A stretch of DNA of 64,000 nt, taken from NCBI GenBank assembly GCA_902579825.1, contig CACHII010000001.1:76832-140831 (forward strand). The letters are read 5' to 3'. The notes beneath the pieces are model-generated. The model made no database searches. It was not told the DNA's origin and was given only the letters and a program-made list of their open reading frames with translations. The translations under genes and the position numbers were made by a program. Source of the stretch: an uncultured SAR86 cluster bacterium. GTDB lineage: Bacteria; Pseudomonadota; Gammaproteobacteria; Magnimaribacterales; D2472. The first letter of the stretch is position 1. The number at the start of each line of letters is the position of its first letter. Shown piece by piece: positions 1 to 64,000 of this stretch.

Positions 1-1451
1 TGTCCAAATTTATCATATGGATCATCATATAGATTTATATATTCACCTAGTTCTTCGCTGTATAAACCCCAACCTTCAACAAATGCAGTGATACCCTGAT
101 ATTTTCTAAATGTTGGAACATTTTCTAATTCCTGAGCAAGTGATATTTGAAAATGATGACCTGGAACTGCCTCATGAACTGTTAAAACAGGTATTTCATA
201 TTTAGGCCTTGAATCAGGTTTATATAAATTTGCATAAAAATAGCCTGGTCTACCAGGACTAGGGCTATTGTAATAAGCTGTAGTTGTAAATGGTGCTGAC
301 TCTGCTGGAATTGGTATGACTCCATATGGAGCCCTTGGAAAAACATTAAATAATTTTGGTAATAACGGATCAATTGTTTTTGACATGATTAAATATGCAT
401 CAAAAAGATCATCTGGATTGTCATAATAAAATCTAGGACTAGTTCTTAAATAATTTAAAAATGATTCAAAATTGCCATCCCAATTAACAGAATCGATGAT
501 TTCTTCCATTTCAGCACGAATCCTTTGAATTTCTCTTAGACCAATGTCATGAATTTCATCAGGTGTAAGATCTGTCGTTGTATAGTGTTTAGCTAATTGT
601 TCGTAATATTTTTTACCATCAGGGATGTCTTTAATGCCAATGGTATCTCTTGAATTAACTAAATAATCATTTTTTAAGAAATTATTAAGTTTGATATATG
701 CTGGATTTATCTTATTAATAATTAATTCTTTTGCATCATTTATAAGTTCGAGTTTTTCATTTTGCGATAATAGAGTTTCGTCTGCATCAATAAAAACTTT
801 TAAATATGGATTTGAATTTATATCAGAGTTAATTATTGCATCAATCTGAGAAATAACTCCTTGAGTAACTAACTTTGGCTGAGTGTAACCATTTTGCAAT
901 CCTTGTTTATTAATCTCTAAAAAATTTAATATATTTTCAGAAAACTGATTTAGTCTGCTTAACCAATCGTAATAGTCTTTTTTAGATTGATATACCAGTC
1001 TATTTCCTGTTTCATAAAAACTCTGAATTCCACCACGTTGATTCAATCTTAGATAATATATAGGAAATTGACTAAGATTTAAGTCACTTTCAATGTCAAA
1101 TTTTTTTAGATTGTAATTAAGTTTATTGTCAGGATTGAGTTTATCAGAATCAATAGAATTAAGTTTTTTTAAAGATTCTAAATCTGAAAGTCTATCTTTT
1201 TCAAACTGATCTATCGTATTCGGATTAATCTTATCATTAAATCTTTTGTCTCCAGTATATGAAGCAAAAAGAGGATTATTAGTTAAAGTTTTTTCCCAAT
1301 CTGCTTCTAAAAAATCTGAAAATTTCTTATTCTCATCAACCTCTAAGGGTGATTCTTTTTCGTTTTCAACATTATTAGTTGTTACTTCAACAGACGCGCA
1401 AGAAGAAACAAACAATATACAGACAGTTAAAGAAAGTAAATATTTATTCAT
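1..1451 (-). CDS. DUF885-family lipoprotein (metallopeptidase-like); the 3' end runs off the left edge of the window
   Basis: It is absent from the ORF track because no in-frame stop lies in the window. Hand translation from ATG 1451..1449 gives MNKYLLSLTVCILFVSSCAS (signal peptide plus lipobox Cys). Further down the same frame reads ...TAYYNSPSPGRPGYFYANLY... and ...LTVHEAVPGHHFQISLAQE..., and HEAxPGHH is the signature I associate with DUF885. The ATG overlaps the TAA of ETF-QO (TAATG). Confidence 0.75.
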   Translation of the reverse strand, partial: MNKYLLSLTVCILFVSSCASVEVTTNNVENEKESPLEVDENKKFSDFLEADWEKTLTNNPLFASYTGDKRFNDKINPNTIDQFEKDRLSDLESLKKLNSIDSDKLNPDNKLNYNLKKFDIESDLNLSQFPIYYLRLNQRGGIQSFYETGNRLVYQSKKDYYDWLSRLNQFSENILNFLEINKQGLQNGYTQPKLVTQGVISQIDAIINSDINSNPYLKVFIDADETLLSQNEKLELINDAKELIINKINPAYIKLNNFLKNDYLVNSRDTIGIKDIPDGKKYYEQLAKHYTTTDLTPDEIHDIGLREIQRIRAEMEEIIDSVNWDGNFESFLNYLRTSPRFYYDNPDDLFDAYLIMSKTIDPLLPKLFNVFPRAPYGVIPIPAESAPFTTTAYYNSPSPGRPGYFYANLYKPDSRPKYEIPVLTVHEAVPGHHFQISLAQELENVPTFRKYQGITAFVEGWGLYSEELGEYINLYDDPYDKFG

Positions 1452-3076
1452 TACATATTAGGATAATTTGGACCACCAGGACCTTCAGGGCTTACCCAGT
1501 TAATATTTTGAGACGGATCCTTGATATCACAAGTTTTACAATGAACACAATTTTGTCCATTGATCACGAACTTGTGTTCATTGTTCTTCTCAACAATCTC
1601 ATATACGCCAGCAGGACAGTATCTTTGCGCAGGTTCATCATACATTGGTAAATTGATTGCTATAGGTATAGTTTGATCCTTTAATTGCAAGTGACATGGT
1701 TGATCTTCTTCATGATTTGTATTTGATAAATAAACAGACGATAGTTTATCAAAGGAAAAAACACCGTCAGGTTTTGGATAATTAATTTTTGGCATTTCAT
1801 CTGCTTTTTTTAAACATGCATGATCCGGTGTTGGGTGGTTAAGTGTGAATGGTAATTTTCCTCTGAATATAAATTGATCAATAGCATTAAAAGCCGCACC
1901 AATGAGAGCACCGAATTTGTGAAAAAAAGGTCCAAAATTTCTTGATTTGTAAAGTTCTTCATAAATCCAAGATTCTTTTATTCTTAAGTCAAAAGATTTA
2001 TCTGAGTTTCCTTGTAAGGACGCATAAATGTGTTTTCCAGCTATTTCGCCAGATTTCATAGCTGTGTGTGAACCTTTAATTTTTGAAAAAACAAGTGTAC
2101 CTGCGTTACAGCCTATTAATAGTCCACCTGGAAATTCCATTTTTGGGAGTGATTGCAAACCACCTTTAATCAAAGCACGAGCACCATATGACAATCTCTC
2201 ACCGCCTTCAAGATATTTTTTAATTGATTTGTGTGTTTTCCATTTTTGAAATTCATCAAATGGACTTAAATGAGGATTTTTATAATCTAACGGAATTACA
2301 TAACCAAGATATACCTCACTATTTTCACCATGATAAAGATAAGATCCAGATGGTGTATCAAATGCAGTTGGCCAGCCGTTTGTATGCATAACTAGACCTT
2401 CCTCATGAAGTTCTGGTTTTATTTTCCAAACTTCTTTAAAACCAATACCATAGTGCTGTGGATCTTTACCTTCAGCAAGATTAAATTTTTGAATCACCTG
2501 TTTACCTAAATGACCTCTGCAACCTTCACCAAGAATTGTATATTTAGCTCTTATTTCTATACCTGGTTCATGTCCAGGCTTAAGTTCTCCTGATTCTGAT
2601 ATGCCCATATCTCCTGTTTGTACACCAACAACTTTTTCATCTTCAATTAATATTTTACTTGCTGGAAAACCAGGAAATATTTCTACACCAATATTTTCTG
2701 CATACTCACCAAGCCATCTACAGAGGTTTCCTAAACTTATTACGTAGTTGCCATGATTATTCATAGGTGGCATAACAAAAGATGGTACTGGAAGTCCAAT
2801 GTTTTTAATTAAAAAAAGTAATTTATCTTTTTTAACCGGAGTATTTAATGGCGCGTCAAGATCTCTCCAATTAGGAATTAATTCGTCTAATGCGTTAGGT
2901 TGAAAGACGTTACCTGAGAGAATGTGAGCACCTATTTCAGAACCTTTCTCTAAAAGACAAATAGAATAGTCTGTATTATTTTTTATATTTAGTTGAGCAA
3001 ATTTAATAGCCGCAGCTAAACCCGATGGACCTCCACCAACAACTACGACGTCATATTCCATTACTTCTCTGTGCAT
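1451..3076 (-). CDS. Electron-transfer flavoprotein:ubiquinone oxidoreductase (ETF-QO)
   Basis: 541 aa. The N-terminus has the FAD fold VVVVGGGPSGLAAA and the C-terminus has a ferredoxin-like 4Fe-4S region (CPAGVY...NCVHCKTCDIKDP). It lies divergent from etfBA. The true start may be the MEYDVVVVGGG Met 5 codons downstream. Confidence 0.9.
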   Translation of the reverse strand: MHREVMEYDVVVVGGGPSGLAAAIKFAQLNIKNNTDYSICLLEKGSEIGAHILSGNVFQPNALDELIPNWRDLDAPLNTPVKKDKLLFLIKNIGLPVPSFVMPPMNNHGNYVISLGNLCRWLGEYAENIGVEIFPGFPASKILIEDEKVVGVQTGDMGISESGELKPGHEPGIEIRAKYTILGEGCRGHLGKQVIQKFNLAEGKDPQHYGIGFKEVWKIKPELHEEGLVMHTNGWPTAFDTPSGSYLYHGENSEVYLGYVIPLDYKNPHLSPFDEFQKWKTHKSIKKYLEGGERLSYGARALIKGGLQSLPKMEFPGGLLIGCNAGTLVFSKIKGSHTAMKSGEIAGKHIYASLQGNSDKSFDLRIKESWIYEELYKSRNFGPFFHKFGALIGAAFNAIDQFIFRGKLPFTLNHPTPDHACLKKADEMPKINYPKPDGVFSFDKLSSVYLSNTNHEEDQPCHLQLKDQTIPIAINLPMYDEPAQRYCPAGVYEIVEKNNEHKFVINGQNCVHCKTCDIKDPSQNINWVSPEGPGGPNYPNM

Positions 3077-3107
3077 AAGATATTTGTATTGTAATCGTAA
3101 TTAAAAA

Positions 3108-3133
3108 TACATTATAATTATACTACATTATAA
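3108..3133. repeat. 10-bp direct repeat TACATTATAA (3108-3117 and 3124-3133) in the ETF-QO/etfBA divergent promoter region
   Basis: Read directly from the sequence. The two copies are 16 bp apart centre to centre. It could be an operator or a chance match in AT-rich DNA. Confidence 0.2.
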
Positions 3134-3235
3134 GTTTTATTTATATTAAATGATCTTATAAATAAAATAAACTTATATTAAAAATTGCTATTAAAAAGTA
3201 CAATTTACTGTATAAAAAATTAATAAATATACAAT

Positions 3236-3988
3236 ATGAAAATTTTAGTCCCAATAAAAAGAGTTGTCGACTATAACGTAAAAGTAAGGCCACTTTCAGA
3301 TAATTCAAATGTTGATTTAAATAATGTAAAAATGGCAGTAAATCCATTTTGTGAAATTGCATTAGAAGAAGCAGTTAGATTAAAGGAAGCGGGCAATGCT
3401 ACAGAAGTAGTTGCTGTATCTGTTGGTAAGTCTGAATCACAGGAACAATTAAGGACTGCTTTAGCTTTAGGAGCTGATAGAGCAACCTTGGTTGAAACCG
3501 ATTCATTGCTAGAACCTTTAGCTATAGCAAAGGTTTTAAAAAAGCTTATTGATGACGAAAAACCTGATTTGATAATCCTTGGAAAACAGGCAATTGATGG
3601 TGATAATAATCAAACAGGACAAATGTTAGCTGCACTTCTTGATTACCCTCAAGCTACTAATGCATCAGAAGTAATTATAGAAAATTCATCAGTAAAAGTT
3701 ACTAGAGAAATTGATGGTGGATTACAAACACTTGAGTTAACAATTCCAGCAATCATTACTACTGATTTAAGACTTAATGAACCAAGATATGCATCATTGC
3801 CTAATATTATGAAAGCAAAAAAGAAAGAACTTAATGTAATATCTGCAAGTGAAATGGGTATTGATATTAATTCACGAATCGAATTACTTTCAGTAGAACT
3901 CCCACCTTCAAGAGAAGCAGGAATAATTGTTGAAACAGTAGATCAGTTAGTTGATAAATTAAAAAACGAAGCGAAGGTGATTCAATGA
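3236..3988 (+). CDS. etfB: Electron transfer flavoprotein beta subunit
   Basis: 250 aa. The [18 protein letters not shown] start and the length are typical of ETF-beta. It overlaps etfA by 4 nt. Confidence 0.92.
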
Positions 3989-4914
3989 GTATTTTAGTTA
4001 TAGCAGAACATGATAACAATAATCTTAAAGGTTCAACCCTAAATACTGTTAGTGCAGCATCTAATTTATCTGGTGATGTCACTCTTTTAATAGCAGGACT
4101 AAATATTGATAACGTAGTTGTAGAGGCGCAATCTCTTGATGGCGTATCAAAAATTTTAAAATGCGATAGTGAGACATATGCCAATTCTATCGCCGAAGAC
4201 TTATCATCATTGATTCTTTCAAATTCTGATGGTTTTAGCCATATACTTGCACCTGCAACTACTTTTGGTAAGAATCTTATGCCAAGAATTTCAGCAAAGT
4301 TAGATTCTCAACAGATCTCTGATATTATTTCTATTGAATCTGATGATACATTCAAGAGACCAATATATGCTGGAAGTTGTATAGCTACAGTAAAATCTAA
4401 TGATCCTGTAAAGGTAATTACTGTAAGGTCTACAGCTTTTGATCCTGTTACTAAAAATAATAACGATGTTGAGGTCGTTGAAATCAGTGATGCTGGTTCA
4501 TCAGGAATTAGTAAGTTTGTAGGTGAAGAACTTGCTCAAAGTGATAGACCTGAACTTACTGCTGCAAACATAGTTATATCAGGTGGACGTGGAATGCAAT
4601 CTGGTGATAATTTTCATTTATTAGATTCTATTGCAGATAAACTTGGTGCGGCTGTTGGAGCTTCAAGAGCAGCAGTAGATGCTGGTTTTGTTCCAAATGA
4701 CTATCAAGTTGGACAAACAGGTAAAATTGTAGCTCCTGATTTATACATTGCCGTAGGAATATCTGGAGCAATTCAACATCTTGCTGGAATGAAAGATTCA
4801 AAAGTTATTGTTGCAATAAATAAAGATGAAGATGCACCTATTTTTCAGGTAGCAGATTATGGACTTGTAGCTGACTTATTTACAGCTTTACCTGAACTAG
4901 ATTCAGCAATTTAA
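3985..4914 (+). CDS. etfA: Electron transfer flavoprotein alpha subunit
   Basis: 309 aa. The C-terminal FAD-binding signature is [37 protein letters not shown]. Confidence 0.92.
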
Positions 4915-4921
4915 ATATAAA

Positions 4922-5896
4922 TTGAAAAATATCTTTGTTAAAGAAAACGCCTTTAGCATAACGCTTATTGTAAGTATTTTATTTTTAATCATCTTTACTG
5001 TTCTTAACTATTTTCAGTTACTCCAATCTGTAACTAATGATAATTTAGCTATTATTGGTCAAGCCTCAAGATGGTGTGAAAGAGTTAGTGACGGTATTTT
5101 TAGAGAACCTGTTAATACATTAACAAATTTAGGTTTTATGATAGCTGGCCTATATATCTTATATAAATTAACTAATGAAACCTCATTTAATGAATTTTCA
5201 GGATTAAATAATATAACTATCCTCTATGGAGTAGCTGTTGTGTATTTAGGACCTGGTTCTATGATGATGCATGCTACAAACACTGAGTGGGGTGGCTGGG
5301 CAGACAATCTAAGTATGGTTATGTACATAATCATCCCATGGCTGTATAACTGTTACAAAATGTCTAATGCAAATCAATATACTTTTATAAAAGCATATTT
5401 AGCCATTGTAATTATTTACGCTATATTAAGATGGAAGTTCGGTTATGGTATGGGAATTGGTTTAGATCTATTTGCTGTCTCAATTGGTTTGTGGGTTATT
5501 AGCGAATTTTTATACAAATTCTGGTCTCCATCTATTAGATTTTTGTCAGGTTTTGTGGGTTTTTTAGTTTTAATGCTATTTGGGACTATGCCAAATGAGG
5601 TATTTTTAAACCTGAGTGACTACTGGTGGATAATTTTCTTTTGGTTACCAGGTTTATTAGCATCAAACAAGCCTACTGGTATGAGATCATATAGATGGTA
5701 TTTTGCTGGTATGGTAGCTTATATGGCTGCTTTTTATATCTGGTTACAGGGTAATGCAACTTTAAATCCCGATATTTTAACTAATGGTGTTTGTGATCCA
5801 GATTCTCTAATTCAGGCTCATGGAATATGGCATATATTAACTGCAATATCTACAATATTTTTCTTTTACCATTATAGGTCTGAGAAATTAGTCTAG
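4922..5896 (+). CDS. Alkaline ceramidase-family (CREST superfamily) integral membrane hydrolase
   Basis: 324 aa with a TTG start 8 nt after the etfA stop, and multi-pass hydrophobic. Motifs appear in the order seen in alkaline ceramidases: RWCE...EPVNTLTNL, then SMMMHAT, then a C-terminal QAHGIWHILTAIS (HxxWH). Confidence 0.65.
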   Translation: MKNIFVKENAFSITLIVSILFLIIFTVLNYFQLLQSVTNDNLAIIGQASRWCERVSDGIFREPVNTLTNLGFMIAGLYILYKLTNETSFNEFSGLNNITILYGVAVVYLGPGSMMMHATNTEWGGWADNLSMVMYIIIPWLYNCYKMSNANQYTFIKAYLAIVIIYAILRWKFGYGMGIGLDLFAVSIGLWVISEFLYKFWSPSIRFLSGFVGFLVLMLFGTMPNEVFLNLSDYWWIIFFWLPGLLASNKPTGMRSYRWYFAGMVAYMAAFYIWLQGNATLNPDILTNGVCDPDSLIQAHGIWHILTAISTIFFFYHYRSEKLV

Positions 5897-6997
5897 AATT
5901 TTTTCACAACCACTACTATTGATTAAATTTAGTGTTGTTTTTTTATCATCGGCTGATAACTTATTAAATTCATCTTTAATCCAATTAAGACATTTTACTT
6001 GATATGGAAATGTTTTTTGTTTCCAAATTTCACCATCTATCGATGTTTCCCAAACTTCATCACCGCTTTTATAAGCATTTGCATTAGCAATCAGACATGG
6101 TATGTATACTTTTCCAACTTCATTAAATATTTCAATTAATGAATTAGGAATATTATCTATATCAATCCACCCATAATTACGATCCTTAAAGTAGTTTAAT
6201 TTATTTTTATTATTTGCCTCTGCAGTTTTTACACCAAAAAATTCACCAATTTCTCCACTGTCATGTAAACCTGATAAATCTGACATTATATTTACCCACG
6301 ATACTGTTCTTGGTGATTGTTTATATGCGATATTTCTGGGTGTTGGATCAAATCCAACTAGTTGGGTAAGTTGACCATATAAACCAAAATCGGATGATGA
6401 GGGTCGCTGTCCAAACATAAAAGGTAAAAATTTAAGATGGTTTTCCATCAACGATAAATATCTTTTGTAGCTTTGATCAATGAGCTTTGCTGTATCATTA
6501 TTTGAACCAACAACCCATAACCTATTAATTTGTCTGTCTGCAATAATGTCACCAAATTGATTCATTGAGTCATCATCTATATCTATTTTATGCTGAAGAA
6601 CGAGCATTTTTTTTGCATTATCTGCATCTTCATTAAAATACCACCTGTAATGAAACATATATTTGGTTGTCCACTCATCTGCGAAATCTTCTAATAAGTA
6701 ATTAAGAAAACATAATATAGGTGAGGGGGGTATTACAGATTTTTCTTTATATAACTCTTCTAGATATCTTATTATTGGTGTTGTATCAGTTCTACAGACA
6801 TCTGAACCTTCATCATCTTTAAATACCATTGTAGGTAATAAAATAGGCTTGGGAGGTTCAATATCAAGAAAAGATAAATTCTGAACAACATCTCCCCATG
6901 AAACTGAATAAGGAATATTTCTATACCTCAGAAGAGATAGCATTTTTTGTGTATATGGAGATCCTACATTTCCAAATACTTTTATAGGATCTGTCAT
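5888..6997 (-). CDS. Glutathione S-transferase-like protein, long form with an extra C-terminal domain
   Basis: 369 aa. It has a thioredoxin-like GST_N start (VFGNVGSPYTQKMLSLLRYRNIPY) and a GST_C-like FMFGQRPSSSDFGLYGQL. About 130 further residues have no motif I recognise. Confidence 0.6.
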   Translation of the reverse strand: MTDPIKVFGNVGSPYTQKMLSLLRYRNIPYSVSWGDVVQNLSFLDIEPPKPILLPTMVFKDDEGSDVCRTDTTPIIRYLEELYKEKSVIPPSPILCFLNYLLEDFADEWTTKYMFHYRWYFNEDADNAKKMLVLQHKIDIDDDSMNQFGDIIADRQINRLWVVGSNNDTAKLIDQSYKRYLSLMENHLKFLPFMFGQRPSSSDFGLYGQLTQLVGFDPTPRNIAYKQSPRTVSWVNIMSDLSGLHDSGEIGEFFGVKTAEANNKNKLNYFKDRNYGWIDIDNIPNSLIEIFNEVGKVYIPCLIANANAYKSGDEVWETSIDGEIWKQKTFPYQVKCLNWIKDEFNKLSADDKKTTLNLINSSGCEKILD

Positions 6998-7003
6998 TAG
7001 ATT

Positions 7004-7639
7004 CTATCCTATGGGATTCCCAGCCTCATCACCAAGTTTAATTGCTTTTTGAAATGCTTCTCTACCTTCAATATTAGAAACATATTTTTTAACATTGGCC
7101 ATTTCATCATTTACACAACCCAATCTGTTTGCCATATAACAAGAATGTCCTAACATACAATCAGCTGCTGAAAATTCACCAATCAGGTAATCCTTACCAT
7201 CTAAAAAATCATTTACTGGAGATAATGATTTTGTAAGTAAATTTTTAGCTTGATTCAAAACTGTTTCATCTCTTCTATCAGGTGGTAGCAATACTGTTTG
7301 AACTACAATTTGATTCATTGGAGGCATCACCATTCCCTCACAGAAATGAAACCATTGAAGATAATATGGATATTCATCAGAATTTATATCAGGTTTGAGT
7401 CTACCGTTACCATATCTATCAAGTATGTATTGAATAATAGCTCCAGATTCAAATATTGAAATATCCCCATCTTCTATAACTGGGACTCTACCTAAAGCAT
7501 GCCTGGATCTGTGTTTTGGAGATTTTAGGCCTTCTTTTGTAAAAGGTAGCACTTCCAAGTCATATTCAATTTTAAGCTCTTCGAGAAGCCATGCAACACG
7601 ACCAGCTCTTGTTCCTGGTGTTAAATATAGTTTTATCAT
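7004..7639 (-). CDS. Glutathione S-transferase
   Basis: 211 aa. The GST N-domain motif is [23 protein letters not shown], and a helical C-domain follows. Confidence 0.8.
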   Translation of the reverse strand: MIKLYLTPGTRAGRVAWLLEELKIEYDLEVLPFTKEGLKSPKHRSRHALGRVPVIEDGDISIFESGAIIQYILDRYGNGRLKPDINSDEYPYYLQWFHFCEGMVMPPMNQIVVQTVLLPPDRRDETVLNQAKNLLTKSLSPVNDFLDGKDYLIGEFSAADCMLGHSCYMANRLGCVNDEMANVKKYVSNIEGREAFQKAIKLGDEAGNPIG

Positions 7640-7648
7640 AGTTACTCC

Positions 7649-8335
7649 TTATTTTTTTACCATTTTTTGCGCGTTTTTAATAAATTCTTTTGTTTTTTCC
7701 TCATCATTGAGATTTTTATCTATTTTAATTTCAATTGGTACTTTTATACCTTTAAGCATCCCAGGCTGCTCATACATGGCATTCTTCCATCTCTCCAAGT
7801 TCTCTAATCCATTAGTTGAAACACCAGACCATTTGTGTGTTCTTACCCAACACCAATTTGCTATATCAGCAATTGAATATTCATGTGCAAGCCATTCATT
7901 ATCTTTTAGATGTGTATCAAGTACTTCAAATAACCTTCTTGATTCATTTTGATATCTATCAATAGCAGGTTGTATTTTTTCAGGAAAATACCTAAAAAAT
8001 ACATTTGCCTGTCCCATCATCGGACCAACTCCACCCATTTGAAACATGAGCCATTCCAAAACTTTTGCTCTTTTTTTAGGATTTGTTGAAATCAATTTAT
8101 TTGCTTTATCAGCCAAGTAAATCATTATTGCTCCAGATTCAAAAATAGAGAGATTATTTGATGTATCCACAATTGCAGGAATTCTTCCATTAGGACTAAT
8201 TTTTAAAAAATCAGGTTTCTTTTGTTCACCCTCAGAAAGTTTAACAAGTATTGCTTTATAGTCCATGCCCAATGCTTCGAGTGTGCATGAAACTTTGTGA
8301 CCGTTTGGAGTTGGCGCTGTATATAATTCAATCAT
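7649..8335 (-). CDS. Nu-class (YfcG/YghU-like) glutathione S-transferase / GSH-dependent disulfide reductase
   Basis: 228 aa. [26 protein letters not shown]...[12 protein letters not shown] closely parallels the N-terminus of E. coli YfcG as I recall it. Confidence 0.75.
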
Positions 8336-8338
8336 TTT

Positions 8339-9400
8339 TTAATCCTTTATAAAATCAATTAATACTTTAGATAATTCTTTTGGTTTAGTCCATTGAAAAA
8401 AATGGCCACCACCAATATTTTTAGCTTTTATAGCATTCGGTACCATTCTCAATACATCCTTTTCCATATCATTAGTTACAGGATCATTGCCAGCAAAAAC
8501 AGATAAAAATGGTTTATTAGTTTTATTATAAAATTCTCTTGCTTTTTTTTGAGCATCTAAAGATTTATCCGGAATTATTGGTACATGACTCGGCATAGCC
8601 CTACACCCCATTTTATATTTAGGAGATGGGAAAGGGGCCTCATATGCTTTCATTAAATCACTCATAAAGGGTGATATTTTAGATAATCCTAATTTATGAA
8701 AAAAATAATGATTTCTAATTTGATTGTTTTGTTTTTTTTCCATCATTGCTGAATTTAATAAACCAACAGGAAGATTTTTCGTATCCCAACAAAATTTTTG
8801 CCAATACATAAATTTTAATGCGGGATGTGTTTTACCAGAATCCATCTTCCTTACTTCTTTTGACATATTTAACGGAGTAAGTTTTATATTTGATTTTCTG
8901 AATTTATACACTTCATCAATCACAGCCTTTGGAGTATTTGGCATATAGGGTAATCCGGTATTACCCATAGATATTTTTGTAAATCTATCTGGGTTATCAA
9001 CAATCATTCTTAGACCTATTAATCCACCCCAATCTTGACCAAAAAATATTAAATCATTTAAATTATTCTTTACTAACCATTGATTCATCCAATCAACTTG
9101 ATTCTGGTAACTATAATCATTTCTTGAGGCTGGTTTATCTGACTTACCATATCCAACTAAATCGGGTGCAATTACTCTTATTCCAGAATCATTAAGGATA
9201 GGTATCATTTTAGAGTATAAATAACTCCAAACTGGTTGACCATGCATTGCTAACAAAATTGGACCATCAGATGGACCTTCATCGATATGATGTATTCTTA
9301 TTTCAGTTCCATTATCTGTAAAAATATCTGTGTATATTGGATCGAATGGGTATCCTTTAATATTTGCGAAATACTTATCAGGAGTTCTCAGTACCTTCAT
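8339..9400 (-). CDS. Haloalkane dehalogenase-like alpha/beta hydrolase (DhlA type)
   Basis: 353 aa. RTPDKYF, HGQPVWSYLYSKMIP, IAPDLVGYGKSDKP, FGQDWGG (nucleophile Asp plus halide-binding Trp) and C-terminal GGGHFFQ parallel Xanthobacter DhlA from memory. The central cap region appears about 40 aa longer. Confidence 0.65.
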   Translation of the reverse strand: MKVLRTPDKYFANIKGYPFDPIYTDIFTDNGTEIRIHHIDEGPSDGPILLAMHGQPVWSYLYSKMIPILNDSGIRVIAPDLVGYGKSDKPASRNDYSYQNQVDWMNQWLVKNNLNDLIFFGQDWGGLIGLRMIVDNPDRFTKISMGNTGLPYMPNTPKAVIDEVYKFRKSNIKLTPLNMSKEVRKMDSGKTHPALKFMYWQKFCWDTKNLPVGLLNSAMMEKKQNNQIRNHYFFHKLGLSKISPFMSDLMKAYEAPFPSPKYKMGCRAMPSHVPIIPDKSLDAQKKAREFYNKTNKPFLSVFAGNDPVTNDMEKDVLRMVPNAIKAKNIGGGHFFQWTKPKELSKVLIDFIKD

Positions 9401-10044
9401 TAAAAATCTTTAATTACTCCATCCTTTATTAATTCTTTAATTAATTCTTCAAATGGATCGTCCTGTCCAAAATAATACTTTCCTTTATATACATTTAAAG
9501 GAACTCCATGATGTCCAGCTTCTTTTTGATCTAATTGATTCATTTCAATTTCTTCAATTAAACTTATTTCATTTGATTTAATTGACTCTCTAACTTCGCC
9601 TAAATCCTCACCAAATTCAGCAAACAATGGCTCTAATAAATCATCATTATTCCAATTTTTTACATTCCATATTAATTTGGATAATTCATAAGCAAATTCT
9701 ATGCCTTTACCTCTATTGCACATAAGTTGACCCATATGGCATATATCAAAAATATAAGGTTGATGATCTGAAATCTTACCAGTAATGGTATTTTGTTTTA
9801 TTGGATCTGGCTTTGGAGGTAAATTTAATGACATATTTAACTTTTTAGCCTTTTTTTTAGCATCATTTTTTAGTGATACAAAATAGATAATATTTTTATT
9901 TTTAAAAAATTCAGGCAATCTAATAGCAATTGGATAAACAATTTTAAAATTTACATCAATATTGTGTTCATTTTTTAGCTTTAACATTCTTGGTAATATT
10001 AAATATGAATATGGACTTCGATATGAAAAATATAAATCAATCAT
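9400..10044 (-). CDS. DsbA-fold 2-hydroxychromene-2-carboxylate isomerase / kappa-class GST family protein
   Basis: 214 aa. The MIDLYFSYRSPYSYL start is typical of the HCCA isomerase/DsbA-like family. Its stop overlaps the start of the next gene by 1 nt. Confidence 0.65.
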   Translation of the reverse strand: MIDLYFSYRSPYSYLILPRMLKLKNEHNIDVNFKIVYPIAIRLPEFFKNKNIIYFVSLKNDAKKKAKKLNMSLNLPPKPDPIKQNTITGKISDHQPYIFDICHMGQLMCNRGKGIEFAYELSKLIWNVKNWNNDDLLEPLFAEFGEDLGEVRESIKSNEISLIEEIEMNQLDQKEAGHHGVPLNVYKGKYYFGQDDPFEELIKELIKDGVIKDF

Positions 10045-10045
10045 G

Positions 10046-10504
10046 TCACGCTCTCCCTTTTTTTAATGACAAATAAAACATTAACATAAAGTATATTAGT
10101 AATGGTGAATTACCAATCACACCAGGAGGCGTATTAATATAATACTCCTCTGTTAAAGGATGAAGTAAACCTGAAATTAGTCTAAAGCAATGATCTAATA
10201 GACATATCATATATATTAATGGAACTAGGTTTTTATATTTAATAAATAAAATTAATAAAATTATTGTTAATGATACTTGTGTTGCTCCCCAAAGCGATGC
10301 AAATAAATAAACTAGGTTATTTGGATTTATAGTATCTATAATTGGTAGTTCTTTTATTGTTGCAATTCCGATAAGACCACTATTTTCTGAGAGAAAATGT
10401 ACAAGTGATCTAAATATATATAAAGCAAAAACGGGATAAAGACCATATATTGCTATTTTTGAACCTTTGTAATCATTATTTAGTTTATTAGGTAATAATG
10501 TCAT
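10046..10504 (-). CDS. Small integral membrane protein of unknown function (about 4 TM)
   Basis: 152 aa and strongly hydrophobic, with no motif I recognise. Its start overlaps the upstream MBL gene as TAATG. Confidence 0.55.
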   Translation of the reverse strand: MTLLPNKLNNDYKGSKIAIYGLYPVFALYIFRSLVHFLSENSGLIGIATIKELPIIDTINPNNLVYLFASLWGATQVSLTIILLILFIKYKNLVPLIYMICLLDHCFRLISGLLHPLTEEYYINTPPGVIGNSPLLIYFMLMFYLSLKKGRA

Positions 10505-11556
10505 TAATTTATTTTATCAATAATAATTTCATCATTTTTAACTGGCATAACAATTCTTGTTCCATCATCAGAAAGGGTATGGTCTCTAAATATATTCTCA
10601 ATAGGTCTTAAAAATACTCTTTCCATTAATGCATTTCGAGGTGTTGGTATAGAATGGTAAATGAGTAAATGTTTTACATTCGCATCTCTAGCAATTTCAC
10701 CTGCTTCCTCTATGGTTGTATGATAGTCCTGTATGTCAAATAGTATTTTGTCCAATTGAGGTATGGGAGCAACTCCTCTCATTCTTTCAACAATATCTAT
10801 TGATATAGCAGAATGTATTAATAGATCTACATCCTTTGAATATTTTTGGACACTTCCATCATGAATGGTGTCTCCACTTATAACTAGTGTTCTTCCCTTG
10901 TAGGATATTTTAAAACCAAAAGCTGAATTTACTGGATAATGATCAACTACAAACGGTAATATTTCAAGTCCAAGAGTATCATTTGGAATTAATTGATTAT
11001 CTATAATTTGTATTGTGTTAAATCCTGCAACACCCATTGGCAACATGTCATCTCCATGATGTTCATTTCTGTACTGGTAATCTGCTGAGTATGCTAGCTC
11101 AAATCCTTTTGTTACAAGATTTATTCCCTCTGGTCCATAAACCATTAATGGTGAGTCTCTTCCTTGAACCCAAGATTGAAGATGAGCATCTGGTAAGTCA
11201 GCGATATGATCTGAATGCATATGTGTTATCAGGACTGCTTTAACATTTGGCCATGGCACTTGGTATTGAGTAAGGTTATCCATGCTTCCATTACCTAGAT
11301 CAAAGATATATATATCATCACCAGCTTCAACAAGGATACATGCTTCAGCTCTTCCAGGAGATGGAAGAGGGGACCTTGATCCACAAACAACAACTTTTAA
11401 TGTGTCTTCATTATCTAAAAAAGGCTCTGCGCTAGATAATATATTTTGTAAACCAATATTTAAGATTCTGTCTTGAACTGAATGAGAATTTATTGAGACC
11501 ACGCCAATAATAAATATTGAAACCAAAAAACTTATTAATATTAATATTTTGTTCAT
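10504..11556 (-). CDS. Exported MBL-fold metallo-hydrolase (RNase Z/ElaC-like subgroup)
   Basis: 350 aa with an N-terminal signal or anchor (MNKILILISFLVSIFIIGVV). It carries the HxHxDH motif ITHMHSDHIADL and later His/Asp ligands (VVDHYP, ISGDT, YHS). Confidence 0.75.
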   Translation of the reverse strand: MNKILILISFLVSIFIIGVVSINSHSVQDRILNIGLQNILSSAEPFLDNEDTLKVVVCGSRSPLPSPGRAEACILVEAGDDIYIFDLGNGSMDNLTQYQVPWPNVKAVLITHMHSDHIADLPDAHLQSWVQGRDSPLMVYGPEGINLVTKGFELAYSADYQYRNEHHGDDMLPMGVAGFNTIQIIDNQLIPNDTLGLEILPFVVDHYPVNSAFGFKISYKGRTLVISGDTIHDGSVQKYSKDVDLLIHSAISIDIVERMRGVAPIPQLDKILFDIQDYHTTIEEAGEIARDANVKHLLIYHSIPTPRNALMERVFLRPIENIFRDHTLSDDGTRIVMPVKNDEIIIDKIN

Positions 11557-11569
11557 AGTCTATAAACCT

Positions 11570-12409
11570 TTAATTATTATCAAGTAATTTCATTATTTGG
11601 TATGCAGTTTCGTGGCCAGAATTTTGATTTTGACCAGTAACAAATCTCTTTTCATCATCCACAACAGTTAAGGTTGCAAACATATCTCTAAAAGCACTTT
11701 TACTTTCAAATATTACGCCTGCTTTCCGTAACTCTTCTTCAGGATGTTGCGGTGTAAAACTAATACCAAGTTCTTTAATTTGTTTATTAGTTACTCCGGT
11801 CATTTTCCGTCCAGTAATAAGTAAATTACCATCATTATCTTTTGCATTGATAAACCCAAGCACCCCATGACATATACCACCTAAAATTGCATTCGATGAA
11901 TAATAGGCCTCTGATATTTTTATACCAAGTAGTTGTGAATAACCAAGATCATATGCTGCTCCCCAACCACCAGAAATAAAAATAATGTCATATTCACTAA
12001 AATCTATATCTTTGATTGATTTAGAGTTTTGCACTTTATTCATTGCAATTTCATCTTTCTTAAAATTTTTATCTTCTTGAGTTTCAATAAAATATGGAAG
12101 AGGTTCTAGTGGAATATTTCCACCTTTGATACTAGCAATCTCAACTTGAATATTTGATTTCTTAAAATCATAGTAGGGTATTGATAGTTCTGATAAGAAA
12201 AGGCCAGTAGGCTTACCTGTTGTTTCTCCAGGTTTATTCAATACACCATGATTTGTTGCAATAATTAGTGCTTTTTTTCCATCAAGATTAAAAGTATCAC
12301 CATTAAATTTAGGATGAAGTCCTGCAAGATTTAATAACGAAGGTAATGAAATAGCTATAATACCAACAAGGATAATAAGAAAGATTGATATTTTATAAAG
12401 TGTTTTCAT
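11570..12409 (-). CDS. Membrane-anchored DJ-1/PfpI (class I glutamine amidotransferase-like) protein
   Basis: 279 aa with an N-terminal TM helix (ISIFLIILVGIIAISL). It has IFISGGWGAAYDL and a nucleophile-elbow GGICHG. Confidence 0.7.
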   Translation of the reverse strand: MKTLYKISIFLIILVGIIAISLPSLLNLAGLHPKFNGDTFNLDGKKALIIATNHGVLNKPGETTGKPTGLFLSELSIPYYDFKKSNIQVEIASIKGGNIPLEPLPYFIETQEDKNFKKDEIAMNKVQNSKSIKDIDFSEYDIIFISGGWGAAYDLGYSQLLGIKISEAYYSSNAILGGICHGVLGFINAKDNDGNLLITGRKMTGVTNKQIKELGISFTPQHPEEELRKAGVIFESKSAFRDMFATLTVVDDEKRFVTGQNQNSGHETAYQIMKLLDNN

Positions 12410-12415
12410 GACTAA

Positions 12416-12817
12416 TTATACAGTCTCGATATTTAACTGTCCTTTAAGACCTGCATCTCTATGAATATGTATTTTTTGATATTCTGGATCCATTGTCATA
12501 TCTAACATTGCCTTTCTGCTTGGATATTTTGCAATCGCGATTGAATCCCAAAGATCTTCAACTTCTCCTAACATTAATCTACTTACTTTGCCCACAAATA
12601 GAAATTTACCGCCATATTTTTTAACTAAGTTTACTACTTCAGCTGCATAAAGACCGTATGCTTCCTCACCAGTAAGATTTGAGTCTCGACCATCTTCATA
12701 AACCGCCAACTCTTTATATTTAAGCAAATTTACCATTGATATTGGTCCTATTTCAGGATTCTCTAAAAAACCATTAATTTGATTTTCGTTTGGATGAACT
12801 TTATTTTCAACTTTCAT
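12416..12817 (-). CDS. DUF1330 domain protein
   Basis: 133 aa. The pattern ...MVNLLKYKE...YGGKFLFVGKV...WDSIAIAKYPSRKAMLDM... matches my memory of DUF1330 (dimeric alpha/beta barrel). Confidence 0.6.
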   Translation of the reverse strand: MKVENKVHPNENQINGFLENPEIGPISMVNLLKYKELAVYEDGRDSNLTGEEAYGLYAAEVVNLVKKYGGKFLFVGKVSRLMLGEVEDLWDSIAIAKYPSRKAMLDMTMDPEYQKIHIHRDAGLKGQLNIETV

Positions 12818-12911
12818 AAAACAAGCACCTATGTATTTTAAATTTTTTTATACTAATTTTTTAATATTGTTAATTTTACTCATTCCTTGAAATGATACAA
12901 TTAATAAATAG

Positions 12912-13835
12912 ATGAATAGAGTTATAGAAGATACGGGGTCCAAATATCCAATTATTCAAGCGCCGATGGGATGGATTGCACGTAGCCAGCTCGCATCTGC
13001 AGTTTGTGAAGCCGGTGGTATGGGGATCATTGAGACATCCTCTGGTGAAGTAGATAATTGTAAAAAAGAAATTCAACTAATGTCAGAATTAACCGACAAA
13101 CCATTTGGAGTAAATTTGCCATTACTCTTTTTACAGGACGATTCAATGGTTAAATTTTGTGTTGATGCTGGTGTTAAATTTGTTACTACTTCAGCAGGAG
13201 ATCCGACAAAGTATGTTGGCATTTTAAAAGATGCGGGTATCACCGTATATCATGCCGTTCCGAGTCTTGCTGGAGCTATTAAAGCAGCAGATGCTGGTGT
13301 TGACGGTTTGGTTGTAGAGGGCACAGAAGGAGGGGGTTTTAAAAGCCCTGAAGAGGTTGGATTATTGGTGTTAATCCAATCTATAAAACAAAACTTAGAT
13401 ATTCCAATTATTGCAGCTGGTGGACTTGTAGATGGTTTCGGAATGGCCGCAGTTTTTGCTGTAGGTGCAGAAGGAATTCAAATGGGAACTAGATTTGTTT
13501 CAAGTAAAGAAAGTCCTGTTCACATTAATTTTAAAAATAAAATTATTGATTCAGGTATTGATGGGACAATGGTTCTTAATAAAAAATCAAAACCAGTAAT
13601 TAGAGCATTAAAAACCGACTTTACCAATGATATTAATGAGAAAGGGGTTATGGATATATCAGCAATGATGAAAATTAAAAATCTTTATTTTGGTGGTGAC
13701 ATGGAAGCAGCTCCTGCACTTTCTGGACAATCGTCTGGACTTATTGATGAAATCAAGTCTGTAAAACACATAATCGATGAGATTATTGATGAATTTAATT
13801 CTACTTGTAATAAGTTAGGCAATATACAATTTTAA
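12912..13835 (+). CDS. Nitronate monooxygenase (NMO / 2-nitropropane dioxygenase / FabK-like) family FMN enzyme
   Basis: 307 aa. Motifs are YPIIQAPMGWIARSQLASAVCEAGGMGII and IIAAGGLVDG...GAEGIQMGTRF. Confidence 0.8.
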   Translation: MNRVIEDTGSKYPIIQAPMGWIARSQLASAVCEAGGMGIIETSSGEVDNCKKEIQLMSELTDKPFGVNLPLLFLQDDSMVKFCVDAGVKFVTTSAGDPTKYVGILKDAGITVYHAVPSLAGAIKAADAGVDGLVVEGTEGGGFKSPEEVGLLVLIQSIKQNLDIPIIAAGGLVDGFGMAAVFAVGAEGIQMGTRFVSSKESPVHINFKNKIIDSGIDGTMVLNKKSKPVIRALKTDFTNDINEKGVMDISAMMKIKNLYFGGDMEAAPALSGQSSGLIDEIKSVKHIIDEIIDEFNSTCNKLGNIQF

Positions 13836-13837
13836 TC

Positions 13838-14728
13838 ATGCCAAATAACAATATAATCGATGAACGAAACAGTAATATCCAAATTTATATTAATGGTAAG
13901 TTTTATTTACGTAATGATGCAAAAATTTCTGTTTTTGATAGCGGGTTTTTACTTGGCGATGGAATATGGGAGGGCATAAGGCTTGTAAAAAATGAATGGC
14001 TATTTATTGATGAACATATAAATAGGCTGTTCGAAGGATGTTTAGCAATAGATATAACTCTAGATTTGTCAAGAGATGAAATTAAAGAAGCAATTTTGCA
14101 AACACAAAAGATTAATAATATCTCAGATTCAGCACATGCAAGAGTTATGATTACTAGAGGCGATAAAATAAAACCATTTCAGCAGCCGTCATTATCAACA
14201 TCTGGCATTAACTTTGTAATAATTATGGAACATTCTTTTGAGAGTCCTAATTTAAATGGCATTAAATTGGTAACTGTTCCACAAGTAAGAGGTCTACCAA
14301 TGTCACAAGATCCTAAACTAAATAGTCATTCAAAATTAAATTGTATTATTGCATGTATTCAAGCTAACAAAGCAGGAGGAGATGAGGCTCTCATGTTAGA
14401 TCCTCATGGATTTGTAAATACTACTAATTCCTGTAATTTCTTCATTGTCAAAAACAATGAAGTATGGACGAGTACAGGTGATTATTGCATGAATGGAATT
14501 ACAAGAAAAAAAGTTATAAATCTTTGCAATGAACATAAGATTCCAGTTTTTGAAAAAAACTTTTCTTTGGCTGATGTTTATTCTGCTCAAGAAGCTTTTA
14601 TAACAGGTACTTTAGGATCTTTAACTCAGGTAATAAGTATTGATGATAGAAGTATAGGATCCTCAGATGAAGGATGGCCAATTACTTCTAAACTAAGACA
14701 GGCTTATAAAAAATTAATTAATGTCTAA
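13838..14728 (+). CDS. Class IV (fold type IV) PLP aminotransferase (BCAT / D-amino-acid AT / ADC-lyase family)
   Basis: 296 aa. Motifs are FDSGFLLGDGIWEGIRL, a candidate PLP Lys in HSKLNCI, and GGDEALMLD. It starts 2 nt after the NMO stop. Confidence 0.75.
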   Translation: MPNNNIIDERNSNIQIYINGKFYLRNDAKISVFDSGFLLGDGIWEGIRLVKNEWLFIDEHINRLFEGCLAIDITLDLSRDEIKEAILQTQKINNISDSAHARVMITRGDKIKPFQQPSLSTSGINFVIIMEHSFESPNLNGIKLVTVPQVRGLPMSQDPKLNSHSKLNCIIACIQANKAGGDEALMLDPHGFVNTTNSCNFFIVKNNEVWTSTGDYCMNGITRKKVINLCNEHKIPVFEKNFSLADVYSAQEAFITGTLGSLTQVISIDDRSIGSSDEGWPITSKLRQAYKKLINV

Positions 14729-15437
14729 CAAAATTATTGCTATGTGGTCTGGACCACGTAATTTATCTACCGCCTTAATGCGAAGTTTTGCTAGTCGTTC
14801 TGATGTAGACAATGTATTAGATGAACCTTTTTATGCTTCATATCTAATCAAAACAAAAAAAAATCATCCAATGAGGAATGAAGTAGTAACAAGTCAGCTT
14901 AATAATATTGATGACGTAAAAAATTTATGTCAACTAAAATTAGATGGTATTACATATCAAAAACATATGACTCAACATATTTTAGATGAAGATTTATCTT
15001 GGATTGAATCATTATGTAATTGTTTTTTAATTAGAGATCCAAAAGAAGTTGTAATAAGTTTTAAAAAATCTTGGGGTGAGGGTGATTTTATTGATATTGG
15101 ATTTAAACAACAATATGATATTTTTAATTATGTTTTAGATCATATTAATGACTCTCCACCAGTTATAGATGCTTCAAATTTAAGAAGAAATCCTAAAAAA
15201 GTTTTACAAAATCTCTGTAAAGTACTAAATATTGATTGGGATGAAGCTATGCTTAGTTGGAAATCTGGCATTCAAAGTTATGACGGAGTGTGGGCACAAC
15301 ACTGGTATAAGTCAGTATTAGAAAGTACTGCATTTAAGCCCTATGAAGATAAGGAATTGAAATTAAATGATGATGAAAAAAATATTGTTGACCAGGCAAT
15401 GCCGATATACGAAAGCTTATATAAATTTGTTATTTAA
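14721..15437 (+). CDS. Sulfotransferase-like P-loop protein (uncertain)
   Basis: 238 aa. The N-terminal MWSGPRNLSTALMRSF resembles the 5'-PSB loop of sulfotransferase-fold proteins. It overlaps the aminotransferase gene by 8 nt. Confidence 0.4.
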   Translation: MSNKIIAMWSGPRNLSTALMRSFASRSDVDNVLDEPFYASYLIKTKKNHPMRNEVVTSQLNNIDDVKNLCQLKLDGITYQKHMTQHILDEDLSWIESLCNCFLIRDPKEVVISFKKSWGEGDFIDIGFKQQYDIFNYVLDHINDSPPVIDASNLRRNPKKVLQNLCKVLNIDWDEAMLSWKSGIQSYDGVWAQHWYKSVLESTAFKPYEDKELKLNDDEKNIVDQAMPIYESLYKFVI

Positions 15438-15856
15438 TTTTGATTATCTGATTCTTCAATCTTTTCTCTTAAAAGAATTTTTTTCAAACTAATTTTATCT
15501 TTTAAGGTCATAATATATGCTGCTATTGCTAGTATCAAAATTCCAGTGGCTTCATAAATAATATTAATAGCATTAAGATCTTTACTTTGTAAAATAATCA
15601 TTCTAGTAAGAGCGGTCATTGCGATAATCAGAGGAAGAGTAACTGGAATACGATTATTGGCATAAAATGTAGCTACCATTCCTAGAACCTCGGCATAAAT
15701 AAAAAGTAAAAATAAATCACTTAGATTAACTGTTTGTACTTCAATTATTCTTGTAATTTCAACAATTGTTGCAAAAATTGTAGCTATAGCAATAAGTAAA
15801 AGAATACTGCGTTCAGCAATCCAAATAAATTTTTGTACTAAATTACCTTCATTCAT
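15434..15856 (-). CDS. psiE: PsiE-like (phosphate-starvation-inducible E family) membrane protein
   Basis: 140 aa with 4 TM. LFIYAEVLGMVATFY...IPVTLPLIIAMTALTRMIIL parallels E. coli PsiE (YFLYFEFIALIVKYF...ITAIVRLII). It starts 2 nt downstream of aceA. Confidence 0.6.
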   Translation of the reverse strand: MNEGNLVQKFIWIAERSILLLIAIATIFATIVEITRIIEVQTVNLSDLFLLFIYAEVLGMVATFYANNRIPVTLPLIIAMTALTRMIILQSKDLNAINIIYEATGILILAIAAYIMTLKDKISLKKILLREKIEESDNQN

Positions 15857-15858
15857 AA

Positions 15859-17439
15859 TTAAAATTGATTCATAGTATTATCTTTTCCTGCAGCTTTAAG
15901 TGCAGCTTCACCCGCAAAATATTCTTTGTGATCATCTCCCATATCTGAACCTGACATATTTTGATGTTTAACGCAGGCTATACCTTCTCTGATTTCCTTT
16001 CTTTGTACATTGGCTACATAACCAAGCATTCCCTCTGAACCAAAGTATTCTTTAGCCAGATTATCAGTAGATAATGCAGCAGTATGATATGTAGGTAGGG
16101 TTATAAGATGATGGAATATTCCAGCTTCTTTTGATGCATCAGCCTGAAATGATCTTATTTTGTTATCTGCTTCAATTGCTAAAAAAGTATCATCATATTT
16201 TTCATTCATCAAATCATCTCTATCATAGCTAGATATGTCTTCTCCAGATTTACTCATTGAATCAAAGACCTGTTGCCTAAAATTTAACGTCCAGTTAAAA
16301 GAGGGACTATTGTTATAAACTAATTTTGCGTTTGGAATAGTTCTTCTTATTTTTTTCATCATCTCTGCAATCTGACCAATGTGTGGTTTTTCAGTTTCAA
16401 TCCAAATTAGGTCAGCACCATTTTGTAAACTTGTAATTGAATCAAGAACACATCTTTCTTCGCCTGTACCCTTTCTGAATTGATACAAGTTAGAGGGTAA
16501 TCTTTTTGGCCTTACAATCTTTCCATTTTGACTAATCATAACATCCCCATGATTCATATTTTCTGTAGTAACTTCCTCAACGTCTAAGAATGAATTGTAT
16601 TGATCACCAAGATCACCTTCTTCATTTGTAATAGCAATTTGTTTGGTCAATCCAGCTCCAAGTGAGTCTGTCCTTGCAACAATTATGCCATCATCAACAC
16701 CAAGTTCTAAAAAGGCGTACCTAACGGCATTTATTTTTGCTAAAAAATCAGCATGGGGAACAGTAACTTTTCCATCTTGATGTCCACATTGTTTTTCATC
16801 TGAAACCTGATTTTCTATTTGTATGGCACAAGCACCTGCTTCAATCATTTGTTTAGCCATTAAATATGTAGCTTCTTCATTACCAAATCCAGCATCAATA
16901 TCAGCAATTATAGGAACAATATGAGTCTCAAAATTATCTATTTTTTCTTGTATTTTAGGTTTATCTTTTTCATTAGTAACATCAAGTTGTCTAAACAAAC
17001 CACCCAGTTCTCTTGCATCAGCTTGTTTTAGAAATGTATATAACTCATTAATAAGACTAGCAACTGCAGTTTTTTCATGCATAGATTGATCGGGTAGTGG
17101 TCCAAAATCAGATCTAAGCGCTGCTATCATCCATCCAGAAAGATAAAGATATTTTTTACTATTAGTTCCAAAATGTTTTTTAATAGAAATAAGTTTTTGT
17201 TGACCAATAAAACCATGCCAACAACCTAATGATTGAGTATATGCTGATGGGTCTTTATCATAATCATTCATATCTTTACGCATAATAGCTGCTGTATATT
17301 TGGCTATATCTATCCCAGTTTTAAATTGATTTTGTAAACGCATTCGAGCAACATATTCAGAATTTATGGAATCCCAATTAGATGTATCTATTTTTGAAAT
17401 GGAAGATATATCTTCCATGTATTTTTTATGTTTAGACAT
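15859..17439 (-). CDS. aceA: Isocitrate lyase (long, Pseudomonas-type form)
   Basis: 526 aa with the active-site motif EKQCGHQDGK. The length is like the roughly 530-aa pseudomonad ICL. A strong SD-like AGGGG sits 7 nt upstream of the ATG. Confidence 0.9.
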   Translation of the reverse strand: MSKHKKYMEDISSISKIDTSNWDSINSEYVARMRLQNQFKTGIDIAKYTAAIMRKDMNDYDKDPSAYTQSLGCWHGFIGQQKLISIKKHFGTNSKKYLYLSGWMIAALRSDFGPLPDQSMHEKTAVASLINELYTFLKQADARELGGLFRQLDVTNEKDKPKIQEKIDNFETHIVPIIADIDAGFGNEEATYLMAKQMIEAGACAIQIENQVSDEKQCGHQDGKVTVPHADFLAKINAVRYAFLELGVDDGIIVARTDSLGAGLTKQIAITNEEGDLGDQYNSFLDVEEVTTENMNHGDVMISQNGKIVRPKRLPSNLYQFRKGTGEERCVLDSITSLQNGADLIWIETEKPHIGQIAEMMKKIRRTIPNAKLVYNNSPSFNWTLNFRQQVFDSMSKSGEDISSYDRDDLMNEKYDDTFLAIEADNKIRSFQADASKEAGIFHHLITLPTYHTAALSTDNLAKEYFGSEGMLGYVANVQRKEIREGIACVKHQNMSGSDMGDDHKEYFAGEAALKAAGKDNTMNQF

Positions 17440-17451
17440 TATTTACCCCTG

Positions 17452-17544
17452 TTATGTAGTGAAGTAAATAATAATAATAATAATTTGTCAATTATAATTA
17501 AAATCACAATAGATATAGGTATTTTTTATGTAGTTTAACTACAT
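17452..17544 (-). promoter_or_regulatory. Putative aceA promoter/operator region
   Basis: TTGACA lies at 17491..17486 on the minus strand. After a 17-nt spacer made almost wholly of (ATT)6 comes TTTACT, which matches TATAAT at 4 of 6 positions. The ATGTAGT motif occurs three times: at 17454-17460, at 17528-17534, and inverted at 17538-17544. The last two form the palindrome ATGTAGT-TTA-ACTACAT. Confidence 0.3.
17467..17484. repeat. (AAT)6 trinucleotide microsatellite
   Basis: Read directly as aataataataataataat. On the minus strand it lies between a TTGACA hexamer (17491..17486) and a TTTACT -10-like hexamer upstream of aceA. Confidence 0.9.
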
Positions 17545-17557
17545 TTTTACAAAAATA

Positions 17558-18904
17558 TTATAATTTTTTAGAAAGACCAATATATTTTGCAGGTGTAAGA
17601 TTTAATAGTTTTGACTTAGAGTAATTTGAAATTTCTAGATTTTTAACAAATTGTATATATGAATTTTTATCTAATTTATTTCCTCTAGATAATTTTTTTA
17701 GTTGTTCGTATGCATTATTTATACCCTCATATCTCATAATTGTTTGAACAGCTTCTGTAAGAACTTCCCAATTTTCATCTAATTCATTCATTATAAAATT
17801 TTTATTTGGCTCTACTTTGTTCATCCCTTTAATTAGAGATGAAATTGCCAAATAAGAATAACCAAAGGATAAGCCTAAATTTCTTAATACAGTACTATCA
17901 GATAGATCTCTTTGAAGACGAGACTTAGAAAGTTTATCTACAAAAAAATTATTCATTGAACTTGAGATACCAAAATTTCCTTCAGCGTTTTCGAAATCTA
18001 TGGGATTAATTTTATGAGGCATTGTTGAAGAACCAACCTCGTTTTTATTTAGCTTAAGCTTAAAAATCTCATTAGATATATAAATCCACATATCTCGACA
18101 TAGATCTGTACTAATATTATTGATTCTAATAATCGAGTGTAACATTTCTGCAATCCAGTCATGAGGCTCAATTTGAGTAGTTAATGGATTTTGGTTAACT
18201 CCAAATGATTTAATGAATTTTGAATTAATCTTTGGCCAATCATTTTTATTATTGGTAATTTCAAAAGTGTGATAATTACCTGTAGCACCACTAAACTTTG
18301 CAAGTGGCTTTATATTCTTAAAGGTTTGAATTTCTCTAGTAATTCTTGATTCAAAAACTTTTAACTCTTTTCCAATTGTAGTTGGTGAAGCAGGTTGTCC
18401 ATGCGTTCTTGATAGCAAAGGAATAGACTTCCACTTTCTTGAAAATGTTTTAAGTATTTTGTTTAAATTTTGGATATGTTTTAAATAATCTTCTGCACCT
18501 TTCTTGGTCATAATTGCATATGACAGAGAATTAATATCTTCGCTTGTTAAACCATAATGGATAAAGTTGATATATTTTTTTAATTGTTTGTCTTTTTTAA
18601 AAAAATCACAAATGAAGTACTCAACTGCTTTTACATCATGATTAGTTACAGATTCAATTTTTTTTATTTTTAAAACATCTTTATCTGAGAAATCGTTTCT
18701 AAATTTTAAGATTTTATTAATCGATATTTTACTCAACTTAGGAAAATCTTTTGGAAGTTTTGTGCATAAAAATAACAACCAATTAATTTCAATTATAAAT
18801 CTCGTTTTAATTAAGTTTTTTTCAGAGAATGAATGTCTTATCGGTGCAATTTTTTCTGCATATCTGCTATCAAGAGGTGAAATATTGTCATGTTCAAATT
18901 TCAT
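17558..18904 (-). CDS. purB: Adenylosuccinate lyase
   Basis: 448 aa with the fumarate-lyase signature GSSTMPHKINP. It lies downstream of mnmA as in enterobacteria. Confidence 0.92.
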   Translation of the reverse strand: MKFEHDNISPLDSRYAEKIAPIRHSFSEKNLIKTRFIIEINWLLFLCTKLPKDFPKLSKISINKILKFRNDFSDKDVLKIKKIESVTNHDVKAVEYFICDFFKKDKQLKKYINFIHYGLTSEDINSLSYAIMTKKGAEDYLKHIQNLNKILKTFSRKWKSIPLLSRTHGQPASPTTIGKELKVFESRITREIQTFKNIKPLAKFSGATGNYHTFEITNNKNDWPKINSKFIKSFGVNQNPLTTQIEPHDWIAEMLHSIIRINNISTDLCRDMWIYISNEIFKLKLNKNEVGSSTMPHKINPIDFENAEGNFGISSSMNNFFVDKLSKSRLQRDLSDSTVLRNLGLSFGYSYLAISSLIKGMNKVEPNKNFIMNELDENWEVLTEAVQTIMRYEGINNAYEQLKKLSRGNKLDKNSYIQFVKNLEISNYSKSKLLNLTPAKYIGLSKKL

Positions 18905-18925
18905 TAAATATTATTTTATCATTGA

Positions 18926-20011
18926 TTAGTTTGTATTTGATATAACACCTCCGCCTAAACATATGGATTTATGATACAAAACAGCTGATTGTCCTGGCGC
19001 AACGCCGCGAATTGATTCTTTAAATTTTATTAAATAACCTGATTTAGTTTTTTCAACCATACATTTAACTGCGGTGTGTTGATGTCTTATTTGAACGGAG
19101 CATTCTTTTGGAAATGAATGTCCCTCATCATTAATCCATGAAATTTTATTGCATTCGAGCTCATCACTAAATAAAAGCTCATTATCAATTCCTTGGCAAA
19201 CAAAAATATGGTTATCTGTTATATTTTTATCAAAAACATACCAAGGCAAATCTTCTTTATCTTTTATACCACCTATATTTAACCCCTGTCTCTGACCTTT
19301 TGTATACAGAGTAGCTCCATTGTGTGTACCTATCTTATTCCCATATTCATCATATATTGGACCTTTTTCAAGATTAATAAATCTACCTAAAAAGTCTTTT
19401 AAATTTTTTTCACCAACAAAACATATACCCACAGAATCTTTTTTCTTAGAAACTGATAAATTAATATCCTCTGCAATTTTTCTTACCTCATATTTATAAA
19501 GTTTAGAGAGGGGGAAGATACATTTTTTAAATTCATCCTCTTTAACTTCATGTAAAAAATAGGTTTGATCTTTTTCTTTATCTTTTGCTCTGCATAAATA
19601 AGTTTTTTCATTAATATGCTTTAATGAAGCATAATGGCCAGTTGCTATAAAATCAGCACCAATTGATAATGCATAGTTCAAAAACGATTTAAATTTAATT
19701 TCTCTATTACAAAGAATATCTGGATTAGGTGTCCTACCGGCTCTATGTTCTTTTAAAAAATCTTCAAATACTCTATCCCAGTATTCATTAGAGAAATTTG
19801 CTTTATGAAGAGGGATATCTAATTTATCACATACATCGGAAGCATCAGAGAAATCTATCTCTGAAGAACATTTTTCACCGGGCTCACTTTGCCAGTTTTG
19901 CATAAATAAGCCAACAACTTTATAACCCTGTTCTTTTAAAAGATAGGCACATACTGACGAATCAACGCCTCCAGACATCCCAACAACTACTGTTTTATTT
20001 TCATTACTCAT
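18926..20011 (-). CDS. mnmA: tRNA 2-thiouridine(34) synthase
   Basis: 361 aa with the PP-loop VVVGMSGGVDSSV. The length and C-terminal domain are typical. Confidence 0.92.
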   Translation of the reverse strand: MSNENKTVVVGMSGGVDSSVCAYLLKEQGYKVVGLFMQNWQSEPGEKCSSEIDFSDASDVCDKLDIPLHKANFSNEYWDRVFEDFLKEHRAGRTPNPDILCNREIKFKSFLNYALSIGADFIATGHYASLKHINEKTYLCRAKDKEKDQTYFLHEVKEDEFKKCIFPLSKLYKYEVRKIAEDINLSVSKKKDSVGICFVGEKNLKDFLGRFINLEKGPIYDEYGNKIGTHNGATLYTKGQRQGLNIGGIKDKEDLPWYVFDKNITDNHIFVCQGIDNELLFSDELECNKISWINDEGHSFPKECSVQIRHQHTAVKCMVEKTKSGYLIKFKESIRGVAPGQSAVLYHKSICLGGGVISNTN

Positions 20012-20100
20012 CTACTTAAAACACATTCATAAATTAATATTTTAGGAGTATAATTATCACCGATTTTAACTGCAAATCTTAAACGAGGGTTAATTATCCA

Positions 20101-21354
20101 ATGAGTTATAAAAAAATAAAAGTTCCAAATAAAGGTAAAAAAATCTCATATGACAATGGAAAGCTTATTGTTCCAAATAATCCTGTTATTCCATTTATTG
20201 AGGGTGATGGAATAGGAGTTGATATAACTCCACCTATGATCAAAGTTGTGGATGAAGCAGTGAAAATAGCTTACAACGGAGCAAAAAAAATCGAATGGAT
20301 GGAAGTTTTCTGTGGAGAAAAGGCTACAAAAGTTTATTCAGGAGATACTTGGCTTCCTGATGAAACAATCCTTGCTTTAAAGGAATTTGTTGTAAGTATT
20401 AAGGGACCTTTAACTACTCCAGTTGGCGGTGGTATAAGATCTTTAAATGTTTCACTGAGACAATTACTAGATTTATATGTATGCTTAAGACCAATTAGAT
20501 ATTTTGATGGTGTTCCATCTCCAGTAAAAAAACCTGAAGAAGTAAACATGGTAATTTTTAGGGAAAATTCTGAAGACATTTATTGTGGCGTAGAGTTTGA
20601 AGGTAACTCTAAAGAAGCCAAGAACTTGCTTAAGATATTAAAATCAGAGTTTGATGTAACAAAAATAAGATTTGAAGATAATGTTGGTTTTGGCGTAAAG
20701 CCAATCTCTGAAGAGGGGACTCATAGGCTTGTTAAGAAAGCTATTGATTATGCAATAGATAACAATAGATCATCCGTAACCCTTGTTCATAAAGGTAATA
20801 TTATGAAATTTACTGAAGGAGCTTTTAGAGACTGGGGTTATCAGTTGTCTAAGAATTCCTATGGAGGAGTAGAAATAGATGATGGTCCATGGCAAGAAAT
20901 AATAAATCCTAATAATGGAAAGAAAATAGTAATTAAAGATGTTATTTGTGATGCTTTTTTACAACAAATACTTCTTAGACCAACAGAATATGATGTTATC
21001 GCAACAATGAACTTAAACGGTGATTATATTTCAGATGCACTTGCAGCTATGGTTGGTGGTATTGGTATAGCCCCTGGGGCAAACATTTCTGATCAATATG
21101 CTGTTTTTGAAGCTACTCATGGAACAGCACCAAAGTATGCTGGACAAAATAAAGTAAATCCTGGAAGTCTAATTTTATCTGCTGAAATGATGCTGCGACA
21201 TATGGGCTGGATTGAAGCTGCAGATTTAATAATTAAATCAATGGATAGGACTATAAGTGCTAAAAAGGTTACATATGATTTTGCTCGTATGATGAGTAAT
21301 GCTGATATGGTTTCATCTTCTGGTTTTGGTGATGAAATGATTAAAAGGATGTAA
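20101..21354 (+). CDS. icd: NADP-dependent isocitrate dehydrogenase
   Basis: 417 aa. [18 protein letters not shown] retains the Ser that AceK targets in E. coli Icd. The length is nearly identical to E. coli Icd. Confidence 0.92.
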
Positions 21355-21689
21355 TGATAAGATTATCCAGTGATAGTGAATCGTCATCTGATATTGGTTC
21401 GGTCGTATTAGAAAAAGATCCAGAATTAAAACATCCACCCTCATATCAAGTCATACTAATAAATGATGATTTTACACCAATGGAGTTTGTAGTATTTGTT
21501 TTGCAAACTGTATTTGGACATACACATCAAAAATCAACAGAAATAATGATGACAGTTCATACTACAGGTAAAGGAGTTTGTGGTATATTCTCTAAAGAGA
21601 TAGCTGAAATGATGTCATTTGAGGTTAATACAATGGCAAAAGATCACGGACATCCATTATTAAGTGAAATTGAACCTTTAACAGATTAA
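21354..21689 (+). CDS. clpS: ATP-dependent Clp protease adaptor ClpS
   Basis: 111 aa with PPSYQVILINDDFTPMEFVVFVLQTVF. Its start overlaps the icd stop and its stop overlaps the clpA start. Confidence 0.9.
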   Translation: MIRLSSDSESSSDIGSVVLEKDPELKHPPSYQVILINDDFTPMEFVVFVLQTVFGHTHQKSTEIMMTVHTTGKGVCGIFSKEIAEMMSFEVNTMAKDHGHPLLSEIEPLTD

Positions 21690-23929
21690 TGTTTAGTAAA
21701 GAATTAGAATTATCAATTGCAAGTTTATTTGACAAAGCTCATGAGGCGAATATTCAATATATTACTGTTGAACATTTACTCTTGTTGATATTGTCAGATT
21801 ATGAAGTAAAAGAATTCTTTAAATCAGAAAATATACAACTAGACTCAATTAAACAAGATTTAAACGAGCATTTAAAAGAATCAATAGTAAAAAAAATTGA
21901 TCAACAAAAACCAGTTCAACCAACTTTAGGTTTTCAAAGGGTTCTTCAAAGAGCAGTTTTTCATATCCAGTCTTCTGGCAAAGGAGTTGTCAAACCAATT
22001 AATATACTTGTTGCGATATTCTCTGAAAAAGAGTCTCAATCAGTTTTTATTTTAAATAAATATAAAGTCAGTAGATTAGATGTAGTTACCTACTTATCTC
22101 ATGGACCAAAAAGTGTTGAAGGAAGCCCTGAACACAATGAAGATGATTATGATGATAACTCAAAATCAAAAACAAACAAAAATGAATTTTTAATCAATCT
22201 TAATAATCAAGCAAAAAATAAGAAAATTGATAAAGTAATTGGAAGAAAAAAAGAAATCGAAAGATTAATACAAATTTTATCAAGAAGAAATAAAAATAAT
22301 CCTCTTTTAGTTGGTGAAAGTGGCGTTGGAAAAACAGCTATTGCTGAGGGACTTGCCCACCTAATTGTAACTGGCGATATACCTGAAATTATAAAAGATT
22401 CTGTTGTTTATTCACTTGATATTGCAGGATTAATTGCTGGTACAAAATATAGAGGAGATTTTGAGAAAAGACTAAAGGGCGTTTTAACTTTTCTGTCAAA
22501 GGAAGACAAACCAATATTATTTATAGATGAAATACACACTATTATAGGCGCAGGTTCTGCATCAGGTAGTTCATTAGATGTCTCAAATTTACTTAAACCT
22601 GCACTTGGTAAAGGACAAATCAGATGCATTGGATCAACAACTTTCCAGGAATATAGAGGTATATTTAATCAAAACCAAGCTCTATCTAGGCGTTTTCAAA
22701 AAATAGATGTTGTTGAGCCTTCGTTTGATGAGTGCGAGGAGATATTAAAGGGTCTGATTGAGGTTTACGAAGAATATCATGATGTTTCTTATTCAGAAGA
22801 GTCAATCAAATCAGCCGTAGAATTATCGTCAAAATATATAAATGATAGATTTTTACCAGATAAAGCGATTGATGTAATTGATGAAACAGGCGCCTTTAAA
22901 AATATAAATAGAACAAACAAAAAATCAATAAAGATCACAAAAGAAGATATTGAGATGACTATATCAAAAATTACAAAAATTCCAGAACAATCTATCTCTT
23001 CAAGTGATAAGAAAAACCTTAAAAACATTGAAGAAAATTTAAAAAGAGTTATTTTTGGTCAAGATAAAGCAGTAGAAACATTATCTAATGCCATTAAATT
23101 ATCTAGAGTTGGTTTGAGAGATGAAAACAAAACTATTGGTTCATTTTTGTTTACAGGACCTACAGGAGTAGGTAAAACAGAAATATCAAAACAATTGTCA
23201 AATATTTTAGGCATAGATCTCGTTAGATTTGATATGAGTGAATATATGGAACGACATACAGTTTCACGTTTAATAGGAGCACCACCTGGATATGTTGGTT
23301 TTGACCAGGGTGGTTTATTAACTGAAGCTATAGTTAAAACACCGCATTGCGTTTTACTTTTAGACGAAATTGAAAAAGCTCATCCAGATATATTTAATAT
23401 TTTATTACAAGTCATGGATGCAGGTGTATTAACCGATAATAATGGAAGAAAGTCAGATTTTAGAAATGTTATTTTAATTATGACAACAAATATAGGTGCT
23501 GATTTATTAAGTAAAAGAAATATTGGATTCAATGAAACATCTAACGAGACCGATGCAATGAACTCATTAAATAAACTTTTTTCACCTGAATTTAGAAATA
23601 GGCTAGATGAAACAATTCAATTTAGCTATCTTGATAAGAAGGTAATATTATCAATAGTTGATAAATTTTTAACAAAGCTTCAAGCGCAGCTTGATAAAAG
23701 AAATGTAGAAATTGTTGTCTCTAAGAAAGTAGTTGAGTGGATTGCCGATAATGGTTATGACAAAGAGATGGGAGCAAGGCCTATGGAGAGGTTTATTTCA
23801 CAAAATATTAAAAAGCCACTAGTTGATAAGCTATTATTTGGTAATTTAAAGGGTGGAGGTGTCATTAAACTAGATCTTGATAATGGAGCCTTAAAATTTA
23901 CTGAATCTAAATCTAAAGTTAAAGTTTAA
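21689..23929 (+). CDS. clpA: ATP-dependent Clp protease ATP-binding subunit ClpA
   Basis: 746 aa with two AAA+ modules (GESGVGKT and GPTGVGKT Walker A). Confidence 0.93.
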   Translation: MFSKELELSIASLFDKAHEANIQYITVEHLLLLILSDYEVKEFFKSENIQLDSIKQDLNEHLKESIVKKIDQQKPVQPTLGFQRVLQRAVFHIQSSGKGVVKPINILVAIFSEKESQSVFILNKYKVSRLDVVTYLSHGPKSVEGSPEHNEDDYDDNSKSKTNKNEFLINLNNQAKNKKIDKVIGRKKEIERLIQILSRRNKNNPLLVGESGVGKTAIAEGLAHLIVTGDIPEIIKDSVVYSLDIAGLIAGTKYRGDFEKRLKGVLTFLSKEDKPILFIDEIHTIIGAGSASGSSLDVSNLLKPALGKGQIRCIGSTTFQEYRGIFNQNQALSRRFQKIDVVEPSFDECEEILKGLIEVYEEYHDVSYSEESIKSAVELSSKYINDRFLPDKAIDVIDETGAFKNINRTNKKSIKITKEDIEMTISKITKIPEQSISSSDKKNLKNIEENLKRVIFGQDKAVETLSNAIKLSRVGLRDENKTIGSFLFTGPTGVGKTEISKQLSNILGIDLVRFDMSEYMERHTVSRLIGAPPGYVGFDQGGLLTEAIVKTPHCVLLLDEIEKAHPDIFNILLQVMDAGVLTDNNGRKSDFRNVILIMTTNIGADLLSKRNIGFNETSNETDAMNSLNKLFSPEFRNRLDETIQFSYLDKKVILSIVDKFLTKLQAQLDKRNVEIVVSKKVVEWIADNGYDKEMGARPMERFISQNIKKPLVDKLLFGNLKGGGVIKLDLDNGALKFTESKSKVKV

Positions 23930-24148
23930 TTACCTTCCTCTAAAAGTTATTCTGCCAACGCTGAGATCATAAGGAGTCATTTCAACTTTCACCTTATCAC
24001 CAGTTAAAATTCTAATATAATGTTTTCTCATTTTTCCAGAAATATGAGCGGTTATGACATGACCATTGTCTAATTTTACTTTAAATTTTGTATTTGGAAG
24101 TGTTTCAATAACTTCTCCATCAAATTCTAATTGATCTTCTTTTGACAT
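23930..24148 (-). CDS. infA: Translation initiation factor IF-1
   Basis: 72 aa with an S1-like fold sequence ([24 protein letters not shown]...). It is convergent with clpA as in E. coli, and the two stop codons abut with 0 nt between them. Confidence 0.93.
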
Positions 24149-24226
24149 TAGTGTGCATTTTAAACCATATAGATAATTATTGTAATTTTATTTATTTTTA
24201 AAAATAAAGTTTATAATTTCATTCAT

Positions 24227-26854
24227 ATGAAAATTTTAAAATTATCTATACTTTTATCTTTATTTTTTTTAATTTCGTCTTGTGGTGGAGGCGGTTCAGC
24301 ACCATTTGCATTAACTCTTCCTACAAATACATCTATCAGTATTGATGAAGACAATGGACATACATCTACATTTATTGCATCAACAAATTATATGTCACAG
24401 ATAAGTTATGAAATTATTAACTCAACGACTAATGGCATATCTAATTTGTCATCTACTGGTTCATACTCATACCAACCCAATCAAGATTATTTTGGTACGG
24501 ACAGCTTTTCTATAAGAATTACTGCATCTAGAATTGATGATGATAGTGTACCTACTGGTGAAACATTGATAAGAACATTACCTGTCTCGATAACTATACG
24601 ACCAGTTAATGACCCCCCTGTAATCGATATACTTGATGATTTAAGTATCTATACAGATCTAAGTCTTATATTTGATGACACAATTTCTGTAAATGTTGAA
24701 ATTACTGATGTTGATAATGATATAAGTGATTTGTCTTTTTTTGGTCAGCTTCAAAATGAAACCGTTAACGGATTATTAGACATTACACAAACTATAGAAA
24801 ATGATGTTGCTGTTGATAATCAAAGTTTAATCTTTAATCTGGATACTATTCAAAATGCAGGATTATTTACCATGAATTTGTGTGCAAGTGATTTTGAAGA
24901 TAGTTCATGCGAAGGAGAGTTAGAAGGTTACTATATATCAAACAAGGATATAAAATTAGTTACATATAATTGTGATGATGATGATGGTAACAATTGTGAA
25001 ACTAGCCAACAATACTTATATTATTTAATTGGAAATCCATCCAATGATGCTAGAACAAATTATATTTTTATAGGTGATCAATTAAATGGTATAGATGAAA
25101 GAGATGAGTTTCATCTAAGGCTGCTTCAATCAATAAATAATTTGAAAAATTCTGATGCCAATGAAGTCTTTAATGATTATTTTAATGTAATTGTATTGGA
25201 AGAAATAGATCTAACCGGTGCGTCAGTATTTAATATTGAAACAGGCTGTTATGCCACTTGGGATTCTCGTATATATTGTATAGGAGAAGTAGATAGATCG
25301 ATGATAGGCGATGTAGTAGGAGATTGGGACACTGTATCTTTTTTAACAACTCTGTCGGGAAGGGGCGTTGCTCAAGGTTCTGTAAACATACAACCAATTT
25401 CACCAAGATCTGCAGAAATTGTTCAACATGAATTAGGTCATTCACATGGATTTATGGGGGATGAATATGACTCTCGTGGTGAAAGAACTTTTCCATCATG
25501 GTACGCAGAATTTAGTGTAAATACTACTGCAGTTTCAGATCCATCAATAGTTAAGTGGAATCATTTTATAGAAGACATGACTAATGTCCCAGGGGTTGAT
25601 TATGATGTTTGTTATAACTATTCAGATGGAAGCATTTATTATCGAGATGATCTTGACTATGAGGATTGTGAATGTTACATGAATACATATGATGAAAATG
25701 ATCCAAATTATGATCCAAATTACCCTGGAATAAATGAAGATGATTCATGTAAAGATAAAATTGGTTTGTTTCAAGGCACTTACTATGATGAGGTTGACAC
25801 ATATAGACCAAAATGGATTAGTGTTATGTGGTGCTGCTTCCTAGATTATGGAAAAATTAATGTTGAAGGATTTGCTATTGGTTCAATTAGCAATCAATTT
25901 AATGGGTTTGATGATTTCATAATTAAATCTGATATAGCTGATGATGTTGATTTGGATAATTCAGAGTCCTTGGGAGATTATATAACATTTGATGTTAATG
26001 GGGTTTTTGATGCCAACAAACTAAAATTATCTTGGTATATAGATGGAACCGAACAACCAAATTTAGAAAACCAATTAGTTGTAACATTTAATAGACCAAA
26101 TGATGATGCAATGACTACATATTCATGGCAGGTACATGATTTAACAGGAAATTTAATTGTTCCAAATGATCCTTTAAATCCAAGAGATTTATATGATGGT
26201 ATCTTTAATATGTGGTCATATTATGACGCCGATCCAAATACAAATCCAAATGCTAATCCAAACTATCCATATGTTGGAACATGGTATTGGCATAGAAACG
26301 ATGGAGTGAAAGATACTGATGATACAGTTGATTTATCTAACATTGACAATTACTTATATGCAGAACAATGTTGTGCTTTGGGTGTAGGGTACAAGATTAA
26401 TTGGAAAAATTATCAGCCTGCAGCCACAACTATTAAAGCTTCTACGTCTAACAACAAAAAAATTAATTACTTTAATATTAAGTTAGAACCCGGTAAGTCT
26501 GAAAAAATTGTAACGTTGAATTTATCTAATAATTCTATAGATATTAGTAATATTAAGATTGATCAAATAAAAAAAGACTATATAAAAAATAATAGAATAA
26601 ATTTTAAAGATAGATACATGATTACGTTTCATGATAAAGATATGAATCCAATCTACAATCTAGGACTAGGTGATCCATTTACAGCCCGAGTTCAACATAT
26701 AGGTTATGAGGATGAAAATATATTTAATATCAATATTCCTATTAAAGGGTTCAAAGTAGCATACCCAAAAGATTTAGATGCTTACTTTATTACTTATAGT
26801 ACAAGGCATAACAACAATACTTTTGAAGCAGTAAAGGTTATAGAATTAAAATAA
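24227..26854 (+). CDS. Lipoprotein with an N-terminal cadherin-like domain and a central M64-like zinc metallopeptidase domain
   Basis: 875 aa. The lipobox plus Gly/Ser tether reads FFLISSCGGGGSAP. A cadherin-like/VCBS-type module follows (YSYQPNQDYFGTDSFSIRI...ITIRPVNDPPVI). HELGHSHGFMGDEY (nt ~25427-25468) matches the HExxH...DEY pattern I recall for the peptidase M64 (IgA peptidase) family. The C-terminal part is rich in DPN/NPN low-complexity runs. Confidence 0.6.
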   Translation: MKILKLSILLSLFFLISSCGGGGSAPFALTLPTNTSISIDEDNGHTSTFIASTNYMSQISYEIINSTTNGISNLSSTGSYSYQPNQDYFGTDSFSIRITASRIDDDSVPTGETLIRTLPVSITIRPVNDPPVIDILDDLSIYTDLSLIFDDTISVNVEITDVDNDISDLSFFGQLQNETVNGLLDITQTIENDVAVDNQSLIFNLDTIQNAGLFTMNLCASDFEDSSCEGELEGYYISNKDIKLVTYNCDDDDGNNCETSQQYLYYLIGNPSNDARTNYIFIGDQLNGIDERDEFHLRLLQSINNLKNSDANEVFNDYFNVIVLEEIDLTGASVFNIETGCYATWDSRIYCIGEVDRSMIGDVVGDWDTVSFLTTLSGRGVAQGSVNIQPISPRSAEIVQHELGHSHGFMGDEYDSRGERTFPSWYAEFSVNTTAVSDPSIVKWNHFIEDMTNVPGVDYDVCYNYSDGSIYYRDDLDYEDCECYMNTYDENDPNYDPNYPGINEDDSCKDKIGLFQGTYYDEVDTYRPKWISVMWCCFLDYGKINVEGFAIGSISNQFNGFDDFIIKSDIADDVDLDNSESLGDYITFDVNGVFDANKLKLSWYIDGTEQPNLENQLVVTFNRPNDDAMTTYSWQVHDLTGNLIVPNDPLNPRDLYDGIFNMWSYYDADPNTNPNANPNYPYVGTWYWHRNDGVKDTDDTVDLSNIDNYLYAEQCCALGVGYKINWKNYQPAATTIKASTSNNKKINYFNIKLEPGKSEKIVTLNLSNNSIDISNIKIDQIKKDYIKNNRINFKDRYMITFHDKDMNPIYNLGLGDPFTARVQHIGYEDENIFNINIPIKGFKVAYPKDLDAYFITYSTRHNNNTFEAVKVIELK

Positions 26855-26885
26855 CAAAGTATTTCTTAAATTAGGTATTTAACTC

Positions 26886-28190
26886 ATGAAATTTAGATAT
26901 TTATTGTCTATATTATTAATATCAGCTTGTGGAGGAGGCGGCTCCTCTGGTGTTATGGATTATGATCCAGCCAGCTTGTCAACTTCAACTAATACAAACT
27001 TCCCATGTTTCCCAAACTGTCCTTTGCCTACAGCTGTTCAAAATGATGCAACTATTAAACTTATAAATGAAGGTTTTAATCAGCCCAAATCTAATCCAGA
27101 TCAATGGGCTATTTTTAGTACTGATATTGAACAATATTATGTAAACAGAGAAGATCTTATACAAAATTTATTAAATACAACATTTGGTGGATATATGAAT
27201 TATAACTATATGGTATTTAATGAAGATGGCCCTGATGAAATTAATACACCGATTATGAATAGATTAATAGAGCTTAAATATAATGGTTGGGAGAATGGCT
27301 ACTCAACTGAAGAACTTAGGAATGTATCTAGTTGTCTAGCAGGTGCAAATCCTAATGGTTGGGAAAAAGATTCAGAATATGAACAGCATTCAACCTGTAT
27401 GGTTTGGAAAAGTTTTCTTCTATATAGTCATGCAGCAAATAATCCAAACTATATGCCAGAAGATTATGAAATTGAAATTCAAATAGTCCAGCATATGCAG
27501 CATGAGTATTTTCATCATTATCAAAGAGCACATGCATTAGATAGAGGTTTAGATTATCAGACTGCTCCTGCAGATGATCCTAATCAAAGCGTCAATGCTC
27601 CGTGGTGGTGGATTGAAGGTGCTGCAATGTCAGCTGAATTTTGGTGGATAAGATCAAACTGGCAAAATCTTAATTTTTTAAATAAATATAATTCACAAGA
27701 TATTAATGAATTAATTACTTACCAAATAAATGGTCGTAATAGTTCTTTTTGGTGGTTTTTGCAAAGAATTCAGTCATCAGGACCATATAGAGAACATTCA
27801 GGACATATTAATGATGAACTAATTGATTGTAGTGGATGGCAGCTCGGTCCCGAACATTCTGACGGCTATCCAGAATATGGACATAATAACAATGATTGTG
27901 AAAATCAATTAGCGCCATTTGCACCGATTCATTTTATGGCACATAAATCCTCTTGGCAGATAGTTTTAAGGGATATACCATCAAAATATTATGAGTATGG
28001 ATTTTGGGGAGCTGTAGAACTTTATACAGGACTTAATGAAGAAGAGTTTTATTTGCAATTCAATGAAACTATGAGATCAACAAACTGGGAAGATATATCA
28101 ATGACATATGCTCCAGATGGTTGGAATATACCAAATGAATCTATAGACACTCATATAGATTTCTATAATATTGAATATTTTAATAATTAA
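26886..28190 (+). CDS. Lipoprotein, putative MA-clan zinc metallopeptidase (HExxH)
   Basis: 434 aa with the lipobox LLISACGGGGSSG. HEYFH (nt 27501-27515) is followed about 40 aa later by WWIEGAAMSAEF, which resembles the Peptidase_MA_2 W..EG.A arrangement. Confidence 0.45.
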   Translation: MKFRYLLSILLISACGGGGSSGVMDYDPASLSTSTNTNFPCFPNCPLPTAVQNDATIKLINEGFNQPKSNPDQWAIFSTDIEQYYVNREDLIQNLLNTTFGGYMNYNYMVFNEDGPDEINTPIMNRLIELKYNGWENGYSTEELRNVSSCLAGANPNGWEKDSEYEQHSTCMVWKSFLLYSHAANNPNYMPEDYEIEIQIVQHMQHEYFHHYQRAHALDRGLDYQTAPADDPNQSVNAPWWWIEGAAMSAEFWWIRSNWQNLNFLNKYNSQDINELITYQINGRNSSFWWFLQRIQSSGPYREHSGHINDELIDCSGWQLGPEHSDGYPEYGHNNNDCENQLAPFAPIHFMAHKSSWQIVLRDIPSKYYEYGFWGAVELYTGLNEEEFYLQFNETMRSTNWEDISMTYAPDGWNIPNESIDTHIDFYNIEYFNN

Positions 28191-28203
28191 CTTATTAATT
28201 TAA

Positions 28204-28236
28204 CATAATATATATTATGCGAACTAATATATTAGT
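28204..28236. terminator. Two adjacent perfect AT-rich palindromes between convergent genes (possible bidirectional terminator)
   Basis: The palindromes are CATAATATATATTATG (28204-28219) and ACTAATATATTAGT (28223-28236), read directly. The stems are almost entirely A/T, so stability is doubtful. Confidence 0.25.
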
Positions 28237-28242
28237 ATAGAT

Positions 28243-28548
28243 TTAAATATCAGGATATTTAGGACCACAAATTGTAGCTTTAAGGCCTGCTGCCCCTCCT
28301 ACTAACAATGGTTCCAATACATCCAAAAGACCTGTTTCAATCCTCCAATTAAGATACTTAGATTGATGATCTAATGATTCCCAATCTTCTATAAGATGAA
28401 CCGTACTAGTTGAATCTTCAATGTATGTATGAACTGATATACATCCATCAAATGATCTCGTTTCTGGTAAAGCAACTTTTAAGGTTTCTTTAAGATTATC
28501 TAACATCCCCTCCTTAGCTGGAAAAGATACAATTACTAAATTTTTCAT
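28243..28548 (-). CDS. Antibiotic-biosynthesis-monooxygenase (ABM) domain protein
   Basis: 101 aa with a ferredoxin-like ABM pattern (VIVSFPAKEGMLDNLKETL...VHLIEDWESLDHQSKYL). Confidence 0.6.
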   Translation of the reverse strand: MKNLVIVSFPAKEGMLDNLKETLKVALPETRSFDGCISVHTYIEDSTSTVHLIEDWESLDHQSKYLNWRIETGLLDVLEPLLVGGAAGLKATICGPKYPDI

Positions 28549-28656
28549 GTTTTCTCCTTTTTAAGGTAATTAATTAAATATAAATCAATAATAACCATAT
28601 ATTTATCAATATGAAAATTTAATGCAGATTTTTCTTAATTACATTAATATAATCTT

Positions 28657-31512
28657 ATGAAAATTAAATTAATTGCTCTACTTTTTATAATATCTTTAAC
28701 TAACGTTCTTTATTCAGATGACTTGATGAATCCAACATCTTATTCAAAAGATCTATATCAAATTCCTATTCTAGATGGCACATATTTAGAAGATGTGACT
28801 CATCCAGACGTGTTTTTGGGGTTTGGTATTGGAGAAAGAGTTGCTGCTCCTTGGCAAATAACAAACGCTCTTAAAAAATGGTCAAAAGAATCAGATAGAA
28901 TAAAAATCATTGAATATGCAAGAACTCATGAAGATAGACCTCTTCATGCAGTATTTATATCATCTCCGAACAATATTAAAAATTTAGATGCAATAAAAGA
29001 GGATATTAGTAAATTAGCTGATGCCAGAAATACCTCTGACAGACAAGCAAAATCATTAATAGATGATATGCCTGCGGTTGCATGGATGGCGTATTCTATT
29101 CATGGAAATGAAACATCTGGAGCAGATGGAGCTTTAGCAGCTATATATCATCTTATTGCTAGTATTGACGAAGACGTTATAGATATGTTGGATAATATGG
29201 TAATTATCGTTGACCCTTTAATGAATCCTGATGGGCGTGCAAGGTTTGCTAAATCTCTTGAACAATATAGAGGTACTGCACCCAATTATGATGATCAATC
29301 ATTGCTTCACACAGGTGACTGGCCTTATGGAAGAACAAATCATTATTATTTTGATTTAAATAGAGACTGGTTCTATTTAACCCAACCTGAAACGAAAGGA
29401 AGAGTTAAATTAATTAATGAATGGAGGCCACAAATACTTGTAGATGGTCATGAAATGGGTCCACAAGATACATTTATGACTGGTCCTCCTAGAGAGCCTA
29501 TTAATAAAAATATAGATACTGATTTAATTAAATGGGGTAATGTATTTGCACAAGATCAAGGAAGTGCTTTTGATAAAAGAAATTGGCGTTTCTATACTGG
29601 TGAATGGCATGAAGACCTCTATCCTGGTTATTCATTTTACGTACAATTTAGAGGTACTCTTGGCATTTTATATGAACAATCTAGGATGGCAGAGGATGGT
29701 GTTAGAAGACCAGAAGGAACTATACAATCTTATAAAGAATCTGTTCACCACCAATATATAAGTACTTTGGTCAATCTTGAGTCATTACTTAGCAATTCAA
29801 AGGAAATGTATAAAGACTATTGGGATGGCAGAAAATACAATGTCTCAAAAGATAGCATATATGCTAATCAAACTTTTGTAGTTTTACCAACAGATAATAA
29901 TACTAGGTTAAATACTTTAGCTAAAAAATTAAGAGCTCAAGATATAGAGCTTTATAAAAATACTAAAGATATTAAAGTCGAAAATGCTACTCTACAATCT
30001 GGTGAAATTATTGAAAATTATTCAATTCCTGCTGGAAGTATGATTATTCCTAATAGACAACCAGAGGCTCCACTTATTGCTGCAATATTAGAATTTGATG
30101 CTGACATAAATACAGATGTTTTAGTTGAAGAAAGACAAAAAAGTTTAAAAAGTGGTTCTTCAATTATGTATGACACCACTGCCTTTAACTTTACTATGAT
30201 GTATGGCTTAGATGCAGTTACATTAGATGAAAATTTAGATTCAAATCTAGAAACTTGGGACCCATCACCAGTTACTAGTGAAATTACTAAAGATGCAGTT
30301 ATTTGGGCAACTAATGGAGAAGATGATAATTCTGTCGCTTTTGCTGCGCGTCTAATGGAACAAAATATAGAAGTAAGGATAATTGATAAGGAATCTACCC
30401 TATCCAATCATAAATTATCTAGAGGAAGTATTGCTGTTTTGCCAATGGATAATCCAAACGTTAATAATTTACAAAATTTAGTAAAACTAGTTTCAGAAGA
30501 GTTAAATGTATCTGTAGTTTCAATTGAATCTGGATTTGGCCTAGAAGAGCTCCCAGATTGGGGTGGCAGGCATTTTAGATTATTAGAAAAACCTCAAATA
30601 GCTATGTTAAGCCATGAAGGTTTTAACTCATATGATGTAGGAGTTAGTTGGTGGTCATTAGATCATCATTTAGGAATAAGACACAGTCTAATAAATGCAT
30701 CACTTGCAAGTTATGGAGATTTAAGAAGATATAACACTATTATTGTACCTAGTGGTCGAGCAATTGATGAATATACAATAGATACCCTTCTTGATTGGGT
30801 TTCGCAAGGTGGGACATTAATTGCACATAATAGAAGCACTAGATTTTTAACATCAGAATATGGAATTGGCAGTGTTAAACAGCTCCAAAATACATTTAAT
30901 GAAAGTGAGATGTATAATTTTGATCTATTGAGAGAATTATATTCCCAATATGAAGATGTTAATAAAGAGAAAACAAATAACAACATTATAGATTTTGATA
31001 TAACTTATCCTTGGGAAGAATTAGAAGGAACTTTATCTGAAAAAGAACTTAAATCTAGAGATAAATGGCAATCAATTTTTATGCCATCAGGATCAATAAT
31101 TGCAGGAAGGATTGATGATGAACATTGGTTAACATTTGGAACACCAAATACTATTCCTGTTTTATATAGCAACTACCCTATTCTTATGGCAAGAAGTTAT
31201 GTTGATGTACCTGTAAGAATAGGTCAAATAATTTCTAATAATGAAATTAAGGAACCAAGAGTTATAAATTGGTCTAGCTTGCCTGCAGGTAATGATCTTA
31301 ATGTAAGAATGAGTGGATTAGTCTGGCCGGAGGCGTCCCAAAGGATTGCTAACTCTGCTTATTTAACAAGAGAAAGAATTGGAGATGGTCAGGTTATATT
31401 GTTTTCAGGTGAACCAAATTTTAGAGGAGCAACGCTTGGAACTAATAGATTATGGTTAAATGCCATCGTTTATGGTGCAGGATTAGGAACTAGATCAAGA
31501 ATAAACCCTTAA
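28657..31512 (+). CDS. Secreted M14-family zinc carboxypeptidase with a large C-terminal extension
   Basis: 951 aa with a signal peptide. M14 motifs are SIHGNETSG (HxxE Zn ligands), DPLMNPDGR and VDGHEMG. About 550 aa follow downstream, possibly GATase1-like, which I cannot verify. Confidence 0.75.
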   Translation: MKIKLIALLFIISLTNVLYSDDLMNPTSYSKDLYQIPILDGTYLEDVTHPDVFLGFGIGERVAAPWQITNALKKWSKESDRIKIIEYARTHEDRPLHAVFISSPNNIKNLDAIKEDISKLADARNTSDRQAKSLIDDMPAVAWMAYSIHGNETSGADGALAAIYHLIASIDEDVIDMLDNMVIIVDPLMNPDGRARFAKSLEQYRGTAPNYDDQSLLHTGDWPYGRTNHYYFDLNRDWFYLTQPETKGRVKLINEWRPQILVDGHEMGPQDTFMTGPPREPINKNIDTDLIKWGNVFAQDQGSAFDKRNWRFYTGEWHEDLYPGYSFYVQFRGTLGILYEQSRMAEDGVRRPEGTIQSYKESVHHQYISTLVNLESLLSNSKEMYKDYWDGRKYNVSKDSIYANQTFVVLPTDNNTRLNTLAKKLRAQDIELYKNTKDIKVENATLQSGEIIENYSIPAGSMIIPNRQPEAPLIAAILEFDADINTDVLVEERQKSLKSGSSIMYDTTAFNFTMMYGLDAVTLDENLDSNLETWDPSPVTSEITKDAVIWATNGEDDNSVAFAARLMEQNIEVRIIDKESTLSNHKLSRGSIAVLPMDNPNVNNLQNLVKLVSEELNVSVVSIESGFGLEELPDWGGRHFRLLEKPQIAMLSHEGFNSYDVGVSWWSLDHHLGIRHSLINASLASYGDLRRYNTIIVPSGRAIDEYTIDTLLDWVSQGGTLIAHNRSTRFLTSEYGIGSVKQLQNTFNESEMYNFDLLRELYSQYEDVNKEKTNNNIIDFDITYPWEELEGTLSEKELKSRDKWQSIFMPSGSIIAGRIDDEHWLTFGTPNTIPVLYSNYPILMARSYVDVPVRIGQIISNNEIKEPRVINWSSLPAGNDLNVRMSGLVWPEASQRIANSAYLTRERIGDGQVILFSGEPNFRGATLGTNRLWLNAIVYGAGLGTRSRINP

Positions 31513-31523
31513 TTGTTTAATTC

Positions 31524-33026
31524 CTAATCATTCGTAATAAAATCAGTTACCTCTTTTAAAAATCTATCAAAAGATGGTTGATGATTATACATCATATGAC
31601 CTGCTTCGAATTCTGAAAAAACCACCCTACTCATATCAACTGTGTTGTCATACATAAAGTTTTCAGCCGTAAAACAAGGAGTTGCTAAATCATAGAGTCC
31701 ACATGAAACATAAACTTTAAAATCTTTATTATATCTTTGAGCTCTAGCAATATCTGGAACTGTATTTACATATCCAAAATCATTACCTTTCCATTCTTGA
31801 GGATGTTTCCAACTTGAATAAACATCATAGTCGCCACTTTGATATAACATTTTCATTTCAACACCGATTTCACTAAACCAAGTATGTATAGCTGAAACGT
31901 AAGCCGACATAAATCCTTCACTTGATACATCGGTATCAGGATATTGACCTCCTGCCATGTAGTCAGAATTTTTATATCTTGAGTCTAATCTACCTACTGA
32001 ATAACCTTCATCTCTTAATAATTCTTTCCTAAAACTTGAAGGATCAACCCTCATATTGAAATCTTCTACAAATCTTAGGCTTAAACCTGTAAATTCAGAA
32101 TATTCTTTCATAACAGAATTCTTTTCATCTTCTGATATCCTTGTTCCTTTTAATAAAGCTGGTCCATAGACCTCTAAACTAAACTTTTTTGAATCTTCAT
32201 AAAAATCTTGGAGTGATTTTTCTGTTTCAATTTTTCCATGATAATAAGCTGTTGCTGCATATGAAGGTAAGAATCCATAATGCGGACTATTGTTACCAGA
32301 ATGGAAAACTAAATACTGATAATCAGAAGCAGGTGCAACCATTAACAAGCCATTGACTTCAATTGGTGTAATAGAACCAGATCTTAATTCTGATACTAAT
32401 AAAGGACCCCTGATACCTCCATAACTCTCACCTAGAATATATCTTGGAGAATTCCAACGTTTATTATCATTAATCCATCTTCTAATGAATTCAGCAATAA
32501 TTTTAGGATCTTCACTTACACCCCAAAATTCTTCAGGCTCATGACATCCAATTGCCCTGCTATAACCAGTACCTATTGGATCAATAAAAACAAGATCTGC
32601 ATCGCTTAGTGGAGATAATTTATTATCTTCGATTTTATATGGAGCAGATCCATCATCTGATGCATCACTAGGAACCTTAATAACCTTTGGCCCTAAAACA
32701 CCCATATGAAGCCATAATGATGCTGAACCAGGGCCTCCATTAAAACTAAATATTACTGATCTATTTTCATCAGACTCAACTATATACTCTGTATAAAAAA
32801 ATGATGCCATTGGTTCGCTTGGATTGTCTTTTTCATAAATAATTTTTTCTTTTAAACTTGCAACATAATCAAGTCTTTTTCCATTAAAAACACCAGAAAA
32901 GTTGTTAGAGAAAGCTCTTTCTTTAGTTGGAACGTTTTTTATACTACAGTTTTTAGCAGCTTCAGTACTAAAAATATTTGTAGCTATAAAAGTTGTTGTT
33001 AAAAATAAAATAAATATAAGTTTCAT
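31524..33026 (-). CDS. Secreted S10-family serine carboxypeptidase
   Basis: 500 aa with a signal peptide. It has FNGGPGSAS, the catalytic Ser in LGESYGG, Asp in CGLYDLATP and His in EAGHMMYNHQP. Confidence 0.75.
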   Translation of the reverse strand: MKLIFILFLTTTFIATNIFSTEAAKNCSIKNVPTKERAFSNNFSGVFNGKRLDYVASLKEKIIYEKDNPSEPMASFFYTEYIVESDENRSVIFSFNGGPGSASLWLHMGVLGPKVIKVPSDASDDGSAPYKIEDNKLSPLSDADLVFIDPIGTGYSRAIGCHEPEEFWGVSEDPKIIAEFIRRWINDNKRWNSPRYILGESYGGIRGPLLVSELRSGSITPIEVNGLLMVAPASDYQYLVFHSGNNSPHYGFLPSYAATAYYHGKIETEKSLQDFYEDSKKFSLEVYGPALLKGTRISEDEKNSVMKEYSEFTGLSLRFVEDFNMRVDPSSFRKELLRDEGYSVGRLDSRYKNSDYMAGGQYPDTDVSSEGFMSAYVSAIHTWFSEIGVEMKMLYQSGDYDVYSSWKHPQEWKGNDFGYVNTVPDIARAQRYNKDFKVYVSCGLYDLATPCFTAENFMYDNTVDMSRVVFSEFEAGHMMYNHQPSFDRFLKEVTDFITND

Positions 33027-33089
33027 AGTATTGATTATATATAATAATATATTCTAATATCCTTTATTTTATAATTTATTTAGAAAATT

Positions 33090-34112
33090 ATGCTTTATAA
33101 CAATATACTTCATACGATTGGAAATACCCCTTCAATAAGACTCAAAAATATTTCCATAAATGATACAGAGCTTTACGTTAAGGCTGAGTATTTTAATCCT
33201 GCAAGTTCAGTTAAAGATAGGCTCGCAGTAAGTATTATTGAAAATGCTGAATCAAGGAACCAACTCAAAGAAGGTCAAACAGTTGTTGAGGCTACAAGCG
33301 GAAATACTGGGATTGGACTAGCAATGGTATGTGCTGCAAAAGGTTATCCTTTAGTAGTAACTATGCCTGATAGTGCATCAATTGAACGAAGAAAATTAAT
33401 GAGATTTTTAGGAGCAAAAGTACTTTTAACGCCTGCTGCAGAAGGAGGAACTGGAGCATACAAAAAAGCTAAACAGCTAGTAATAAAAAATGATTGGTTT
33501 TTTGCAAAACAATTTGAGAATGAAGATAACAGTATGGTGCATGAACAGACAACCGGTGAAGAGATAGTCAATGATTTTAAAGATATTGGATTAGATTATT
33601 GGATTTCTGGATATGGCACTGGAGGAACATTTACTGGTGTAAGTAGAGTCTTAAGAAAAAAAATGCCTAATACCAAATTAATTCTAACCGAACCAGACGT
33701 TGCACAGTTAATAGGCAGTAAACAAGAACAAATTAGAAATGATGATGGTTCTGCATCTCAATCTCATCCTGAGTGGAATCCACATCCTATACAAGGATGG
33801 ACTACGGATTTCATACCTCTTGTACTTCAAGAATCAATTGATAATAAATATTTTCACGAATTGATACCTGTTTCAGGAAATGATGGTATCTTTTGGGCTA
33901 ATGAATTAGCTAAAAAAGAAGGAATAATAACTGGAGTTTCAGGCGGGTCAACTTTTGCAATTGCTATTGAAGTAGCTAAAAAAGCTAAAAAAGGTTCAAA
34001 AATATTATGCATGCTTCCAGACACAGCTGAAAGATATATGTCTAGTATTTTATTTGACAGTATTGATTCAGAAATGAATGATGAAGAACAAAATATCTTA
34101 AATTCTGTTTAA
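33090..34112 (+). CDS. cysK: Cysteine synthase (O-acetylserine sulfhydrylase) family PLP enzyme
   Basis: 340 aa with the PLP Lys in NPASSVKDRLA, plus ATSGNTGIGLA, GTGGTFTG and GVSGGST. Confidence 0.8.
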   Translation: MLYNNILHTIGNTPSIRLKNISINDTELYVKAEYFNPASSVKDRLAVSIIENAESRNQLKEGQTVVEATSGNTGIGLAMVCAAKGYPLVVTMPDSASIERRKLMRFLGAKVLLTPAAEGGTGAYKKAKQLVIKNDWFFAKQFENEDNSMVHEQTTGEEIVNDFKDIGLDYWISGYGTGGTFTGVSRVLRKKMPNTKLILTEPDVAQLIGSKQEQIRNDDGSASQSHPEWNPHPIQGWTTDFIPLVLQESIDNKYFHELIPVSGNDGIFWANELAKKEGIITGVSGGSTFAIAIEVAKKAKKGSKILCMLPDTAERYMSSILFDSIDSEMNDEEQNILNSV

Positions 34113-34116
34113 TAAT

Positions 34117-34845
34117 TTATCTATTTATTATTTTTGCAGGAATTCCTGCTACCGTTACATTAGGCTCTACATTTTTTAAAACAAGGCTTCCAGCTGCAAT
34201 AGTAGAATTTTTACCAATTATTATATTTCCAAGGATAGTGCTTGATGCATAAATTGATACTCCTGACCTAATTTTTGGATGTCTATCTCCCTCGTCAAAG
34301 CCCCTTCCACCAAGAGTAACACCTTGAAATATAGAAACATTTTCATCAATTTCAGCTGTTTCACCTATTACAACACCTGTTGCATGATCTATCATCACTC
34401 CACCTTTAATTTTTGCTGCTGGATGAATATCTACTCCAAAAATTTCAGATGCTCTATTTTGTAAGAATAAAGCCATAGTATGCCTATCATTATTCCATAA
34501 ACAGTTCGCTGCTCTATAAGTAGCAAGACCTTGAAAGCCTTTATAGAATAAAATTGGTGTTGAAAAATATTTACATGCTGGATCATGATTCTTAAAGAAA
34601 ATTAAATCTTTTATAATAGCATCTTCAATACCATCACAATTTTCATATACATCTAAGATAAAATCATTTATGTCTGATGATTTCAAAGCATCACTATTTA
34701 ATTTTGAAGAAAGAATAGCAGCAATTGAACTTATTAATGATTTCTTTGATATGACCAGTGTTTCAAGATAAGGCTTCAATGATGGTTCTGCTTGAATTCT
34801 AAGCATAACCTCATCTTTAATTGTCTGCCAAATTTTATCTTTCAC
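34117..34845 (-). CDS. cysE: Serine O-acetyltransferase
   Basis: 242 aa with hexapeptide repeats (GVDIHPAAKIKGGVMIDHATGVVIGETAEI) and an N-terminal SATase helical domain. Confidence 0.88.
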   Translation of the reverse strand: MKDKIWQTIKDEVMLRIQAEPSLKPYLETLVISKKSLISSIAAILSSKLNSDALKSSDINDFILDVYENCDGIEDAIIKDLIFFKNHDPACKYFSTPILFYKGFQGLATYRAANCLWNNDRHTMALFLQNRASEIFGVDIHPAAKIKGGVMIDHATGVVIGETAEIDENVSIFQGVTLGGRGFDEGDRHPKIRSGVSIYASSTILGNIIIGKNSTIAAGSLVLKNVEPNVTVAGIPAKIINR

Positions 34846-34891
34846 AGATTATATTTTAAATGAATAAATATCAAATAAGTATAGGAAGAGA

Positions 34892-36292
34892 TTATTCAAC
34901 ATACAAACCAAAACCTTCTTGAAGTCGAATAATATCATTCATTGAAGATTTATTTTTTGCTTGATAATATTCTTTAGATTCTTTTGGAAATAGAATAAAG
35001 TTTAAAAGATGTGTATCTTGTCTTGATATATCTTTAATATTATTTTCTTTAAAAAAGTTTGAAAATTCAGTTCTATGTTCTTTTATTGATTTAAAATTAT
35101 TAACAGTATCATAATCATAGTTTTCAATTCTTTTTTTTAATTTCAAGGATATTTTTCCAGGTATTTTTCCATATCTACCCATTAGAAGATCTACAAATTC
35201 TTTATTTAAAGTTTTATATCTTTTTCCATCAAGTACATTCATTAAAGCTTGCGCACCTACTATTTGTGATGACGGTGTTACCAAAGGCACGTATCCTACA
35301 TCTGCTCTTATCTTAGGTATCTCTTTGATTAAATCTTTTAATTTATTCTGTTTTTTCAAATCTGATAATTGTTTCTCTAAGATGCTTAGCATGCCTCCAG
35401 GTACCTGATTAATTAACATGTTGATATCAGCACCTCTAAGAGATCCCTCATATTCACTATATTCAGATCTTATTGATTGAAAATATTTAGATATCTCGGA
35501 AAGAAGATTCATATTAAATGGATTTTCTTTATCATCATAAATCATAGATATTAAACTTTCTGTAGCAGTATGTGCGTATAAATTACTAAAAGATGATATA
35601 GAGGTGTCAAGATTATCAATACCTGCTTCATAAGCCTTAAAGTTTGTAGCATCTGCTAAACCAGTTGTTGAATGTGTATGAAGATGAATAGGAATATTTA
35701 AATTTTTTTTAAGTTTTTTCACTAATTCATAACATATCTTTGGCCTTAATAAACCAGCCATATCTTTAATAGCTATTGACTTAGCTCCAATGTCCTCGAT
35801 ATCTTTACCTAATTTTATCCAATATTTTTCATTATGGATTGGGCTAGTAGTGTAACAAATAGTGCCTTGTGAGTTTTTACCCTCATTATTAACAAATTCA
35901 ATTGAAGATTTAATATTATTAATATCGTTTAATGAATCGAAGATTCTAAAAATATGAATACCATTCTTTACCGAATTTTTTACAAACAACGATATTACTT
36001 CATCACTATATTCTTTATAACCAACAAGATTTTTTCCTCTTAAAAGCATTTGAAGCTGTGTTTTTTTAAAGTGTTTTTTAAAAATTTTTAATCTGGACCA
36101 TGGATTTTCATTTAAAAACCTTAAACAACAATCGTAAGTAGCCCCACCCCAAACCTCGACTGAAGAGAAGCCAACTTTATCCATTTTCGACAAAATAGGT
36201 ATCATATCTTCTGTTTTCATTCTTGTTGCAATTAAAGATTGTTGTCCATCTCTTAATACAACTTCAGTAATTTTTGGATATTTATGATTCAT
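34892..36292 (-). CDS. Carboxyltransferase (OadA / PycB / transcarboxylase-5S-like) lacking a biotinyl domain
   Basis: 466 aa. The HMGL-like TIM barrel start is VVLRDGQQSL, followed by metal ligands (HLHTHSTTG) and a PYC_OADA-type domain. The protein ends ...RLQEGFGLYVE with no AMKM biotinylation motif. Confidence 0.7.
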   Translation of the reverse strand: MNHKYPKITEVVLRDGQQSLIATRMKTEDMIPILSKMDKVGFSSVEVWGGATYDCCLRFLNENPWSRLKIFKKHFKKTQLQMLLRGKNLVGYKEYSDEVISLFVKNSVKNGIHIFRIFDSLNDINNIKSSIEFVNNEGKNSQGTICYTTSPIHNEKYWIKLGKDIEDIGAKSIAIKDMAGLLRPKICYELVKKLKKNLNIPIHLHTHSTTGLADATNFKAYEAGIDNLDTSISSFSNLYAHTATESLISMIYDDKENPFNMNLLSEISKYFQSIRSEYSEYEGSLRGADINMLINQVPGGMLSILEKQLSDLKKQNKLKDLIKEIPKIRADVGYVPLVTPSSQIVGAQALMNVLDGKRYKTLNKEFVDLLMGRYGKIPGKISLKLKKRIENYDYDTVNNFKSIKEHRTEFSNFFKENNIKDISRQDTHLLNFILFPKESKEYYQAKNKSSMNDIIRLQEGFGLYVE

Positions 36293-36353
36293 TAAAAAAT
36301 AAAATAATATATTATTTATAACTATTTAATTTATATTCTAAATGAATATATAC

Positions 36354-36383
36354 AAATAAAAAAACCCGCAATATAACGGGTTT
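36354..36383 (-). terminator. Rho-independent terminator downstream of the cupin gene
   Basis: The minus strand reads AAACCCG-ttatattg-CGGGTTT followed by TTTTATTT. The stem is at 36362-36368 and 36377-36383. Confidence 0.7.
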
Positions 36384-36398
36384 AGTATCTTAAGAAAA

Positions 36399-36827
36399 TT
36401 AATTTATAAAAACTGTATGGTCTTTACCGGATTCAGCAACTCTAATGACTAATATATCGGAGCAAACCTCTCCAAGATCTGGTGCATCAGATTCTCCACC
36501 ATGCACCCAGTCAGATTTTTCAAACCAATATTCACCATTTTCATAAGTCTTCCATTTACCAGATGATTTAGATTGAGATTTACCCTCTAAAACATAAACA
36601 AGTGTTCCAGCAGCTGGATGAAAATGTTTCTCTACAGTTCCTTGACTACAAGTTTTTCTTCTTTCAACGTGCATATCCATTCCATTGCCCATATTGAATA
36701 TTTCTGATGAAACTAAGCCTGGAAACGATTGCTCATTATGGTCATCCGAGTTTACAAATAATGATATATTTGTTAAGAGAGTAATAAGTAGAGTATATTT
36801 AATAATATATTTATTCATGTTATTCAC
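36399..36827 (-). CDS. Secreted cupin-domain protein
   Basis: 142 aa with a signal peptide. The cupin motifs are EKHFHPAAGTLVYVLEG and GEYWFEKSDWVHGG. Confidence 0.6.
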   Translation of the reverse strand: MNNMNKYIIKYTLLITLLTNISLFVNSDDHNEQSFPGLVSSEIFNMGNGMDMHVERRKTCSQGTVEKHFHPAAGTLVYVLEGKSQSKSSGKWKTYENGEYWFEKSDWVHGGESDAPDLGEVCSDILVIRVAESGKDHTVFIN

Positions 36828-37554
36828 CTGTATAATATTTAACCAAAGAAACTAGTTCAACATTTACGTTTTGTCTAATATCTTTTACATCCATTGAAAA
36901 ATCCATAAATTCATCAGATGAAAGCACGGTTTTTTGTGAGTTTAATAATTCATCGAGTGATTCGTTTCCTACATAAACCATATGTGAAACATATCTATTT
37001 CCAAAAAGTACCCTATTCATACCAAATGAACCTTTAACAGCATCTAACTGAGACGACATCATTTTTTTCCATGAATTTAAGTAATGACTTTCATGACCTT
37101 CTTCAACCTGAAAATTATATTTGGCAAAAACTGTATCATTAGTCCATTGACGAGCACTTACAACACTTTCAGATACCCAATTCCAAGATCTATCAGTATC
37201 AGTATTTTTTTGAAATGATTTAATCATTTGTCCAGATTCATTACATGTATTGAAGATTGCTCTTCCAAGTTGCATTTTTTCAGCATTTTCGTACACGACT
37301 AATATAAAGTGTGTAGATCCTGATCCTCTTAACGACCACAAGCTTACACCAACTCCTGATTCGTTTCGCCATTTTTCTGCACACTTAGATTTATCAAATT
37401 TATCTAAAGCCATCATAAAATTTTGAGGATCAGTAACTGTGAAGTAATTGAACTCATGTATCGTTCCATCACTTTCCATAGTTACTTCATCTGAAATAGT
37501 ATTCAAACTAAAACAAAATAATATAAATGAACTAAGTAATAATTGTTTAAACAT
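36820..37554 (-). CDS. Secreted protein of unknown function
   Basis: 244 aa with a signal peptide (MFKQLLLSSFILFCFSLNTISDE) and no motif I recognise. It overlaps the downstream cupin gene by 8 nt. Confidence 0.5.
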   Translation of the reverse strand: MFKQLLLSSFILFCFSLNTISDEVTMESDGTIHEFNYFTVTDPQNFMMALDKFDKSKCAEKWRNESGVGVSLWSLRGSGSTHFILVVYENAEKMQLGRAIFNTCNESGQMIKSFQKNTDTDRSWNWVSESVVSARQWTNDTVFAKYNFQVEEGHESHYLNSWKKMMSSQLDAVKGSFGMNRVLFGNRYVSHMVYVGNESLDELLNSQKTVLSSDEFMDFSMDVKDIRQNVNVELVSLVKYYTGE

Positions 37555-37601
37555 AAAAATTCTCCTCCTAGTAATAATAGTATCTTATTGATATTATTAA
37601 A

Positions 37602-37669
37602 ATATTTATAGATATATATAAATAATATACATATATTTATTAATATTATCTGAATTTATCTATAAATAT
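37602..37669. repeat. 13-bp inverted repeat ATATTTATAGATA / TATCTATAAATAT in a divergent intergenic region
   Basis: The arms are at 37602-37614 and 37657-37669, read directly, and are 42 nt apart. The background is AT-rich, so chance is possible. Confidence 0.2.
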
Positions 37670-37711
37670 ATATTATTATTTATTTTTCATATTAATTAAT
37701 AGGAGATAATT

Positions 37712-38092
37712 ATGACTGAATATCAAGTATTTAACATGATGTATGTTGGATTTATAAGTAATTCTATGTACTTTGTGGGTTGCGTGTTGTTGATATGGTT
37801 AGGCTTTAGAATGGCTAATAATATCTATAATTCACCTGATGCAAATATGGCATCTAAAATTTTTACATCTTTATTTTGCGTTCTTGTTGCAATGATGACT
37901 TACTATACCCAACAAATAGGGGGGGCTATTTTAGGCACAGCTGTAACATCATTAACTGATATTGGAGCAGAATCAGCTGGAAGAATGGCTGAATATGTTG
38001 ATCATCCTTTAACAATTGGTGGTACTGTTCAGACATTATTTGTAATTGTAGTTTTAGTATTTCAACTAGCAATTACTTGGAGCAAAAAATAA
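37712..38092 (+). CDS. Small membrane protein of unknown function (3-4 TM)
   Basis: 126 aa with hydrophobic segments. An AGGAG SD-like sequence lies 7 nt upstream of the ATG. Confidence 0.5.
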   Translation: MTEYQVFNMMYVGFISNSMYFVGCVLLIWLGFRMANNIYNSPDANMASKIFTSLFCVLVAMMTYYTQQIGGAILGTAVTSLTDIGAESAGRMAEYVDHPLTIGGTVQTLFVIVVLVFQLAITWSKK

Positions 38093-38100
38093 CTTTATTC

Positions 38101-38119
38101 AGGGGCCATAACGGCCCCT
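38101..38119 (+). terminator. GC-rich stem-loop AGGGGCC-ataac-GGCCCCT
   Basis: It is a perfect 7-bp GC-rich stem, read directly, 9 nt after the stop of the 126-aa gene. The trailing T tract is weak (ACTTTC), so it may attenuate rather than terminate before the next gene. Confidence 0.35.
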
Positions 38120-38125
38120 ACTTTC

Positions 38126-38989
38126 ATGATAAAAAACAAAAAAATTAGTCAACTGGTTTGCATTTTTATATATGTTATCTCTTTTTATATATCTTATTTA
38201 ATAACACCAGAATCTATATCTAATATTTGGCTAAAAATAACAATATGGCATATATATGCCACTTTATTAGTATATATAGGTAGCGTGATACTTAAGAATT
38301 CTAGTTTATATGATCCATTTTGGTCAGTTGCACCAGTACCAATTGTTATTTATCTAGCAACACAATATCAGAACTCTACAACTCTAAAAGTCTTAGTATT
38401 AGGTCCAATTTTATTTTGGGCTATAAGATTAACAAGAAATTGGATTATTAGCTGGAAAGGATTTGATCATGAGGATTTTAGATATATAGATCTTAAAAAT
38501 ACAAATAAATTTAAGGCTGAGTTTAATAACTTTTTTGGAATACATTTATTCCCGACTTTAATTGTTAATTTAGGACTTTTTCCAATTCTATATATATTAA
38601 CAAACAATGTTTCAGTAAATATTTTCTTATATTTGGCATCTATATTTACCTTACTTGCTGTAATACTTGAGACTGCAGCAGATGAACAAATGAGAGGATT
38701 TAGAAAAAATCCTTACAATTCAGGTAAAACAATGAAATATAAATTATGGAAGTATTCTAGACACCCAAACTATTTAGGTGAAATTTTATTCTGGTATGGG
38801 ATATTCTTTATGGGAATGTCTAGTGGATTGATGCCCTATTGGACTTTTATATGTCCAACTACAATGTTGGCACTATTTGTATTTGCTTCATGCCCCATGA
38901 TGGATGAACGTAGCTTAAAGAATAGATTAGATTATAAAGAATACATGGATAAAACTTCTATGTTACTTTTGCTACCACCTAAAAATTAG
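38126..38989 (+). CDS. DUF1295 / steroid-5-alpha-reductase-like membrane protein
   Basis: 287 aa and multi-TM, with the C-terminal motif WKYSRHPNYLGEILFWYG typical of the DUF1295/ICMT-like family. Confidence 0.65.
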   Translation: MIKNKKISQLVCIFIYVISFYISYLITPESISNIWLKITIWHIYATLLVYIGSVILKNSSLYDPFWSVAPVPIVIYLATQYQNSTTLKVLVLGPILFWAIRLTRNWIISWKGFDHEDFRYIDLKNTNKFKAEFNNFFGIHLFPTLIVNLGLFPILYILTNNVSVNIFLYLASIFTLLAVILETAADEQMRGFRKNPYNSGKTMKYKLWKYSRHPNYLGEILFWYGIFFMGMSSGLMPYWTFICPTTMLALFVFASCPMMDERSLKNRLDYKEYMDKTSMLLLLPPKN

Positions 38990-40197
38990 TTATTAATAAT
39001 TTTATAAAGTTTTTCCGTTAATAAATTAGACGTTTTATATAATTCTGATGATTTTTGTTGTCTATTGCAAACAAATGCATAGCCAATTTCATTTTTTGCA
39101 TCACCAAATGCTACAGATCCGCCTATACCTGCGTGTCCGAATGCATTTTCCTTAAAAACAGGCGCGAAGGCTACTTTATTATTCTCATTACCCTTTAACA
39201 TAAAACAATATCCAAAATTTAGTTTTGTGCCAAATAAAACTGTATCAGGTCCTGATGAATAAATTTTGGTTGATTTTGCTAAGCTATCTAAATCAAAAAT
39301 TTTAATGCCATCTCTTTCACAGCCCGTTGACAATATTCCAAATAATTTAGCCAAACTTTGTGCAGTTCCATGTCCATTAGCTGCTGGTATTTGTGCAGTT
39401 CGCCAATCTAATGAATTAGGCCCGTCAATATCAAGTCGATCAGATTTAAATGCTTTCTTAAAATCTCCTGATACAAACGTCTCTTTTAAATTATTTAAAT
39501 CCTTATCTAATAAAATATTTGGAACATACTTGATGAATCCTAATTGTGGATTTAGATTATCTAATCTTTTGTATGTAACATCAGCGCATCTACGAATATC
39601 ATCTTCCAAGAGACCAATATGAAAGTCTAAATTAAAAGGTTCTGCTATTTCTTCTTTAAAATAATCACCCGGCTTTCTCCCATCAATTCTTCTAATGATT
39701 TCACCTACTAACCAAGCAAATGTCATTGCATGATATCCTTGAGTTAATCCAGGCTCTCTAAATGGTTTTTGGTTCTCTAGAGCTAATGTAAATTCTTCCC
39801 AATCATTCCATGAGCATTTTGGATAACTATTTTGAAATGCAAACATACCAGCTCTATGCGTAAGAAGATCAATAACTCTCGTATTAGACTTACCATTACA
39901 ACCGTATTCAGGCCAGTAATAATTAACTTTCTTATTTACATCTAATTTATTCTCATAAACTAATTTTGTAATACATACACCTGTTATTGCCTTAGTAACT
40001 GACCAAACATTTACTAATGTATTTTTTCCCCATAAATTATTTTTTGTTTCATCTGTATAGCCTCCATAAAGATTTATAACTTCTTTTCCTTTGTATTCAA
40101 CAGCTAATGAGCAGCCTAGCTCATATCCATTATTAATTTGGTCAGAAAGTATTTGTTTTATTTGTAAAAAACGGTCGTCACAAAAACCTTCGATCAT
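38986..40197 (-). CDS. Beta-lactamase-fold serine hydrolase (family VIII esterase / class C-like)
   Basis: 403 aa with S-x-x-K in WSVTKAITG, Tyr in QGYHAM, and FGHAGIGGS near the C-terminus. It starts 11 nt after the nqrM stop. Confidence 0.75.
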   Translation of the reverse strand: MIEGFCDDRFLQIKQILSDQINNGYELGCSLAVEYKGKEVINLYGGYTDETKNNLWGKNTLVNVWSVTKAITGVCITKLVYENKLDVNKKVNYYWPEYGCNGKSNTRVIDLLTHRAGMFAFQNSYPKCSWNDWEEFTLALENQKPFREPGLTQGYHAMTFAWLVGEIIRRIDGRKPGDYFKEEIAEPFNLDFHIGLLEDDIRRCADVTYKRLDNLNPQLGFIKYVPNILLDKDLNNLKETFVSGDFKKAFKSDRLDIDGPNSLDWRTAQIPAANGHGTAQSLAKLFGILSTGCERDGIKIFDLDSLAKSTKIYSSGPDTVLFGTKLNFGYCFMLKGNENNKVAFAPVFKENAFGHAGIGGSVAFGDAKNEIGYAFVCNRQQKSSELYKTSNLLTEKLYKIINN

Positions 40198-40208
40198 TTA
40201 AATGATTA

Positions 40209-40385
40209 TTATTCTGAGCAAGATGTTGGATCAGTTCTACCACAGATTTCACACTTAGAACCATCTTGAAGATTTGCCATACCACCGCATGAACCTTTGA
40301 TAGGCTGATTTCTTAAGATTAATCCAATGGAAAGACCTGCAAAAGCTAAGCCAATTATTAGAAATGCTATGATTAATTCACTCAT
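40209..40385 (-). CDS. nqrM: (Na+)-NQR maturation protein NqrM (DUF539)
   Basis: It is not in the ORF track (58 aa). Hand translation gives MSELIIAFLIIGLAFAGLSIGLILRNQPIKGSCGGMANLQDGSKCEICGRTDPTSCSE: one TM helix followed by a Cys-rich tail (GSCGG, CxxC, C). The ATG overlaps the apbE TGA (ATGA). The position after apbE is the known location of nqrM. Confidence 0.8.
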   Translation of the reverse strand: MSELIIAFLIIGLAFAGLSIGLILRNQPIKGSCGGMANLQDGSKCEICGRTDPTSCSE

Positions 40386-41371
40386 ATATTTAGATCATAC
40401 CATTTATCTGAATATAAATTTTTTACATCATCTCCAACAATAATCATAACCATTAAGGCTATATTATTTTCATTGGCGATTCGAATTGCGTTATCATAAC
40501 CCATTGCATTAAATGAGGTTGCATAGGCATCGGCATAAGTTGATGAATATTCATGAACCACAGTTACAGATAAAATATTATTATCTATTGATTTTAAGGT
40601 CTTTGGGTTAATAGTATGAGATACCTTATTACCATTAGCATCTAGCTTATAGTTTCTATATTCTCCTGATGTTGCAATTGCTATAAATTTACCATCTATA
40701 TTTTGAATAATATAATTAGATTTATTATTAAAAGAATAAGGATCTTGTATTCCTACTGACCAAGGTTTACCTTTATTATAGCCATTAATAATTATTTCAC
40801 CACCAATGTCAATTAAATGATTATTTAAATTATTCTGCAACAGATATTCATGAATTTCTTGAACAGCATAGCCTTTTGCTATAGATGATAAGTCAAACCA
40901 GTTATTGTTGTTTCTAATTAAAGAGTTATTTTTTTCGTTTAAATCGAAGGTAGAAGTCTCTTTTTGAATTAAGTTTTGATTAAAAGTAGGTGAAAATCCA
41001 AGATTACTGGATATTTTACCTAACATTATATTGTAAAAACCCTCTGACTTAAGTTCGACATCTTTTGCTATCATTAAAATTTTGAACAAATCATCTGAAA
41101 TAAACTGATATTCTTTAAAATTCTTATTTATTAATGCTATCTCTGAATCTTCTTTATAATTGGATGCCACATAATCTATTTTATTAATGATAAATTCTAT
41201 TTTCTCTTTATGATGATCGCCTATATATTCACTTGATGATATTGACCAAGATGTACCATAAGCTTTACCACTAATTACATATAAAGAATTAAAATTATGA
41301 GCATAAGCTACTATTACTAAAACAATGCCTGCTATTAAGGCTATGATTTTTGAAATAAAAAATCTAGTCAC
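40382..41371 (-). CDS. apbE: FAD:protein FMN transferase ApbE
   Basis: 329 aa with an N-terminal anchor. The ApbE family pattern includes DLSSIAKGYAVQEI, and the gene lies immediately downstream of nqrF. Confidence 0.88.
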   Translation of the reverse strand: MTRFFISKIIALIAGIVLVIVAYAHNFNSLYVISGKAYGTSWSISSSEYIGDHHKEKIEFIINKIDYVASNYKEDSEIALINKNFKEYQFISDDLFKILMIAKDVELKSEGFYNIMLGKISSNLGFSPTFNQNLIQKETSTFDLNEKNNSLIRNNNNWFDLSSIAKGYAVQEIHEYLLQNNLNNHLIDIGGEIIINGYNKGKPWSVGIQDPYSFNNKSNYIIQNIDGKFIAIATSGEYRNYKLDANGNKVSHTINPKTLKSIDNNILSVTVVHEYSSTYADAYATSFNAMGYDNAIRIANENNIALMVMIIVGDDVKNLYSDKWYDLNI

Positions 41372-41382
41372 TATAATTTAGA

Positions 41383-42609
41383 CTATCCACCAAAGTCATC
41401 AAGAGCAATATTTTCCGGCTCTACACCTAAATTCAATAACATATCAATAACTGCTTTATTCATCATTGGAGGTCCGCACATATAATACTCGCAATCCTCA
41501 GGAGCTTCATGTGATTTTAAATAATTTTCATATAAAACATTATGAATAAATCCTGTATCGCCATTCCAATCATCTTCTGGTAATGGATCTGAGAGAGCTA
41601 CATGCCATTCAAAATTTTCATATTTCTCAGCTAATTTATTAAAGTCATCCACATAGAACATTTCCTTTAAACTTCTTGCGCCATACCAAAAAGTTATCTT
41701 TCTATTCGTATTTATCCTAAGTAATTGATCAAATATATGGGATCGCATTGGGGCCATACCTGCGCCACCACCTACAAATACCATCTCAGCTTCAGTTTCT
41801 TTAGCGAAGAACTCACCAAAAGGACCAAAAACTTTAACCTTATCACCAGGCTTAAGACCAAATGTCCATGATGACATTAATCCTGGAGGAACATCTTGTC
41901 CCGGAGGTGGAGAAGCAATTCGTATATTGAACTTAATAACTCCTTTTTCTTCTGGATAATTTGCCATTGAATAAGCCCTTATCACTGGTTCGTAGGTAAT
42001 TGACCTGTTATCCCAAATTTTAAATCTATCCCAATCTTCATGATACTCTTTATCTATATCAAAATCTCTATAGTCAATCTCATATGCGGGTGCTTCAAGT
42101 TGTACATAACCACCTGCCCTAAAATCAACATTCTCTCCTTCAGGAAGCTTTAAGACCAGTTCTTTAATGAATGTTGCAACATTATCATTAGAAATAACTT
42201 CGCATTCCCATTCTTTAACACCAAATACATCATCAGGAACGTTAATTTTTAAATTATTCTTTACTGGGACTTGACATGAAAGTCTCCAACCTTGCTTTTG
42301 TTCCGTAGAATTAAAGTGTGTTTCCTCGGCTGCTAATATTGAACCTCCGCCTTCTACAACTTGGCACTTACACTGACTGCATGTTCCGCCTCCACCACAT
42401 GCAGAAGCTAAAAAGATATTATTATCCGCTAACGTTTGTAAAAGTTTTGAACCAGCAGGTACAGTGATTAGATTACCGCTATCACCATTAATTTCAATTG
42501 TTACGTTACCAGTAGAAACTAACTTTGATCTTGCAAGAACTATGACCAAAACTAGAAGTAATATTATTCCACTAAACGAAACAACACCCAGAATTAAATC
42601 AATACTCAT
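41383..42609 (-). CDS. nqrF: Na+-translocating NADH:quinone reductase subunit F
   Basis: It has the 2Fe-2S motif [12 protein letters not shown], the FAD motif RAYSMAN and the NAD motif [11 protein letters not shown] place the start at MSIDLILG (42609), 1 nt after the nqrE stop, which gives 408 aa. The ORF-track start at 42645 lies inside nqrE. Confidence 0.93.
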
Positions 42610-42610
42610 T

Positions 42611-43222
42611 TTAAAGTGATATTCCTCCAAATGACATAAAGCCAAAACTCATTAACCCAACAATAATAAATGTTGTACCTAATCCTTTTAATCCTTCCGG
42701 GATATCAGAGTATTTTAATTTTTCTCTTATTCCAGCTAAAACAACTATTGCTAAAGCCCAGCCAAAGCCAGCACCAAAGCCATAGACAACACTTTCACCA
42801 AACATAAGATCTTTTTCAACCATAAATAAAGAAGCGCCTAATATTGCACAATTAACAGTTATTAAAGGCAAAAATTGTCCTAAAGCATTATACAAAGCAG
42901 GCACATATTTATCTAAAAACATTTCTAGTATTTGTACACTTGCAGCTATAACACCTATATAACTTATTAACTCAACAAATTCTAAATTAGTTCCTTCAAG
43001 CCCTGCCCAAGAAAGAGCGTCTTCCCTTAATATATAGTTATAAATTAAATTATTTAAAGGGACAGTTATTAGACAAACAACAATAACTGCTATACCTAAA
43101 CCAAAAGCAGCATCAATTTTTTTTGAAATAGCAATAAATGTACACATGCCTAAAAATAATGACAAAGCAATATTTTCAATAAATACTGTTGTTATAAAAA
43201 TATTTAGATATTGTTCAAACAT
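42611..43222 (-). CDS. nqrE: Na+-translocating NADH:quinone reductase subunit E
   Basis: 203 aa, polytopic and NqrE/RnfA-like, sitting in the operon between nqrD and nqrF. Confidence 0.92.
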
Positions 43223-43886
43223 TTATATCTCGCTTTATTAAATTTGGAGCTGTTGAATGTGTAGAAACTTCAAAATCATCCTTTTCAAGTTGAGCAGGTT
43301 TAAATGATCTTATTAGCCAAATAAAGAGACCAATAATAATAAACGAGCTTGGTGGTAGTAATAATAAATTATTACCCATATACCATTCTGGCATTACATC
43401 ATTACCAAATAATGTGCCAGCTCCAAAAAGTTCTCTTATAAAAGCTACTCCAATTAAAATTATGCTGTAACCTATTCCATTTCCAAGACCATCTAAAAAA
43501 CTTAATAATGGTTTCTCTTTCATAGCAAAAGCTTCGGCCCTTCCCATAACAATACAATTAGTTATTATTAATCCTACAAATACTGATAATCTTTTACTTG
43601 TTTCATAATCATATGCTTTTAATAATTCATCGACGACAATTACAAGAGATGCAATTATAGTCATCTGAACTATTATTCTTATGCTTGACGGAATATAGTT
43701 TCTAATAAGTGATATAAATAAATTTGAAAATGAAATTACACTTATTACTGCAACGCACATTACTAATGTTACACTTAAATTATTAGTGACAGCTAAAGCA
43801 GAACAAATACCGAGTATTTGGAGTGTAATTGGATTCTCATCAATAAGAGGCTTTAAAATGACCTCTTGATATCTTTTAAGATTCAT
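43215..43886 (-). CDS. nqrD: Na+-translocating NADH:quinone reductase subunit D
   Basis: 223 aa. [21 protein letters not shown] matches the conserved NqrD N-terminus. Confidence 0.92.
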
Positions 43887-44652
43887 AGTCTAGCTCCGCA
43901 AATAATTTTGCATACCCTGAATTACCAAACCAATAAGTGATCATATTAGATACACCTCTACCAGTAATAGTTGCACCTGATAGACCATCTACTTTATAGG
44001 ATTTAGATGGATCATCATTGGATACTTTTCCCTTAATTACAGTCAAAGCTACTTGATTATCCTCATATATTTTTTTTCCAATCCAGGATTTTCTCCAATC
44101 TATATTATCTACTTCAGCACCCAATCCTGGTGTTTCTTTGTGTTCATAATAAGTTATGCCTGATACCGTATTAAAATCGCCATCTATGGCTATATATCCA
44201 AATAAAGTTCCCCATAAACCATATCCCCTAATAGGTAAAATTAGCTTATCGATATTACCAACATCATTTCGCAGGATAAATATCTTTCCTACATTTTCTC
44301 TGTTTTTAATAATTGCTATATCCTCTGAAGAAGGTACCGGTTTAGATAATGTAGAATCTTTTAGGGACATTAATTGGTCGTATTCATCAATATTAAAATT
44401 TTTATACTCATCCATTAATATACCTGTATCAAAGTCAATAAACTTTTGTTCCAGTTTTTTAAATGCCTCAGCAATAGTTTGGTCACGTTCTACTTTTATA
44501 TCTGCAACTTCAAGAATCTTTACTCTTCTATCATTTAGTTTATTCTCTTTTTGCTGATCCCTTAAACCTACAGCAGATGTAGACACAATTAGTGAGCAAA
44601 TAAGGCAAACACCAAATGCAACACCTATCGTTTTAAATACTGACTCATTCAT
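43876..44652 (-). CDS. nqrC: Na+-translocating NADH:quinone reductase subunit C
   Basis: The FMN attachment motif is [13 protein letters not shown] place the start at MNESVFK (44652), which overlaps the nqrB end by 8 nt and gives 258 aa. The ORF-track start at 44703 lies inside nqrB. Confidence 0.9.
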
Positions 44653-45874
44653 TGAAAAGAGCCTTACGTTTTTTAATGTTTGACATAACAACCATATGAT
44701 CAATAACTGGGGCTAAAAGGTTTGCAAATAGTATAGCTAACATCATGCCCTCTGGAAATGCTGGATTTATAACTCTAATGAGTATCACAGTAACACCAAT
44801 AACAATTCCATAAATCCATCTTCCTTTATTAGTTCCTGAACCAGAAACAGGTTCAGTGGCCATAAAAACTAGACCAAAAGCAAAACTTCCAATTACGGCA
44901 TGCCAATACCATGGAATATAGAACATGGGGTTTGAATCTGAGCCAACAAAGTTTAGAACGGATGACATTAAAATCATTCCCACAAAAGTACCAAGGACAA
45001 TTCTGTATGATGCAACTTTTGTTGCAAGTAAAATAATCAATCCAATTAGAATTGCAATTATTGATGTCTCACCAACTGAGCCGGGAATATTTCCAAAAAA
45101 GGCATCCATCCAAGTGAAAGAATTTGTTATTCCAGGAAGACCATTTTCAGCTGCCATTCCTAAAGCTGTAGCTCCTGTATATCCTTCAGGAATAATGTTG
45201 AAATCAGATATACCTGCAATCCATACTTTGTCGCCAGATATTTGTGCTGGATAAGCAAAATATAAAAATGCTCTACCAGTTAGAGCTGGATTTAAAAAGT
45301 TCTTACCAGTACCACCAAATATTTCTTTTCCAATGACTAATCCAAAAGAAATACCCATAGCTGCTTGCCACAAAGGTATATCAGGAGGACAACTTAAGGA
45401 AAAAAGTACTGTAGATACAAAAGCACCTTCATTAATTTCATGTTTTCTTACAATTGCAAATAATGCTTCCCAAGCAATTCCAACTGCAAAGACAACAAAA
45501 TATATTGGTAAAAAATAACAAGCACCAAACCATAATTTACTAAAAAAACTATCAGAATCATAACCAACTATATTTACAAAATAATGATGCCAATCTCCTG
45601 TGTTTTGCTGATTGATTGAATCTAAATATTCTAAAGAATGAGAACCTAAATTATACATACCAAAAAACATAGCTGGAAATGTTGCTAACCAGACTGTAAC
45701 CATAACTTTTTGAATGTCTACAGCATCTCTAACATGTATAGGGTTTTTAGTTTTTTTACCATATGAAAAGAATAAATTTTCAAAGGCATCAAACAATGGA
45801 AACCATTTATTGTATTTACCATCATTGATAAAATTTGGTTTTACATTATTTAAGTAATGTCTTAGACCTTTCAT
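44645..45874 (-). CDS. nqrB: Na+-translocating NADH:quinone reductase subunit B
   Basis: 409 aa and polytopic, with the FMN attachment motif EGYTGATALG. Confidence 0.93.
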   Translation of the reverse strand: MKGLRHYLNNVKPNFINDGKYNKWFPLFDAFENLFFSYGKKTKNPIHVRDAVDIQKVMVTVWLATFPAMFFGMYNLGSHSLEYLDSINQQNTGDWHHYFVNIVGYDSDSFFSKLWFGACYFLPIYFVVFAVGIAWEALFAIVRKHEINEGAFVSTVLFSLSCPPDIPLWQAAMGISFGLVIGKEIFGGTGKNFLNPALTGRAFLYFAYPAQISGDKVWIAGISDFNIIPEGYTGATALGMAAENGLPGITNSFTWMDAFFGNIPGSVGETSIIAILIGLIILLATKVASYRIVLGTFVGMILMSSVLNFVGSDSNPMFYIPWYWHAVIGSFAFGLVFMATEPVSGSGTNKGRWIYGIVIGVTVILIRVINPAFPEGMMLAILFANLLAPVIDHMVVMSNIKKRKALFNE

Positions 45875-47187
45875 TGTTCTAAATAAAGTTTATTTAAATT
45901 ATCCATAAGTAATGAAGAATAATCATATTTACTCGGGCATACATAGGAACATAAAGATAAATCCTCAGGTGCTAACTCTAGCATTCCTAAATCAATTGCC
46001 ATTTCAATATCTGATACAACTAATGATTTTAATAACTGTGTAACAAGTATGTTCATTGGAACAACTTCTTCGTAAGATGATATTGGAACAATAGCTCTGT
46101 TTCCGCCACTAATTGATGTATTAAATATATATTTTTTAGGTTTTATAAATGATGACATGAAAACATTCAGCTTTGAATGAAGTGAAGATCCAGGCATTAA
46201 CCAATTTAAAAAAATCTCATTGACTTTATCAGGTATTACAGAAACTTGAGAATCATAAAATCCTAGGTAATTCATAACTCCATCTGATTCATGTCCTTGC
46301 AGAACAGATCCAGAAATTACTCTAGCATTATCTTCTATTTTTCCGGCAGTAATTTCATCTAAATTTGATCCGTATCTGACTTTCAAAAGAGATGGTTCAA
46401 ACACTGCAGGACCTCCAATACTTATATTTTTATGAGTTCTAATTCTTTTATTTATTTTAAGATATCCTATCGAAATAACATCCTGAAAACTTAATGTCCA
46501 TACATTTGAATTTATATTAACTGGGTGAATTTTTGATATATGTGTTCCAACAAGTCCAGCTGGATGAGGCCCAACAAACTGATGATAGTTAACTCTTTTT
46601 AGGGATCTATCAAATTCATTGTTTTGATATGTTATATGAATATCACAGTCAAATAAATCTGCTAATACATTGATACCTTCATCAAAATAATTTTTATCTA
46701 AATTAATTATTTCATAGGGATCAGCTGATAAAGGATTAGTATCACAACAATTTATAAACAAAGCTTCTGGTATAGACTTTATATTAGGAGTCCTATTAAA
46801 TGGTCTTGTTTTGAAGCCATTCCAAAGACCTGATTCAATGAAAGAATTTTTAACTTCTTCAGCAGAAGATCCTATATTAAAGTTAATAAATTCTTCATTG
46901 CTAGAAATTTCAATTTCAATTGATAAAAATTTTCTTTTGTCACCCCTATTTATCGATTTAACAATACCTCCGGCCGGGGACGTAAAAAAAACACCAGGAT
47001 TCTTTTTATCTTCAAATAGTTTTTGTCCAGCCTTAACAAAGTCGTTTTCTTTTACAAGCATTGTAGGCTTCATTCCAACAAAATCATTGCCCAATAAAGA
47101 AACGGATGAAATCTTTGGTTCATCAGTAACTAACATAGAGGGTTTGCCTGATATGGGCAAATCAAGACCTTTTGATATTTTTATCAC
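45871..47187 (-). CDS. nqrA: Na+-translocating NADH:quinone reductase subunit A
   Basis: 438 aa. MIKISKGLDLPISGKP parallels the Vibrio NqrA start (MITIKKGLDLPIAG). Confidence 0.93.
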   Translation of the reverse strand: MIKISKGLDLPISGKPSMLVTDEPKISSVSLLGNDFVGMKPTMLVKENDFVKAGQKLFEDKKNPGVFFTSPAGGIVKSINRGDKRKFLSIEIEISSNEEFINFNIGSSAEEVKNSFIESGLWNGFKTRPFNRTPNIKSIPEALFINCCDTNPLSADPYEIINLDKNYFDEGINVLADLFDCDIHITYQNNEFDRSLKRVNYHQFVGPHPAGLVGTHISKIHPVNINSNVWTLSFQDVISIGYLKINKRIRTHKNISIGGPAVFEPSLLKVRYGSNLDEITAGKIEDNARVISGSVLQGHESDGVMNYLGFYDSQVSVIPDKVNEIFLNWLMPGSSLHSKLNVFMSSFIKPKKYIFNTSISGGNRAIVPISSYEEVVPMNILVTQLLKSLVVSDIEMAIDLGMLELAPEDLSLCSYVCPSKYDYSSLLMDNLNKLYLEQ

Positions 47188-47232
47188 AATATGTGTGCCT
47201 TAGTTGATATTGAATCTGTTAAAAACAATAGA

Positions 47233-47261
47233 ATTATAAGGCTAAAATCAGTCTGATTCTA
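47233..47261 (-). promoter_or_regulatory. Possible nqr operon promoter
   Basis: On the minus strand there is a perfect TATAAT (47238..47233), a 17-nt spacer, and a weak -35 TAGAAT (47261..47256) that overlaps the gap stop codon. This is sequence-only evidence. Confidence 0.25.
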
Positions 47262-48767
47262 GGATTTATTGACTGGATTTGGTAATCTTTGAAGTTCAAT
47301 TTTTGCTACTTTTTTGGTAAGACCAATGACTTGTTTAGAGTATCCATATTCATTGTCATACCAACAATACAAAGTGACTCTATTTTTACTAGCAATTGTT
47401 GCTTGAGAGTCAATAACTGAGGCAAATGGACTAGAATAAAAATCTGTAGATACAATTTCAGATGAGTTAACAAAACCAATTATTTCTCTGTATTGAGAAT
47501 GAAAAGCGATAGATTTTAAATATTTATTAATCTCGTTAATAGTTACTTCTTTTTCAAGAGCTAAAGATAATATTGCTAAACTTACATTTGGAGTTGGAAC
47601 TCTTATAGCGTTTCCTGTTAGTTTTCCTTCTAATTCTGGTAATGCTTTTGCAACTGCCTTTACAGCACCTGTTGTAGTAATGACCATATTTAAAGGAGCG
47701 CCACGACCTCTTCTATCGCCTTTATGAAAATTATCTATTAAATTTTGATCATTTGTATATGCATGCACAGTTTCAATGTGACCGCCTCTGATTTTATATT
47801 CATCGTTAACAGCTTTTAAAATGGGAACTATTGCATTTGTAGTACATGATGCAGCTGAAATTATGGAATCATTATCAGTAAGAATGTCATCATTTATTCC
47901 ATAAACTATATTTTTAAGATCTCCTTTTGCTGGCGCTGTTAGTATTACTTTGGATGCTCCAGATTTAATATGTTTTGACAAACCTTTTTTATCTCTCCAG
48001 ACACCTGTATTATCAATAACTACAGGATTTAGAATTTCATAATCTTCATAGTTAACCTCATCTGGATTTGATGCATATATGACTTTTACTGGATTTCCAT
48101 TTATTACAAGTGTTGAATTTTCTTCATCAACTCTAACAGTGCCATCAAATGGCCCATGAACAGAATCTCTCATTAGTAAGCTAGCCCTTTTAAAAATATC
48201 ATCTTCAGTTGCCTTTCTAATAACAATAGCCTTTAATATAAAATAATTGCCTGGACCAGTGGTTTGAGTCATCATTCGTGCTACGAGTCTGCCAATTCTT
48301 CCAAATCCATACAAGACAATGTTAGTTGGAAGTTCAGGCCTTATAGAGTCCTTATTTATAACAGATTCCAGTTCAGTATCGATATAATCAGAAATTAGTG
48401 ATGCATTATTTTTAATATCTTCAAAAAAAGGACATCGCACAGCAATTTCTCCTATGTCTATTTCGCAATCCTGAAGCTTTAAAGTACTAATATATTCAAG
48501 AATAGGATAGGTTTCGAGTTCGCTTAATTCATTATTATCAGTCTGTCTTGCAAACCTATGAGCTTTCATTATTGCAACCGGTGATTCATTAACTAATGAT
48601 TTGCCATAAATCATTATATTTATACCATTTCTGTAAAGCGAGCCAATTAATGGAACCATTAATTCAGCTAAAGCCTCTCTCCATTTCCAATCACCAAATG
48701 AATCCTCAGGCAAAATTCTTTTTTGCCTTTCAGTCGATTGAAAATTTAGATCTCTGTTATCCCCCAT
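47259..48767 (-). CDS. gap: Glyceraldehyde-3-phosphate dehydrogenase, long form with an N-terminal extension of about 150 aa
   Basis: 502 aa. The Rossmann motif YGFGRIGRL begins near residue 153, and the catalytic motif is AASCTTNAIVP. The position between nqr and mfd resembles the pseudomonad gap-mfd neighbourhood as I recall it. Confidence 0.85.
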   Translation of the reverse strand: MGDNRDLNFQSTERQKRILPEDSFGDWKWREALAELMVPLIGSLYRNGINIMIYGKSLVNESPVAIMKAHRFARQTDNNELSELETYPILEYISTLKLQDCEIDIGEIAVRCPFFEDIKNNASLISDYIDTELESVINKDSIRPELPTNIVLYGFGRIGRLVARMMTQTTGPGNYFILKAIVIRKATEDDIFKRASLLMRDSVHGPFDGTVRVDEENSTLVINGNPVKVIYASNPDEVNYEDYEILNPVVIDNTGVWRDKKGLSKHIKSGASKVILTAPAKGDLKNIVYGINDDILTDNDSIISAASCTTNAIVPILKAVNDEYKIRGGHIETVHAYTNDQNLIDNFHKGDRRGRGAPLNMVITTTGAVKAVAKALPELEGKLTGNAIRVPTPNVSLAILSLALEKEVTINEINKYLKSIAFHSQYREIIGFVNSSEIVSTDFYSSPFASVIDSQATIASKNRVTLYCWYDNEYGYSKQVIGLTKKVAKIELQRLPNPVNKS

Positions 48768-48803
48768 GATCAGATTATAAATGTTTTTTATTAATCAATA
48801 TAA

Positions 48804-49898
48804 TTAACTAGTAAATTTTTTAAGATGATAATCCGCATTTCCAAAAAGCGCATCTATTGTAATCATTTTTTTAAGATAATGACCTATCATCATTTCCTCA
48901 CTTACTCCCATACCACCATGTAGCTGAACAGCTTCTTTTGCTGAAAGCTTACCTGATTTACCGATATAAGATTTTAATGCAGAAACATGTTTATACATTT
49001 CATCAGAATTATTATTTACTTCAAGCATAGCTTTAATTAATAAAGATTTTGCTAATTCAGATTCTATGTACATATCTACCATTCTGTGCTGAAGCACCTG
49101 AAAGTTAGAAATTGGTTGCCCAAATTGTTCTCTTCCTTTTGTATACTCTAAAGTTTTAAAATAGCATGATTCCATGCAACCAACTGCTTCAGCACAAATG
49201 CATAAAGTAGCTAAGTTAATTGTTTGTTTTAAAAGATTGATGGCTTTGTCACCTAAAGCAATAATATTAGATTCATCTAATTTAACTCTTTCAAAAGAGA
49301 TCTCTGCGCATGATTGACCATCAACAGTTGAAAAAGAATTAACTGAAACTCCAGGTGTTTTTGAATCTACTATTACAATGCATAGTGAATCATCTTTTGA
49401 ACAAGTTATTATTAATTTTTCTGAATTAGATCCATTCAAAACCAAAGTTTTAGTTCCATTTAATATGAAACTAGTATCTAAAGTTGTATTCGGATTTTGA
49501 TAATCATATCCTGATTCAGGTTCTGCATATCCAAGGGATATGTGTAATTCGCCTGAACAAATTTTTTCAATTAAATCATTTCTTCCAGTATATATTGAAT
49601 TATCTAATAAAGTTCCAGATAAAACTACAGTTGATAAGTATGGTTCAATTACAAGAGCTTTTCCAAATTCTTCAAATAATATTGACAGTTCAATGGGACC
49701 AAAACCTAAACCGCCAGATTGTTCAGAAAATGGCATTGAGAGCCATCCTTGTTCAGCAAAAAGTTTCCAGACATTTTGATCAAAATCAGCAGATGATTTT
49801 ACGACATCTTCCCTTTTATAAAAATCATATTCAGTTTCACAGAATTTTTGAATCTGTTCACGAAGCATATTTTGTTCATCGTTATAATCTAAATTCAT
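48804..49898 (-). CDS. Acyl-CoA dehydrogenase family protein, small subunit-like (PimD-like?)
   Basis: 364 aa with the ACAD fold (N-terminal helical, middle beta and C-terminal helical regions, HGGMGVSEE). It starts 3 nt after the upstream ACAD gene stops. Confidence 0.75.
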   Translation of the reverse strand: MNLDYNDEQNMLREQIQKFCETEYDFYKREDVVKSSADFDQNVWKLFAEQGWLSMPFSEQSGGLGFGPIELSILFEEFGKALVIEPYLSTVVLSGTLLDNSIYTGRNDLIEKICSGELHISLGYAEPESGYDYQNPNTTLDTSFILNGTKTLVLNGSNSEKLIITCSKDDSLCIVIVDSKTPGVSVNSFSTVDGQSCAEISFERVKLDESNIIALGDKAINLLKQTINLATLCICAEAVGCMESCYFKTLEYTKGREQFGQPISNFQVLQHRMVDMYIESELAKSLLIKAMLEVNNNSDEMYKHVSALKSYIGKSGKLSAKEAVQLHGGMGVSEEMMIGHYLKKMITIDALFGNADYHLKKFTS

Positions 49899-49901
49899 TA
49901 A

Positions 49902-51083
49902 TTAGACGCCTAAAACATATTTAGACAAAATATTTTTCTGGATTTCATTACTTCCACCATAAATAGAAGTTTTTCTTAAATTTAAAAATGCAGATAAACC
50001 TTCAGCAGCGTAATCTGGTCCAGCTGGTTTAGCATTATTTTCATAACCATGAGGTCCAGGATACATTAATGCATATTCGCCAGATGCTTCAACAAAAAGT
50101 TCAGACAGTGATTGTTGCATCTCGGTTCCTTTAATTTTTAAGATAGATGACTCAGCACCAGGATGACCTCCATTCTCAAGTGCTGATAATAATCTTAATT
50201 CAGTAATTTCAATTGCTGATAGCGCAACTTCAAGTTCGTTGACTTTTTTTTGTAAATCATGATTATCTAGTTTAGAAATTATCTCTTTTAGTCTGTTAAG
50301 TTGTCTCATTGAAGCACCTACACCAGCAATACCAAATCTTTCATGTGCAAGTAAAAATTTTGCATATGTCCATCCTTTTCCTTCCTCACCTATAAGATTT
50401 TTTGCAGGAACTTTAACATCCGTAAAAAATACAGAATTTACTTCATGATCTCCATCTATGGTGATAATAGGCTTTACTTCAATGCCAGGAGATTTCATAT
50501 CTATTAAGAGAAATGATATACCTTCTTGTTTGATACCACTGTTATCTGTTCTTACTAAACAAAAAATCCAATCTGCATTTTGAGCAAGAGTAGTCCATGT
50601 TTTAGATCCATTTACAACGTAATAATCTTCATCTAGATCATTTCTTAGAACTGCCTTAGTTTTTAACGAAGCAAGATCAGAACCAGATCCTGGTTCAGAG
50701 TAACCTTGACACCACCAGGCATTAAAATTAAGAATATCAGGTAAAAATCTTTTCTTTTGTTCGTCGTTTCCAAATGTATAAATTACAGGACCAACCATGC
50801 CAACTCCAAAAGGAAGTATTGGAGGACATCCAGCTAAACCAAGTTCTTTATTAAAAATATACAACTTAGATGCTGACCATCCAGTACCACCATATTCTAC
50901 AGGCCAGTTATAGCCCATCCAACCCTTTTTTGATAAAGCCTTATGAAAATCTATTAGATCATCTTTGTTGATATTAATTCCTTTATCAGTTTTTTCTTTA
51001 ACATGCTTTGGATAATCATTTGAAAGCCAATCTCTCACCTCTTCTCTAAAAGCAATATCTTCTTTACTAAAGTTAATGTTCAT
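49902..51083 (-). CDS. Acyl-CoA dehydrogenase family protein, large subunit-like (PimC-like?)
   Basis: 393 aa with WCQGYSEPGSGSDLASLKTKA, VVNGSKTWTT and YGGSNEIQKNIL. Confidence 0.8.
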   Translation of the reverse strand: MNINFSKEDIAFREEVRDWLSNDYPKHVKEKTDKGININKDDLIDFHKALSKKGWMGYNWPVEYGGTGWSASKLYIFNKELGLAGCPPILPFGVGMVGPVIYTFGNDEQKKRFLPDILNFNAWWCQGYSEPGSGSDLASLKTKAVLRNDLDEDYYVVNGSKTWTTLAQNADWIFCLVRTDNSGIKQEGISFLLIDMKSPGIEVKPIITIDGDHEVNSVFFTDVKVPAKNLIGEEGKGWTYAKFLLAHERFGIAGVGASMRQLNRLKEIISKLDNHDLQKKVNELEVALSAIEITELRLLSALENGGHPGAESSILKIKGTEMQQSLSELFVEASGEYALMYPGPHGYENNAKPAGPDYAAEGLSAFLNLRKTSIYGGSNEIQKNILSKYVLGV

Positions 51084-51142
51084 TTTTTCCTTTTAAAATT
51101 TAAATTGATTGTTAGAATATGGCGACCATTATACACAACTAA

Positions 51143-54100
51143 ATGCTCAAAAAAAAACAAAATTGTAATAGAAATTATTCTTACAGTATCAAAAAATATT
51201 TTGAAGAACACGATGAATCTTTATGCATACTTGCAAAAGATAATAATGAAGCAAAATATCTTTTTAATGAACTTGGATTATTTATTGATAATGATTTGAT
51301 ATGCTACTTTCCAGATAATGAGCTGCTACCTTATGATCATTTTTCAATTCCTGAGTCATTGATAAAAAAAAGATTTAAAATCATTAACTCAAATATAGAA
51401 AATAAACATATTATTGTTAGTTCTATTAAAAATCTTTTCGAAAGATTCCCTTCAAAAGAACTTTTTAATTCAATTAAAACTTATAAAATTGGATCAGATC
51501 TTGCATTAAATGAAATTGTAAAAATTGTTGATGAATTAAATTATAAAAAAAAATCAAACGTTGAAAACTTAAATGAATACTCACTCCGTGGAGGTATTAT
51601 TGATATTTTTACTCCTGTATATACAAATCCACTAAGGATAGAAATTTTTAATGAAAGAATAGAATCTATAAGGTTTTTTGATGTAAAAACTCAACTATCA
51701 ATTGAATTTATTGAAAGCTTTTCACTATCAAGAGGAAATTTACTCTTTAATAACAAGGCTTATGTTGATGAATTTATAGCTAATTGGAGAGAATATTTTC
51801 AAAATTTTGACGAGAGATATTGCGATTTATTTCAAAAAATAAAACGTGGGGAAACTCCAGAAGGTATTGAAATTTATTTTCCTTTTTTCTTTAAAAATAC
51901 TATAAGTTTCAACAAATTATTTAAAAATTATGATTTTATTGTAACTGATAATTTTAGTAATTATCTTGATTCATATTATAAATTTATATATGAAAGATAT
52001 GACGAAGAAAATAATGATATAAATAGGCCACTCATAAGTCCTGAAGATTTGTTTTCTTCAAAAGACGAGATAAAAACTACTTTATTAAATGCAAAAAAAA
52101 TAAGTGCTAAAAATTTAAAGTATCAATTCAACAAATTTTCTGATTTAGAAAGTTCAATCCAGAATCTTGAACTTGAAGAGAATATTAAAATTAATATTAC
52201 ATCATCTATTGAAACTGAATATCAAAAACTTAAAAAAAAATATTCAAGTACATCAGATTATATAAATGATAAATATGAAATTTCAGTTATTAAAACTGAT
52301 CCAATTAGAAATTTATTTAATGAAACAAATAATGAATACTATTTTCATAAAGAATATATAGATAAAGGTATCTACAACATAGGTTCTAATAAAGAAGTTA
52401 AATTAAATTCATCAACATATTCTCAAAGTATTTTTACTAATGGTGAATATGTAGTTCATGAAGACTATGGTTTAGGTATTTACTCAGGTTTAGAAGTAAT
52501 TGACATTAACAATACTCACAATGAGTATCTAAAAATTATTTATTTAAATGATGAAAAATTATATGTGCCACTAAGAAATATTGAAAAAATATCTTCTTAT
52601 CATCAAAAGGTTGAGGATAAAGAATTAATTTTAGATTCTTTGTCATCAGTTAAATGGAAATCTAGAAAAACTAAAGCAAAAAAAAGAGCTTTTGATCATG
52701 CTGCTGAGATATTAGATGTTGAATCAAGAAGATTAGAAGCGTATTCATCTGTTTTAAAGATTGATGATGAGTCATTTCAAAAATTTAATGATGATTTTCC
52801 ATATATAGAAACGCCAGATCAATTAATAGCAATTAATTCAATTAGAAATGATATTAAATTAATCAAACCAATGAATAGAGTTTTATGTGGTGATGTCGGT
52901 TTTGGTAAGACCGAAGTTGCAATGAGATCTAGTTATATTTCAGCTTTTTCTAATAAACAAGTGATCATAATTACACCTAGTACTGTTCTTTGTGATCAAC
53001 ACAACAATTCTTTTTTAAAAAGATTTGAAAATTTTCCAATTTCTCTTGCTAAATTGAATAGGCATACAAGTATAAAAGCAAAAGAAAAAATTGTTGATGA
53101 CTTTAACAATAAAAAAATAGATATATTGATAACGACACACATAGTTTTTAATAACGATATAGATTTCTCTAATGTTGGTCTTTTGATAATTGATGAAGAA
53201 CATAAATTTGGTATCAAACAAAAGAATTACATTAAAGATAAACAAGAAAATCTACATATTTTGTATTTATCTGCAACTCCAATACCTCGAACAATGAATA
53301 TGGTTTTTTCTGGATTAAAGGACTTTTCGTTTTTACAAACTGCTCCATCAAATAGAATTAACATCAAGTCGTTTTTAAAAGTTCATACAACGCAACTAAT
53401 TAAAGAAGCCTTAAATCGTGAAAAGTTAAGAGGCGGCCAATGTTTTATTCTACAAAATGACATTGGAAAAATGGAATCATTAAAGAATGAAATTGAAAGA
53501 ATTATACCAGAATACAAAGTTGGAATTGCAAATGGTAAATTGAAAAAAAATGAAATAAGACAAGTTATGAATGATTTTATAAATGGTGAATTAGATGGTC
53601 TTATTTGTACCACAATTGTCGAAATGGGTTTGGATATCCCTAATGCTAACACTATGATAATAATTAACTCACATAAATTAGGTCTATCTCAGTTGCATCA
53701 ACTAAGAGGAAGGGTTGGTAGGTCAGTAAAACAAGGCTATTGTTATTTTTTAATCCCAACAAGCGATATACCTAATAGCTCAAAAGCTAGATTAAACTCT
53801 ATCATTAAATATTCTAAATTAGGTGAAGGATTTTTAATTGCTCAACAAGATTTAGACTTAAGGGGTGGTGGTGAAGTACTGGGAGAAAGACAAAGTGGTC
53901 ATATAAATGACATAGGGATAACTTTATATTTATCTATGCTAAAAGAAGCATTGAATATAAATAACTCATCTGAGTATAAAGATCATTTATGTGAAGTAAA
54001 TTTTTATGATTCAGCTTATATTGATGCAAACTATCTTCCCTCTCCAACAGAAAGATTAAAAATTTATAAAAAGATACAAATGACAAGCGACAACAGAAAA

Positions 54101-54421
54101 TTACATGAAATAAAACAAAATTTAATTGATAGATGTGGCAAAATGCCTGTCGAGTCATTGAACTTGCTAAATAACAAAAAAATACAAAATCGAATTTTAA
54201 AAACAGGCATAAAAAGTATCAAATCTTATGAGGACAGAACAAACTTTATGCTTTCAACTAAATTAAAAGATTCTATTCTTGATAACTTACTTAATCTCAT
54301 TTCTAAGGATCCTGAAAGATTCTCTTTAAATAAAGATAATAAATTTATTCATAAATTTATTGAGGTTGATGCAAATAAAAGAAGAAATAATGTTAATCTG
54401 TTGCTAGATGAAATACTTTAA
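51143..54421 (+). CDS. mfd: Transcription-repair coupling factor
   Basis: 1092 aa with Walker A GDVGFGKTEVA, IIDEEHKFG, helicase motif VI QLRGRVGRS, and a CarD-like region (GEYVVHEDYGLGIY). Confidence 0.92.
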   Translation: MLKKKQNCNRNYSYSIKKYFEEHDESLCILAKDNNEAKYLFNELGLFIDNDLICYFPDNELLPYDHFSIPESLIKKRFKIINSNIENKHIIVSSIKNLFERFPSKELFNSIKTYKIGSDLALNEIVKIVDELNYKKKSNVENLNEYSLRGGIIDIFTPVYTNPLRIEIFNERIESIRFFDVKTQLSIEFIESFSLSRGNLLFNNKAYVDEFIANWREYFQNFDERYCDLFQKIKRGETPEGIEIYFPFFFKNTISFNKLFKNYDFIVTDNFSNYLDSYYKFIYERYDEENNDINRPLISPEDLFSSKDEIKTTLLNAKKISAKNLKYQFNKFSDLESSIQNLELEENIKINITSSIETEYQKLKKKYSSTSDYINDKYEISVIKTDPIRNLFNETNNEYYFHKEYIDKGIYNIGSNKEVKLNSSTYSQSIFTNGEYVVHEDYGLGIYSGLEVIDINNTHNEYLKIIYLNDEKLYVPLRNIEKISSYHQKVEDKELILDSLSSVKWKSRKTKAKKRAFDHAAEILDVESRRLEAYSSVLKIDDESFQKFNDDFPYIETPDQLIAINSIRNDIKLIKPMNRVLCGDVGFGKTEVAMRSSYISAFSNKQVIIITPSTVLCDQHNNSFLKRFENFPISLAKLNRHTSIKAKEKIVDDFNNKKIDILITTHIVFNNDIDFSNVGLLIIDEEHKFGIKQKNYIKDKQENLHILYLSATPIPRTMNMVFSGLKDFSFLQTAPSNRINIKSFLKVHTTQLIKEALNREKLRGGQCFILQNDIGKMESLKNEIERIIPEYKVGIANGKLKKNEIRQVMNDFINGELDGLICTTIVEMGLDIPNANTMIIINSHKLGLSQLHQLRGRVGRSVKQGYCYFLIPTSDIPNSSKARLNSIIKYSKLGEGFLIAQQDLDLRGGGEVLGERQSGHINDIGITLYLSMLKEALNINNSSEYKDHLCEVNFYDSAYIDANYLPSPTERLKIYKKIQMTSDNRKLHEIKQNLIDRCGKMPVESLNLLNNKKIQNRILKTGIKSIKSYEDRTNFMLSTKLKDSILDNLLNLISKDPERFSLNKDNKFIHKFIEVDANKRRNNVNLLLDEIL

Positions 54422-55049
54422 GTTTAGCTTAATAATTATTCTTTTAAGTTTTCAACATCTTAAAGCTGAGAATAATGACGAATATAAAATTGAAATAGTA
54501 ATTTTTAATTTTAATACTATTTTGACTGATGAGACGTTTTATACAAACCTTAATAAACCTGATATTAATGAAACAATTGAATTTTATGATACTGACTTAA
54601 TAAATAATGTTTCAAGGTATAGCAAGTTTGAAAACGTCTCTAGATATATCTCAAAAATAATTAAACAAGAATACGATATAGCAAAATCTATATATCCTTC
54701 TACTTGGTATAGAGAATCTGATAAATTAAACATTTTACAAAATTTTACAAACAATATTTCAGATGATAATAATTTAAAACTTCTTGGACATCATTCATGG
54801 ATTCAGAATATTCCTGAATATAACAAATCAAAATACTTACGATTTAAAAATGATGATCTTGATTATGGATTTTATTTAAAACTTTATAAAAAAAGATTTT
54901 TACATTTAGATCTTAAAACATTTATAAATCAAAAAGGAAATAATGATATAAAAATTTTTATTGACAAGGAACACAGAGTTTTTAATGAAGAAATTTATCT
55001 ATTTGATCATCCTGAATTTGGAATTCTATTCTCAATATATAAAATCTAG
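54408..55049 (+). CDS. Secreted protein, possibly CsiV-like (peptidoglycan-binding, DUF2803)
   Basis: 213 aa with a signal peptide and a YKIEIVIFNF start. It overlaps the mfd end by 14 nt. A CsiV-family gene next to mfd is something I recall from Vibrio and Pseudomonas, but this assignment is weak. Confidence 0.35.
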   Translation: MKYFKFSLIIILLSFQHLKAENNDEYKIEIVIFNFNTILTDETFYTNLNKPDINETIEFYDTDLINNVSRYSKFENVSRYISKIIKQEYDIAKSIYPSTWYRESDKLNILQNFTNNISDDNNLKLLGHHSWIQNIPEYNKSKYLRFKNDDLDYGFYLKLYKKRFLHLDLKTFINQKGNNDIKIFIDKEHRVFNEEIYLFDHPEFGILFSIYKI

Positions 55050-55637
55050 TTACTTATAGTAAGCATTATCATCAATAGAATGATCTGTAAGATCTTTAAC
55101 TCCTTTGACTTCAGGAATTTGTTCAGTTAGTGTTTTTTCAATACCATCTTTTAGAGTTACATCAACCATGCCACAGCCCTGACAACCACCACCAAATTGA
55201 AGTATTGCATTATCATCTTTAAATTCAACCAAGCTTACTTCTCCTCCATGAGACTGTAACATTGGATTAATTTCGTTATAGATAACATAATTTATTCTAT
55301 CTTCAACAGGACTATTAGGAGATATATTTGGAATTCTTGCGTTTGGTGCTTTTATTGTCAGCTGACCACCGAATGTATCATTATCAAAATTGACAACACA
55401 ATCCTTTAAAAAAGGAATACTTCTTTTATCAATATTAACGTTTATTGATTCTAGATTGATAATCAAATCATCTGGCATGGCCTCCTCTGGTTTACAATAA
55501 GCAAGACAAGTCTCAGCTTTAGGAGTCCCAGGGTCCGATATGAATATTCTAATAGATAAATCTAGCTCATTTTTATCTTGTATTAACTTAGCAAGATATT
55601 CTTCAGCTGATTTAGTAATTTTTATTATTTCACTCAT
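55050..55637 (-). CDS. nfuA: Fe/S biogenesis protein NfuA
   Basis: 195 aa with an N-terminal degenerate A-type domain and a C-terminal Nfu domain carrying GGGCQGCG. Confidence 0.9.
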   Translation of the reverse strand: MSEIIKITKSAEEYLAKLIQDKNELDLSIRIFISDPGTPKAETCLAYCKPEEAMPDDLIINLESINVNIDKRSIPFLKDCVVNFDNDTFGGQLTIKAPNARIPNISPNSPVEDRINYVIYNEINPMLQSHGGEVSLVEFKDDNAILQFGGGCQGCGMVDVTLKDGIEKTLTEQIPEVKGVKDLTDHSIDDNAYYK

Positions 55638-55643
55638 TTCTTT

Positions 55644-55817
55644 ATGTGGTTAAATAGAATTATAAGTTCTTTTTTTGGAATAAGAAAAAAATCTGAGCTA
55701 TCCAAAGATTTACAAAATATATCTTTTGGTAAAGTGATTTTATTATTTTTCACTCTTAACTTAATATTTATAGGCATAGTTTTGATTATTACAAGATTTA
55801 TAACTTTAAGTATATGA
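55644..55817 (+). CDS. Candidate 57-aa small membrane protein upstream of trmA (speculative)
   Basis: Hand translation gives MWLNRIISSFFGIRKKSELSKDLQNISFGKVILLFFTLNLIFIGIVLIITRFITLSI, with one clear TM helix. Its TGA overlaps the trmA ATG (ATATGA). It fills an otherwise empty 176-nt gap. No SD is present and no homology is known to me. Confidence 0.25.
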   Translation: MWLNRIISSFFGIRKKSELSKDLQNISFGKVILLFFTLNLIFIGIVLIITRFITLSI

Positions 55818-56821
55818 ATAAATTTAATTTATTTAAACAAGATCTGTCAGAGCTTTACACTAATAAAGTCCCGATAAATCTTAGCCCATCATTATCATTT
55901 AGAAGCAGATGTGAGTTTGGATACTCTAAAAACGCTTACACTATGAACGATTCATCAAAAAAAATCTACTTAAATAAATTTTTATATGCAGATAAGTCAA
56001 TTCAACAACTGATGCCCAAAATGTTAGAAGTAATAAATGAATCTCAGATTATAAAAAATAAACTTTTTCAAATTAACTTTAGGACAAATTCAAATAAAAA
56101 AATTCTTGTAACTCTTGTTTATCACCTAAAAATAGACGAACTACTAATCATAACAATTGAGGAAATCTCAAAACTACTAAATATTGATATTATTATTCGT
56201 TCTAAAAACTTTATGCATGCAACTAAAGATATATATCTTAAAGACAAGTTGGAATATTTAAATCTAGAAATATTTCAGACTGATAATTGTTTTTATCAAC
56301 CAAATAAATTCTTGTTAAATCAAATGATTTCTAAAGTAATTAACTTTATAGAAAATCCAAATGATTTAATAGAGCTATATTGTGGTGTTGGAACTTTCAC
56401 ACTTCCATTATCAAAAATTTTTAAGAATGTATTTGCAACTGAAAATAATAGAAATGCTTTTAAATGTTTATTAAAAGCAATTCAAAGCAACAATGTAGAT
56501 AATATACATGCTGCAAGATTATCATCAGATGAAGTATATGAATTAGAATCCGGGAGAAAATTTAATAGAATGGGTGCTGTATCTATAGATTCATTTAATT
56601 TTAGTCATATTCTCATTGATCCACCAAGGTCTGGACTTACAAATAATGTTATAAATACAATATCTAAATATGATAATATAATTTATATATCATGTAGTCC
56701 TCAGTCCTACCTAAGAGATGTAAAGTTATTAGGTTCGCATGAAATTAAAAAAATTGAGCTTTTTGATCAATTTCCAAATACAGAACATCTAGAAATCATT
56801 TCGTTGTTACAAAAAAAATAA
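55814..56821 (+). CDS. trmA: tRNA (uracil54-C5)-methyltransferase
   Basis: 335 aa with FRSRCEF, the SAM motif LYCGVGTF, DPPRSGL and the catalytic Cys in YISCSP. Confidence 0.85.
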   Translation: MNKFNLFKQDLSELYTNKVPINLSPSLSFRSRCEFGYSKNAYTMNDSSKKIYLNKFLYADKSIQQLMPKMLEVINESQIIKNKLFQINFRTNSNKKILVTLVYHLKIDELLIITIEEISKLLNIDIIIRSKNFMHATKDIYLKDKLEYLNLEIFQTDNCFYQPNKFLLNQMISKVINFIENPNDLIELYCGVGTFTLPLSKIFKNVFATENNRNAFKCLLKAIQSNNVDNIHAARLSSDEVYELESGRKFNRMGAVSIDSFNFSHILIDPPRSGLTNNVINTISKYDNIIYISCSPQSYLRDVKLLGSHEIKKIELFDQFPNTEHLEIISLLQKK

Positions 56822-56828
56822 AATTTAT

Positions 56829-57806
56829 CTAAATTTTTTCATATTCGATCCAGTCAATTAAAAGTCTTTTTTTATCTGGATCATCTGGAAAATTTGAACA
56901 TGCTCCATTATTACAAATTTCATTTGGTTCAACCCTGCCACCATCAAAATTTCCACCGACTGCAACATTAATTATTAAATAATATTGTCTATTAAATGGA
57001 TAATTATATTGATTTAATGGATATAAAGACGGGTCAATTGATAGGTGAGGAGTATTTTCATTGTCAATATAAAAATCTATTTTATTTTCTCGAAATATTA
57101 AAGTCACAGAATGAAAATAGTTTTGAAATGTATTTTCATTTGAAGAATTAAACTCTCCAACTATATATCTGTTATCAGGCCATTGAGTACCAAAATGTAC
57201 TGCAGAACTTACTAAATTTGATTGACCAGGTAAACCATCTATGGGATATGATCTGCCCTTCGCTTCCATTAAATCTATTTCGCCACCGCTTGGCCATGGG
57301 GTTTCATCAAATGGTAACATCCATATGGCAGGCCATAATCCTGTTCCTTCTGGAACTCTAAAACAAACTGTTACTCTACTATTATAATCAAAAGAAAATT
57401 TATCTTTTGTCATTATTTTTGCTGATGTATAGTTTTGTGTAACATTATCAGAACCAGTATTAACTTCATAAATTGGTTGAATTTTTAGTAAGCCATCTTC
57501 AATAAAAAGATTATCTAAATCATTTTCAGTATAGTTTTGATATTCATTATTCCCATTACAACCACCACCATTGTTATTACAACCCTCATCGTAAGACCAT
57601 ACAGATAAATTTAGTTGTTCATTATTAAAATTTTCAACATAATCAGATGTACTTGTCTGAGACACACAATTATCTCTTGATTTACCAGATGGAGGTATAT
57701 AAACATAATCAGTGTTATCAATTATCGGATTATCAAGAAGCGAAGATGAACTACCCCCACCGCAAGAAATTAGAAATAAAAAAGAAATAAATATTAAACT
57801 TTTCAT
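56829..57806 (-). CDS. GH16-family beta-glucanase (laminarinase-like) lipoprotein
   Basis: 325 aa with the lipobox FLISCGGGSSSS. It has NGNNEYQNYT and WPAIWMLP, and the catalytic ExDxxE in GGEIDLMEA. Confidence 0.8.
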   Translation of the reverse strand: MKSLIFISFLFLISCGGGSSSSLLDNPIIDNTDYVYIPPSGKSRDNCVSQTSTSDYVENFNNEQLNLSVWSYDEGCNNNGGGCNGNNEYQNYTENDLDNLFIEDGLLKIQPIYEVNTGSDNVTQNYTSAKIMTKDKFSFDYNSRVTVCFRVPEGTGLWPAIWMLPFDETPWPSGGEIDLMEAKGRSYPIDGLPGQSNLVSSAVHFGTQWPDNRYIVGEFNSSNENTFQNYFHSVTLIFRENKIDFYIDNENTPHLSIDPSLYPLNQYNYPFNRQYYLIINVAVGGNFDGGRVEPNEICNNGACSNFPDDPDKKRLLIDWIEYEKI

Positions 57807-57827
57807 TAATAAAGTAATTAGTGAGAG

Positions 57828-59495
57828 TTATTTCACTTCAAAATTATCTGATAGTGATTTCATTTCCTTTCTTAGCACAAACATAGCAATCAAATTTGGT
57901 ATTGAAACAAGCGCAACAACAACATAGGCAATATTCCATACAATTGTTGTATCAATTACTGCTGCTAATACAAAACAAAGTACATAGAAATTTCTGTACC
58001 AAATTACACCTTTTTCTCCAAATATATAAGCTGTGGATCGATCGCCGTAATAGCACCATGTTATTGAGGTTGAAAATGCAAATAGTAATAGAGCGATTGC
58101 AACTAATTTTCCACCGTACTGACCCAAAATTCCTTGTGAGAATGCTTTCGCAGTTAGCTCAGCTGAACTAACTAAAGATTTACCCTGTATATCAACAGAT
58201 TCTATAATCTTTCCATTATCAACATTCAATATGCCTGTATAAAGATTTGAATTGTTTTGATCTGAAATAGTGACATCCTCAGCTATTGATCTTGAATGAA
58301 GAATAGTTATATTCTCATTTATTAAACTTCCATCTTCAACAATTAATTCTCCAGAAAATTCTTTTATTTCTGAATCTAAAGATTGAACATAACTATTTAA
58401 TTCATTGATTTGTTTAGGATATAAATAGTCACCATCAATATTTTTTTCATCGCTATATGTTCCTTCAAGAATAACCATATCGGTCTTTGAAAAATTTGTA
58501 TCAAATTTTTGTGTCCAGACACCGCTAGATAAAATAACTAAAGCAGTGACACTACAAACTACAATTGTGTCTATAAACGGCTCAAGAATTGAAACAACAC
58601 CTTGATCTATAGATTTATTTTTTGAAGAAGCGTGAGCAATAGGTGATGAACCCTGACCTGCTTCGTTAGAATATAGACCTCTTGCAACACCATATTTTAG
58701 ACTCATTGCAAAGCTAGCACCAAGAAAACCACCTACTGCAGCAGATCCTGTAAAAACTTGAGCAAAAATTGCATTAAACGAAGGAATAATATTTTGATAG
58801 TTTTCAGCAAGAATAATCAAAGCGCCACCAAAATAAATCAATCCCATAATTGGAATGATTTTACTTGCTACAGATGCAATTCTTTTTATACCACCAATAA
58901 TTATTATCCATAGCAAAGCACCCAAAAATAGACCTGTAAATAATTTAGGTACTGAAAATTCAGTATTCATTACTAATGCAATATTATTAATTTGTGGCAT
59001 ATTTCCAGAACCAATAGCTGTAATCATCATTAAAAATGCAAATAAAATTGCCACCCATTTCATGTTTAAGCCCTGTTCAATGTAATACATTGGACCACCT
59101 GATATTGAACCATCAGATAGCTTAGTTCTATATTTATGACCTAAAGTTACCTCTACATATTTTGTAGTCATTCCAAATATTGCTGTTATCCACATCCAGA
59201 AAATAGCAGCTGGGCCACCAGTCCATATAGCCAATGCTACTCCACCTATATTGCCAGTACCAACAGCACCCGACATAGCTGTTGTAAGTGCTTGAAATCC
59301 AGTTGTTTCACCATCTTGATCAGTAGATTTAGTCTTACCAGAAACAATTTTAAATGCACTGTTAAAGTACTTGAATTGTGGAAAGCCTAAATAAATTGTA
59401 AAAAATATGCCTGTTCCGATTAATAATGCTGGAAACCACCAAGAGCCACTTAAATTGCTATCCAATAAAATTAAAAAATTATTAAATTGTTCCAT
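57828..59495 (-). CDS. Sodium:alanine (alanine/glycine:cation) symporter family transporter
   Basis: 555 aa with AGCS-family motifs (FQALTTAMSGAVGTGNIGGVA, LFAFSTSITWCYYG). A hydrophilic insertion of about 100 aa is present (residues ~335-450). Confidence 0.85.
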   Translation of the reverse strand: MEQFNNFLILLDSNLSGSWWFPALLIGTGIFFTIYLGFPQFKYFNSAFKIVSGKTKSTDQDGETTGFQALTTAMSGAVGTGNIGGVALAIWTGGPAAIFWMWITAIFGMTTKYVEVTLGHKYRTKLSDGSISGGPMYYIEQGLNMKWVAILFAFLMMITAIGSGNMPQINNIALVMNTEFSVPKLFTGLFLGALLWIIIIGGIKRIASVASKIIPIMGLIYFGGALIILAENYQNIIPSFNAIFAQVFTGSAAVGGFLGASFAMSLKYGVARGLYSNEAGQGSSPIAHASSKNKSIDQGVVSILEPFIDTIVVCSVTALVILSSGVWTQKFDTNFSKTDMVILEGTYSDEKNIDGDYLYPKQINELNSYVQSLDSEIKEFSGELIVEDGSLINENITILHSRSIAEDVTISDQNNSNLYTGILNVDNGKIIESVDIQGKSLVSSAELTAKAFSQGILGQYGGKLVAIALLLFAFSTSITWCYYGDRSTAYIFGEKGVIWYRNFYVLCFVLAAVIDTTIVWNIAYVVVALVSIPNLIAMFVLRKEMKSLSDNFEVK

Positions 59496-59499
59496 ATTT

Positions 59500-59730
59500 T
59501 TATTCCGTATATTTATCGATTAAGTCAGTATAGCCACCTATGAGGTTATCATCTATAAAAATTTGAGGTACTGTTCTTGCATTAGGATTTCTTTCTAACA
59601 TTTCTTTAAACACTTCTGGATCATCAGCATTATAAACATCATAATTGATTCCTTTAGAATCAAAGAAGTTTTTAGCCATATCGCAATAAGAACAATTAGA
59701 TCTCGAGTAAATTTCAACTTTTTTTGTCAT
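59500..59730 (-). CDS. Glutaredoxin
   Basis: 76 aa with the active site CSYC, plus TVPQIFI and GGYTDL. Confidence 0.85.
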   Translation of the reverse strand: MTKKVEIYSRSNCSYCDMAKNFFDSKGINYDVYNADDPEVFKEMLERNPNARTVPQIFIDDNLIGGYTDLIDKYTE

Positions 59731-59750
59731 AAATTAATTATAATGAAAAA

Positions 59751-60518
59751 ATGTCATTATTTAACCTAAAAAATAAATCAATACTCATTACTGGATCATC
59801 CAAGGGCATAGGTAAAGCTATAGCTTATCAATGTGCTGAACACGGGGCTAAAGTAATTATATCTAGTAGAAAATTAGATATATGCGAGCAAACTGCTGAA
59901 GAAATTAATACAAAGTTAGGTACTGAGATTGCATATGCTATTCCTGCAAATATTAGTGACGATAATCAAATAGAAAGTTTAGTTAATGAAACAAGAAAAA
60001 AAATTGGGAAAATAGATGTGCTGATATGTAATGCTGCAACTAATCCATTTATGGGATCAATGTTAGATATGCCAATAGAAAAATTTGATAAAGTCATGCA
60101 CAACAATATCAGATCTAATCAAATTTTATGTAATCTTGTTTTACCAGAAATGATTTCAAAGGAAGATGGTTCAATTATTATTATTTCAAGTATTGCTGCC
60201 ATTAAGGGGAGTCCTATATTGGGAGCCTATAATATAAGTAAAGCAGCTGACGTAATGATTGTTAAAAATATCGCTGCAGAATTTGGTCATAAAAATATAA
60301 GAGCGAATTCCATTGCACCTGGTTTAATTAAAACAGATTTTGCTAAGGCTTTATGGGAGAATCCTGATATTTTAAAAACAGTTCTTTCGTCTACTCCAAT
60401 GCAAAGGATTGGTGTACCAGATGAGATAGCTGGTGTTGCTGTAATGCTTGCTTCTAAAGCTGGTAATTATATTAATGGCCAAACAATAGTTGTTGATGGC
60501 GGAACAACTATAACTTAA
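59751..60518 (+). CDS. Short-chain dehydrogenase/reductase (SDR) family oxidoreductase
   Basis: 255 aa with TGSSKGIGKAIA, NAA, and the catalytic YNISKAA. Confidence 0.85.
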   Translation: MSLFNLKNKSILITGSSKGIGKAIAYQCAEHGAKVIISSRKLDICEQTAEEINTKLGTEIAYAIPANISDDNQIESLVNETRKKIGKIDVLICNAATNPFMGSMLDMPIEKFDKVMHNNIRSNQILCNLVLPEMISKEDGSIIIISSIAAIKGSPILGAYNISKAADVMIVKNIAAEFGHKNIRANSIAPGLIKTDFAKALWENPDILKTVLSSTPMQRIGVPDEIAGVAVMLASKAGNYINGQTIVVDGGTTIT

Positions 60519-61473
60519 TTGAATTTTTTAATTCACTAAAATAATAGTTAAAAACATGATTTTCGTTAATTTGAGGTACATTAAAATAATCAAATCTTAA
60601 ATTATGTAAATCATTAATAATATTAGATACTTTTAATGTACTAAAATCGCTTTTATTAAAATCTTTATATAATCCTGAAAGTTCCTCATTTAAGATTTTT
60701 GATCTTAGTAGTATCTTTAAAAATTCAATTAAATAATTAATTTTAGTAATCAAATCTATTTCATGTGACGATAGATATTGAAGTATCTGCTTTGAATGGG
60801 CTTCATTAGATAAAAATTTTTTCATTAACTTAACAAAATCTTTAAAGACCATGTGTTGATCATTTTCAATATCATTTAAGATATTTATAGGGCTAATATA
60901 ACTAGGAAAATCTTTTATATTAAAATCAGAAATGCCCCTCGAAACTAACCAACTGTTAATATCATCATCCTTCAAAGATGGCATATTAAAGGTCTGGCAT
61001 CTGCTATATATGGTTTGAAGTAATGAATTTGATCTATTTGTGATAAGAATAATATAACTATTTACAGCTGGTTCCTCTAGAGACTTTAATAATGCGTTCT
61101 GAGATATTTCATTCATTGTATGTGCATTGTTAATTAAAACAACTTTATTGCTGCTTATAGATGGAGTCATTGAAAGAAAGTCTATAACATTACGATTTCC
61201 CAGTTCTTCATCCCATTCTTTATCTCTAAATGATATATGTCTTGTTAGAATTTTATCTTTATTTAAAAATAGGAAATCTGGATGAGTATTTAAGTTAAAA
61301 AGATTAATTGACTTTGAGTCATTATTATTAACTAATAAAGTTCGAGCAATTTCGTTACCAAGAATACATTTGCCAAGTCCTTCAGGACCATTGAGAATAG
61401 TCCCATGAGGTAAGTTATTGAAATTTATTTTTTTATAAACTTTATCTAACCATGGAAGTTCATTTAAATTCAT
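60508..61473 (-). CDS. holB: DNA polymerase III delta' subunit
   Basis: 321 aa with a degenerate P-loop GPEGLGK and LKSLEEP. It lies downstream of tmk as in E. coli. Confidence 0.8.
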   Translation of the reverse strand: MNLNELPWLDKVYKKINFNNLPHGTILNGPEGLGKCILGNEIARTLLVNNNDSKSINLFNLNTHPDFLFLNKDKILTRHISFRDKEWDEELGNRNVIDFLSMTPSISSNKVVLINNAHTMNEISQNALLKSLEEPAVNSYIILITNRSNSLLQTIYSRCQTFNMPSLKDDDINSWLVSRGISDFNIKDFPSYISPINILNDIENDQHMVFKDFVKLMKKFLSNEAHSKQILQYLSSHEIDLITKINYLIEFLKILLRSKILNEELSGLYKDFNKSDFSTLKVSNIINDLHNLRFDYFNVPQINENHVFNYYFSELKNSIKL

Positions 61474-62063
61474 TTTATATTCAGATTAAAAAGAATTTCG
61501 TCATGTATAGAATCTATATCATTGTTTGCATTGATAACAATAAATCTATCATCATTATTTGAAGCAATTTCTAAATACCCTTTCCTTACTTTATCAAAAA
61601 ATTCAAAACCTGATGATTCAATTCGGTCCATAGTGTCATTATGTTTTCTGCTAAATCCCTCTTCAACAGGAATATCTAGTAAAAATGTGAAGTTTGGGAT
61701 CGGACATTTTATAAAAGATATTAATGAGCTTATAAATTCTCTTGATAATTCACGTCCATAACCTTGATAAGCCATCGAAGCATCAAAAAATCTATCTAAC
61801 AATAAATAATCAGATTGATTATCTAAAATTATTTTATTTACAAGTTCTGATCTTGCCGAAAACATTAAAAGAAGCTCTGTTTCATTTGATAATTTATTAT
61901 TATTGTCTAACAAAATATCTCTGATTTTTTCGCCTGCTAAGGTTGAACCAGGCTCTCTTAAAACTTCAACATCAAGATTTTTTGATTCAAGAAAATCTTT
62001 TAATAATCTAATTTGTGTAGACTTTCCTACACCTTCTATACCCTCAAATGAGATGATTTTCAT
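61470..62063 (-). CDS. tmk: Thymidylate kinase
   Basis: 197 aa with the P-loop FEGIEGVGKSTQ and the DRF motif LLDRFFDAS. Confidence 0.9.
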   Translation of the reverse strand: MKIISFEGIEGVGKSTQIRLLKDFLESKNLDVEVLREPGSTLAGEKIRDILLDNNNKLSNETELLLMFSARSELVNKIILDNQSDYLLLDRFFDASMAYQGYGRELSREFISSLISFIKCPIPNFTFLLDIPVEEGFSRKHNDTMDRIESSGFEFFDKVRKGYLEIASNNDDRFIVINANNDIDSIHDEILFNLNIK

Positions 62064-63013
62064 TTTTTATTTAACTCATTAACTTTCTTTTTATGTTCAT
62101 CATATGTTCTTGAGAAATAGTGAGATGTGGGCGAATTTGCTACAAAAAATAAAAATTCACCCGGTAAAGAATTAACTGCAGCATCTATTGATGATGGAGA
62201 TGAAATTGATATTGGTGTTGGTGGGAGACCTTTAATCATATATGTATTAAATTTATTATTTGAATCTAGAATATCAGATTTTTTAATATCTCCATCAAAA
62301 TTAGGCAATAAACCATAAATAATTGTTGGATCAGCCTGTAATTTCATCCCTAAATCTAATCTTTTTAGAAATACTGATGCGATTAATGTTTTTTCATCAT
62401 TATTACCAGCCTCTTTTTCGATAATTGAAGCTAGTATCAAGATCTCATTTTTTGTTAAATTGTTTTTTGAATAACCATCAATAAATAAATTATCTAGATA
62501 TTTATCTAACTTATTTCGACTTTGGATTAGGATTTCTGATGATTTCATATTTTTTTTGTAAAAATATGTATCTGGAAATAATGTGCCTTCATAAAATCCA
62601 TATTTTAAATCTAGACATTCCAAATATGAACAATCATTGATCAATAAAGACTGGTCAATTAGCTCCTCTAATTGAAATATGTTCATCCCTTCAATAAGGC
62701 TAATCTGATGTGTAATAGTATTACCATTTTGCATAGATGAAATGATATTTTTAATTGATTTATCTTTTATAGAATATTCACCAGTTTTGATTGAAGAAAT
62801 ATTATTTGCTTTGATAAAAATATTTATATAAATTTTATTCATAAAGTTATAATCAGAGAATTTAGATAAAACTTTATTAATTGACTCGCCCTTTTTAACA
62901 TCTAAAACATATATATTGTTATTAGGTATATGGTTTAAATATGCGATGTAGGGTGCGTAAAAAGATATAAATAATAGAAAAGTTATAAGAATAGTTCTTG
63001 TAAAAATAATCAT
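62060..63013 (-). CDS. mltG: Endolytic murein transglycosylase MltG (YceG-like)
   Basis: 317 aa with an N-terminal TM. The YceG motifs are LASIIEKEAG, YNTYMIKGLPPTPI and YFSRTYDEH. Confidence 0.85.
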   Translation of the reverse strand: MIIFTRTILITFLLFISFYAPYIAYLNHIPNNNIYVLDVKKGESINKVLSKFSDYNFMNKIYINIFIKANNISSIKTGEYSIKDKSIKNIISSMQNGNTITHQISLIEGMNIFQLEELIDQSLLINDCSYLECLDLKYGFYEGTLFPDTYFYKKNMKSSEILIQSRNKLDKYLDNLFIDGYSKNNLTKNEILILASIIEKEAGNNDEKTLIASVFLKRLDLGMKLQADPTIIYGLLPNFDGDIKKSDILDSNNKFNTYMIKGLPPTPISISSPSSIDAAVNSLPGEFLFFVANSPTSHYFSRTYDEHKKKVNELNKK

Positions 63014-63022
63014 AAGAAAATG

Positions 63023-63040
63023 AGATAACAGATGTTATCT
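63023..63040 (-). terminator. Stem-loop after acpP (possible attenuator/terminator)
   Basis: The structure is AGATAAC-nnnn-GTTATCT, a 7-bp stem with a 4-nt loop. On the minus strand it is followed by CATTTTCTT. It lies between the acpP stop and the mltG start. Confidence 0.35.
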
Positions 63041-63074
63041 TAAACGTTAAAACTTATTTGTAGAACTAATTAAT

Positions 63075-63305
63075 TTAAGAATTAGAATTTATATATTCAA
63101 CAGCTTCGTTGACAGTAGAAATTTTTTCCGCATCTTCATCAGCTATTTCTAAATCAAATTCTTCTTCAAGAGCCATAACAAGCTCAACTGTATCGAGTGA
63201 ATCAGCACCTAGATCATCTACAAATGACGAATCACTTTTAATTTCATCAACAGATTTTCCGAGTTGATCACTAACGATTTTTTTTACTGTATCTTCAACA
63301 CTCAT
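63075..63305 (-). CDS. acpP: Acyl carrier protein
   Basis: 76 aa with the phosphopantetheine site [13 protein letters not shown]. Confidence 0.95.
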
Positions 63306-63375
63306 AATATCTCCATTACCCTATATTGAAATTTGACACATTTTACATGTATTAGTTCAAAGATGCACATAAAAA

Positions 63376-64000
63376 TTAGTACATTAATAATCCACCATCA
63401 ATTGAAATAGTTTGACCAGTTATATAAGAAGCTTCATCTGACATTAAAAACATGACCAATTTGGAAATATCTTCAGGTAATCCAAATTTATTAAGTGGTA
63501 TTTGTTTTAGAATTTCATTTCTTTCATTATCTCCAATATAAGAAGTCATATCGGTATCAATAAAACCCGGTGCAACGCAATTAACTGTAATATTTCTTGA
63601 GCCAACTTCTTTTGCTAGAGATTTTGTAAAACCATTTAAAGCAGCCTTTGAAGAGGAATAATTTACTTGTCCAGGATTTCCCATTAAACCTGATATCGAA
63701 GATATATTTATTATCCTACCAAATTTATTCTTAATCATATTTTTTAAAAAAATTTTTGTAAGATTGAATGTTCCTGTTAAATTCGTATTAATTACATTAT
63801 CCCAATCATCATAACTCATCCTTAAAAATAATTGATCAGCGGTAATACCCGCATTGTTAATTAAAATGTCAGGAAGGAGATTTTTTGATTTAAGTTCATG
63901 AAAACAATCTTCTACATCATTTCTTGAGGTTACATCAAGCTTTATTGGAAATAAATTTTCTAAATCGTTATCAAACTTAAAGTTATTTCTTGAAGTGCCA
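63376..64000 (-). CDS. fabG: 3-oxoacyl-ACP reductase FabG (5' end beyond the right edge of the window)
   Basis: The frame stays open upstream of the ORF-track Met to position 63999 (...LDVTSRNDVEDCF...DILINNAGITADQLFLRMSYDDWDNVINTNL...). It has the catalytic YSSSKAA and lies upstream of acpP. Confidence 0.9.
   Translation of the reverse strand, partial: GTSRNNFKFDNDLENLFPIKLDVTSRNDVEDCFHELKSKNLLPDILINNAGITADQLFLRMSYDDWDNVINTNLTGTFNLTKIFLKNMIKNKFGRIINISSISGLMGNPGQVNYSSSKAALNGFTKSLAKEVGSRNITVNCVAPGFIDTDMTSYIGDNERNEILKQIPLNKFGLPEDISKLVMFLMSDEASYITGQTISIDGGLLMY

Follow-up and report, generated by a model that had tools for sequence, protein, structure and literature searches.

The nine genes at 12817..5888 on the minus strand of the window (the whole 64,000-nucleotide stretch of SAR86 DNA that was analyzed) plausibly constitute, judging by sequence, a modular detoxification cluster that occurs across the SAR86 lineage and is present here in its SAR86A-type form, with an HLD-I haloalkane dehalogenase (HLD) and glutathione transferases (GSTs) at its center. 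The window belongs to a SAR86A-like gammaproteobacterium. All identifiable parts are familiar enzyme types; it is their combination in one cluster that is probably undescribed. A literature search found no published description of this gene cluster, which agrees with the original prediction that no described pathway links these families. The case for a functional module comes from comparison, namely conservation across SAR86, and not from the spacing of the genes.

The listing of open reading frames (ORFs) of the window gave nine consecutive ORFs on one strand, all started by ATG and called here g1 to g9, with a divergent gene (NMO1) beyond a short intergenic region:

12912..13835, plus strand: NMO1, flavoenzyme of the nitronate monooxygenase family, divergent here (PF03060, 198 bits)
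12818..12911, no strand: AT-rich intergenic region of 94 bp between the divergent g1 and NMO1 (from coordinates)
12416..12817, minus strand: g1, DUF1330 protein of 133 aa, first gene of the run (PF07045, 37.4 bits)
11570..12409, minus strand: g2, DJ-1/PfpI protein (Hsp31/glyoxalase III class) with an N-terminal membrane anchor or signal (PF01965, 38 bits)
10504..11556, minus strand: g3, exported MBL-fold hydrolase of the ElaC/PNGM-1/AtsA neighborhood (PF12706/PF00753)
10046..10504, minus strand: g4, orphan membrane protein of 152 aa with about four transmembrane (TM) segments
9400..10044, minus strand: g5, DsbA-fold, HCCA-isomerase/kappa-GST-like protein without CxxC (PF01323, 37 bits)
8339..9400, minus strand: g6, haloalkane dehalogenase, HLD-I, with an enlarged cap domain (NF002043)
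7649..8335, minus strand: g7, Nu-class (YfcG/YghU-like) GST (PRK13972, PRK11752, PDB matches)
7004..7639, minus strand: g8, cytosolic GST (GST_N 49.5 bits, GST_C 23 bits)
5888..6997, minus strand: g9, long GST of 369 aa (GST_N_3 and GST_C_2 plus a C-terminal extension)

The junctions from g1 to g9, computed from the coordinates, are 6, 13, -1, 1, -1, 3, 9, and 6 nt, exactly as had been claimed for this run of minus-strand ORFs. Pfam/NCBIfam profile and PDB sequence searches upheld the family calls of all nine genes; the profile searches revealed no recognized transporter, dehydrogenase, or CoA-linking enzyme in the block. The flanking genes code for ETF, a ceramidase-like protein, and isocitrate lyase, and they do not accompany the cluster in relatives.

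The g6 product is a bona fide HLD-I by sequence. It scored 313 bits against NF002043 (cut-off 265), and its best PDB matches, with E from 1e-72 to 1e-69, were three chains of haloalkane dehalogenases (6f9o, 5esr, and 4mj3), followed by 1ede and other entries of that sequence. We take these four to be DpcA, DccA, DmrA, and DhlA, respectively, all HLD-I. The pentad is complete (D123, W124, W200, D306, H333), with the motifs QDWGG at 122-126 and GGGHF at 330-334; D123, W124, W200, and H333 are invariant in 86 SAR86 orthologues, and position 306 is D in 83 of them and E in three. The cap segment (153-242) has 90 aa versus 33 aa in 6f9o, and is about 50 aa longer. A DhlA-type dehalogenase with a longer cap, which retains QDWGG and the C-terminal GHF histidine, had been predicted and was confirmed. 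According to PMC10619424, it is generally unknown which substrates haloalkane dehalogenases act on in nature.

Three GSTs follow. The g7 protein matched PRK13972 (183.6 bits) and PRK11752 (162.9 bits), each under the equivalog cut-off, and is closer to the YfcG/4eci type (6tum/4eci, E ~4e-81; YfcG 3gx0, E 5e-50) than to NaGSTNu (5uun, E 4e-34). Its neighbor g8, which comes directly after g7 in most architectures, had 4hz4 as its top PDB match (E 5e-19). The AF2 model of g9 (pLDDT 92.8) predicts a GST fold (1-245), a flexible linker, and a C-terminal domain (280-369) made of a helix, a β-hairpin, and three helices. The best Foldseek match of g9 was the styrene-oxide GST StyI (9qd3, E 3.7e-7); the alignment spanned only some 250-260 columns, with 17% identity and TM-scores of 0.44 (query-normalized) and 0.61 (target-normalized); its sole NCBIfam match, IsoI, was weak (28.8 bits vs. 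a cut-off of 300). The g9 family comprised 178 clusters of 50% identity at E<=1e-30.

Among the upstream genes, g1 matched 3dca (RPA0582, E 7.6e-19). The g2 protein has one N-terminal hydrophobic segment (1-32) and an ICHG nucleophile motif (179-182), and it matched 4p5p (E 6e-36) and the glyoxalase III 4lru (E 1e-15). In g3, a hydrophobic segment (1-27) precedes HMHSDH (112-117). This MBL protein had been called a glyoxalase-like hydrolase, a description that did not hold: it falls among ElaC/RNase Z (E 1.7e-13), PNGM-1 (6j4n, E 1.6e-20), and MBL-type arylsulfatases (8gyg, "Arysulfatase", E 1.5e-18) by its PDB matches and is not glyoxalase II-like. No Pfam, NCBIfam, or PDB match was found for g4, even using a 16-sequence profile; its invariant polar residues are R32, H36, Y66, S70, W72, Q76, Y90, R108, and Y121. 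The N-terminus of g5, DxYFSxRSPYSY, is invariant, and the g5 profile matched the 2-hydroxychromene-2-carboxylate isomerase 2imd over this motif (E 0.0013).

The comparison set consisted of 80 HLD loci, each from a different species (24 close and 56 more distant SAR86 species), and a family counted as linked when it lay no more than 9 kb from HLD. The order g1-g3-g4-g5-HLD-GST-GST-GST was kept in 21 of the 22 complete loci from close species. In the distant species, at least three of the same families were near HLD in 45/56 and at least five in 34/56, with g1 within 9 kb in 41/56 (21/24 close species) and g4 nearby in 32/56 (21/24 close species). These distant clusters showed at least eight different gene orders in different genomic neighborhoods, with junctions as tight as here, and the HLDs of the clades with rearranged clusters are only 64-70% identical. 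Such diversity of orders and flanks indicates that the linkage survived repeated rearrangement. Since all 80 loci come from one taxonomic order, common descent could account for some of the clustering.

Membership varied. The g2 gene was found only in the window and at loci L005 and L042, always directly upstream of g3; it is present in 2/80 loci and in one of the 24 close species representatives, and this DJ-1 protein is an accessory member. The g5 gene occurs in 26/80 loci, adjoining HLD in 24/24 close species and also at L042 and L056. The g6-g8-g1-g9 type lacks g7, and HLD stands alone in eight species. Additional members in distant species are a TetR regulator, an NMO gene, a second NMO, a sulfatase, DUF2855, and an SDR, and some clades carry a second DUF1330 copy with a signal-like N-terminus. 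The sulfatase is of the Cys type (PF00884, CSPSR motif, N-terminal hydrophobic segment); it lies at most 9 kb from HLD in 24/56 distant species, and two close relatives also have it, as an insertion immediately upstream of g5. The nine genes had been described as one operon. Their linkage recurs in relatives, but the unit that is conserved is not this nine-gene set; the gene order without g2 persists in close species and is reshuffled in distant ones.

In other SAR86 clades, NMO1 is a same-strand member of the cluster, and its orthologues (73-78% identity) lie inside the cluster beside g9 or HLD in 21/56 distant species. A TetR gene is divergent to the cluster or first in it at 22 loci, and in six close relatives it sits between NMO1 and g1, at the position of the 94-bp region. 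We propose that the block is read as a single transcript from this region 5' of g1; co-transcription is inferred from spacing and strand only. There is no TetR regulator in the window's own version of the cluster. Because this repressor of the relatives is absent at that spot, expression here may be unregulated.

We propose that phytoplankton and photochemistry supply small compounds that are reactive, alkylating, or halogenated and that enter the cell. There g6 would hydrolyze C-halogen bonds: Asp123 would make the SN2 attack, Trp124 and Trp200 would hold the halide, and cleavage of the ester intermediate would proceed via His333 and Asp306. Electrophilic carbons, for instance those of halides or epoxides, would be conjugated with glutathione by g8 and the StyI/IsoI-like g9. 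Glutathionyl adducts and disulfides may be removed or rearranged by g7 and g5 to give back the free compound and GSSG, and the NMO flavoenzyme may handle nitronate- or enoyl-type electrophiles. On the periplasmic side the anchored g2 and g3 would act, joined in other clades by the formylglycine sulfatase and a secreted DUF1330, with g4 as a putative membrane component. The members would work mostly in parallel, as a battery, and not as consecutive steps. Every identifiable family is a known stand-alone detoxification enzyme, which supports this reading; examples are the epoxide GSTs of the StyI/IsoI type (PMC8552685) and the Nu-class GSTs, which work as glutathione lyases or reduce disulfides (PMC5892560). 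SAR86 is also reported to be unusually rich in GSTs and nitropropane dioxygenases (PMC11582366, PMC3358033).

It is possible, though rather doubtful, that the cluster is instead dedicated to the catabolism of one class of algal natural products bearing halogens as well as sulfate esters (chlorosulfolipid-like, or halogenated sulfated phenolic/aliphatic compounds). Desulfation or hydrolysis in the periplasm by g3, the sulfatase of sister clusters, and DJ-1 would be followed by membrane passage via g4, and in the cytoplasm by dehalogenation (HLD), glutathione conjugation (g9/g8), oxidation (SDR/NMO), and deglutathionylation (g7), leaving a metabolizable carbon skeleton. Two different sulfatase-type enzymes, together with the SDR, DUF2855, and second NMO of other clades, fit such a substrate-specific route better than a battery. 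One of the two is the PF00884 enzyme near HLD; the other is g3, which matched 8gyg and lies in the ElaC/AtsA neighborhood, family S4 in SulfAtlas (PMC5066984), although its sulfatase assignment rests on one remote sequence match. The enlarged cap suggests a bulkier substrate, and catabolic operons induced by their substrate are typically under TetR control. A conjugating GST, an SDR, and a Nu-class GST also follow lignin β-etherase logic (PMC5892560), and SAR86 is viewed as a lipid/hydrophobic-compound specialist (PMC3358033, PMC11582366). However, the window version has no sulfatase of the PF00884 type, SDR, DUF2855, or dehydrogenase to process the HLD alcohol product, no TonB receptor or recognized transporter is linked, and the independent loss of members across clades would be poorly tolerated by a linear pathway. 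The parallel battery is favored over a single pathway because members were gained and lost independently and the window version has no transporter or dehydrogenase. From the original proposal of a detoxification or catabolic module, we retain the recurring module and prefer electrophile/organohalogen detoxification to a linear catabolic pathway.

It is improbable that the genes are functionally unrelated neighbors, packed by genome streamlining and kept in order only through the shared ancestry of close relatives. The packing was originally taken as evidence of an operon, and it is ordinary here: same-strand gaps elsewhere in the window have a median of 2.5 nt, 60% are <=13 nt, and coding density is about 94%. 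Tight gaps being the norm for this streamlined genome, spacing by itself is weak evidence of an operon. The chance of eight successive gaps <=13 nt is about 0.6^8 = 0.017, and the block is the longest tight run in the window (the runner-up has seven genes). The claim that gap-free junctions leave no room for internal promoters also failed, as promoters may sit within coding sequence. A consensus scan found promoter-like sites (42 vs. 46 expected) and terminator-like sites (5 vs. 3.5 expected) at background level, and an Rfam search of 5000-14000 found no element, including within 12818..12911. Unless it overlaps coding sequence, a promoter or operator could lie only in this non-coding stretch. 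The many GST paralogues of SAR86 (PMC11582366) raise the odds of adjacent GSTs, and outside SAR86 the g9-type GST was in unrelated gene contexts in 6/6 loci examined. Against mere adjacency, the same families stay linked to divergent HLDs despite clear rearrangement, many species have a TetR gene at the head of the cluster, and the flanking genes do not travel with it.

Least probable of all is a thiol/redox homeostasis or glutathione-salvage module with a non-dehalogenating hydrolase. Here the task of the GSTs, the DsbA-like protein, DJ-1, and MBL would be to handle glutathione adducts and disulfides in an organism whose sulfur source is imported glutathione. SAR86 lacks assimilatory sulfate reduction and has predicted glutathione import and cleavage (PMC3358033, PMC11582366), the biochemically shown Nu-class activities are disulfide reduction and glutathione lyase (PMC5892560), and g5 has a thioredoxin/DsbA fold. 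This reading is opposed by an HLD above its curated cut-off, whose two halide-stabilizing tryptophans, kept in 86/86 orthologues, make a non-halide leaving group hard to explain; moreover, no γ-glutamyl transferase, peptidase, or glutathione transporter is linked, and NMO, sulfatase, and DUF2855 do not fit.

Known systems share parts of the cluster. The dhaR-dhaA genes of Rhodococcus/Mycobacterium form a haloalkane catabolic cluster with a TetR-type regulator, and the DhlA pathway occurs in Xanthobacter autotrophicus GJ10. As in these systems, a hydrolytic haloalkane dehalogenase is central in SAR86, with a TetR gene beside it in many relatives, and g6 has the Asp-His-Asp triad and Trp-Trp halide site of the HLD-I enzyme DhlA. 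The dhaA/DhlA clusters combine the dehalogenase with alcohol/aldehyde dehydrogenases and a haloacid dehalogenase, without GSTs, whereas the SAR86 block lacks both of these enzyme types and has three GSTs, the kappa-like protein, DUF1330, exported hydrolases, and a membrane protein. Its host is an oligotrophic ocean bacterium and not a pollutant degrader, and the longer g6 cap is a further difference. In Escherichia coli, nemRA-gloA unites a TetR-family sensor, a flavin oxidoreductase, and parallel-acting glyoxal/electrophile detoxification enzymes. The SAR86 cluster resembles it in these respects, except that the window genome has no regulator; that operon has NemA (OYE) and GloA (glyoxalase I) and no dehalogenase, GST array, or exported members. 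The sphingomonad lin pathway, which acts on an anthropogenic pesticide, likewise has a haloalkane dehalogenase (LinB, HLD-II) and a GST (LinD, of the dehalogenase type) in one organism, yet its genes are dispersed and IS-associated, unlike the single SAR86 block with its HLD-I.

The glutathione-dependent epoxide pathways isoGHIJ (isoprene) and styGHIJ (styrene; PMC8552685) also cluster at least two GSTs with an SDR, as sister SAR86 clusters do, and g9 matches StyI and IsoI, both remotely; no epoxide-making monooxygenase or CoA-transferase is linked in SAR86, and g9 has an additional C-terminal domain of about 90 aa that is missing from StyI and IsoI. The lignin β-etherase pathway joins LigD/E/F to the Nu-class glutathione lyase NaGSTNu (PMC5892560), which strips glutathione from the adduct. 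It shares with the block conjugating GSTs and a Nu-class-like GST (g7), and differs in its unrelated substrate class and in the β-etherases, homologues of which were not identified. The SAR86 cluster is probably an undescribed defense or breakdown module for reactive (halogenated) compounds.

The block consists of nine genes, numbered from the upstream end (g1) to the downstream end (g9). An ORF listing returned coordinates identical to those first reported:

g1, 12416–12817, minus strand: ATG-initiated ORF, DUF1330 protein
g2, 11570–12409, minus strand: ATG-initiated ORF, DJ-1/PfpI protein
g3, 10504–11556, minus strand: ATG-initiated ORF, metallo-beta-lactamase (MBL) superfamily protein
g4, 10046–10504, minus strand: ATG-initiated ORF, membrane protein
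g5, 9400–10044, minus strand: ATG-initiated ORF, kappa-like DsbA-fold protein
g6, 8339–9400, minus strand: ATG-initiated ORF, haloalkane dehalogenase (HLD)
g7, 7649–8335, minus strand: ATG-initiated ORF, Nu-class-like glutathione transferase (GST)
g8, 7004–7639, minus strand: ATG-initiated ORF, GST
g9, 5888–6997, minus strand: ATG-initiated ORF, long GST

The original prediction described g6 as a DhlA-type dehalogenase with a longer cap, and our results support this description. The protein scored 313 bits against the haloalkane-dehalogenase model NF002043 (NCBIfam; cut-off 265), and its top PDB matches (6f9o, 5esr, 4mj3, 1ede, and 2xt0) were all deposited as haloalkane dehalogenases. It is closest to 6f9o, 5esr, and 4mj3, followed by the sequence group of 1ede, and all of these score far above the DhaA/HaloTag-type dehalogenases. 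The entries 6f9o, 5esr, 4mj3, and 1ede are DpcA, DccA, DmrA, and DhlA, respectively, all members of subfamily HLD-I, to which 2xt0 also belongs; DhaA is an HLD-II enzyme.

The halide-stabilising pair is Trp-Trp in HLD-I and Asn-Trp in HLD-II and HLD-III. The pentad of g6 comprises the nucleophile D123, the halide-binding W124, the cap W200, the acid D306, and the base H333. HMMER alignments to PDB chains, the main basis of this assignment, matched D123 (QDWGG), H333 (GGGHF), and D306 (GNDPV) to their counterparts in 6f9o and 5esr, and W200 (FMYW) to the cap Trp of DccA (FEAW). W200 also aligned with W175 of DhlA. D123, W124, W200, and H333 are kept in 86 of 86 SAR86 orthologues; at position 306, 83 of them have D and three have E. 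The QDWGG motif singled out in the original prediction contains D123 and W124, and its C-terminal GHF histidine is H333. The cap segment (residues 153–242) has 90 aa versus 33 aa in 6f9o, an enlargement (90–99 aa) common to most SAR86 orthologues. Judged by its sequence, g6 is a true HLD-I whose cap is unusually large.

Pfam and NCBIfam also bore out the other family calls of the original prediction, those of g5 and g7 as putative assignments. Among the glutathione-fold proteins, g7 matched 4eci/6tum (E ~4e-81), YfcG (3gx0, E 5e-50), and NaGSTNu (5uun, E 4e-34) in the PDB search, and it also resembles YghU (3c8e). Its scores fall below the NCBIfam equivalog cut-offs (183.6 vs. 332 and 162.9 vs. 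325), and it is best classed as a putative Nu-class-like protein, orthologous to neither E. coli enzyme. By PDB search, g8 is a generic cytosolic GST. The g5 protein has a DsbA fold (PF01323, 37 bits; Pfam cut-off 25.6), and its N-terminal motif, an invariant RSPYSY at residues 9–14, has no Cys. Its profile matched the NahD-type isomerase 2imd (2-hydroxychromene-2-carboxylate isomerase) weakly, with an E of 0.0013 over 37 residues, and no NCBIfam match was found.

The long GST, g9, has the thioredoxin-like N-domain and helical C-domain of the cytosolic GST superfamily (GST_N_3, 33 bits; Pfam), and a sequence search found no relative of it in the PDB. An AF2 model built from 20 close homologues had a pLDDT of 63; the model used here, from a 64-sequence alignment, reached 92.8. 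It shows a GST fold at residues 1–245, a disordered linker, and a compact, confidently modelled C-terminal domain at 280–369 made up of a helix, a beta-hairpin, and three helices. Foldseek returned 253 PDB matches at E ≤ 0.001, of which the best 50 all belong to the GST superfamily; the top match was the styrene-oxide GST StyI (E 3.7e-7, target-normalised TM-score 0.61). The GST matches align over ~240–290 columns of g9 and leave the 280–369 domain uncovered. The sole NCBIfam match was the isoprene-epoxide GST IsoI, at 28.8 bits against a cut-off of 300. We rejected a Xi-class GS-hydroquinone reductase, as the CPWA-type Cys is missing (Ser13 in GSPY) and no match to such a family was found. 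Long GSTs of this family occur widely (178 clusters at 50% identity, E ≤ 1e-30), and the C-terminal domain is kept across this family of ~340-aa proteins. A word-index search with g9 alone found only near-identical SAR86 proteins and is hence uninformative on distribution.

At the upstream end of the block, the nearest solved relative of g1 (DUF1330) is RPA0582 (3dca, E 7.6e-19). The g2 protein has one N-terminal hydrophobic segment, scored 38.3 bits against PF01965 (Pfam cut-off 26.6), carries the nucleophile-elbow Cys-His in ICHG at 179–182, and matched 4p5p (E 6e-36) and glyoxalase III 4lru (E 1e-15). By sequence it is a DJ-1/PfpI protein of the Hsp31/glyoxalase III class.

The HMHSDH motif at 112–117 and the matches to PF12706 (50.4 bits) and PF00753 (45.9 bits) place g3 in the metallo-beta-lactamase superfamily. 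The original prediction had regarded it as glyoxalase-like; a glyoxalase II role is withdrawn here. NCBIfam and PDB searches gave no match to GloB, and the relatives of g3 are RNase Z/ElaC, GntH, the deep-sea PNGM-1 (E 1.6e-20), and the MBL-fold "Arysulfatase" 8gyg (E 1.5e-18). SulfAtlas places the MBL-type arylsulfatase AtsA (family S4) on a branch beside ElaC (PMC5066984). An N-terminal hydrophobic segment implies that g3 is exported.

The g4 protein (152 aa, about four TM segments) had no Pfam, NCBIfam, or PDB match, even as a 16-sequence profile. Nine polar residues (R32, H36, Y66, S70, W72, Q76, Y90, R108, and Y121) are invariant in its family, which suggests a catalytic or binding role. 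Two candidate relationships were discarded. The first, a MAPEG membrane GST, found no Pfam match at E ≤ 10 with any of 16 members and no PDB profile match; the likeness to MAPEG lies solely in size (~150 aa) and TM count (four). The second, kinship with the DUF4345-like or mem132 proteins of sister clusters, was unsupported by Pfam, PDB profile, and hhalign comparisons.

Junctions recomputed from the ORF coordinates agreed with those first reported (6, 13, -1, 1, -1, 3, 9, and 6 nt). The original prediction used this gap-free spacing as an argument for an operon, and that argument should be dropped: for same-strand junctions outside the block the median is 2.5 nt, with 60% at or below 13 nt (n = 30, window), and coding density in the window is ~94%. 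Because tight junctions are the norm here, spacing by itself says little about function. The nine-gene run is the longest tight run in the window; given the window's own junction distribution, eight junctions of ≤13 nt in a row would occur with a probability of about 0.6^8, or ~0.02. The second-longest same-strand run (40382–47187, minus strand) has seven genes with several overlapping junctions.

As expected of an operon, g1–g9 share one strand and are joined by short junctions, with no sign of internal terminators. Scans with consensus promoters and terminators gave no signals above shuffle level; the single minus-strand terminator-like site (6449–6436) lies inside g9, and such sites number at background level. 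An Rfam scan of 5000–14000 found no Rfam family, riboswitch, or leader. G+C content is ~0.30–0.33 throughout the block, the same as in the remainder of the window, and so a recent foreign origin is not suggested.

Divergent from g1 is a tight plus-strand run (12912–15437) of a nitronate-monooxygenase-family gene (NMO, 12912–13835), a class IV aminotransferase, and a Sulfotransfer_5 protein (PF19798); the aminotransferase and sulfotransferase are absent from about half of the close relatives. Convergent with g9 is a gene for a ceramidase-like (PF05875) multi-pass membrane protein (4922–5896, plus strand), whose stop codon region overlaps the g9 3' end by 9 nt. Every SAR86A-like locus has this gene on the downstream side of the cluster.

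A scan of one genome per GTDB species identified 208 loci encoding a g6 relative. The nine proteins and their neighbours were mapped onto the best 80 of these by tblastn, together with ORF calling and clustering. Almost all of the 80 are labelled SAR86, including SAR86A (87% identity), SAR86B, and SAR86E, and the closest g6 relative is 97% identical. We divided them into a close set of 24 species (HLD 75–97% identical) and a distant set of 56 species (64–70%).

The original prediction proposed testing whether the nine-gene order recurs in related genomes. An eight-gene order, g1-g3-g4-g5-g6-g7-g8-g9, is kept in 21 of the 22 close loci that are complete across the region, with equally tight junctions and unchanged flanking genes (NMO at one end, the ceramidase-like gene and etfAB at the other), and two further loci that end at contig edges are consistent with it. 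Outside the window, g2 occurs in only one of the 24 close species (locus L005), so that the block is typically one of eight genes and the nine-gene form is in the minority. The one deviating close locus, L011 (SAR86A scaffold JH611156), has a rhomboid, a GalU-like gene, an MBL gene interrupted by an N-run, and an SPFH gene at ~5400–9171 in place of g3-g4; given the N-run and the unrelated housekeeping genes, this is probably a scaffolding or assembly join in a metagenome-assembled reference and not a real rearrangement.

Other variation among the close species is mainly at the upstream end of the block. A TetR gene lies between NMO and g1 in six of the 24, and a sulfatase is inserted upstream of g5 in two. 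About nine close species (loci L001, L002, L004, L008, L010, L011, L012, L020, and L023) have a second HLD-like paralogue, antisense between NMO1 (the NMO of the window) and g1 and absent from the window. It has 376–429 aa (e.g., the 406-aa ORF L002_9), is 34–38% identical to g6, and has an N-terminal hydrophobic segment, so that it is apparently exported. The five aligned paralogues (L001, L002, L010, L011, and L020) retain the Asp-Trp, cap Trp, Asp, and His. An HLD located in the periplasm would be out of the ordinary.

In the distant species gene order and flanks differ, and the same families still adjoin the dehalogenase. At least three of them lie within 9 kb of the HLD gene in 45 of the 56 species and at least five in 34; by family, the counts are 41 for g1, 35 for g9, 32 for g4, 30 for g8, 28 for g3, and 25 for g7. 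The HLD stands alone, without a cluster, in eight species. In 21 of the 56, the orthologue of the window NMO is embedded in the cluster in the same orientation, and in 16 a TetR gene adjoins the cluster. SAR86 loci show at least eight cluster architectures, examples of which are listed below.

Examples of cluster architectures among SAR86 loci (parentheses as recorded; HLD, g6; NMO2, second NMO-family protein)
TetR< NMO1 g9 HLD g7 g8 g1 (g1) g4 DUF2855 (sulfatase) DUF4345-like g3 SDR NMO2
TetR< HLD g7 g8 g1 g4 DUF2855 sulfatase DUF4345-like g3 NMO2
g1 g9 HLD NMO1 g4 sulfatase mem132 NMO2
HLD g8 g1 g9 DUF2855 g4 sulfatase
sulfatase g5 HLD g7 g8 g1 DUF2855 (g9) SDR NMO2
g9 HLD g1 g3

Pfam searches identified the extra members as DUF2855, a TetR regulator, a second NMO-family protein, an SDR whose TGxxxGIG motif is intact, and a sulfatase (PF00884) that has a CSPSR motif and begins with a hydrophobic N-terminal segment. 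The 64-kb window has no TetR homologue anywhere, and no sulfatase, DUF2855, DUF4345, or NMO2 in its remainder; the same search matched two unrelated SDRs (25–27% identity) near 59.8 and 63.4–64.0 kb and gave cross-matches to the window's own NMO and HLD genes. It is curious that a sulfotransferase adjoins a cluster whose sister-clade versions hold sulfatases.

A profile search followed by six context look-ups covered the g9 family outside SAR86. The six loci, from other phyla, had unrelated contexts and no dehalogenase. One of them (L085) carries g9-type long GSTs in a pair at 8001–10033. Another (L084) has a PF00884 sulfatase (5287–6951) ~1 kb and a second long GST of 334 aa (1865–2869) ~5 kb upstream of the queried GST. 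The linkage of the HLD to the cluster appears to be specific to SAR86, and since it has survived many rearrangements, it is difficult to account for unless the genes were selected to stay together or to be co-regulated. The dedicated electrophile or organohalogen module of the original prediction is largely borne out by comparative genomics, but the unit is redefined: NMO and TetR belong to it, the DJ-1 protein is an accessory, and its MBL protein is not glyoxalase-like.

We propose that the cluster is a battery of parallel, stand-alone enzymes against reactive, largely halogenated electrophiles. Transcription of the block would be driven from the 94-bp stretch that precedes g1, in the window without a dedicated repressor. 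HLD would perform hydrolytic dehalogenation and g9 and g8 glutathione conjugation, and the Nu-class-like g7 and kappa-like g5 may clear or rearrange glutathionyl adducts and disulfides. For Nu-class GSTs, glutathione lyase and disulfide reductase activities have been demonstrated (PMC5892560). NMO would oxidise nitronate- or enoyl-type compounds. Export or anchoring of g2 and g3 is predicted, g4 is a membrane protein, and the linkage is persistent; g2 and g3 would work in the periplasm, joined in other clades by the sulfatase and a secreted DUF1330 protein.

We prefer parallel action to a linear pathway, with about even confidence, for three reasons: members are gained and lost independently among clades, the version in the window has neither a dehydrogenase for the alcohol product of HLD nor a recognised transporter, and all the families that could be identified are known as detoxification enzymes that work on their own. 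The main rival, a catabolic route dedicated to algal products that are halogenated and sulfated, seems to us possible if rather unlikely; in its favour are TetR control, the enlarged HLD cap, the two sulfatase-type enzymes, and the presence of SDR, DUF2855, and NMO2 genes in sister clusters.

A bolder reading, which we consider quite improbable, is an undescribed pathway in which periplasmic desulfation is coupled to cytoplasmic hydrolytic and GSH-dependent dehalogenation of halogenated, sulfated algal lipids or natural organohalogens. It would give HLDs their first natural physiological role and cast DUF1330, g4, and the g9 C-terminal domain as novel catalysts or carriers; as SAR86 is among the most abundant surface-ocean bacteria, such a pathway would be a quantitatively relevant marine halogen sink. 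That the genes are neighbours by chance has slightly less still to recommend it, being contradicted by a linkage that persists through rearrangement. Least probable of all is a role in thiol homeostasis or glutathione salvage, which leaves a dehalogenase with both halide-binding tryptophans conserved unexplained.

The original prediction knew of no pathway linking these families, and a full-text literature search on SAR86 likewise found no description of the cluster. The nearest known systems are the TetR-linked dhaR-dhaA clusters and the DhlA pathway, which share the enzyme class and regulator type with the SAR86 cluster; they contain dehydrogenases and a haloacid dehalogenase and no GSTs. 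The nemRA-gloA electrophile-response operon has in common with it the regulator type and the parallel-acting design proposed here. GSTs and an SDR are also clustered in the iso and sty GSH-dependent epoxide pathways (PMC8552685), home of the nearest structural neighbour of g9, but that similarity is remote, and no monooxygenase is linked in the SAR86 cluster. The beta-etherase pathway, with its Nu-class lyase (PMC5892560), follows the logic of conjugating and then removing glutathione that is proposed here for the cluster. None of those systems combines an HLD, three GSTs, a kappa-like protein, DUF1330, exported hydrolases, and an NMO. The cluster is a new combination of known enzyme families and no new mechanism, with a lineage-specific detoxification or catabolic function, as we infer.

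The biological role of HLDs outside pollutant degraders is described as still poorly understood (PMC10619424). An intact HLD-I is central here to a cluster held together by selection through rearrangements, in an abundant surface-ocean lineage, which provides a testable genomic context for natural dehalogenase function. As regards the cluster, two SAR86 genome papers mention just high GST copy number (PMC11582366) and nitropropane dioxygenases (PMC3358033), and the cluster offers a rationale for the richness of SAR86 in both. It also supplies guilt-by-association leads for DUF1330, the g4 membrane family, and the g9 C-terminal domain. Since a SAR86 isolate now exists, the cluster is open to experiment, and activity on natural organohalogens would make it relevant to the turnover of marine halocarbons.

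What the first reader, a model, noticed from the sequence alone, without database searches (positions are those of the whole stretch)
24227..33026. Island of exported or lipid-anchored peptidases from four different families
Four of the five genes in 8.8 kb are predicted extracytoplasmic peptidases:
- an M64-like lipoprotein (24227-26854);
- an HExxH MA-type lipoprotein (26886-28190);
- a 951-aa M14 carboxypeptidase (28657-31512);
- an S10 serine carboxypeptidase (31524-33026).

Together they provide two putative endopeptidases and two mechanistically different carboxypeptidases. That is the complement needed to reduce external protein to free amino acids at the cell surface. No transporter or regulator is encoded among them. 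The clustering looks like a surface proteolysis locus that has not, to my knowledge, been described as a unit.
Basis: partly seen in the sequence, partly recalled or inferred. Interest (0 to 1): 0.55.

Follow-up and report, generated by a model that had tools for sequence, protein, structure and literature searches.

The report
SAR86 cluster of exported peptidase genes
In an abundant marine bacterium of the SAR86 group, four separately transcribed genes for exported protein-cutting enzymes sit side by side; three belong to well-known families and one to an unnamed family, and the grouping is a lineage-specific neighbourhood rather than a demonstrated functional unit.

Summary
The observation largely holds. 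The window is SAR86 (Magnimaribacterales) DNA, and the five ORFs lie at the stated coordinates, but the ABM gene and the S10 gene are on the minus strand.

- **Three known families.** Pfam supports M64, M14 and S10 above its curated cut-offs, and the catalytic motifs are invariant in relatives.
- **The 434-aa lipoprotein ("P2").** It matches no Pfam, NCBIfam or PDB entry. Its family keeps an HExxH motif plus a Glu about 34 residues downstream. Four members lose the first His and that Glu together. Distant relatives match Pfam Peptidase_M61. It is probably a gluzincin-like metallohydrolase of an unnamed, marine-restricted family.
- **Export.** Both lipoproteins have conserved lipoboxes. M14 and S10 have signal-peptide-like N-termini.

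The "surface proteolysis unit" reading is only partly supported.

- The genes form at least four transcription units.
- Relatives have typA, oadA, a cyclase or DUF1993 genes among the peptidase genes.
- In 80 M14-anchored metagenome loci, 7 of 36 testable loci carry S10, 3 of 17 carry M64 and 1 of 17 carries P2.
- Outside SAR86, P2 was not found beside any homologue of the three peptidases.
- Surface exposure is untested; a periplasmic location is at least as likely.

Overall this is a modestly interesting neighbourhood made mostly of known kinds of enzyme.

The parts
23930..24148 (-). infA (translation initiation factor IF-1, 72 aa). Conserved left boundary of the variable interval, immediately upstream of the M64 gene.
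   Evidence: ORF. PF01176 is annotated on the identical position in relatives.
24227..26854 (+). 875-aa lipoprotein of the M64 (igalysin) family. It has a lipobox, Ig-like beta-sandwich domains (about residues 30-250), a catalytic region (about 366-562) and an unassigned C-terminal region.
   Evidence: Pfam Peptidase_M64 38.1 bits (cut-off 26) and Big_9. Lipobox ISSC with Cys19, invariant in relatives. The catalytic region is the most conserved part. The AF2 model is confident only for the N-terminal beta domains.
25427..25468 (+). Zinc-binding motif H401-E-L-G-H405 ... D412-E413-Y414 of the M64-like protein.
   Evidence: Invariant in alignment A4. The H-to-D spacing of 11 and the following E-Y match HExxHxxxGxxD-E-Y of Thomasclavelia ramosa IgAse (PMC12237041). 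Gly is at +7 rather than +8.
26886..28190 (+). 'P2': 434-aa lipoprotein of an unnamed family, a putative gluzincin-like zinc hydrolase. It starts 31 bp after the M64 gene and is probably co-transcribed with it.
   Evidence: No Pfam, NCBIfam or PDB sequence hit. Lipobox ISAC with Cys15. AF2 pLDDT 86, pTM 0.85. No Foldseek PDB match with E<=1. hhalign probability 99.2% to relatives that match Pfam Peptidase_M61.
27501..27617 (+). Proposed metal site of P2: H206-E-Y-F-H210 on one predicted helix and E244 (in WWIEGAA) on the next.
   Evidence: Invariant or nearly invariant in A1. 99 of 128 longer family members match the strict HExxH...WxxEG pattern, and most of the rest keep both elements. The only four with His changed to Asn all also have Glu changed to Gln. 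Predicted helices 193-217 and 240-261.
28243..28548 (-). 101-aa ABM-domain protein with no export signal. It is divergently paired with the M14 gene.
   Evidence: Pfam ABM 25.8 bits. No hydrophobic N-terminus. The ABM(-)/M14(+) pair recurs in many SAR86 loci.
28657..31512 (+). 951-aa exported M14 zinc carboxypeptidase homologue with a large C-terminal extension of about 600 aa.
   Evidence: Pfam Peptidase_M14 59.4 bits. H149-G-N-E152 and NPDGR align with carboxypeptidase M 1uwy. D233-L-N-R236, H265 and E340 are invariant in A2. Their assignment as the N144/R145, H196 and E270 equivalents is my inference from spacing. Signal-like N-terminus.
31524..33026 (-). 500-aa exported S10 serine carboxypeptidase homologue, convergent with M14 (11-bp gap) and divergent from cysK.
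   Evidence: Pfam Peptidase_S10 57.9 bits covering profile positions 25-363 of 420. NGGPG and G-E-S201-Y-G-G align with carboxypeptidase Y. D446 and H477 (AGHM) are invariant in A3. Signal-like N-terminus. A cluster member is named 'carboxypeptidase C (cathepsin A)' by JGI.
33090..34112 (+). cysK (cysteine synthase, PALP fold). Conserved right boundary of the variable interval.
   Evidence: ORF. PF00291 is annotated on orthologues. Present at the right edge in most relatives.

Best explanation
The region is a lineage-specific gene neighbourhood in a flexible stretch of the SAR86 (Magnimaribacterales) chromosome, between clpS-clpA-infA and cysK.

**The four exported hydrolases.**
1. An outer-membrane lipoprotein of the M64/igalysin metalloendopeptidase family, carrying fast-evolving Ig-like domains.
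2. A second lipoprotein (P2) from an unnamed, marine-restricted family. It most likely binds zinc through HExxH plus a downstream Glu, as gluzincins do.
3. A Sec-exported 951-aa M14 metallocarboxypeptidase.
4. A Sec-exported S10 serine carboxypeptidase.

**Transcription.** There are at least four units: M64-P2 forward, ABM reverse, M14 forward, S10 reverse.

**Likely role (inferred).** The enzymes act in the cell envelope (periplasm and/or outer membrane) on peptides and proteins. This would supply oligopeptides and amino acids to a streamlined cell reported to have oligopeptide transporters and amino-acid auxotrophy.

**Origin of the grouping.** The adjacency reflects descent plus piecemeal gain and loss in a variable interval that also collects other exported hydrolases in relatives. 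It is not a dedicated co-regulated locus.

**Shown versus inferred.** Shown: family membership of three enzymes, intact motifs, the synteny pattern. Inferred: export route, location, substrates, and any cooperation between the enzymes.
For: - **Organism.** The closest loci are SAR86 single-cell and metagenome-assembled genomes.
- **Enzyme identities.**
- **P2 metal site and link to the MA clan.**
- **Export signals.**
- **Same order in close populations.** L043 and L055-L058 have the window's order.
- **Variable slot between M64 and ABM/M14.** It holds P2, a cyclase, typA, an unknown gene plus typA, or oadA.
- **Variable slot between M14 and S10.** It holds DUF1993 or other small genes.
- **Independent presence and absence around M14.** S10 is present in 7 of 36 testable loci, M64 in 3 of 17 and P2 in 1 of 17.
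- **Other contents of the interval in relatives.** A TonB-dependent receptor, Abhydrolase_1, DSBA and Lactamase_B genes.
- **Mosaic identity.** L044 has clpA 95% and M14 87% identity to the window; L055 has clpA 85% and M14 96%.
- **No shared upstream motif.** No shared motif beyond AT-rich promoter-like strings.
- **Physiological background.** SAR86 oligopeptide ABC transporters, auxotrophy and many TonB-dependent receptors are reported in PMC3358033.
Against: - Four exported peptidase-family genes among five neighbours is unlikely under random placement. The M64/M14/S10 trio persists down to 58% M64 identity (L049/L131), which could reflect selection for linkage.
- No expression, localisation or activity data were available.
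- P2 has no direct Pfam hit, and its confident model has no Foldseek PDB match, so its hydrolase nature rests on motifs and transitive homology.
- The M64 catalytic domain could not be modelled (pLDDT below 50).
Confidence: 0.6

Rival explanations
1. This is a dedicated surface proteolysis locus. The two lipoproteins are surface-exposed endopeptidases that cut external protein, and the two carboxypeptidases finish the job to free amino acids. The genes are kept together because they work together and are co-regulated.
For: - Local enrichment: four of five genes.
- The identical four-gene order occurs in several populations.
- The M64/M14/S10 trio is retained across lineages with 58-99% M64 identity.
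- The Ig-like and C-terminal domains of M64 evolve fast while the catalytic core is conserved, as expected for an exposed protein.
Against: - Mixed orientation and at least four transcription units.
- Housekeeping genes are interspersed in relatives.
- Components are present or absent independently.
- P2 is unlinked to peptidases elsewhere.
- No shared operator-like motif.
- No evidence of a surface-export route. The default for Proteobacteria is a periplasmic location.
- No aminopeptidase, transporter or regulator is present.
Confidence: 0.2
2. The grouping is coincidental. The enzymes have unrelated roles, for example envelope or peptidoglycan-peptide turnover for M14, a narrow-specificity target for M64 (as with IgA cleavage by its characterised relative), and a non-peptide substrate for P2. 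The interval is simply a dumping ground for exported accessory proteins.
For: - In relatives the same interval holds unrelated exported or accessory genes: Lactamase_B, Abhydrolase_1, DSBA, a TonB-dependent receptor and a cyclase.
- In other SAR86 lineages the P2 domain is fused to an Esterase_PHB/Abhydrolase_2 domain, which hints at a substrate with ester bonds.
- The characterised M64 enzyme is highly substrate-specific (PMC12237041).
- SAR86 has been proposed to degrade peptidoglycan (PMC3358033).
Against: - Three different peptidase families staying adjacent over considerable divergence is more than a random collection of accessory genes would predict.
- The M14 motifs resemble the N/E-type carboxypeptidases M and D.
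Confidence: 0.15
3. P2 is not a hydrolase at all. It is a structural or binding lipoprotein, and its HExxH motif is conserved for a non-catalytic reason.
For: - No Pfam, NCBIfam or PDB sequence match.
- No Foldseek PDB hit with E<=1 despite a confident model.
- Four family members lack the first His and the Glu yet persist.
Against: - HExxH and the downstream Glu are conserved in nearly all members, at 22% mean column identity.
- The two residues are lost only together.
- hhalign gives 99.2% probability to proteins that pass the Pfam Peptidase_M61 cut-off.
- The weak hits are all gluzincins: M61, M9, DUF5700 and aminopeptidase N.
Confidence: 0.05

Closest known systems
M64 / igalysin metallopeptidases (IgAse of Thomasclavelia ramosa; unpublished JCSG Bacteroides structures)
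   Same: Pfam PF09471 match above the cut-off. Zinc motif with Asp as third ligand at +11 from the first His, followed by Glu-Tyr. Multidomain, membrane-anchored and extracytoplasmic.
   Different: - About 875 aa with a lipobox rather than a Gram-positive sortase anchor.
- Gly at +7 rather than +8 from the first His.
- N-terminal Ig-like/Big_9 domains.
- From a free-living oligotrophic marine bacterium with no IgA to cleave; substrate unknown.
- No significant PDB sequence hit even with a profile.
M14 zinc carboxypeptidases, N/E-like (carboxypeptidases M and D)
   Same: HxxE, NPDG, DLNR, and later His and Glu at the expected spacing. It aligns with 1uwy over the zinc-binding segment.
   Different: Pfam covers only the first half of the catalytic domain. 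The protein is 951 aa, with about 600 residues of unassigned C-terminal domains that give sub-threshold hits (below Pfam's cut-offs) to GH42M/GLMA-type domains. No member is characterised, to my knowledge.
S10 serine carboxypeptidases (carboxypeptidase Y, cathepsin A; bacterial COG2939)
   Same: NGGPG, GESYGG and AGHM motifs. Pfam match over most of the profile.
   Different: Bacterial and very diverged from the eukaryotic enzymes (PDB profile E = 0.08). Biochemistry untested.
Gluzincins of clan MA: M61 glycyl aminopeptidase, M9 collagenase, M1 aminopeptidase N (the comparison set for P2)
   Same: HExxH on one helix and a Glu in an 'xEGxA' motif on the next helix. The link is transitive, through relatives that pass the Peptidase_M61 cut-off.
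   Different: - No direct Pfam hit.
- The spacing to the Glu is about 34 residues.
- The N-terminal alpha/beta and C-terminal helical domains have no PDB counterpart by Foldseek.
- The family is small (178 representatives among 1.84 billion) and was found only in marine plankton sequences.
Peptidase-containing polysaccharide/protein utilisation loci of marine Bacteroidota (comparison drawn from my general knowledge)
   Same: Clustering of genes for exported or lipid-anchored hydrolases in a marine heterotroph.
   Different: There is no SusC/SusD pair, regulator or transporter here, and it is not an operon. A TonB-dependent receptor appears in the interval only in one distant SAR86 lineage.

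Membership tests
MEROPS M64 / igalysin (Pfam PF09471) | Sequence match to the family profile above the curated threshold | tested here: met
   38.1 bits against a cut-off of 26; residues 378-535 match profile positions 125-283 of 302. Relatives carry the same precomputed domain and the NCBI name 'M64 family metallopeptidase'.
MEROPS M64 / igalysin (Pfam PF09471) | Zinc motif HExxHxxxGxxD followed by Glu-Tyr | tested here: met
   H401ELGH405SHGFMGD412E413Y414 is invariant in 12 sequences. The motif definition is from PMC12237041. The Gly register differs by one position.
MEROPS M64 / igalysin (Pfam PF09471) | Metzincin fold of the catalytic domain (five-stranded sheet, active-site helix, Met-turn) | tested here: inconclusive
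   The AF2 model has pLDDT below 50 over residues 366-562, so no fold search was attempted.
MEROPS M14 (Pfam PF00246) | Profile match and the HxxE zinc ligands | tested here: met
   59.4 bits against a cut-off of 21.6. IHGNETSG aligns to MHGDETVG of carboxypeptidase M.
MEROPS M14 (Pfam PF00246) | Third zinc ligand His, catalytic Glu and substrate-binding Asn-Arg | tested here: inconclusive
   N235-R236, H265 and E340 are invariant. The H265-to-E340 spacing of 75 compares with 74 in carboxypeptidase A. These equivalences are my inference; Pfam and PDB alignments do not cover this half.
MEROPS S10 (Pfam PF00450) | Profile match and the catalytic Ser in GESYxG | tested here: met
   57.9 bits against a cut-off of 21.9. 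GESYGG aligns to GESYAG of carboxypeptidase Y.
MEROPS S10 (Pfam PF00450) | Catalytic Asp and His completing the triad | tested here: inconclusive
   D446 and H477 (EAGHMMY) are invariant. They were assigned by motif resemblance, not by an alignment to a solved structure.
Clan MA gluzincins (for P2) | HExxH plus a downstream Glu as third ligand, conserved family-wide | tested here: met
   Four members show coupled loss of the His (to Asn) and the Glu (to Gln).
Clan MA gluzincins (for P2) | Significant sequence or profile similarity to a recognised MA family | tested here: inconclusive
   There is no direct Pfam hit. Members give only weak M61, M9 and DUF5700 hits. The transitive link is strong: hhalign 99.2% probability to proteins that pass the Peptidase_M61 cut-off.
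Clan MA gluzincins (for P2) | Zincin fold similarity to solved structures | tested here: not met
Bacterial lipoproteins (M64-like and P2) | Lipobox [LVI][ASTVI][GAS]C after a positively charged and then hydrophobic N-terminal signal | tested here: met
   ISSC at residue 19 and ISAC at residue 15. The Cys is invariant in A4 and common in A1. LipoP and SignalP were not run.
Co-regulated functional gene cluster / operon | Same strand, short gaps, and co-occurrence conserved beyond inheritance | tested here: not met
   Mixed strands. Unrelated genes are interspersed in relatives. Components are present or absent independently.
Cell-surface (exposed) enzymes | Demonstrated or predicted surface-export route | not testable with these tools
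   Only N-terminal signals can be read. Gly at +2 predicts outer-membrane sorting, not which face of the membrane.

The most novel reading that the evidence does not exclude
P2 (26886-28190) founds a new, still unnamed metallopeptidase family of clan MA. Its overall architecture has no counterpart among solved structures. The family is confined to streamlined marine plankton and is spread among them by horizontal transfer: SAR86, SAR202, Marinacidobacterales, Actinomarina, Aquiluna and Poseidoniia archaea. In one SAR86 sublineage it works with an adjacent igalysin-type lipoprotein and two carboxypeptidases as an envelope-bound system for harvesting dissolved protein.
Probability: 0.25. Interest if true: 0.55.

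Novelty: new member of a known kind. Interest (0 to 1): 0.3.

Why it matters
[quoted passage not shown] Published genome analyses emphasise lipids, sugars and TonB-dependent receptors. In the text search of Dupont 2012 (PMC3358033) the only hit was a mention of D,D-carboxypeptidases for peptidoglycan breakdown, and the 2024 isolate paper (PMC11582366) had no hit at all.

A set of exported peptidases with intact active sites gives concrete candidates for envelope-bound protein and peptide degradation in this group. It also gives one uncharacterised, marine-restricted zinc-hydrolase-like family worth biochemical study. The clustering itself adds little mechanistic insight until co-expression or cooperation is shown.

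Tried and rejected
- **Exact-sequence look-up of P2.** Nothing was on record in the contig index, although the sequence is in the protein collection.
- **PDB sequence searches.** The single M64, M14 and S10 proteins found nothing. Profiles found only short marginal matches. The P2 profile found nothing at E<=10.
- **AF2 model of the M64-like protein.** The catalytic domain was too poor to use, with a mean pLDDT of 58 and values below 50 over residues 366-562. No fold search was run on it.
- **Promoter and terminator scan.** Counts were at or below shuffled expectation in this AT-rich DNA.
- **Shared upstream motifs.** Only AT-rich strings and one 9-mer were shared, so there is no evidence of a common operator.
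- **P2 gene context outside SAR86.** No recurring partner was found.
- **Literature.** No description of this locus or of SAR86 exported peptidases was found.
- **Mobile island rejected.** GC content matches the flanks at about 30-33%, no tRNA gene is present in the window, and none of the genes scanned in and around the cluster matched an integrase or transposase family.

Full report
**Source and layout.** The window has about 30% GC. Its closest public relatives are SAR86 cluster single-cell and metagenome-assembled genomes, and the exact proteins occur on a 374-kb NCBI contig. The region reads as follows:

| Gene | Coordinates | Strand |
|---|---|---|
| mnmA | 18926-20011 | - |
| icd | 20101-21354 | + |
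| clpS | 21354-21689 | + |
| clpA | 21689-23929 | + |
| infA | 23930-24148 | - |
| M64-like | 24227-26854 | + |
| P2 | 26886-28190 | + |
| ABM | 28243-28548 | - |
| M14 | 28657-31512 | + |
| S10 | 31524-33026 | - |
| cysK | 33090-34112 | + |
| cysE | 34117-34845 | - |
| oadA | 34892-36292 | - |

ABM and S10 are on the minus strand, so there are at least four transcription units: M64-P2 (31-bp gap), ABM, M14 and S10.

**The three recognised families.** Pfam matches exceed the curated cut-offs: M64 38.1 bits against 26, M14 59.4 against 21.6, S10 57.9 against 21.9. NCBIfam has no specific model for any of them.
- **M64.** The motif H401ELGH405...D412E413Y414 is invariant across twelve relatives with 48-81% identity. 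It has the same His-to-Asp spacing and trailing Glu-Tyr as the igalysin motif HExxHxxxGxxD-E-Y described for Thomasclavelia ramosa IgAse (PMC12237041). The catalytic region is the best conserved part (63-95% identity). The N-terminal Ig-like domains and the C-terminal region diverge fast. AlphaFold modelled only the beta-sandwich domains with confidence, so the fold test is inconclusive.
- **M14.** IHGNETSG and NPDGR align with carboxypeptidase M. N235-R236, H265 and E340 are invariant and sit at the spacing expected for the remaining catalytic residues; that assignment is my inference.
- **S10.** NGGPG and GESYGG align with carboxypeptidase Y. D446 and H477 are invariant.
- **Names given by sources.** Cluster members are called 'M64 family metallopeptidase', 'M14 family metallopeptidase' and 'carboxypeptidase C (cathepsin A)'.

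**The second lipoprotein, P2.**
- It matches nothing in Pfam, NCBIfam or PDB sequences.
- Its family is small: 178 representatives at E<=1e-3 among 1.84 billion cluster representatives.
- It was recovered only from marine sources: SAR86, other marine Gammaproteobacteria, SAR202/Dehalococcoidia, Marinacidobacterales, Actinomarina, Aquiluna, and Poseidoniia and Thaumarchaeota bins.
- In a 28-sequence alignment with 22% mean column identity, E207, Y208, F209 and H210 are invariant, and H206 and E244 (in WWIEGAA) are nearly so.
- Of 128 longer members, 99 fit a strict HExxH...WxxEG pattern, and most of the rest keep both elements.
- The only four members with Asn in place of the first His also all have Gln in place of E244. 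Coupled loss is what one expects if both residues serve one metal site.
- Weak Pfam hits among members are all gluzincins: M61, M9 and DUF5700.
- Distant relatives found with the family profile pass the Peptidase_M61 cut-off. They align to the P2 family with hhalign probability 99.2%, matching HEYFH and the xEGxA motif.
- The AlphaFold model is confident (pLDDT 86, pTM 0.85). It places HExxH and E244 on consecutive helices after a beta strand.
- Foldseek found no PDB structure with E<=1, and the more sensitive libraries were unavailable.
- I conclude that P2 is probably a gluzincin-like zinc hydrolase of an undescribed family. Peptidase activity and endo- versus exo-action are unproven.
- In TMED112- and MED-G83-type SAR86, the P2 domain is fused behind an Esterase_PHB/Abhydrolase_2 domain. 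This leaves the substrate class open.

**Export.**
- Both lipoproteins have a positively charged N-terminus, a hydrophobic stretch and a lipobox (ISSC at residue 19, ISAC at residue 15) followed by GGGG. The Cys is conserved in relatives.
- M14 and S10 have signal-peptide-like N-termini; ABM does not.
- These are heuristic readings. Gly at +2 predicts outer-membrane sorting but says nothing about the face of the membrane. Surface exposure is therefore not supported by any data here.

**Is the clustering conserved?** The exact order M64-P2-ABM-M14-(small ORF)-S10-cysK recurs in several metagenomes (L043, L055-L058). The wider picture is of a flexible interval between infA and cysK:

| Locus | Arrangement |
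|---|---|
| L044-L046 | A cyclase gene replaces P2, and DUF1993 lies between M14 and S10 |
| L047/L048 | typA lies between M64 and ABM |
| L049 | An unknown gene plus typA lies in that slot |
| L050/L051 | M64 is followed by oadA, an unknown gene and a TonB-dependent receptor; no M14 or S10 is nearby |
| L052 | M64, oadA and M14 are present without S10 |
| L003/L004 | clpA, esterase-P2 and M14 are present without M64 or S10 |
| L001 | P2 lies apart, with no M64, M14 or S10 within 10 kb |

Anchoring on M14 in metagenome contigs (80 loci) gave these counts:
- S10 lies downstream in 7 of 36 loci with at least 3 kb of flank.
- M64 lies upstream in 3 of 17 loci with at least 6 kb of flank.
- P2 lies upstream in 1 of those 17 loci.

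Outside SAR86, none of the examined P2 loci held a homologue of the three peptidases. Identities are mosaic: L044 has clpA 95% but M14 87%, whereas L055 has clpA 85% but M14 96% and P2 93%. M64 is the most diverged gene at 69-78%. This suggests recombination within the interval.

**Surroundings.** About 35 other window genes scanned with Pfam encode central metabolism, NQR-associated ApbE, glutathione S-transferases, ETF and similar functions. None belongs to a classical secreted peptidase family. The exceptions are a DJ-1/PfpI protein, an alpha/beta hydrolase and a beta-lactamase-family protein. So the local enrichment is real. A sodium:alanine symporter lies 25 kb away. No shared regulatory motif was found upstream of the three promoter-bearing gaps, and the promoter scan was uninformative.

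**Interpretation.** The best reading is a lineage-specific neighbourhood of independently transcribed genes for envelope hydrolases. It was assembled and eroded piecemeal in a variable chromosomal interval. The enzymes plausibly feed the oligopeptide and amino-acid economy of SAR86, for which oligopeptide ABC transporters, auxotrophy and many TonB-dependent receptors have been reported (PMC3358033). A periplasmic site of action, on peptides that have crossed the outer membrane, fits the signals at least as well as surface digestion. The dedicated 'surface proteolysis locus' remains possible but lacks support from orientation, synteny or regulation.

**Novelty.** Three genes are ordinary members of known families and are already named as such in public annotation. 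The grouping has not been described in the literature I could search, but it is not a new kind of system. P2 is the one new element: an unnamed, marine-restricted, probably zinc-dependent hydrolase family.

Noticed in passing
window 24227-26854; loci L044-L048, L055-L058: The M64-like gene is far more diverged between SAR86 lineages (69-78% identity) than its flanks (clpA 85-95%, M14 87-96%, S10 92-96%). The divergence is concentrated in the N-terminal Ig-like domains and the C-terminal region. Left and right flanks give conflicting relatedness (L044 versus L055), which suggests recombination within the interval.
   Followed up: partly
L002 8999-11173, L003 8975-11173, protein P0003: In TMED112- and MED-G83-type SAR86, the P2 domain is the C-terminal half of a lipoprotein of about 730 aa. 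Its N-terminal half matches Esterase_PHB/Abhydrolase_2. This fusion hints that P2's substrate may not be plain protein.
   Followed up: partly
proteins P0011, P0012, P0014, P0030 (P2 family): Four family members have NEYFH in place of HEYFH and also WWVQGTA in place of WWxEGxA. This coupled loss of both proposed metal ligands suggests a pseudoenzyme branch.
   Followed up: yes
window 28243-28656 and many loci of L059-L138: A small ABM-domain gene without an export signal is divergently paired with the M14 gene, and this pairing recurs in many SAR86 lineages. In the M14-anchored loci, ABM hits appear more often than S10 or M64 hits. The reason is unknown.
   Followed up: partly
window 8339-12817; L052 19193-22670; L001 8968-11721: The gene set Abhydrolase_1, DSBA, an unknown 152-aa gene, Lactamase_B, DJ-1/PfpI and DUF1330 lies 12 kb upstream of the cluster here. 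In other SAR86 lineages, parts of it (Abhydrolase_1-DSBA-Lactamase_B, and Lactamase_B-P2-DUF1330) lie inside the clpA-cysK interval. This indicates repeated rearrangement.
   Followed up: no
L050 15606-17735, L051 8597-10741: In one distant SAR86 lineage, a TonB-dependent receptor gene sits in the same interval about 3 kb downstream of the M64 gene. It is the only transporter seen near any of these peptidase genes.
   Followed up: no
window 36399-37554 and 38986-40197: Just downstream lie two small proteins with signal-peptide-like N-termini (a 142-aa cupin-like protein and a 244-aa protein with no Pfam match) and a 403-aa beta-lactamase-family serine hydrolase (possibly S12-type).
   Followed up: no
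window 4922-8335: A ceramidase-family gene is followed by three consecutive glutathione S-transferase-like genes on the minus strand.
   Followed up: no
window 56829-59495: A GH16 glycoside hydrolase gene lies next to a sodium:alanine symporter gene.
   Followed up: no
loci L011-L041 (P2 homologues): The P2 family occurs in phylogenetically distant marine plankton: SAR202, Marinacidobacterales, Actinomarina, Aquiluna, Poseidoniia and a Thaumarchaeota bin. It was not seen in non-marine records, which suggests habitat-bound horizontal spread.
   Followed up: partly
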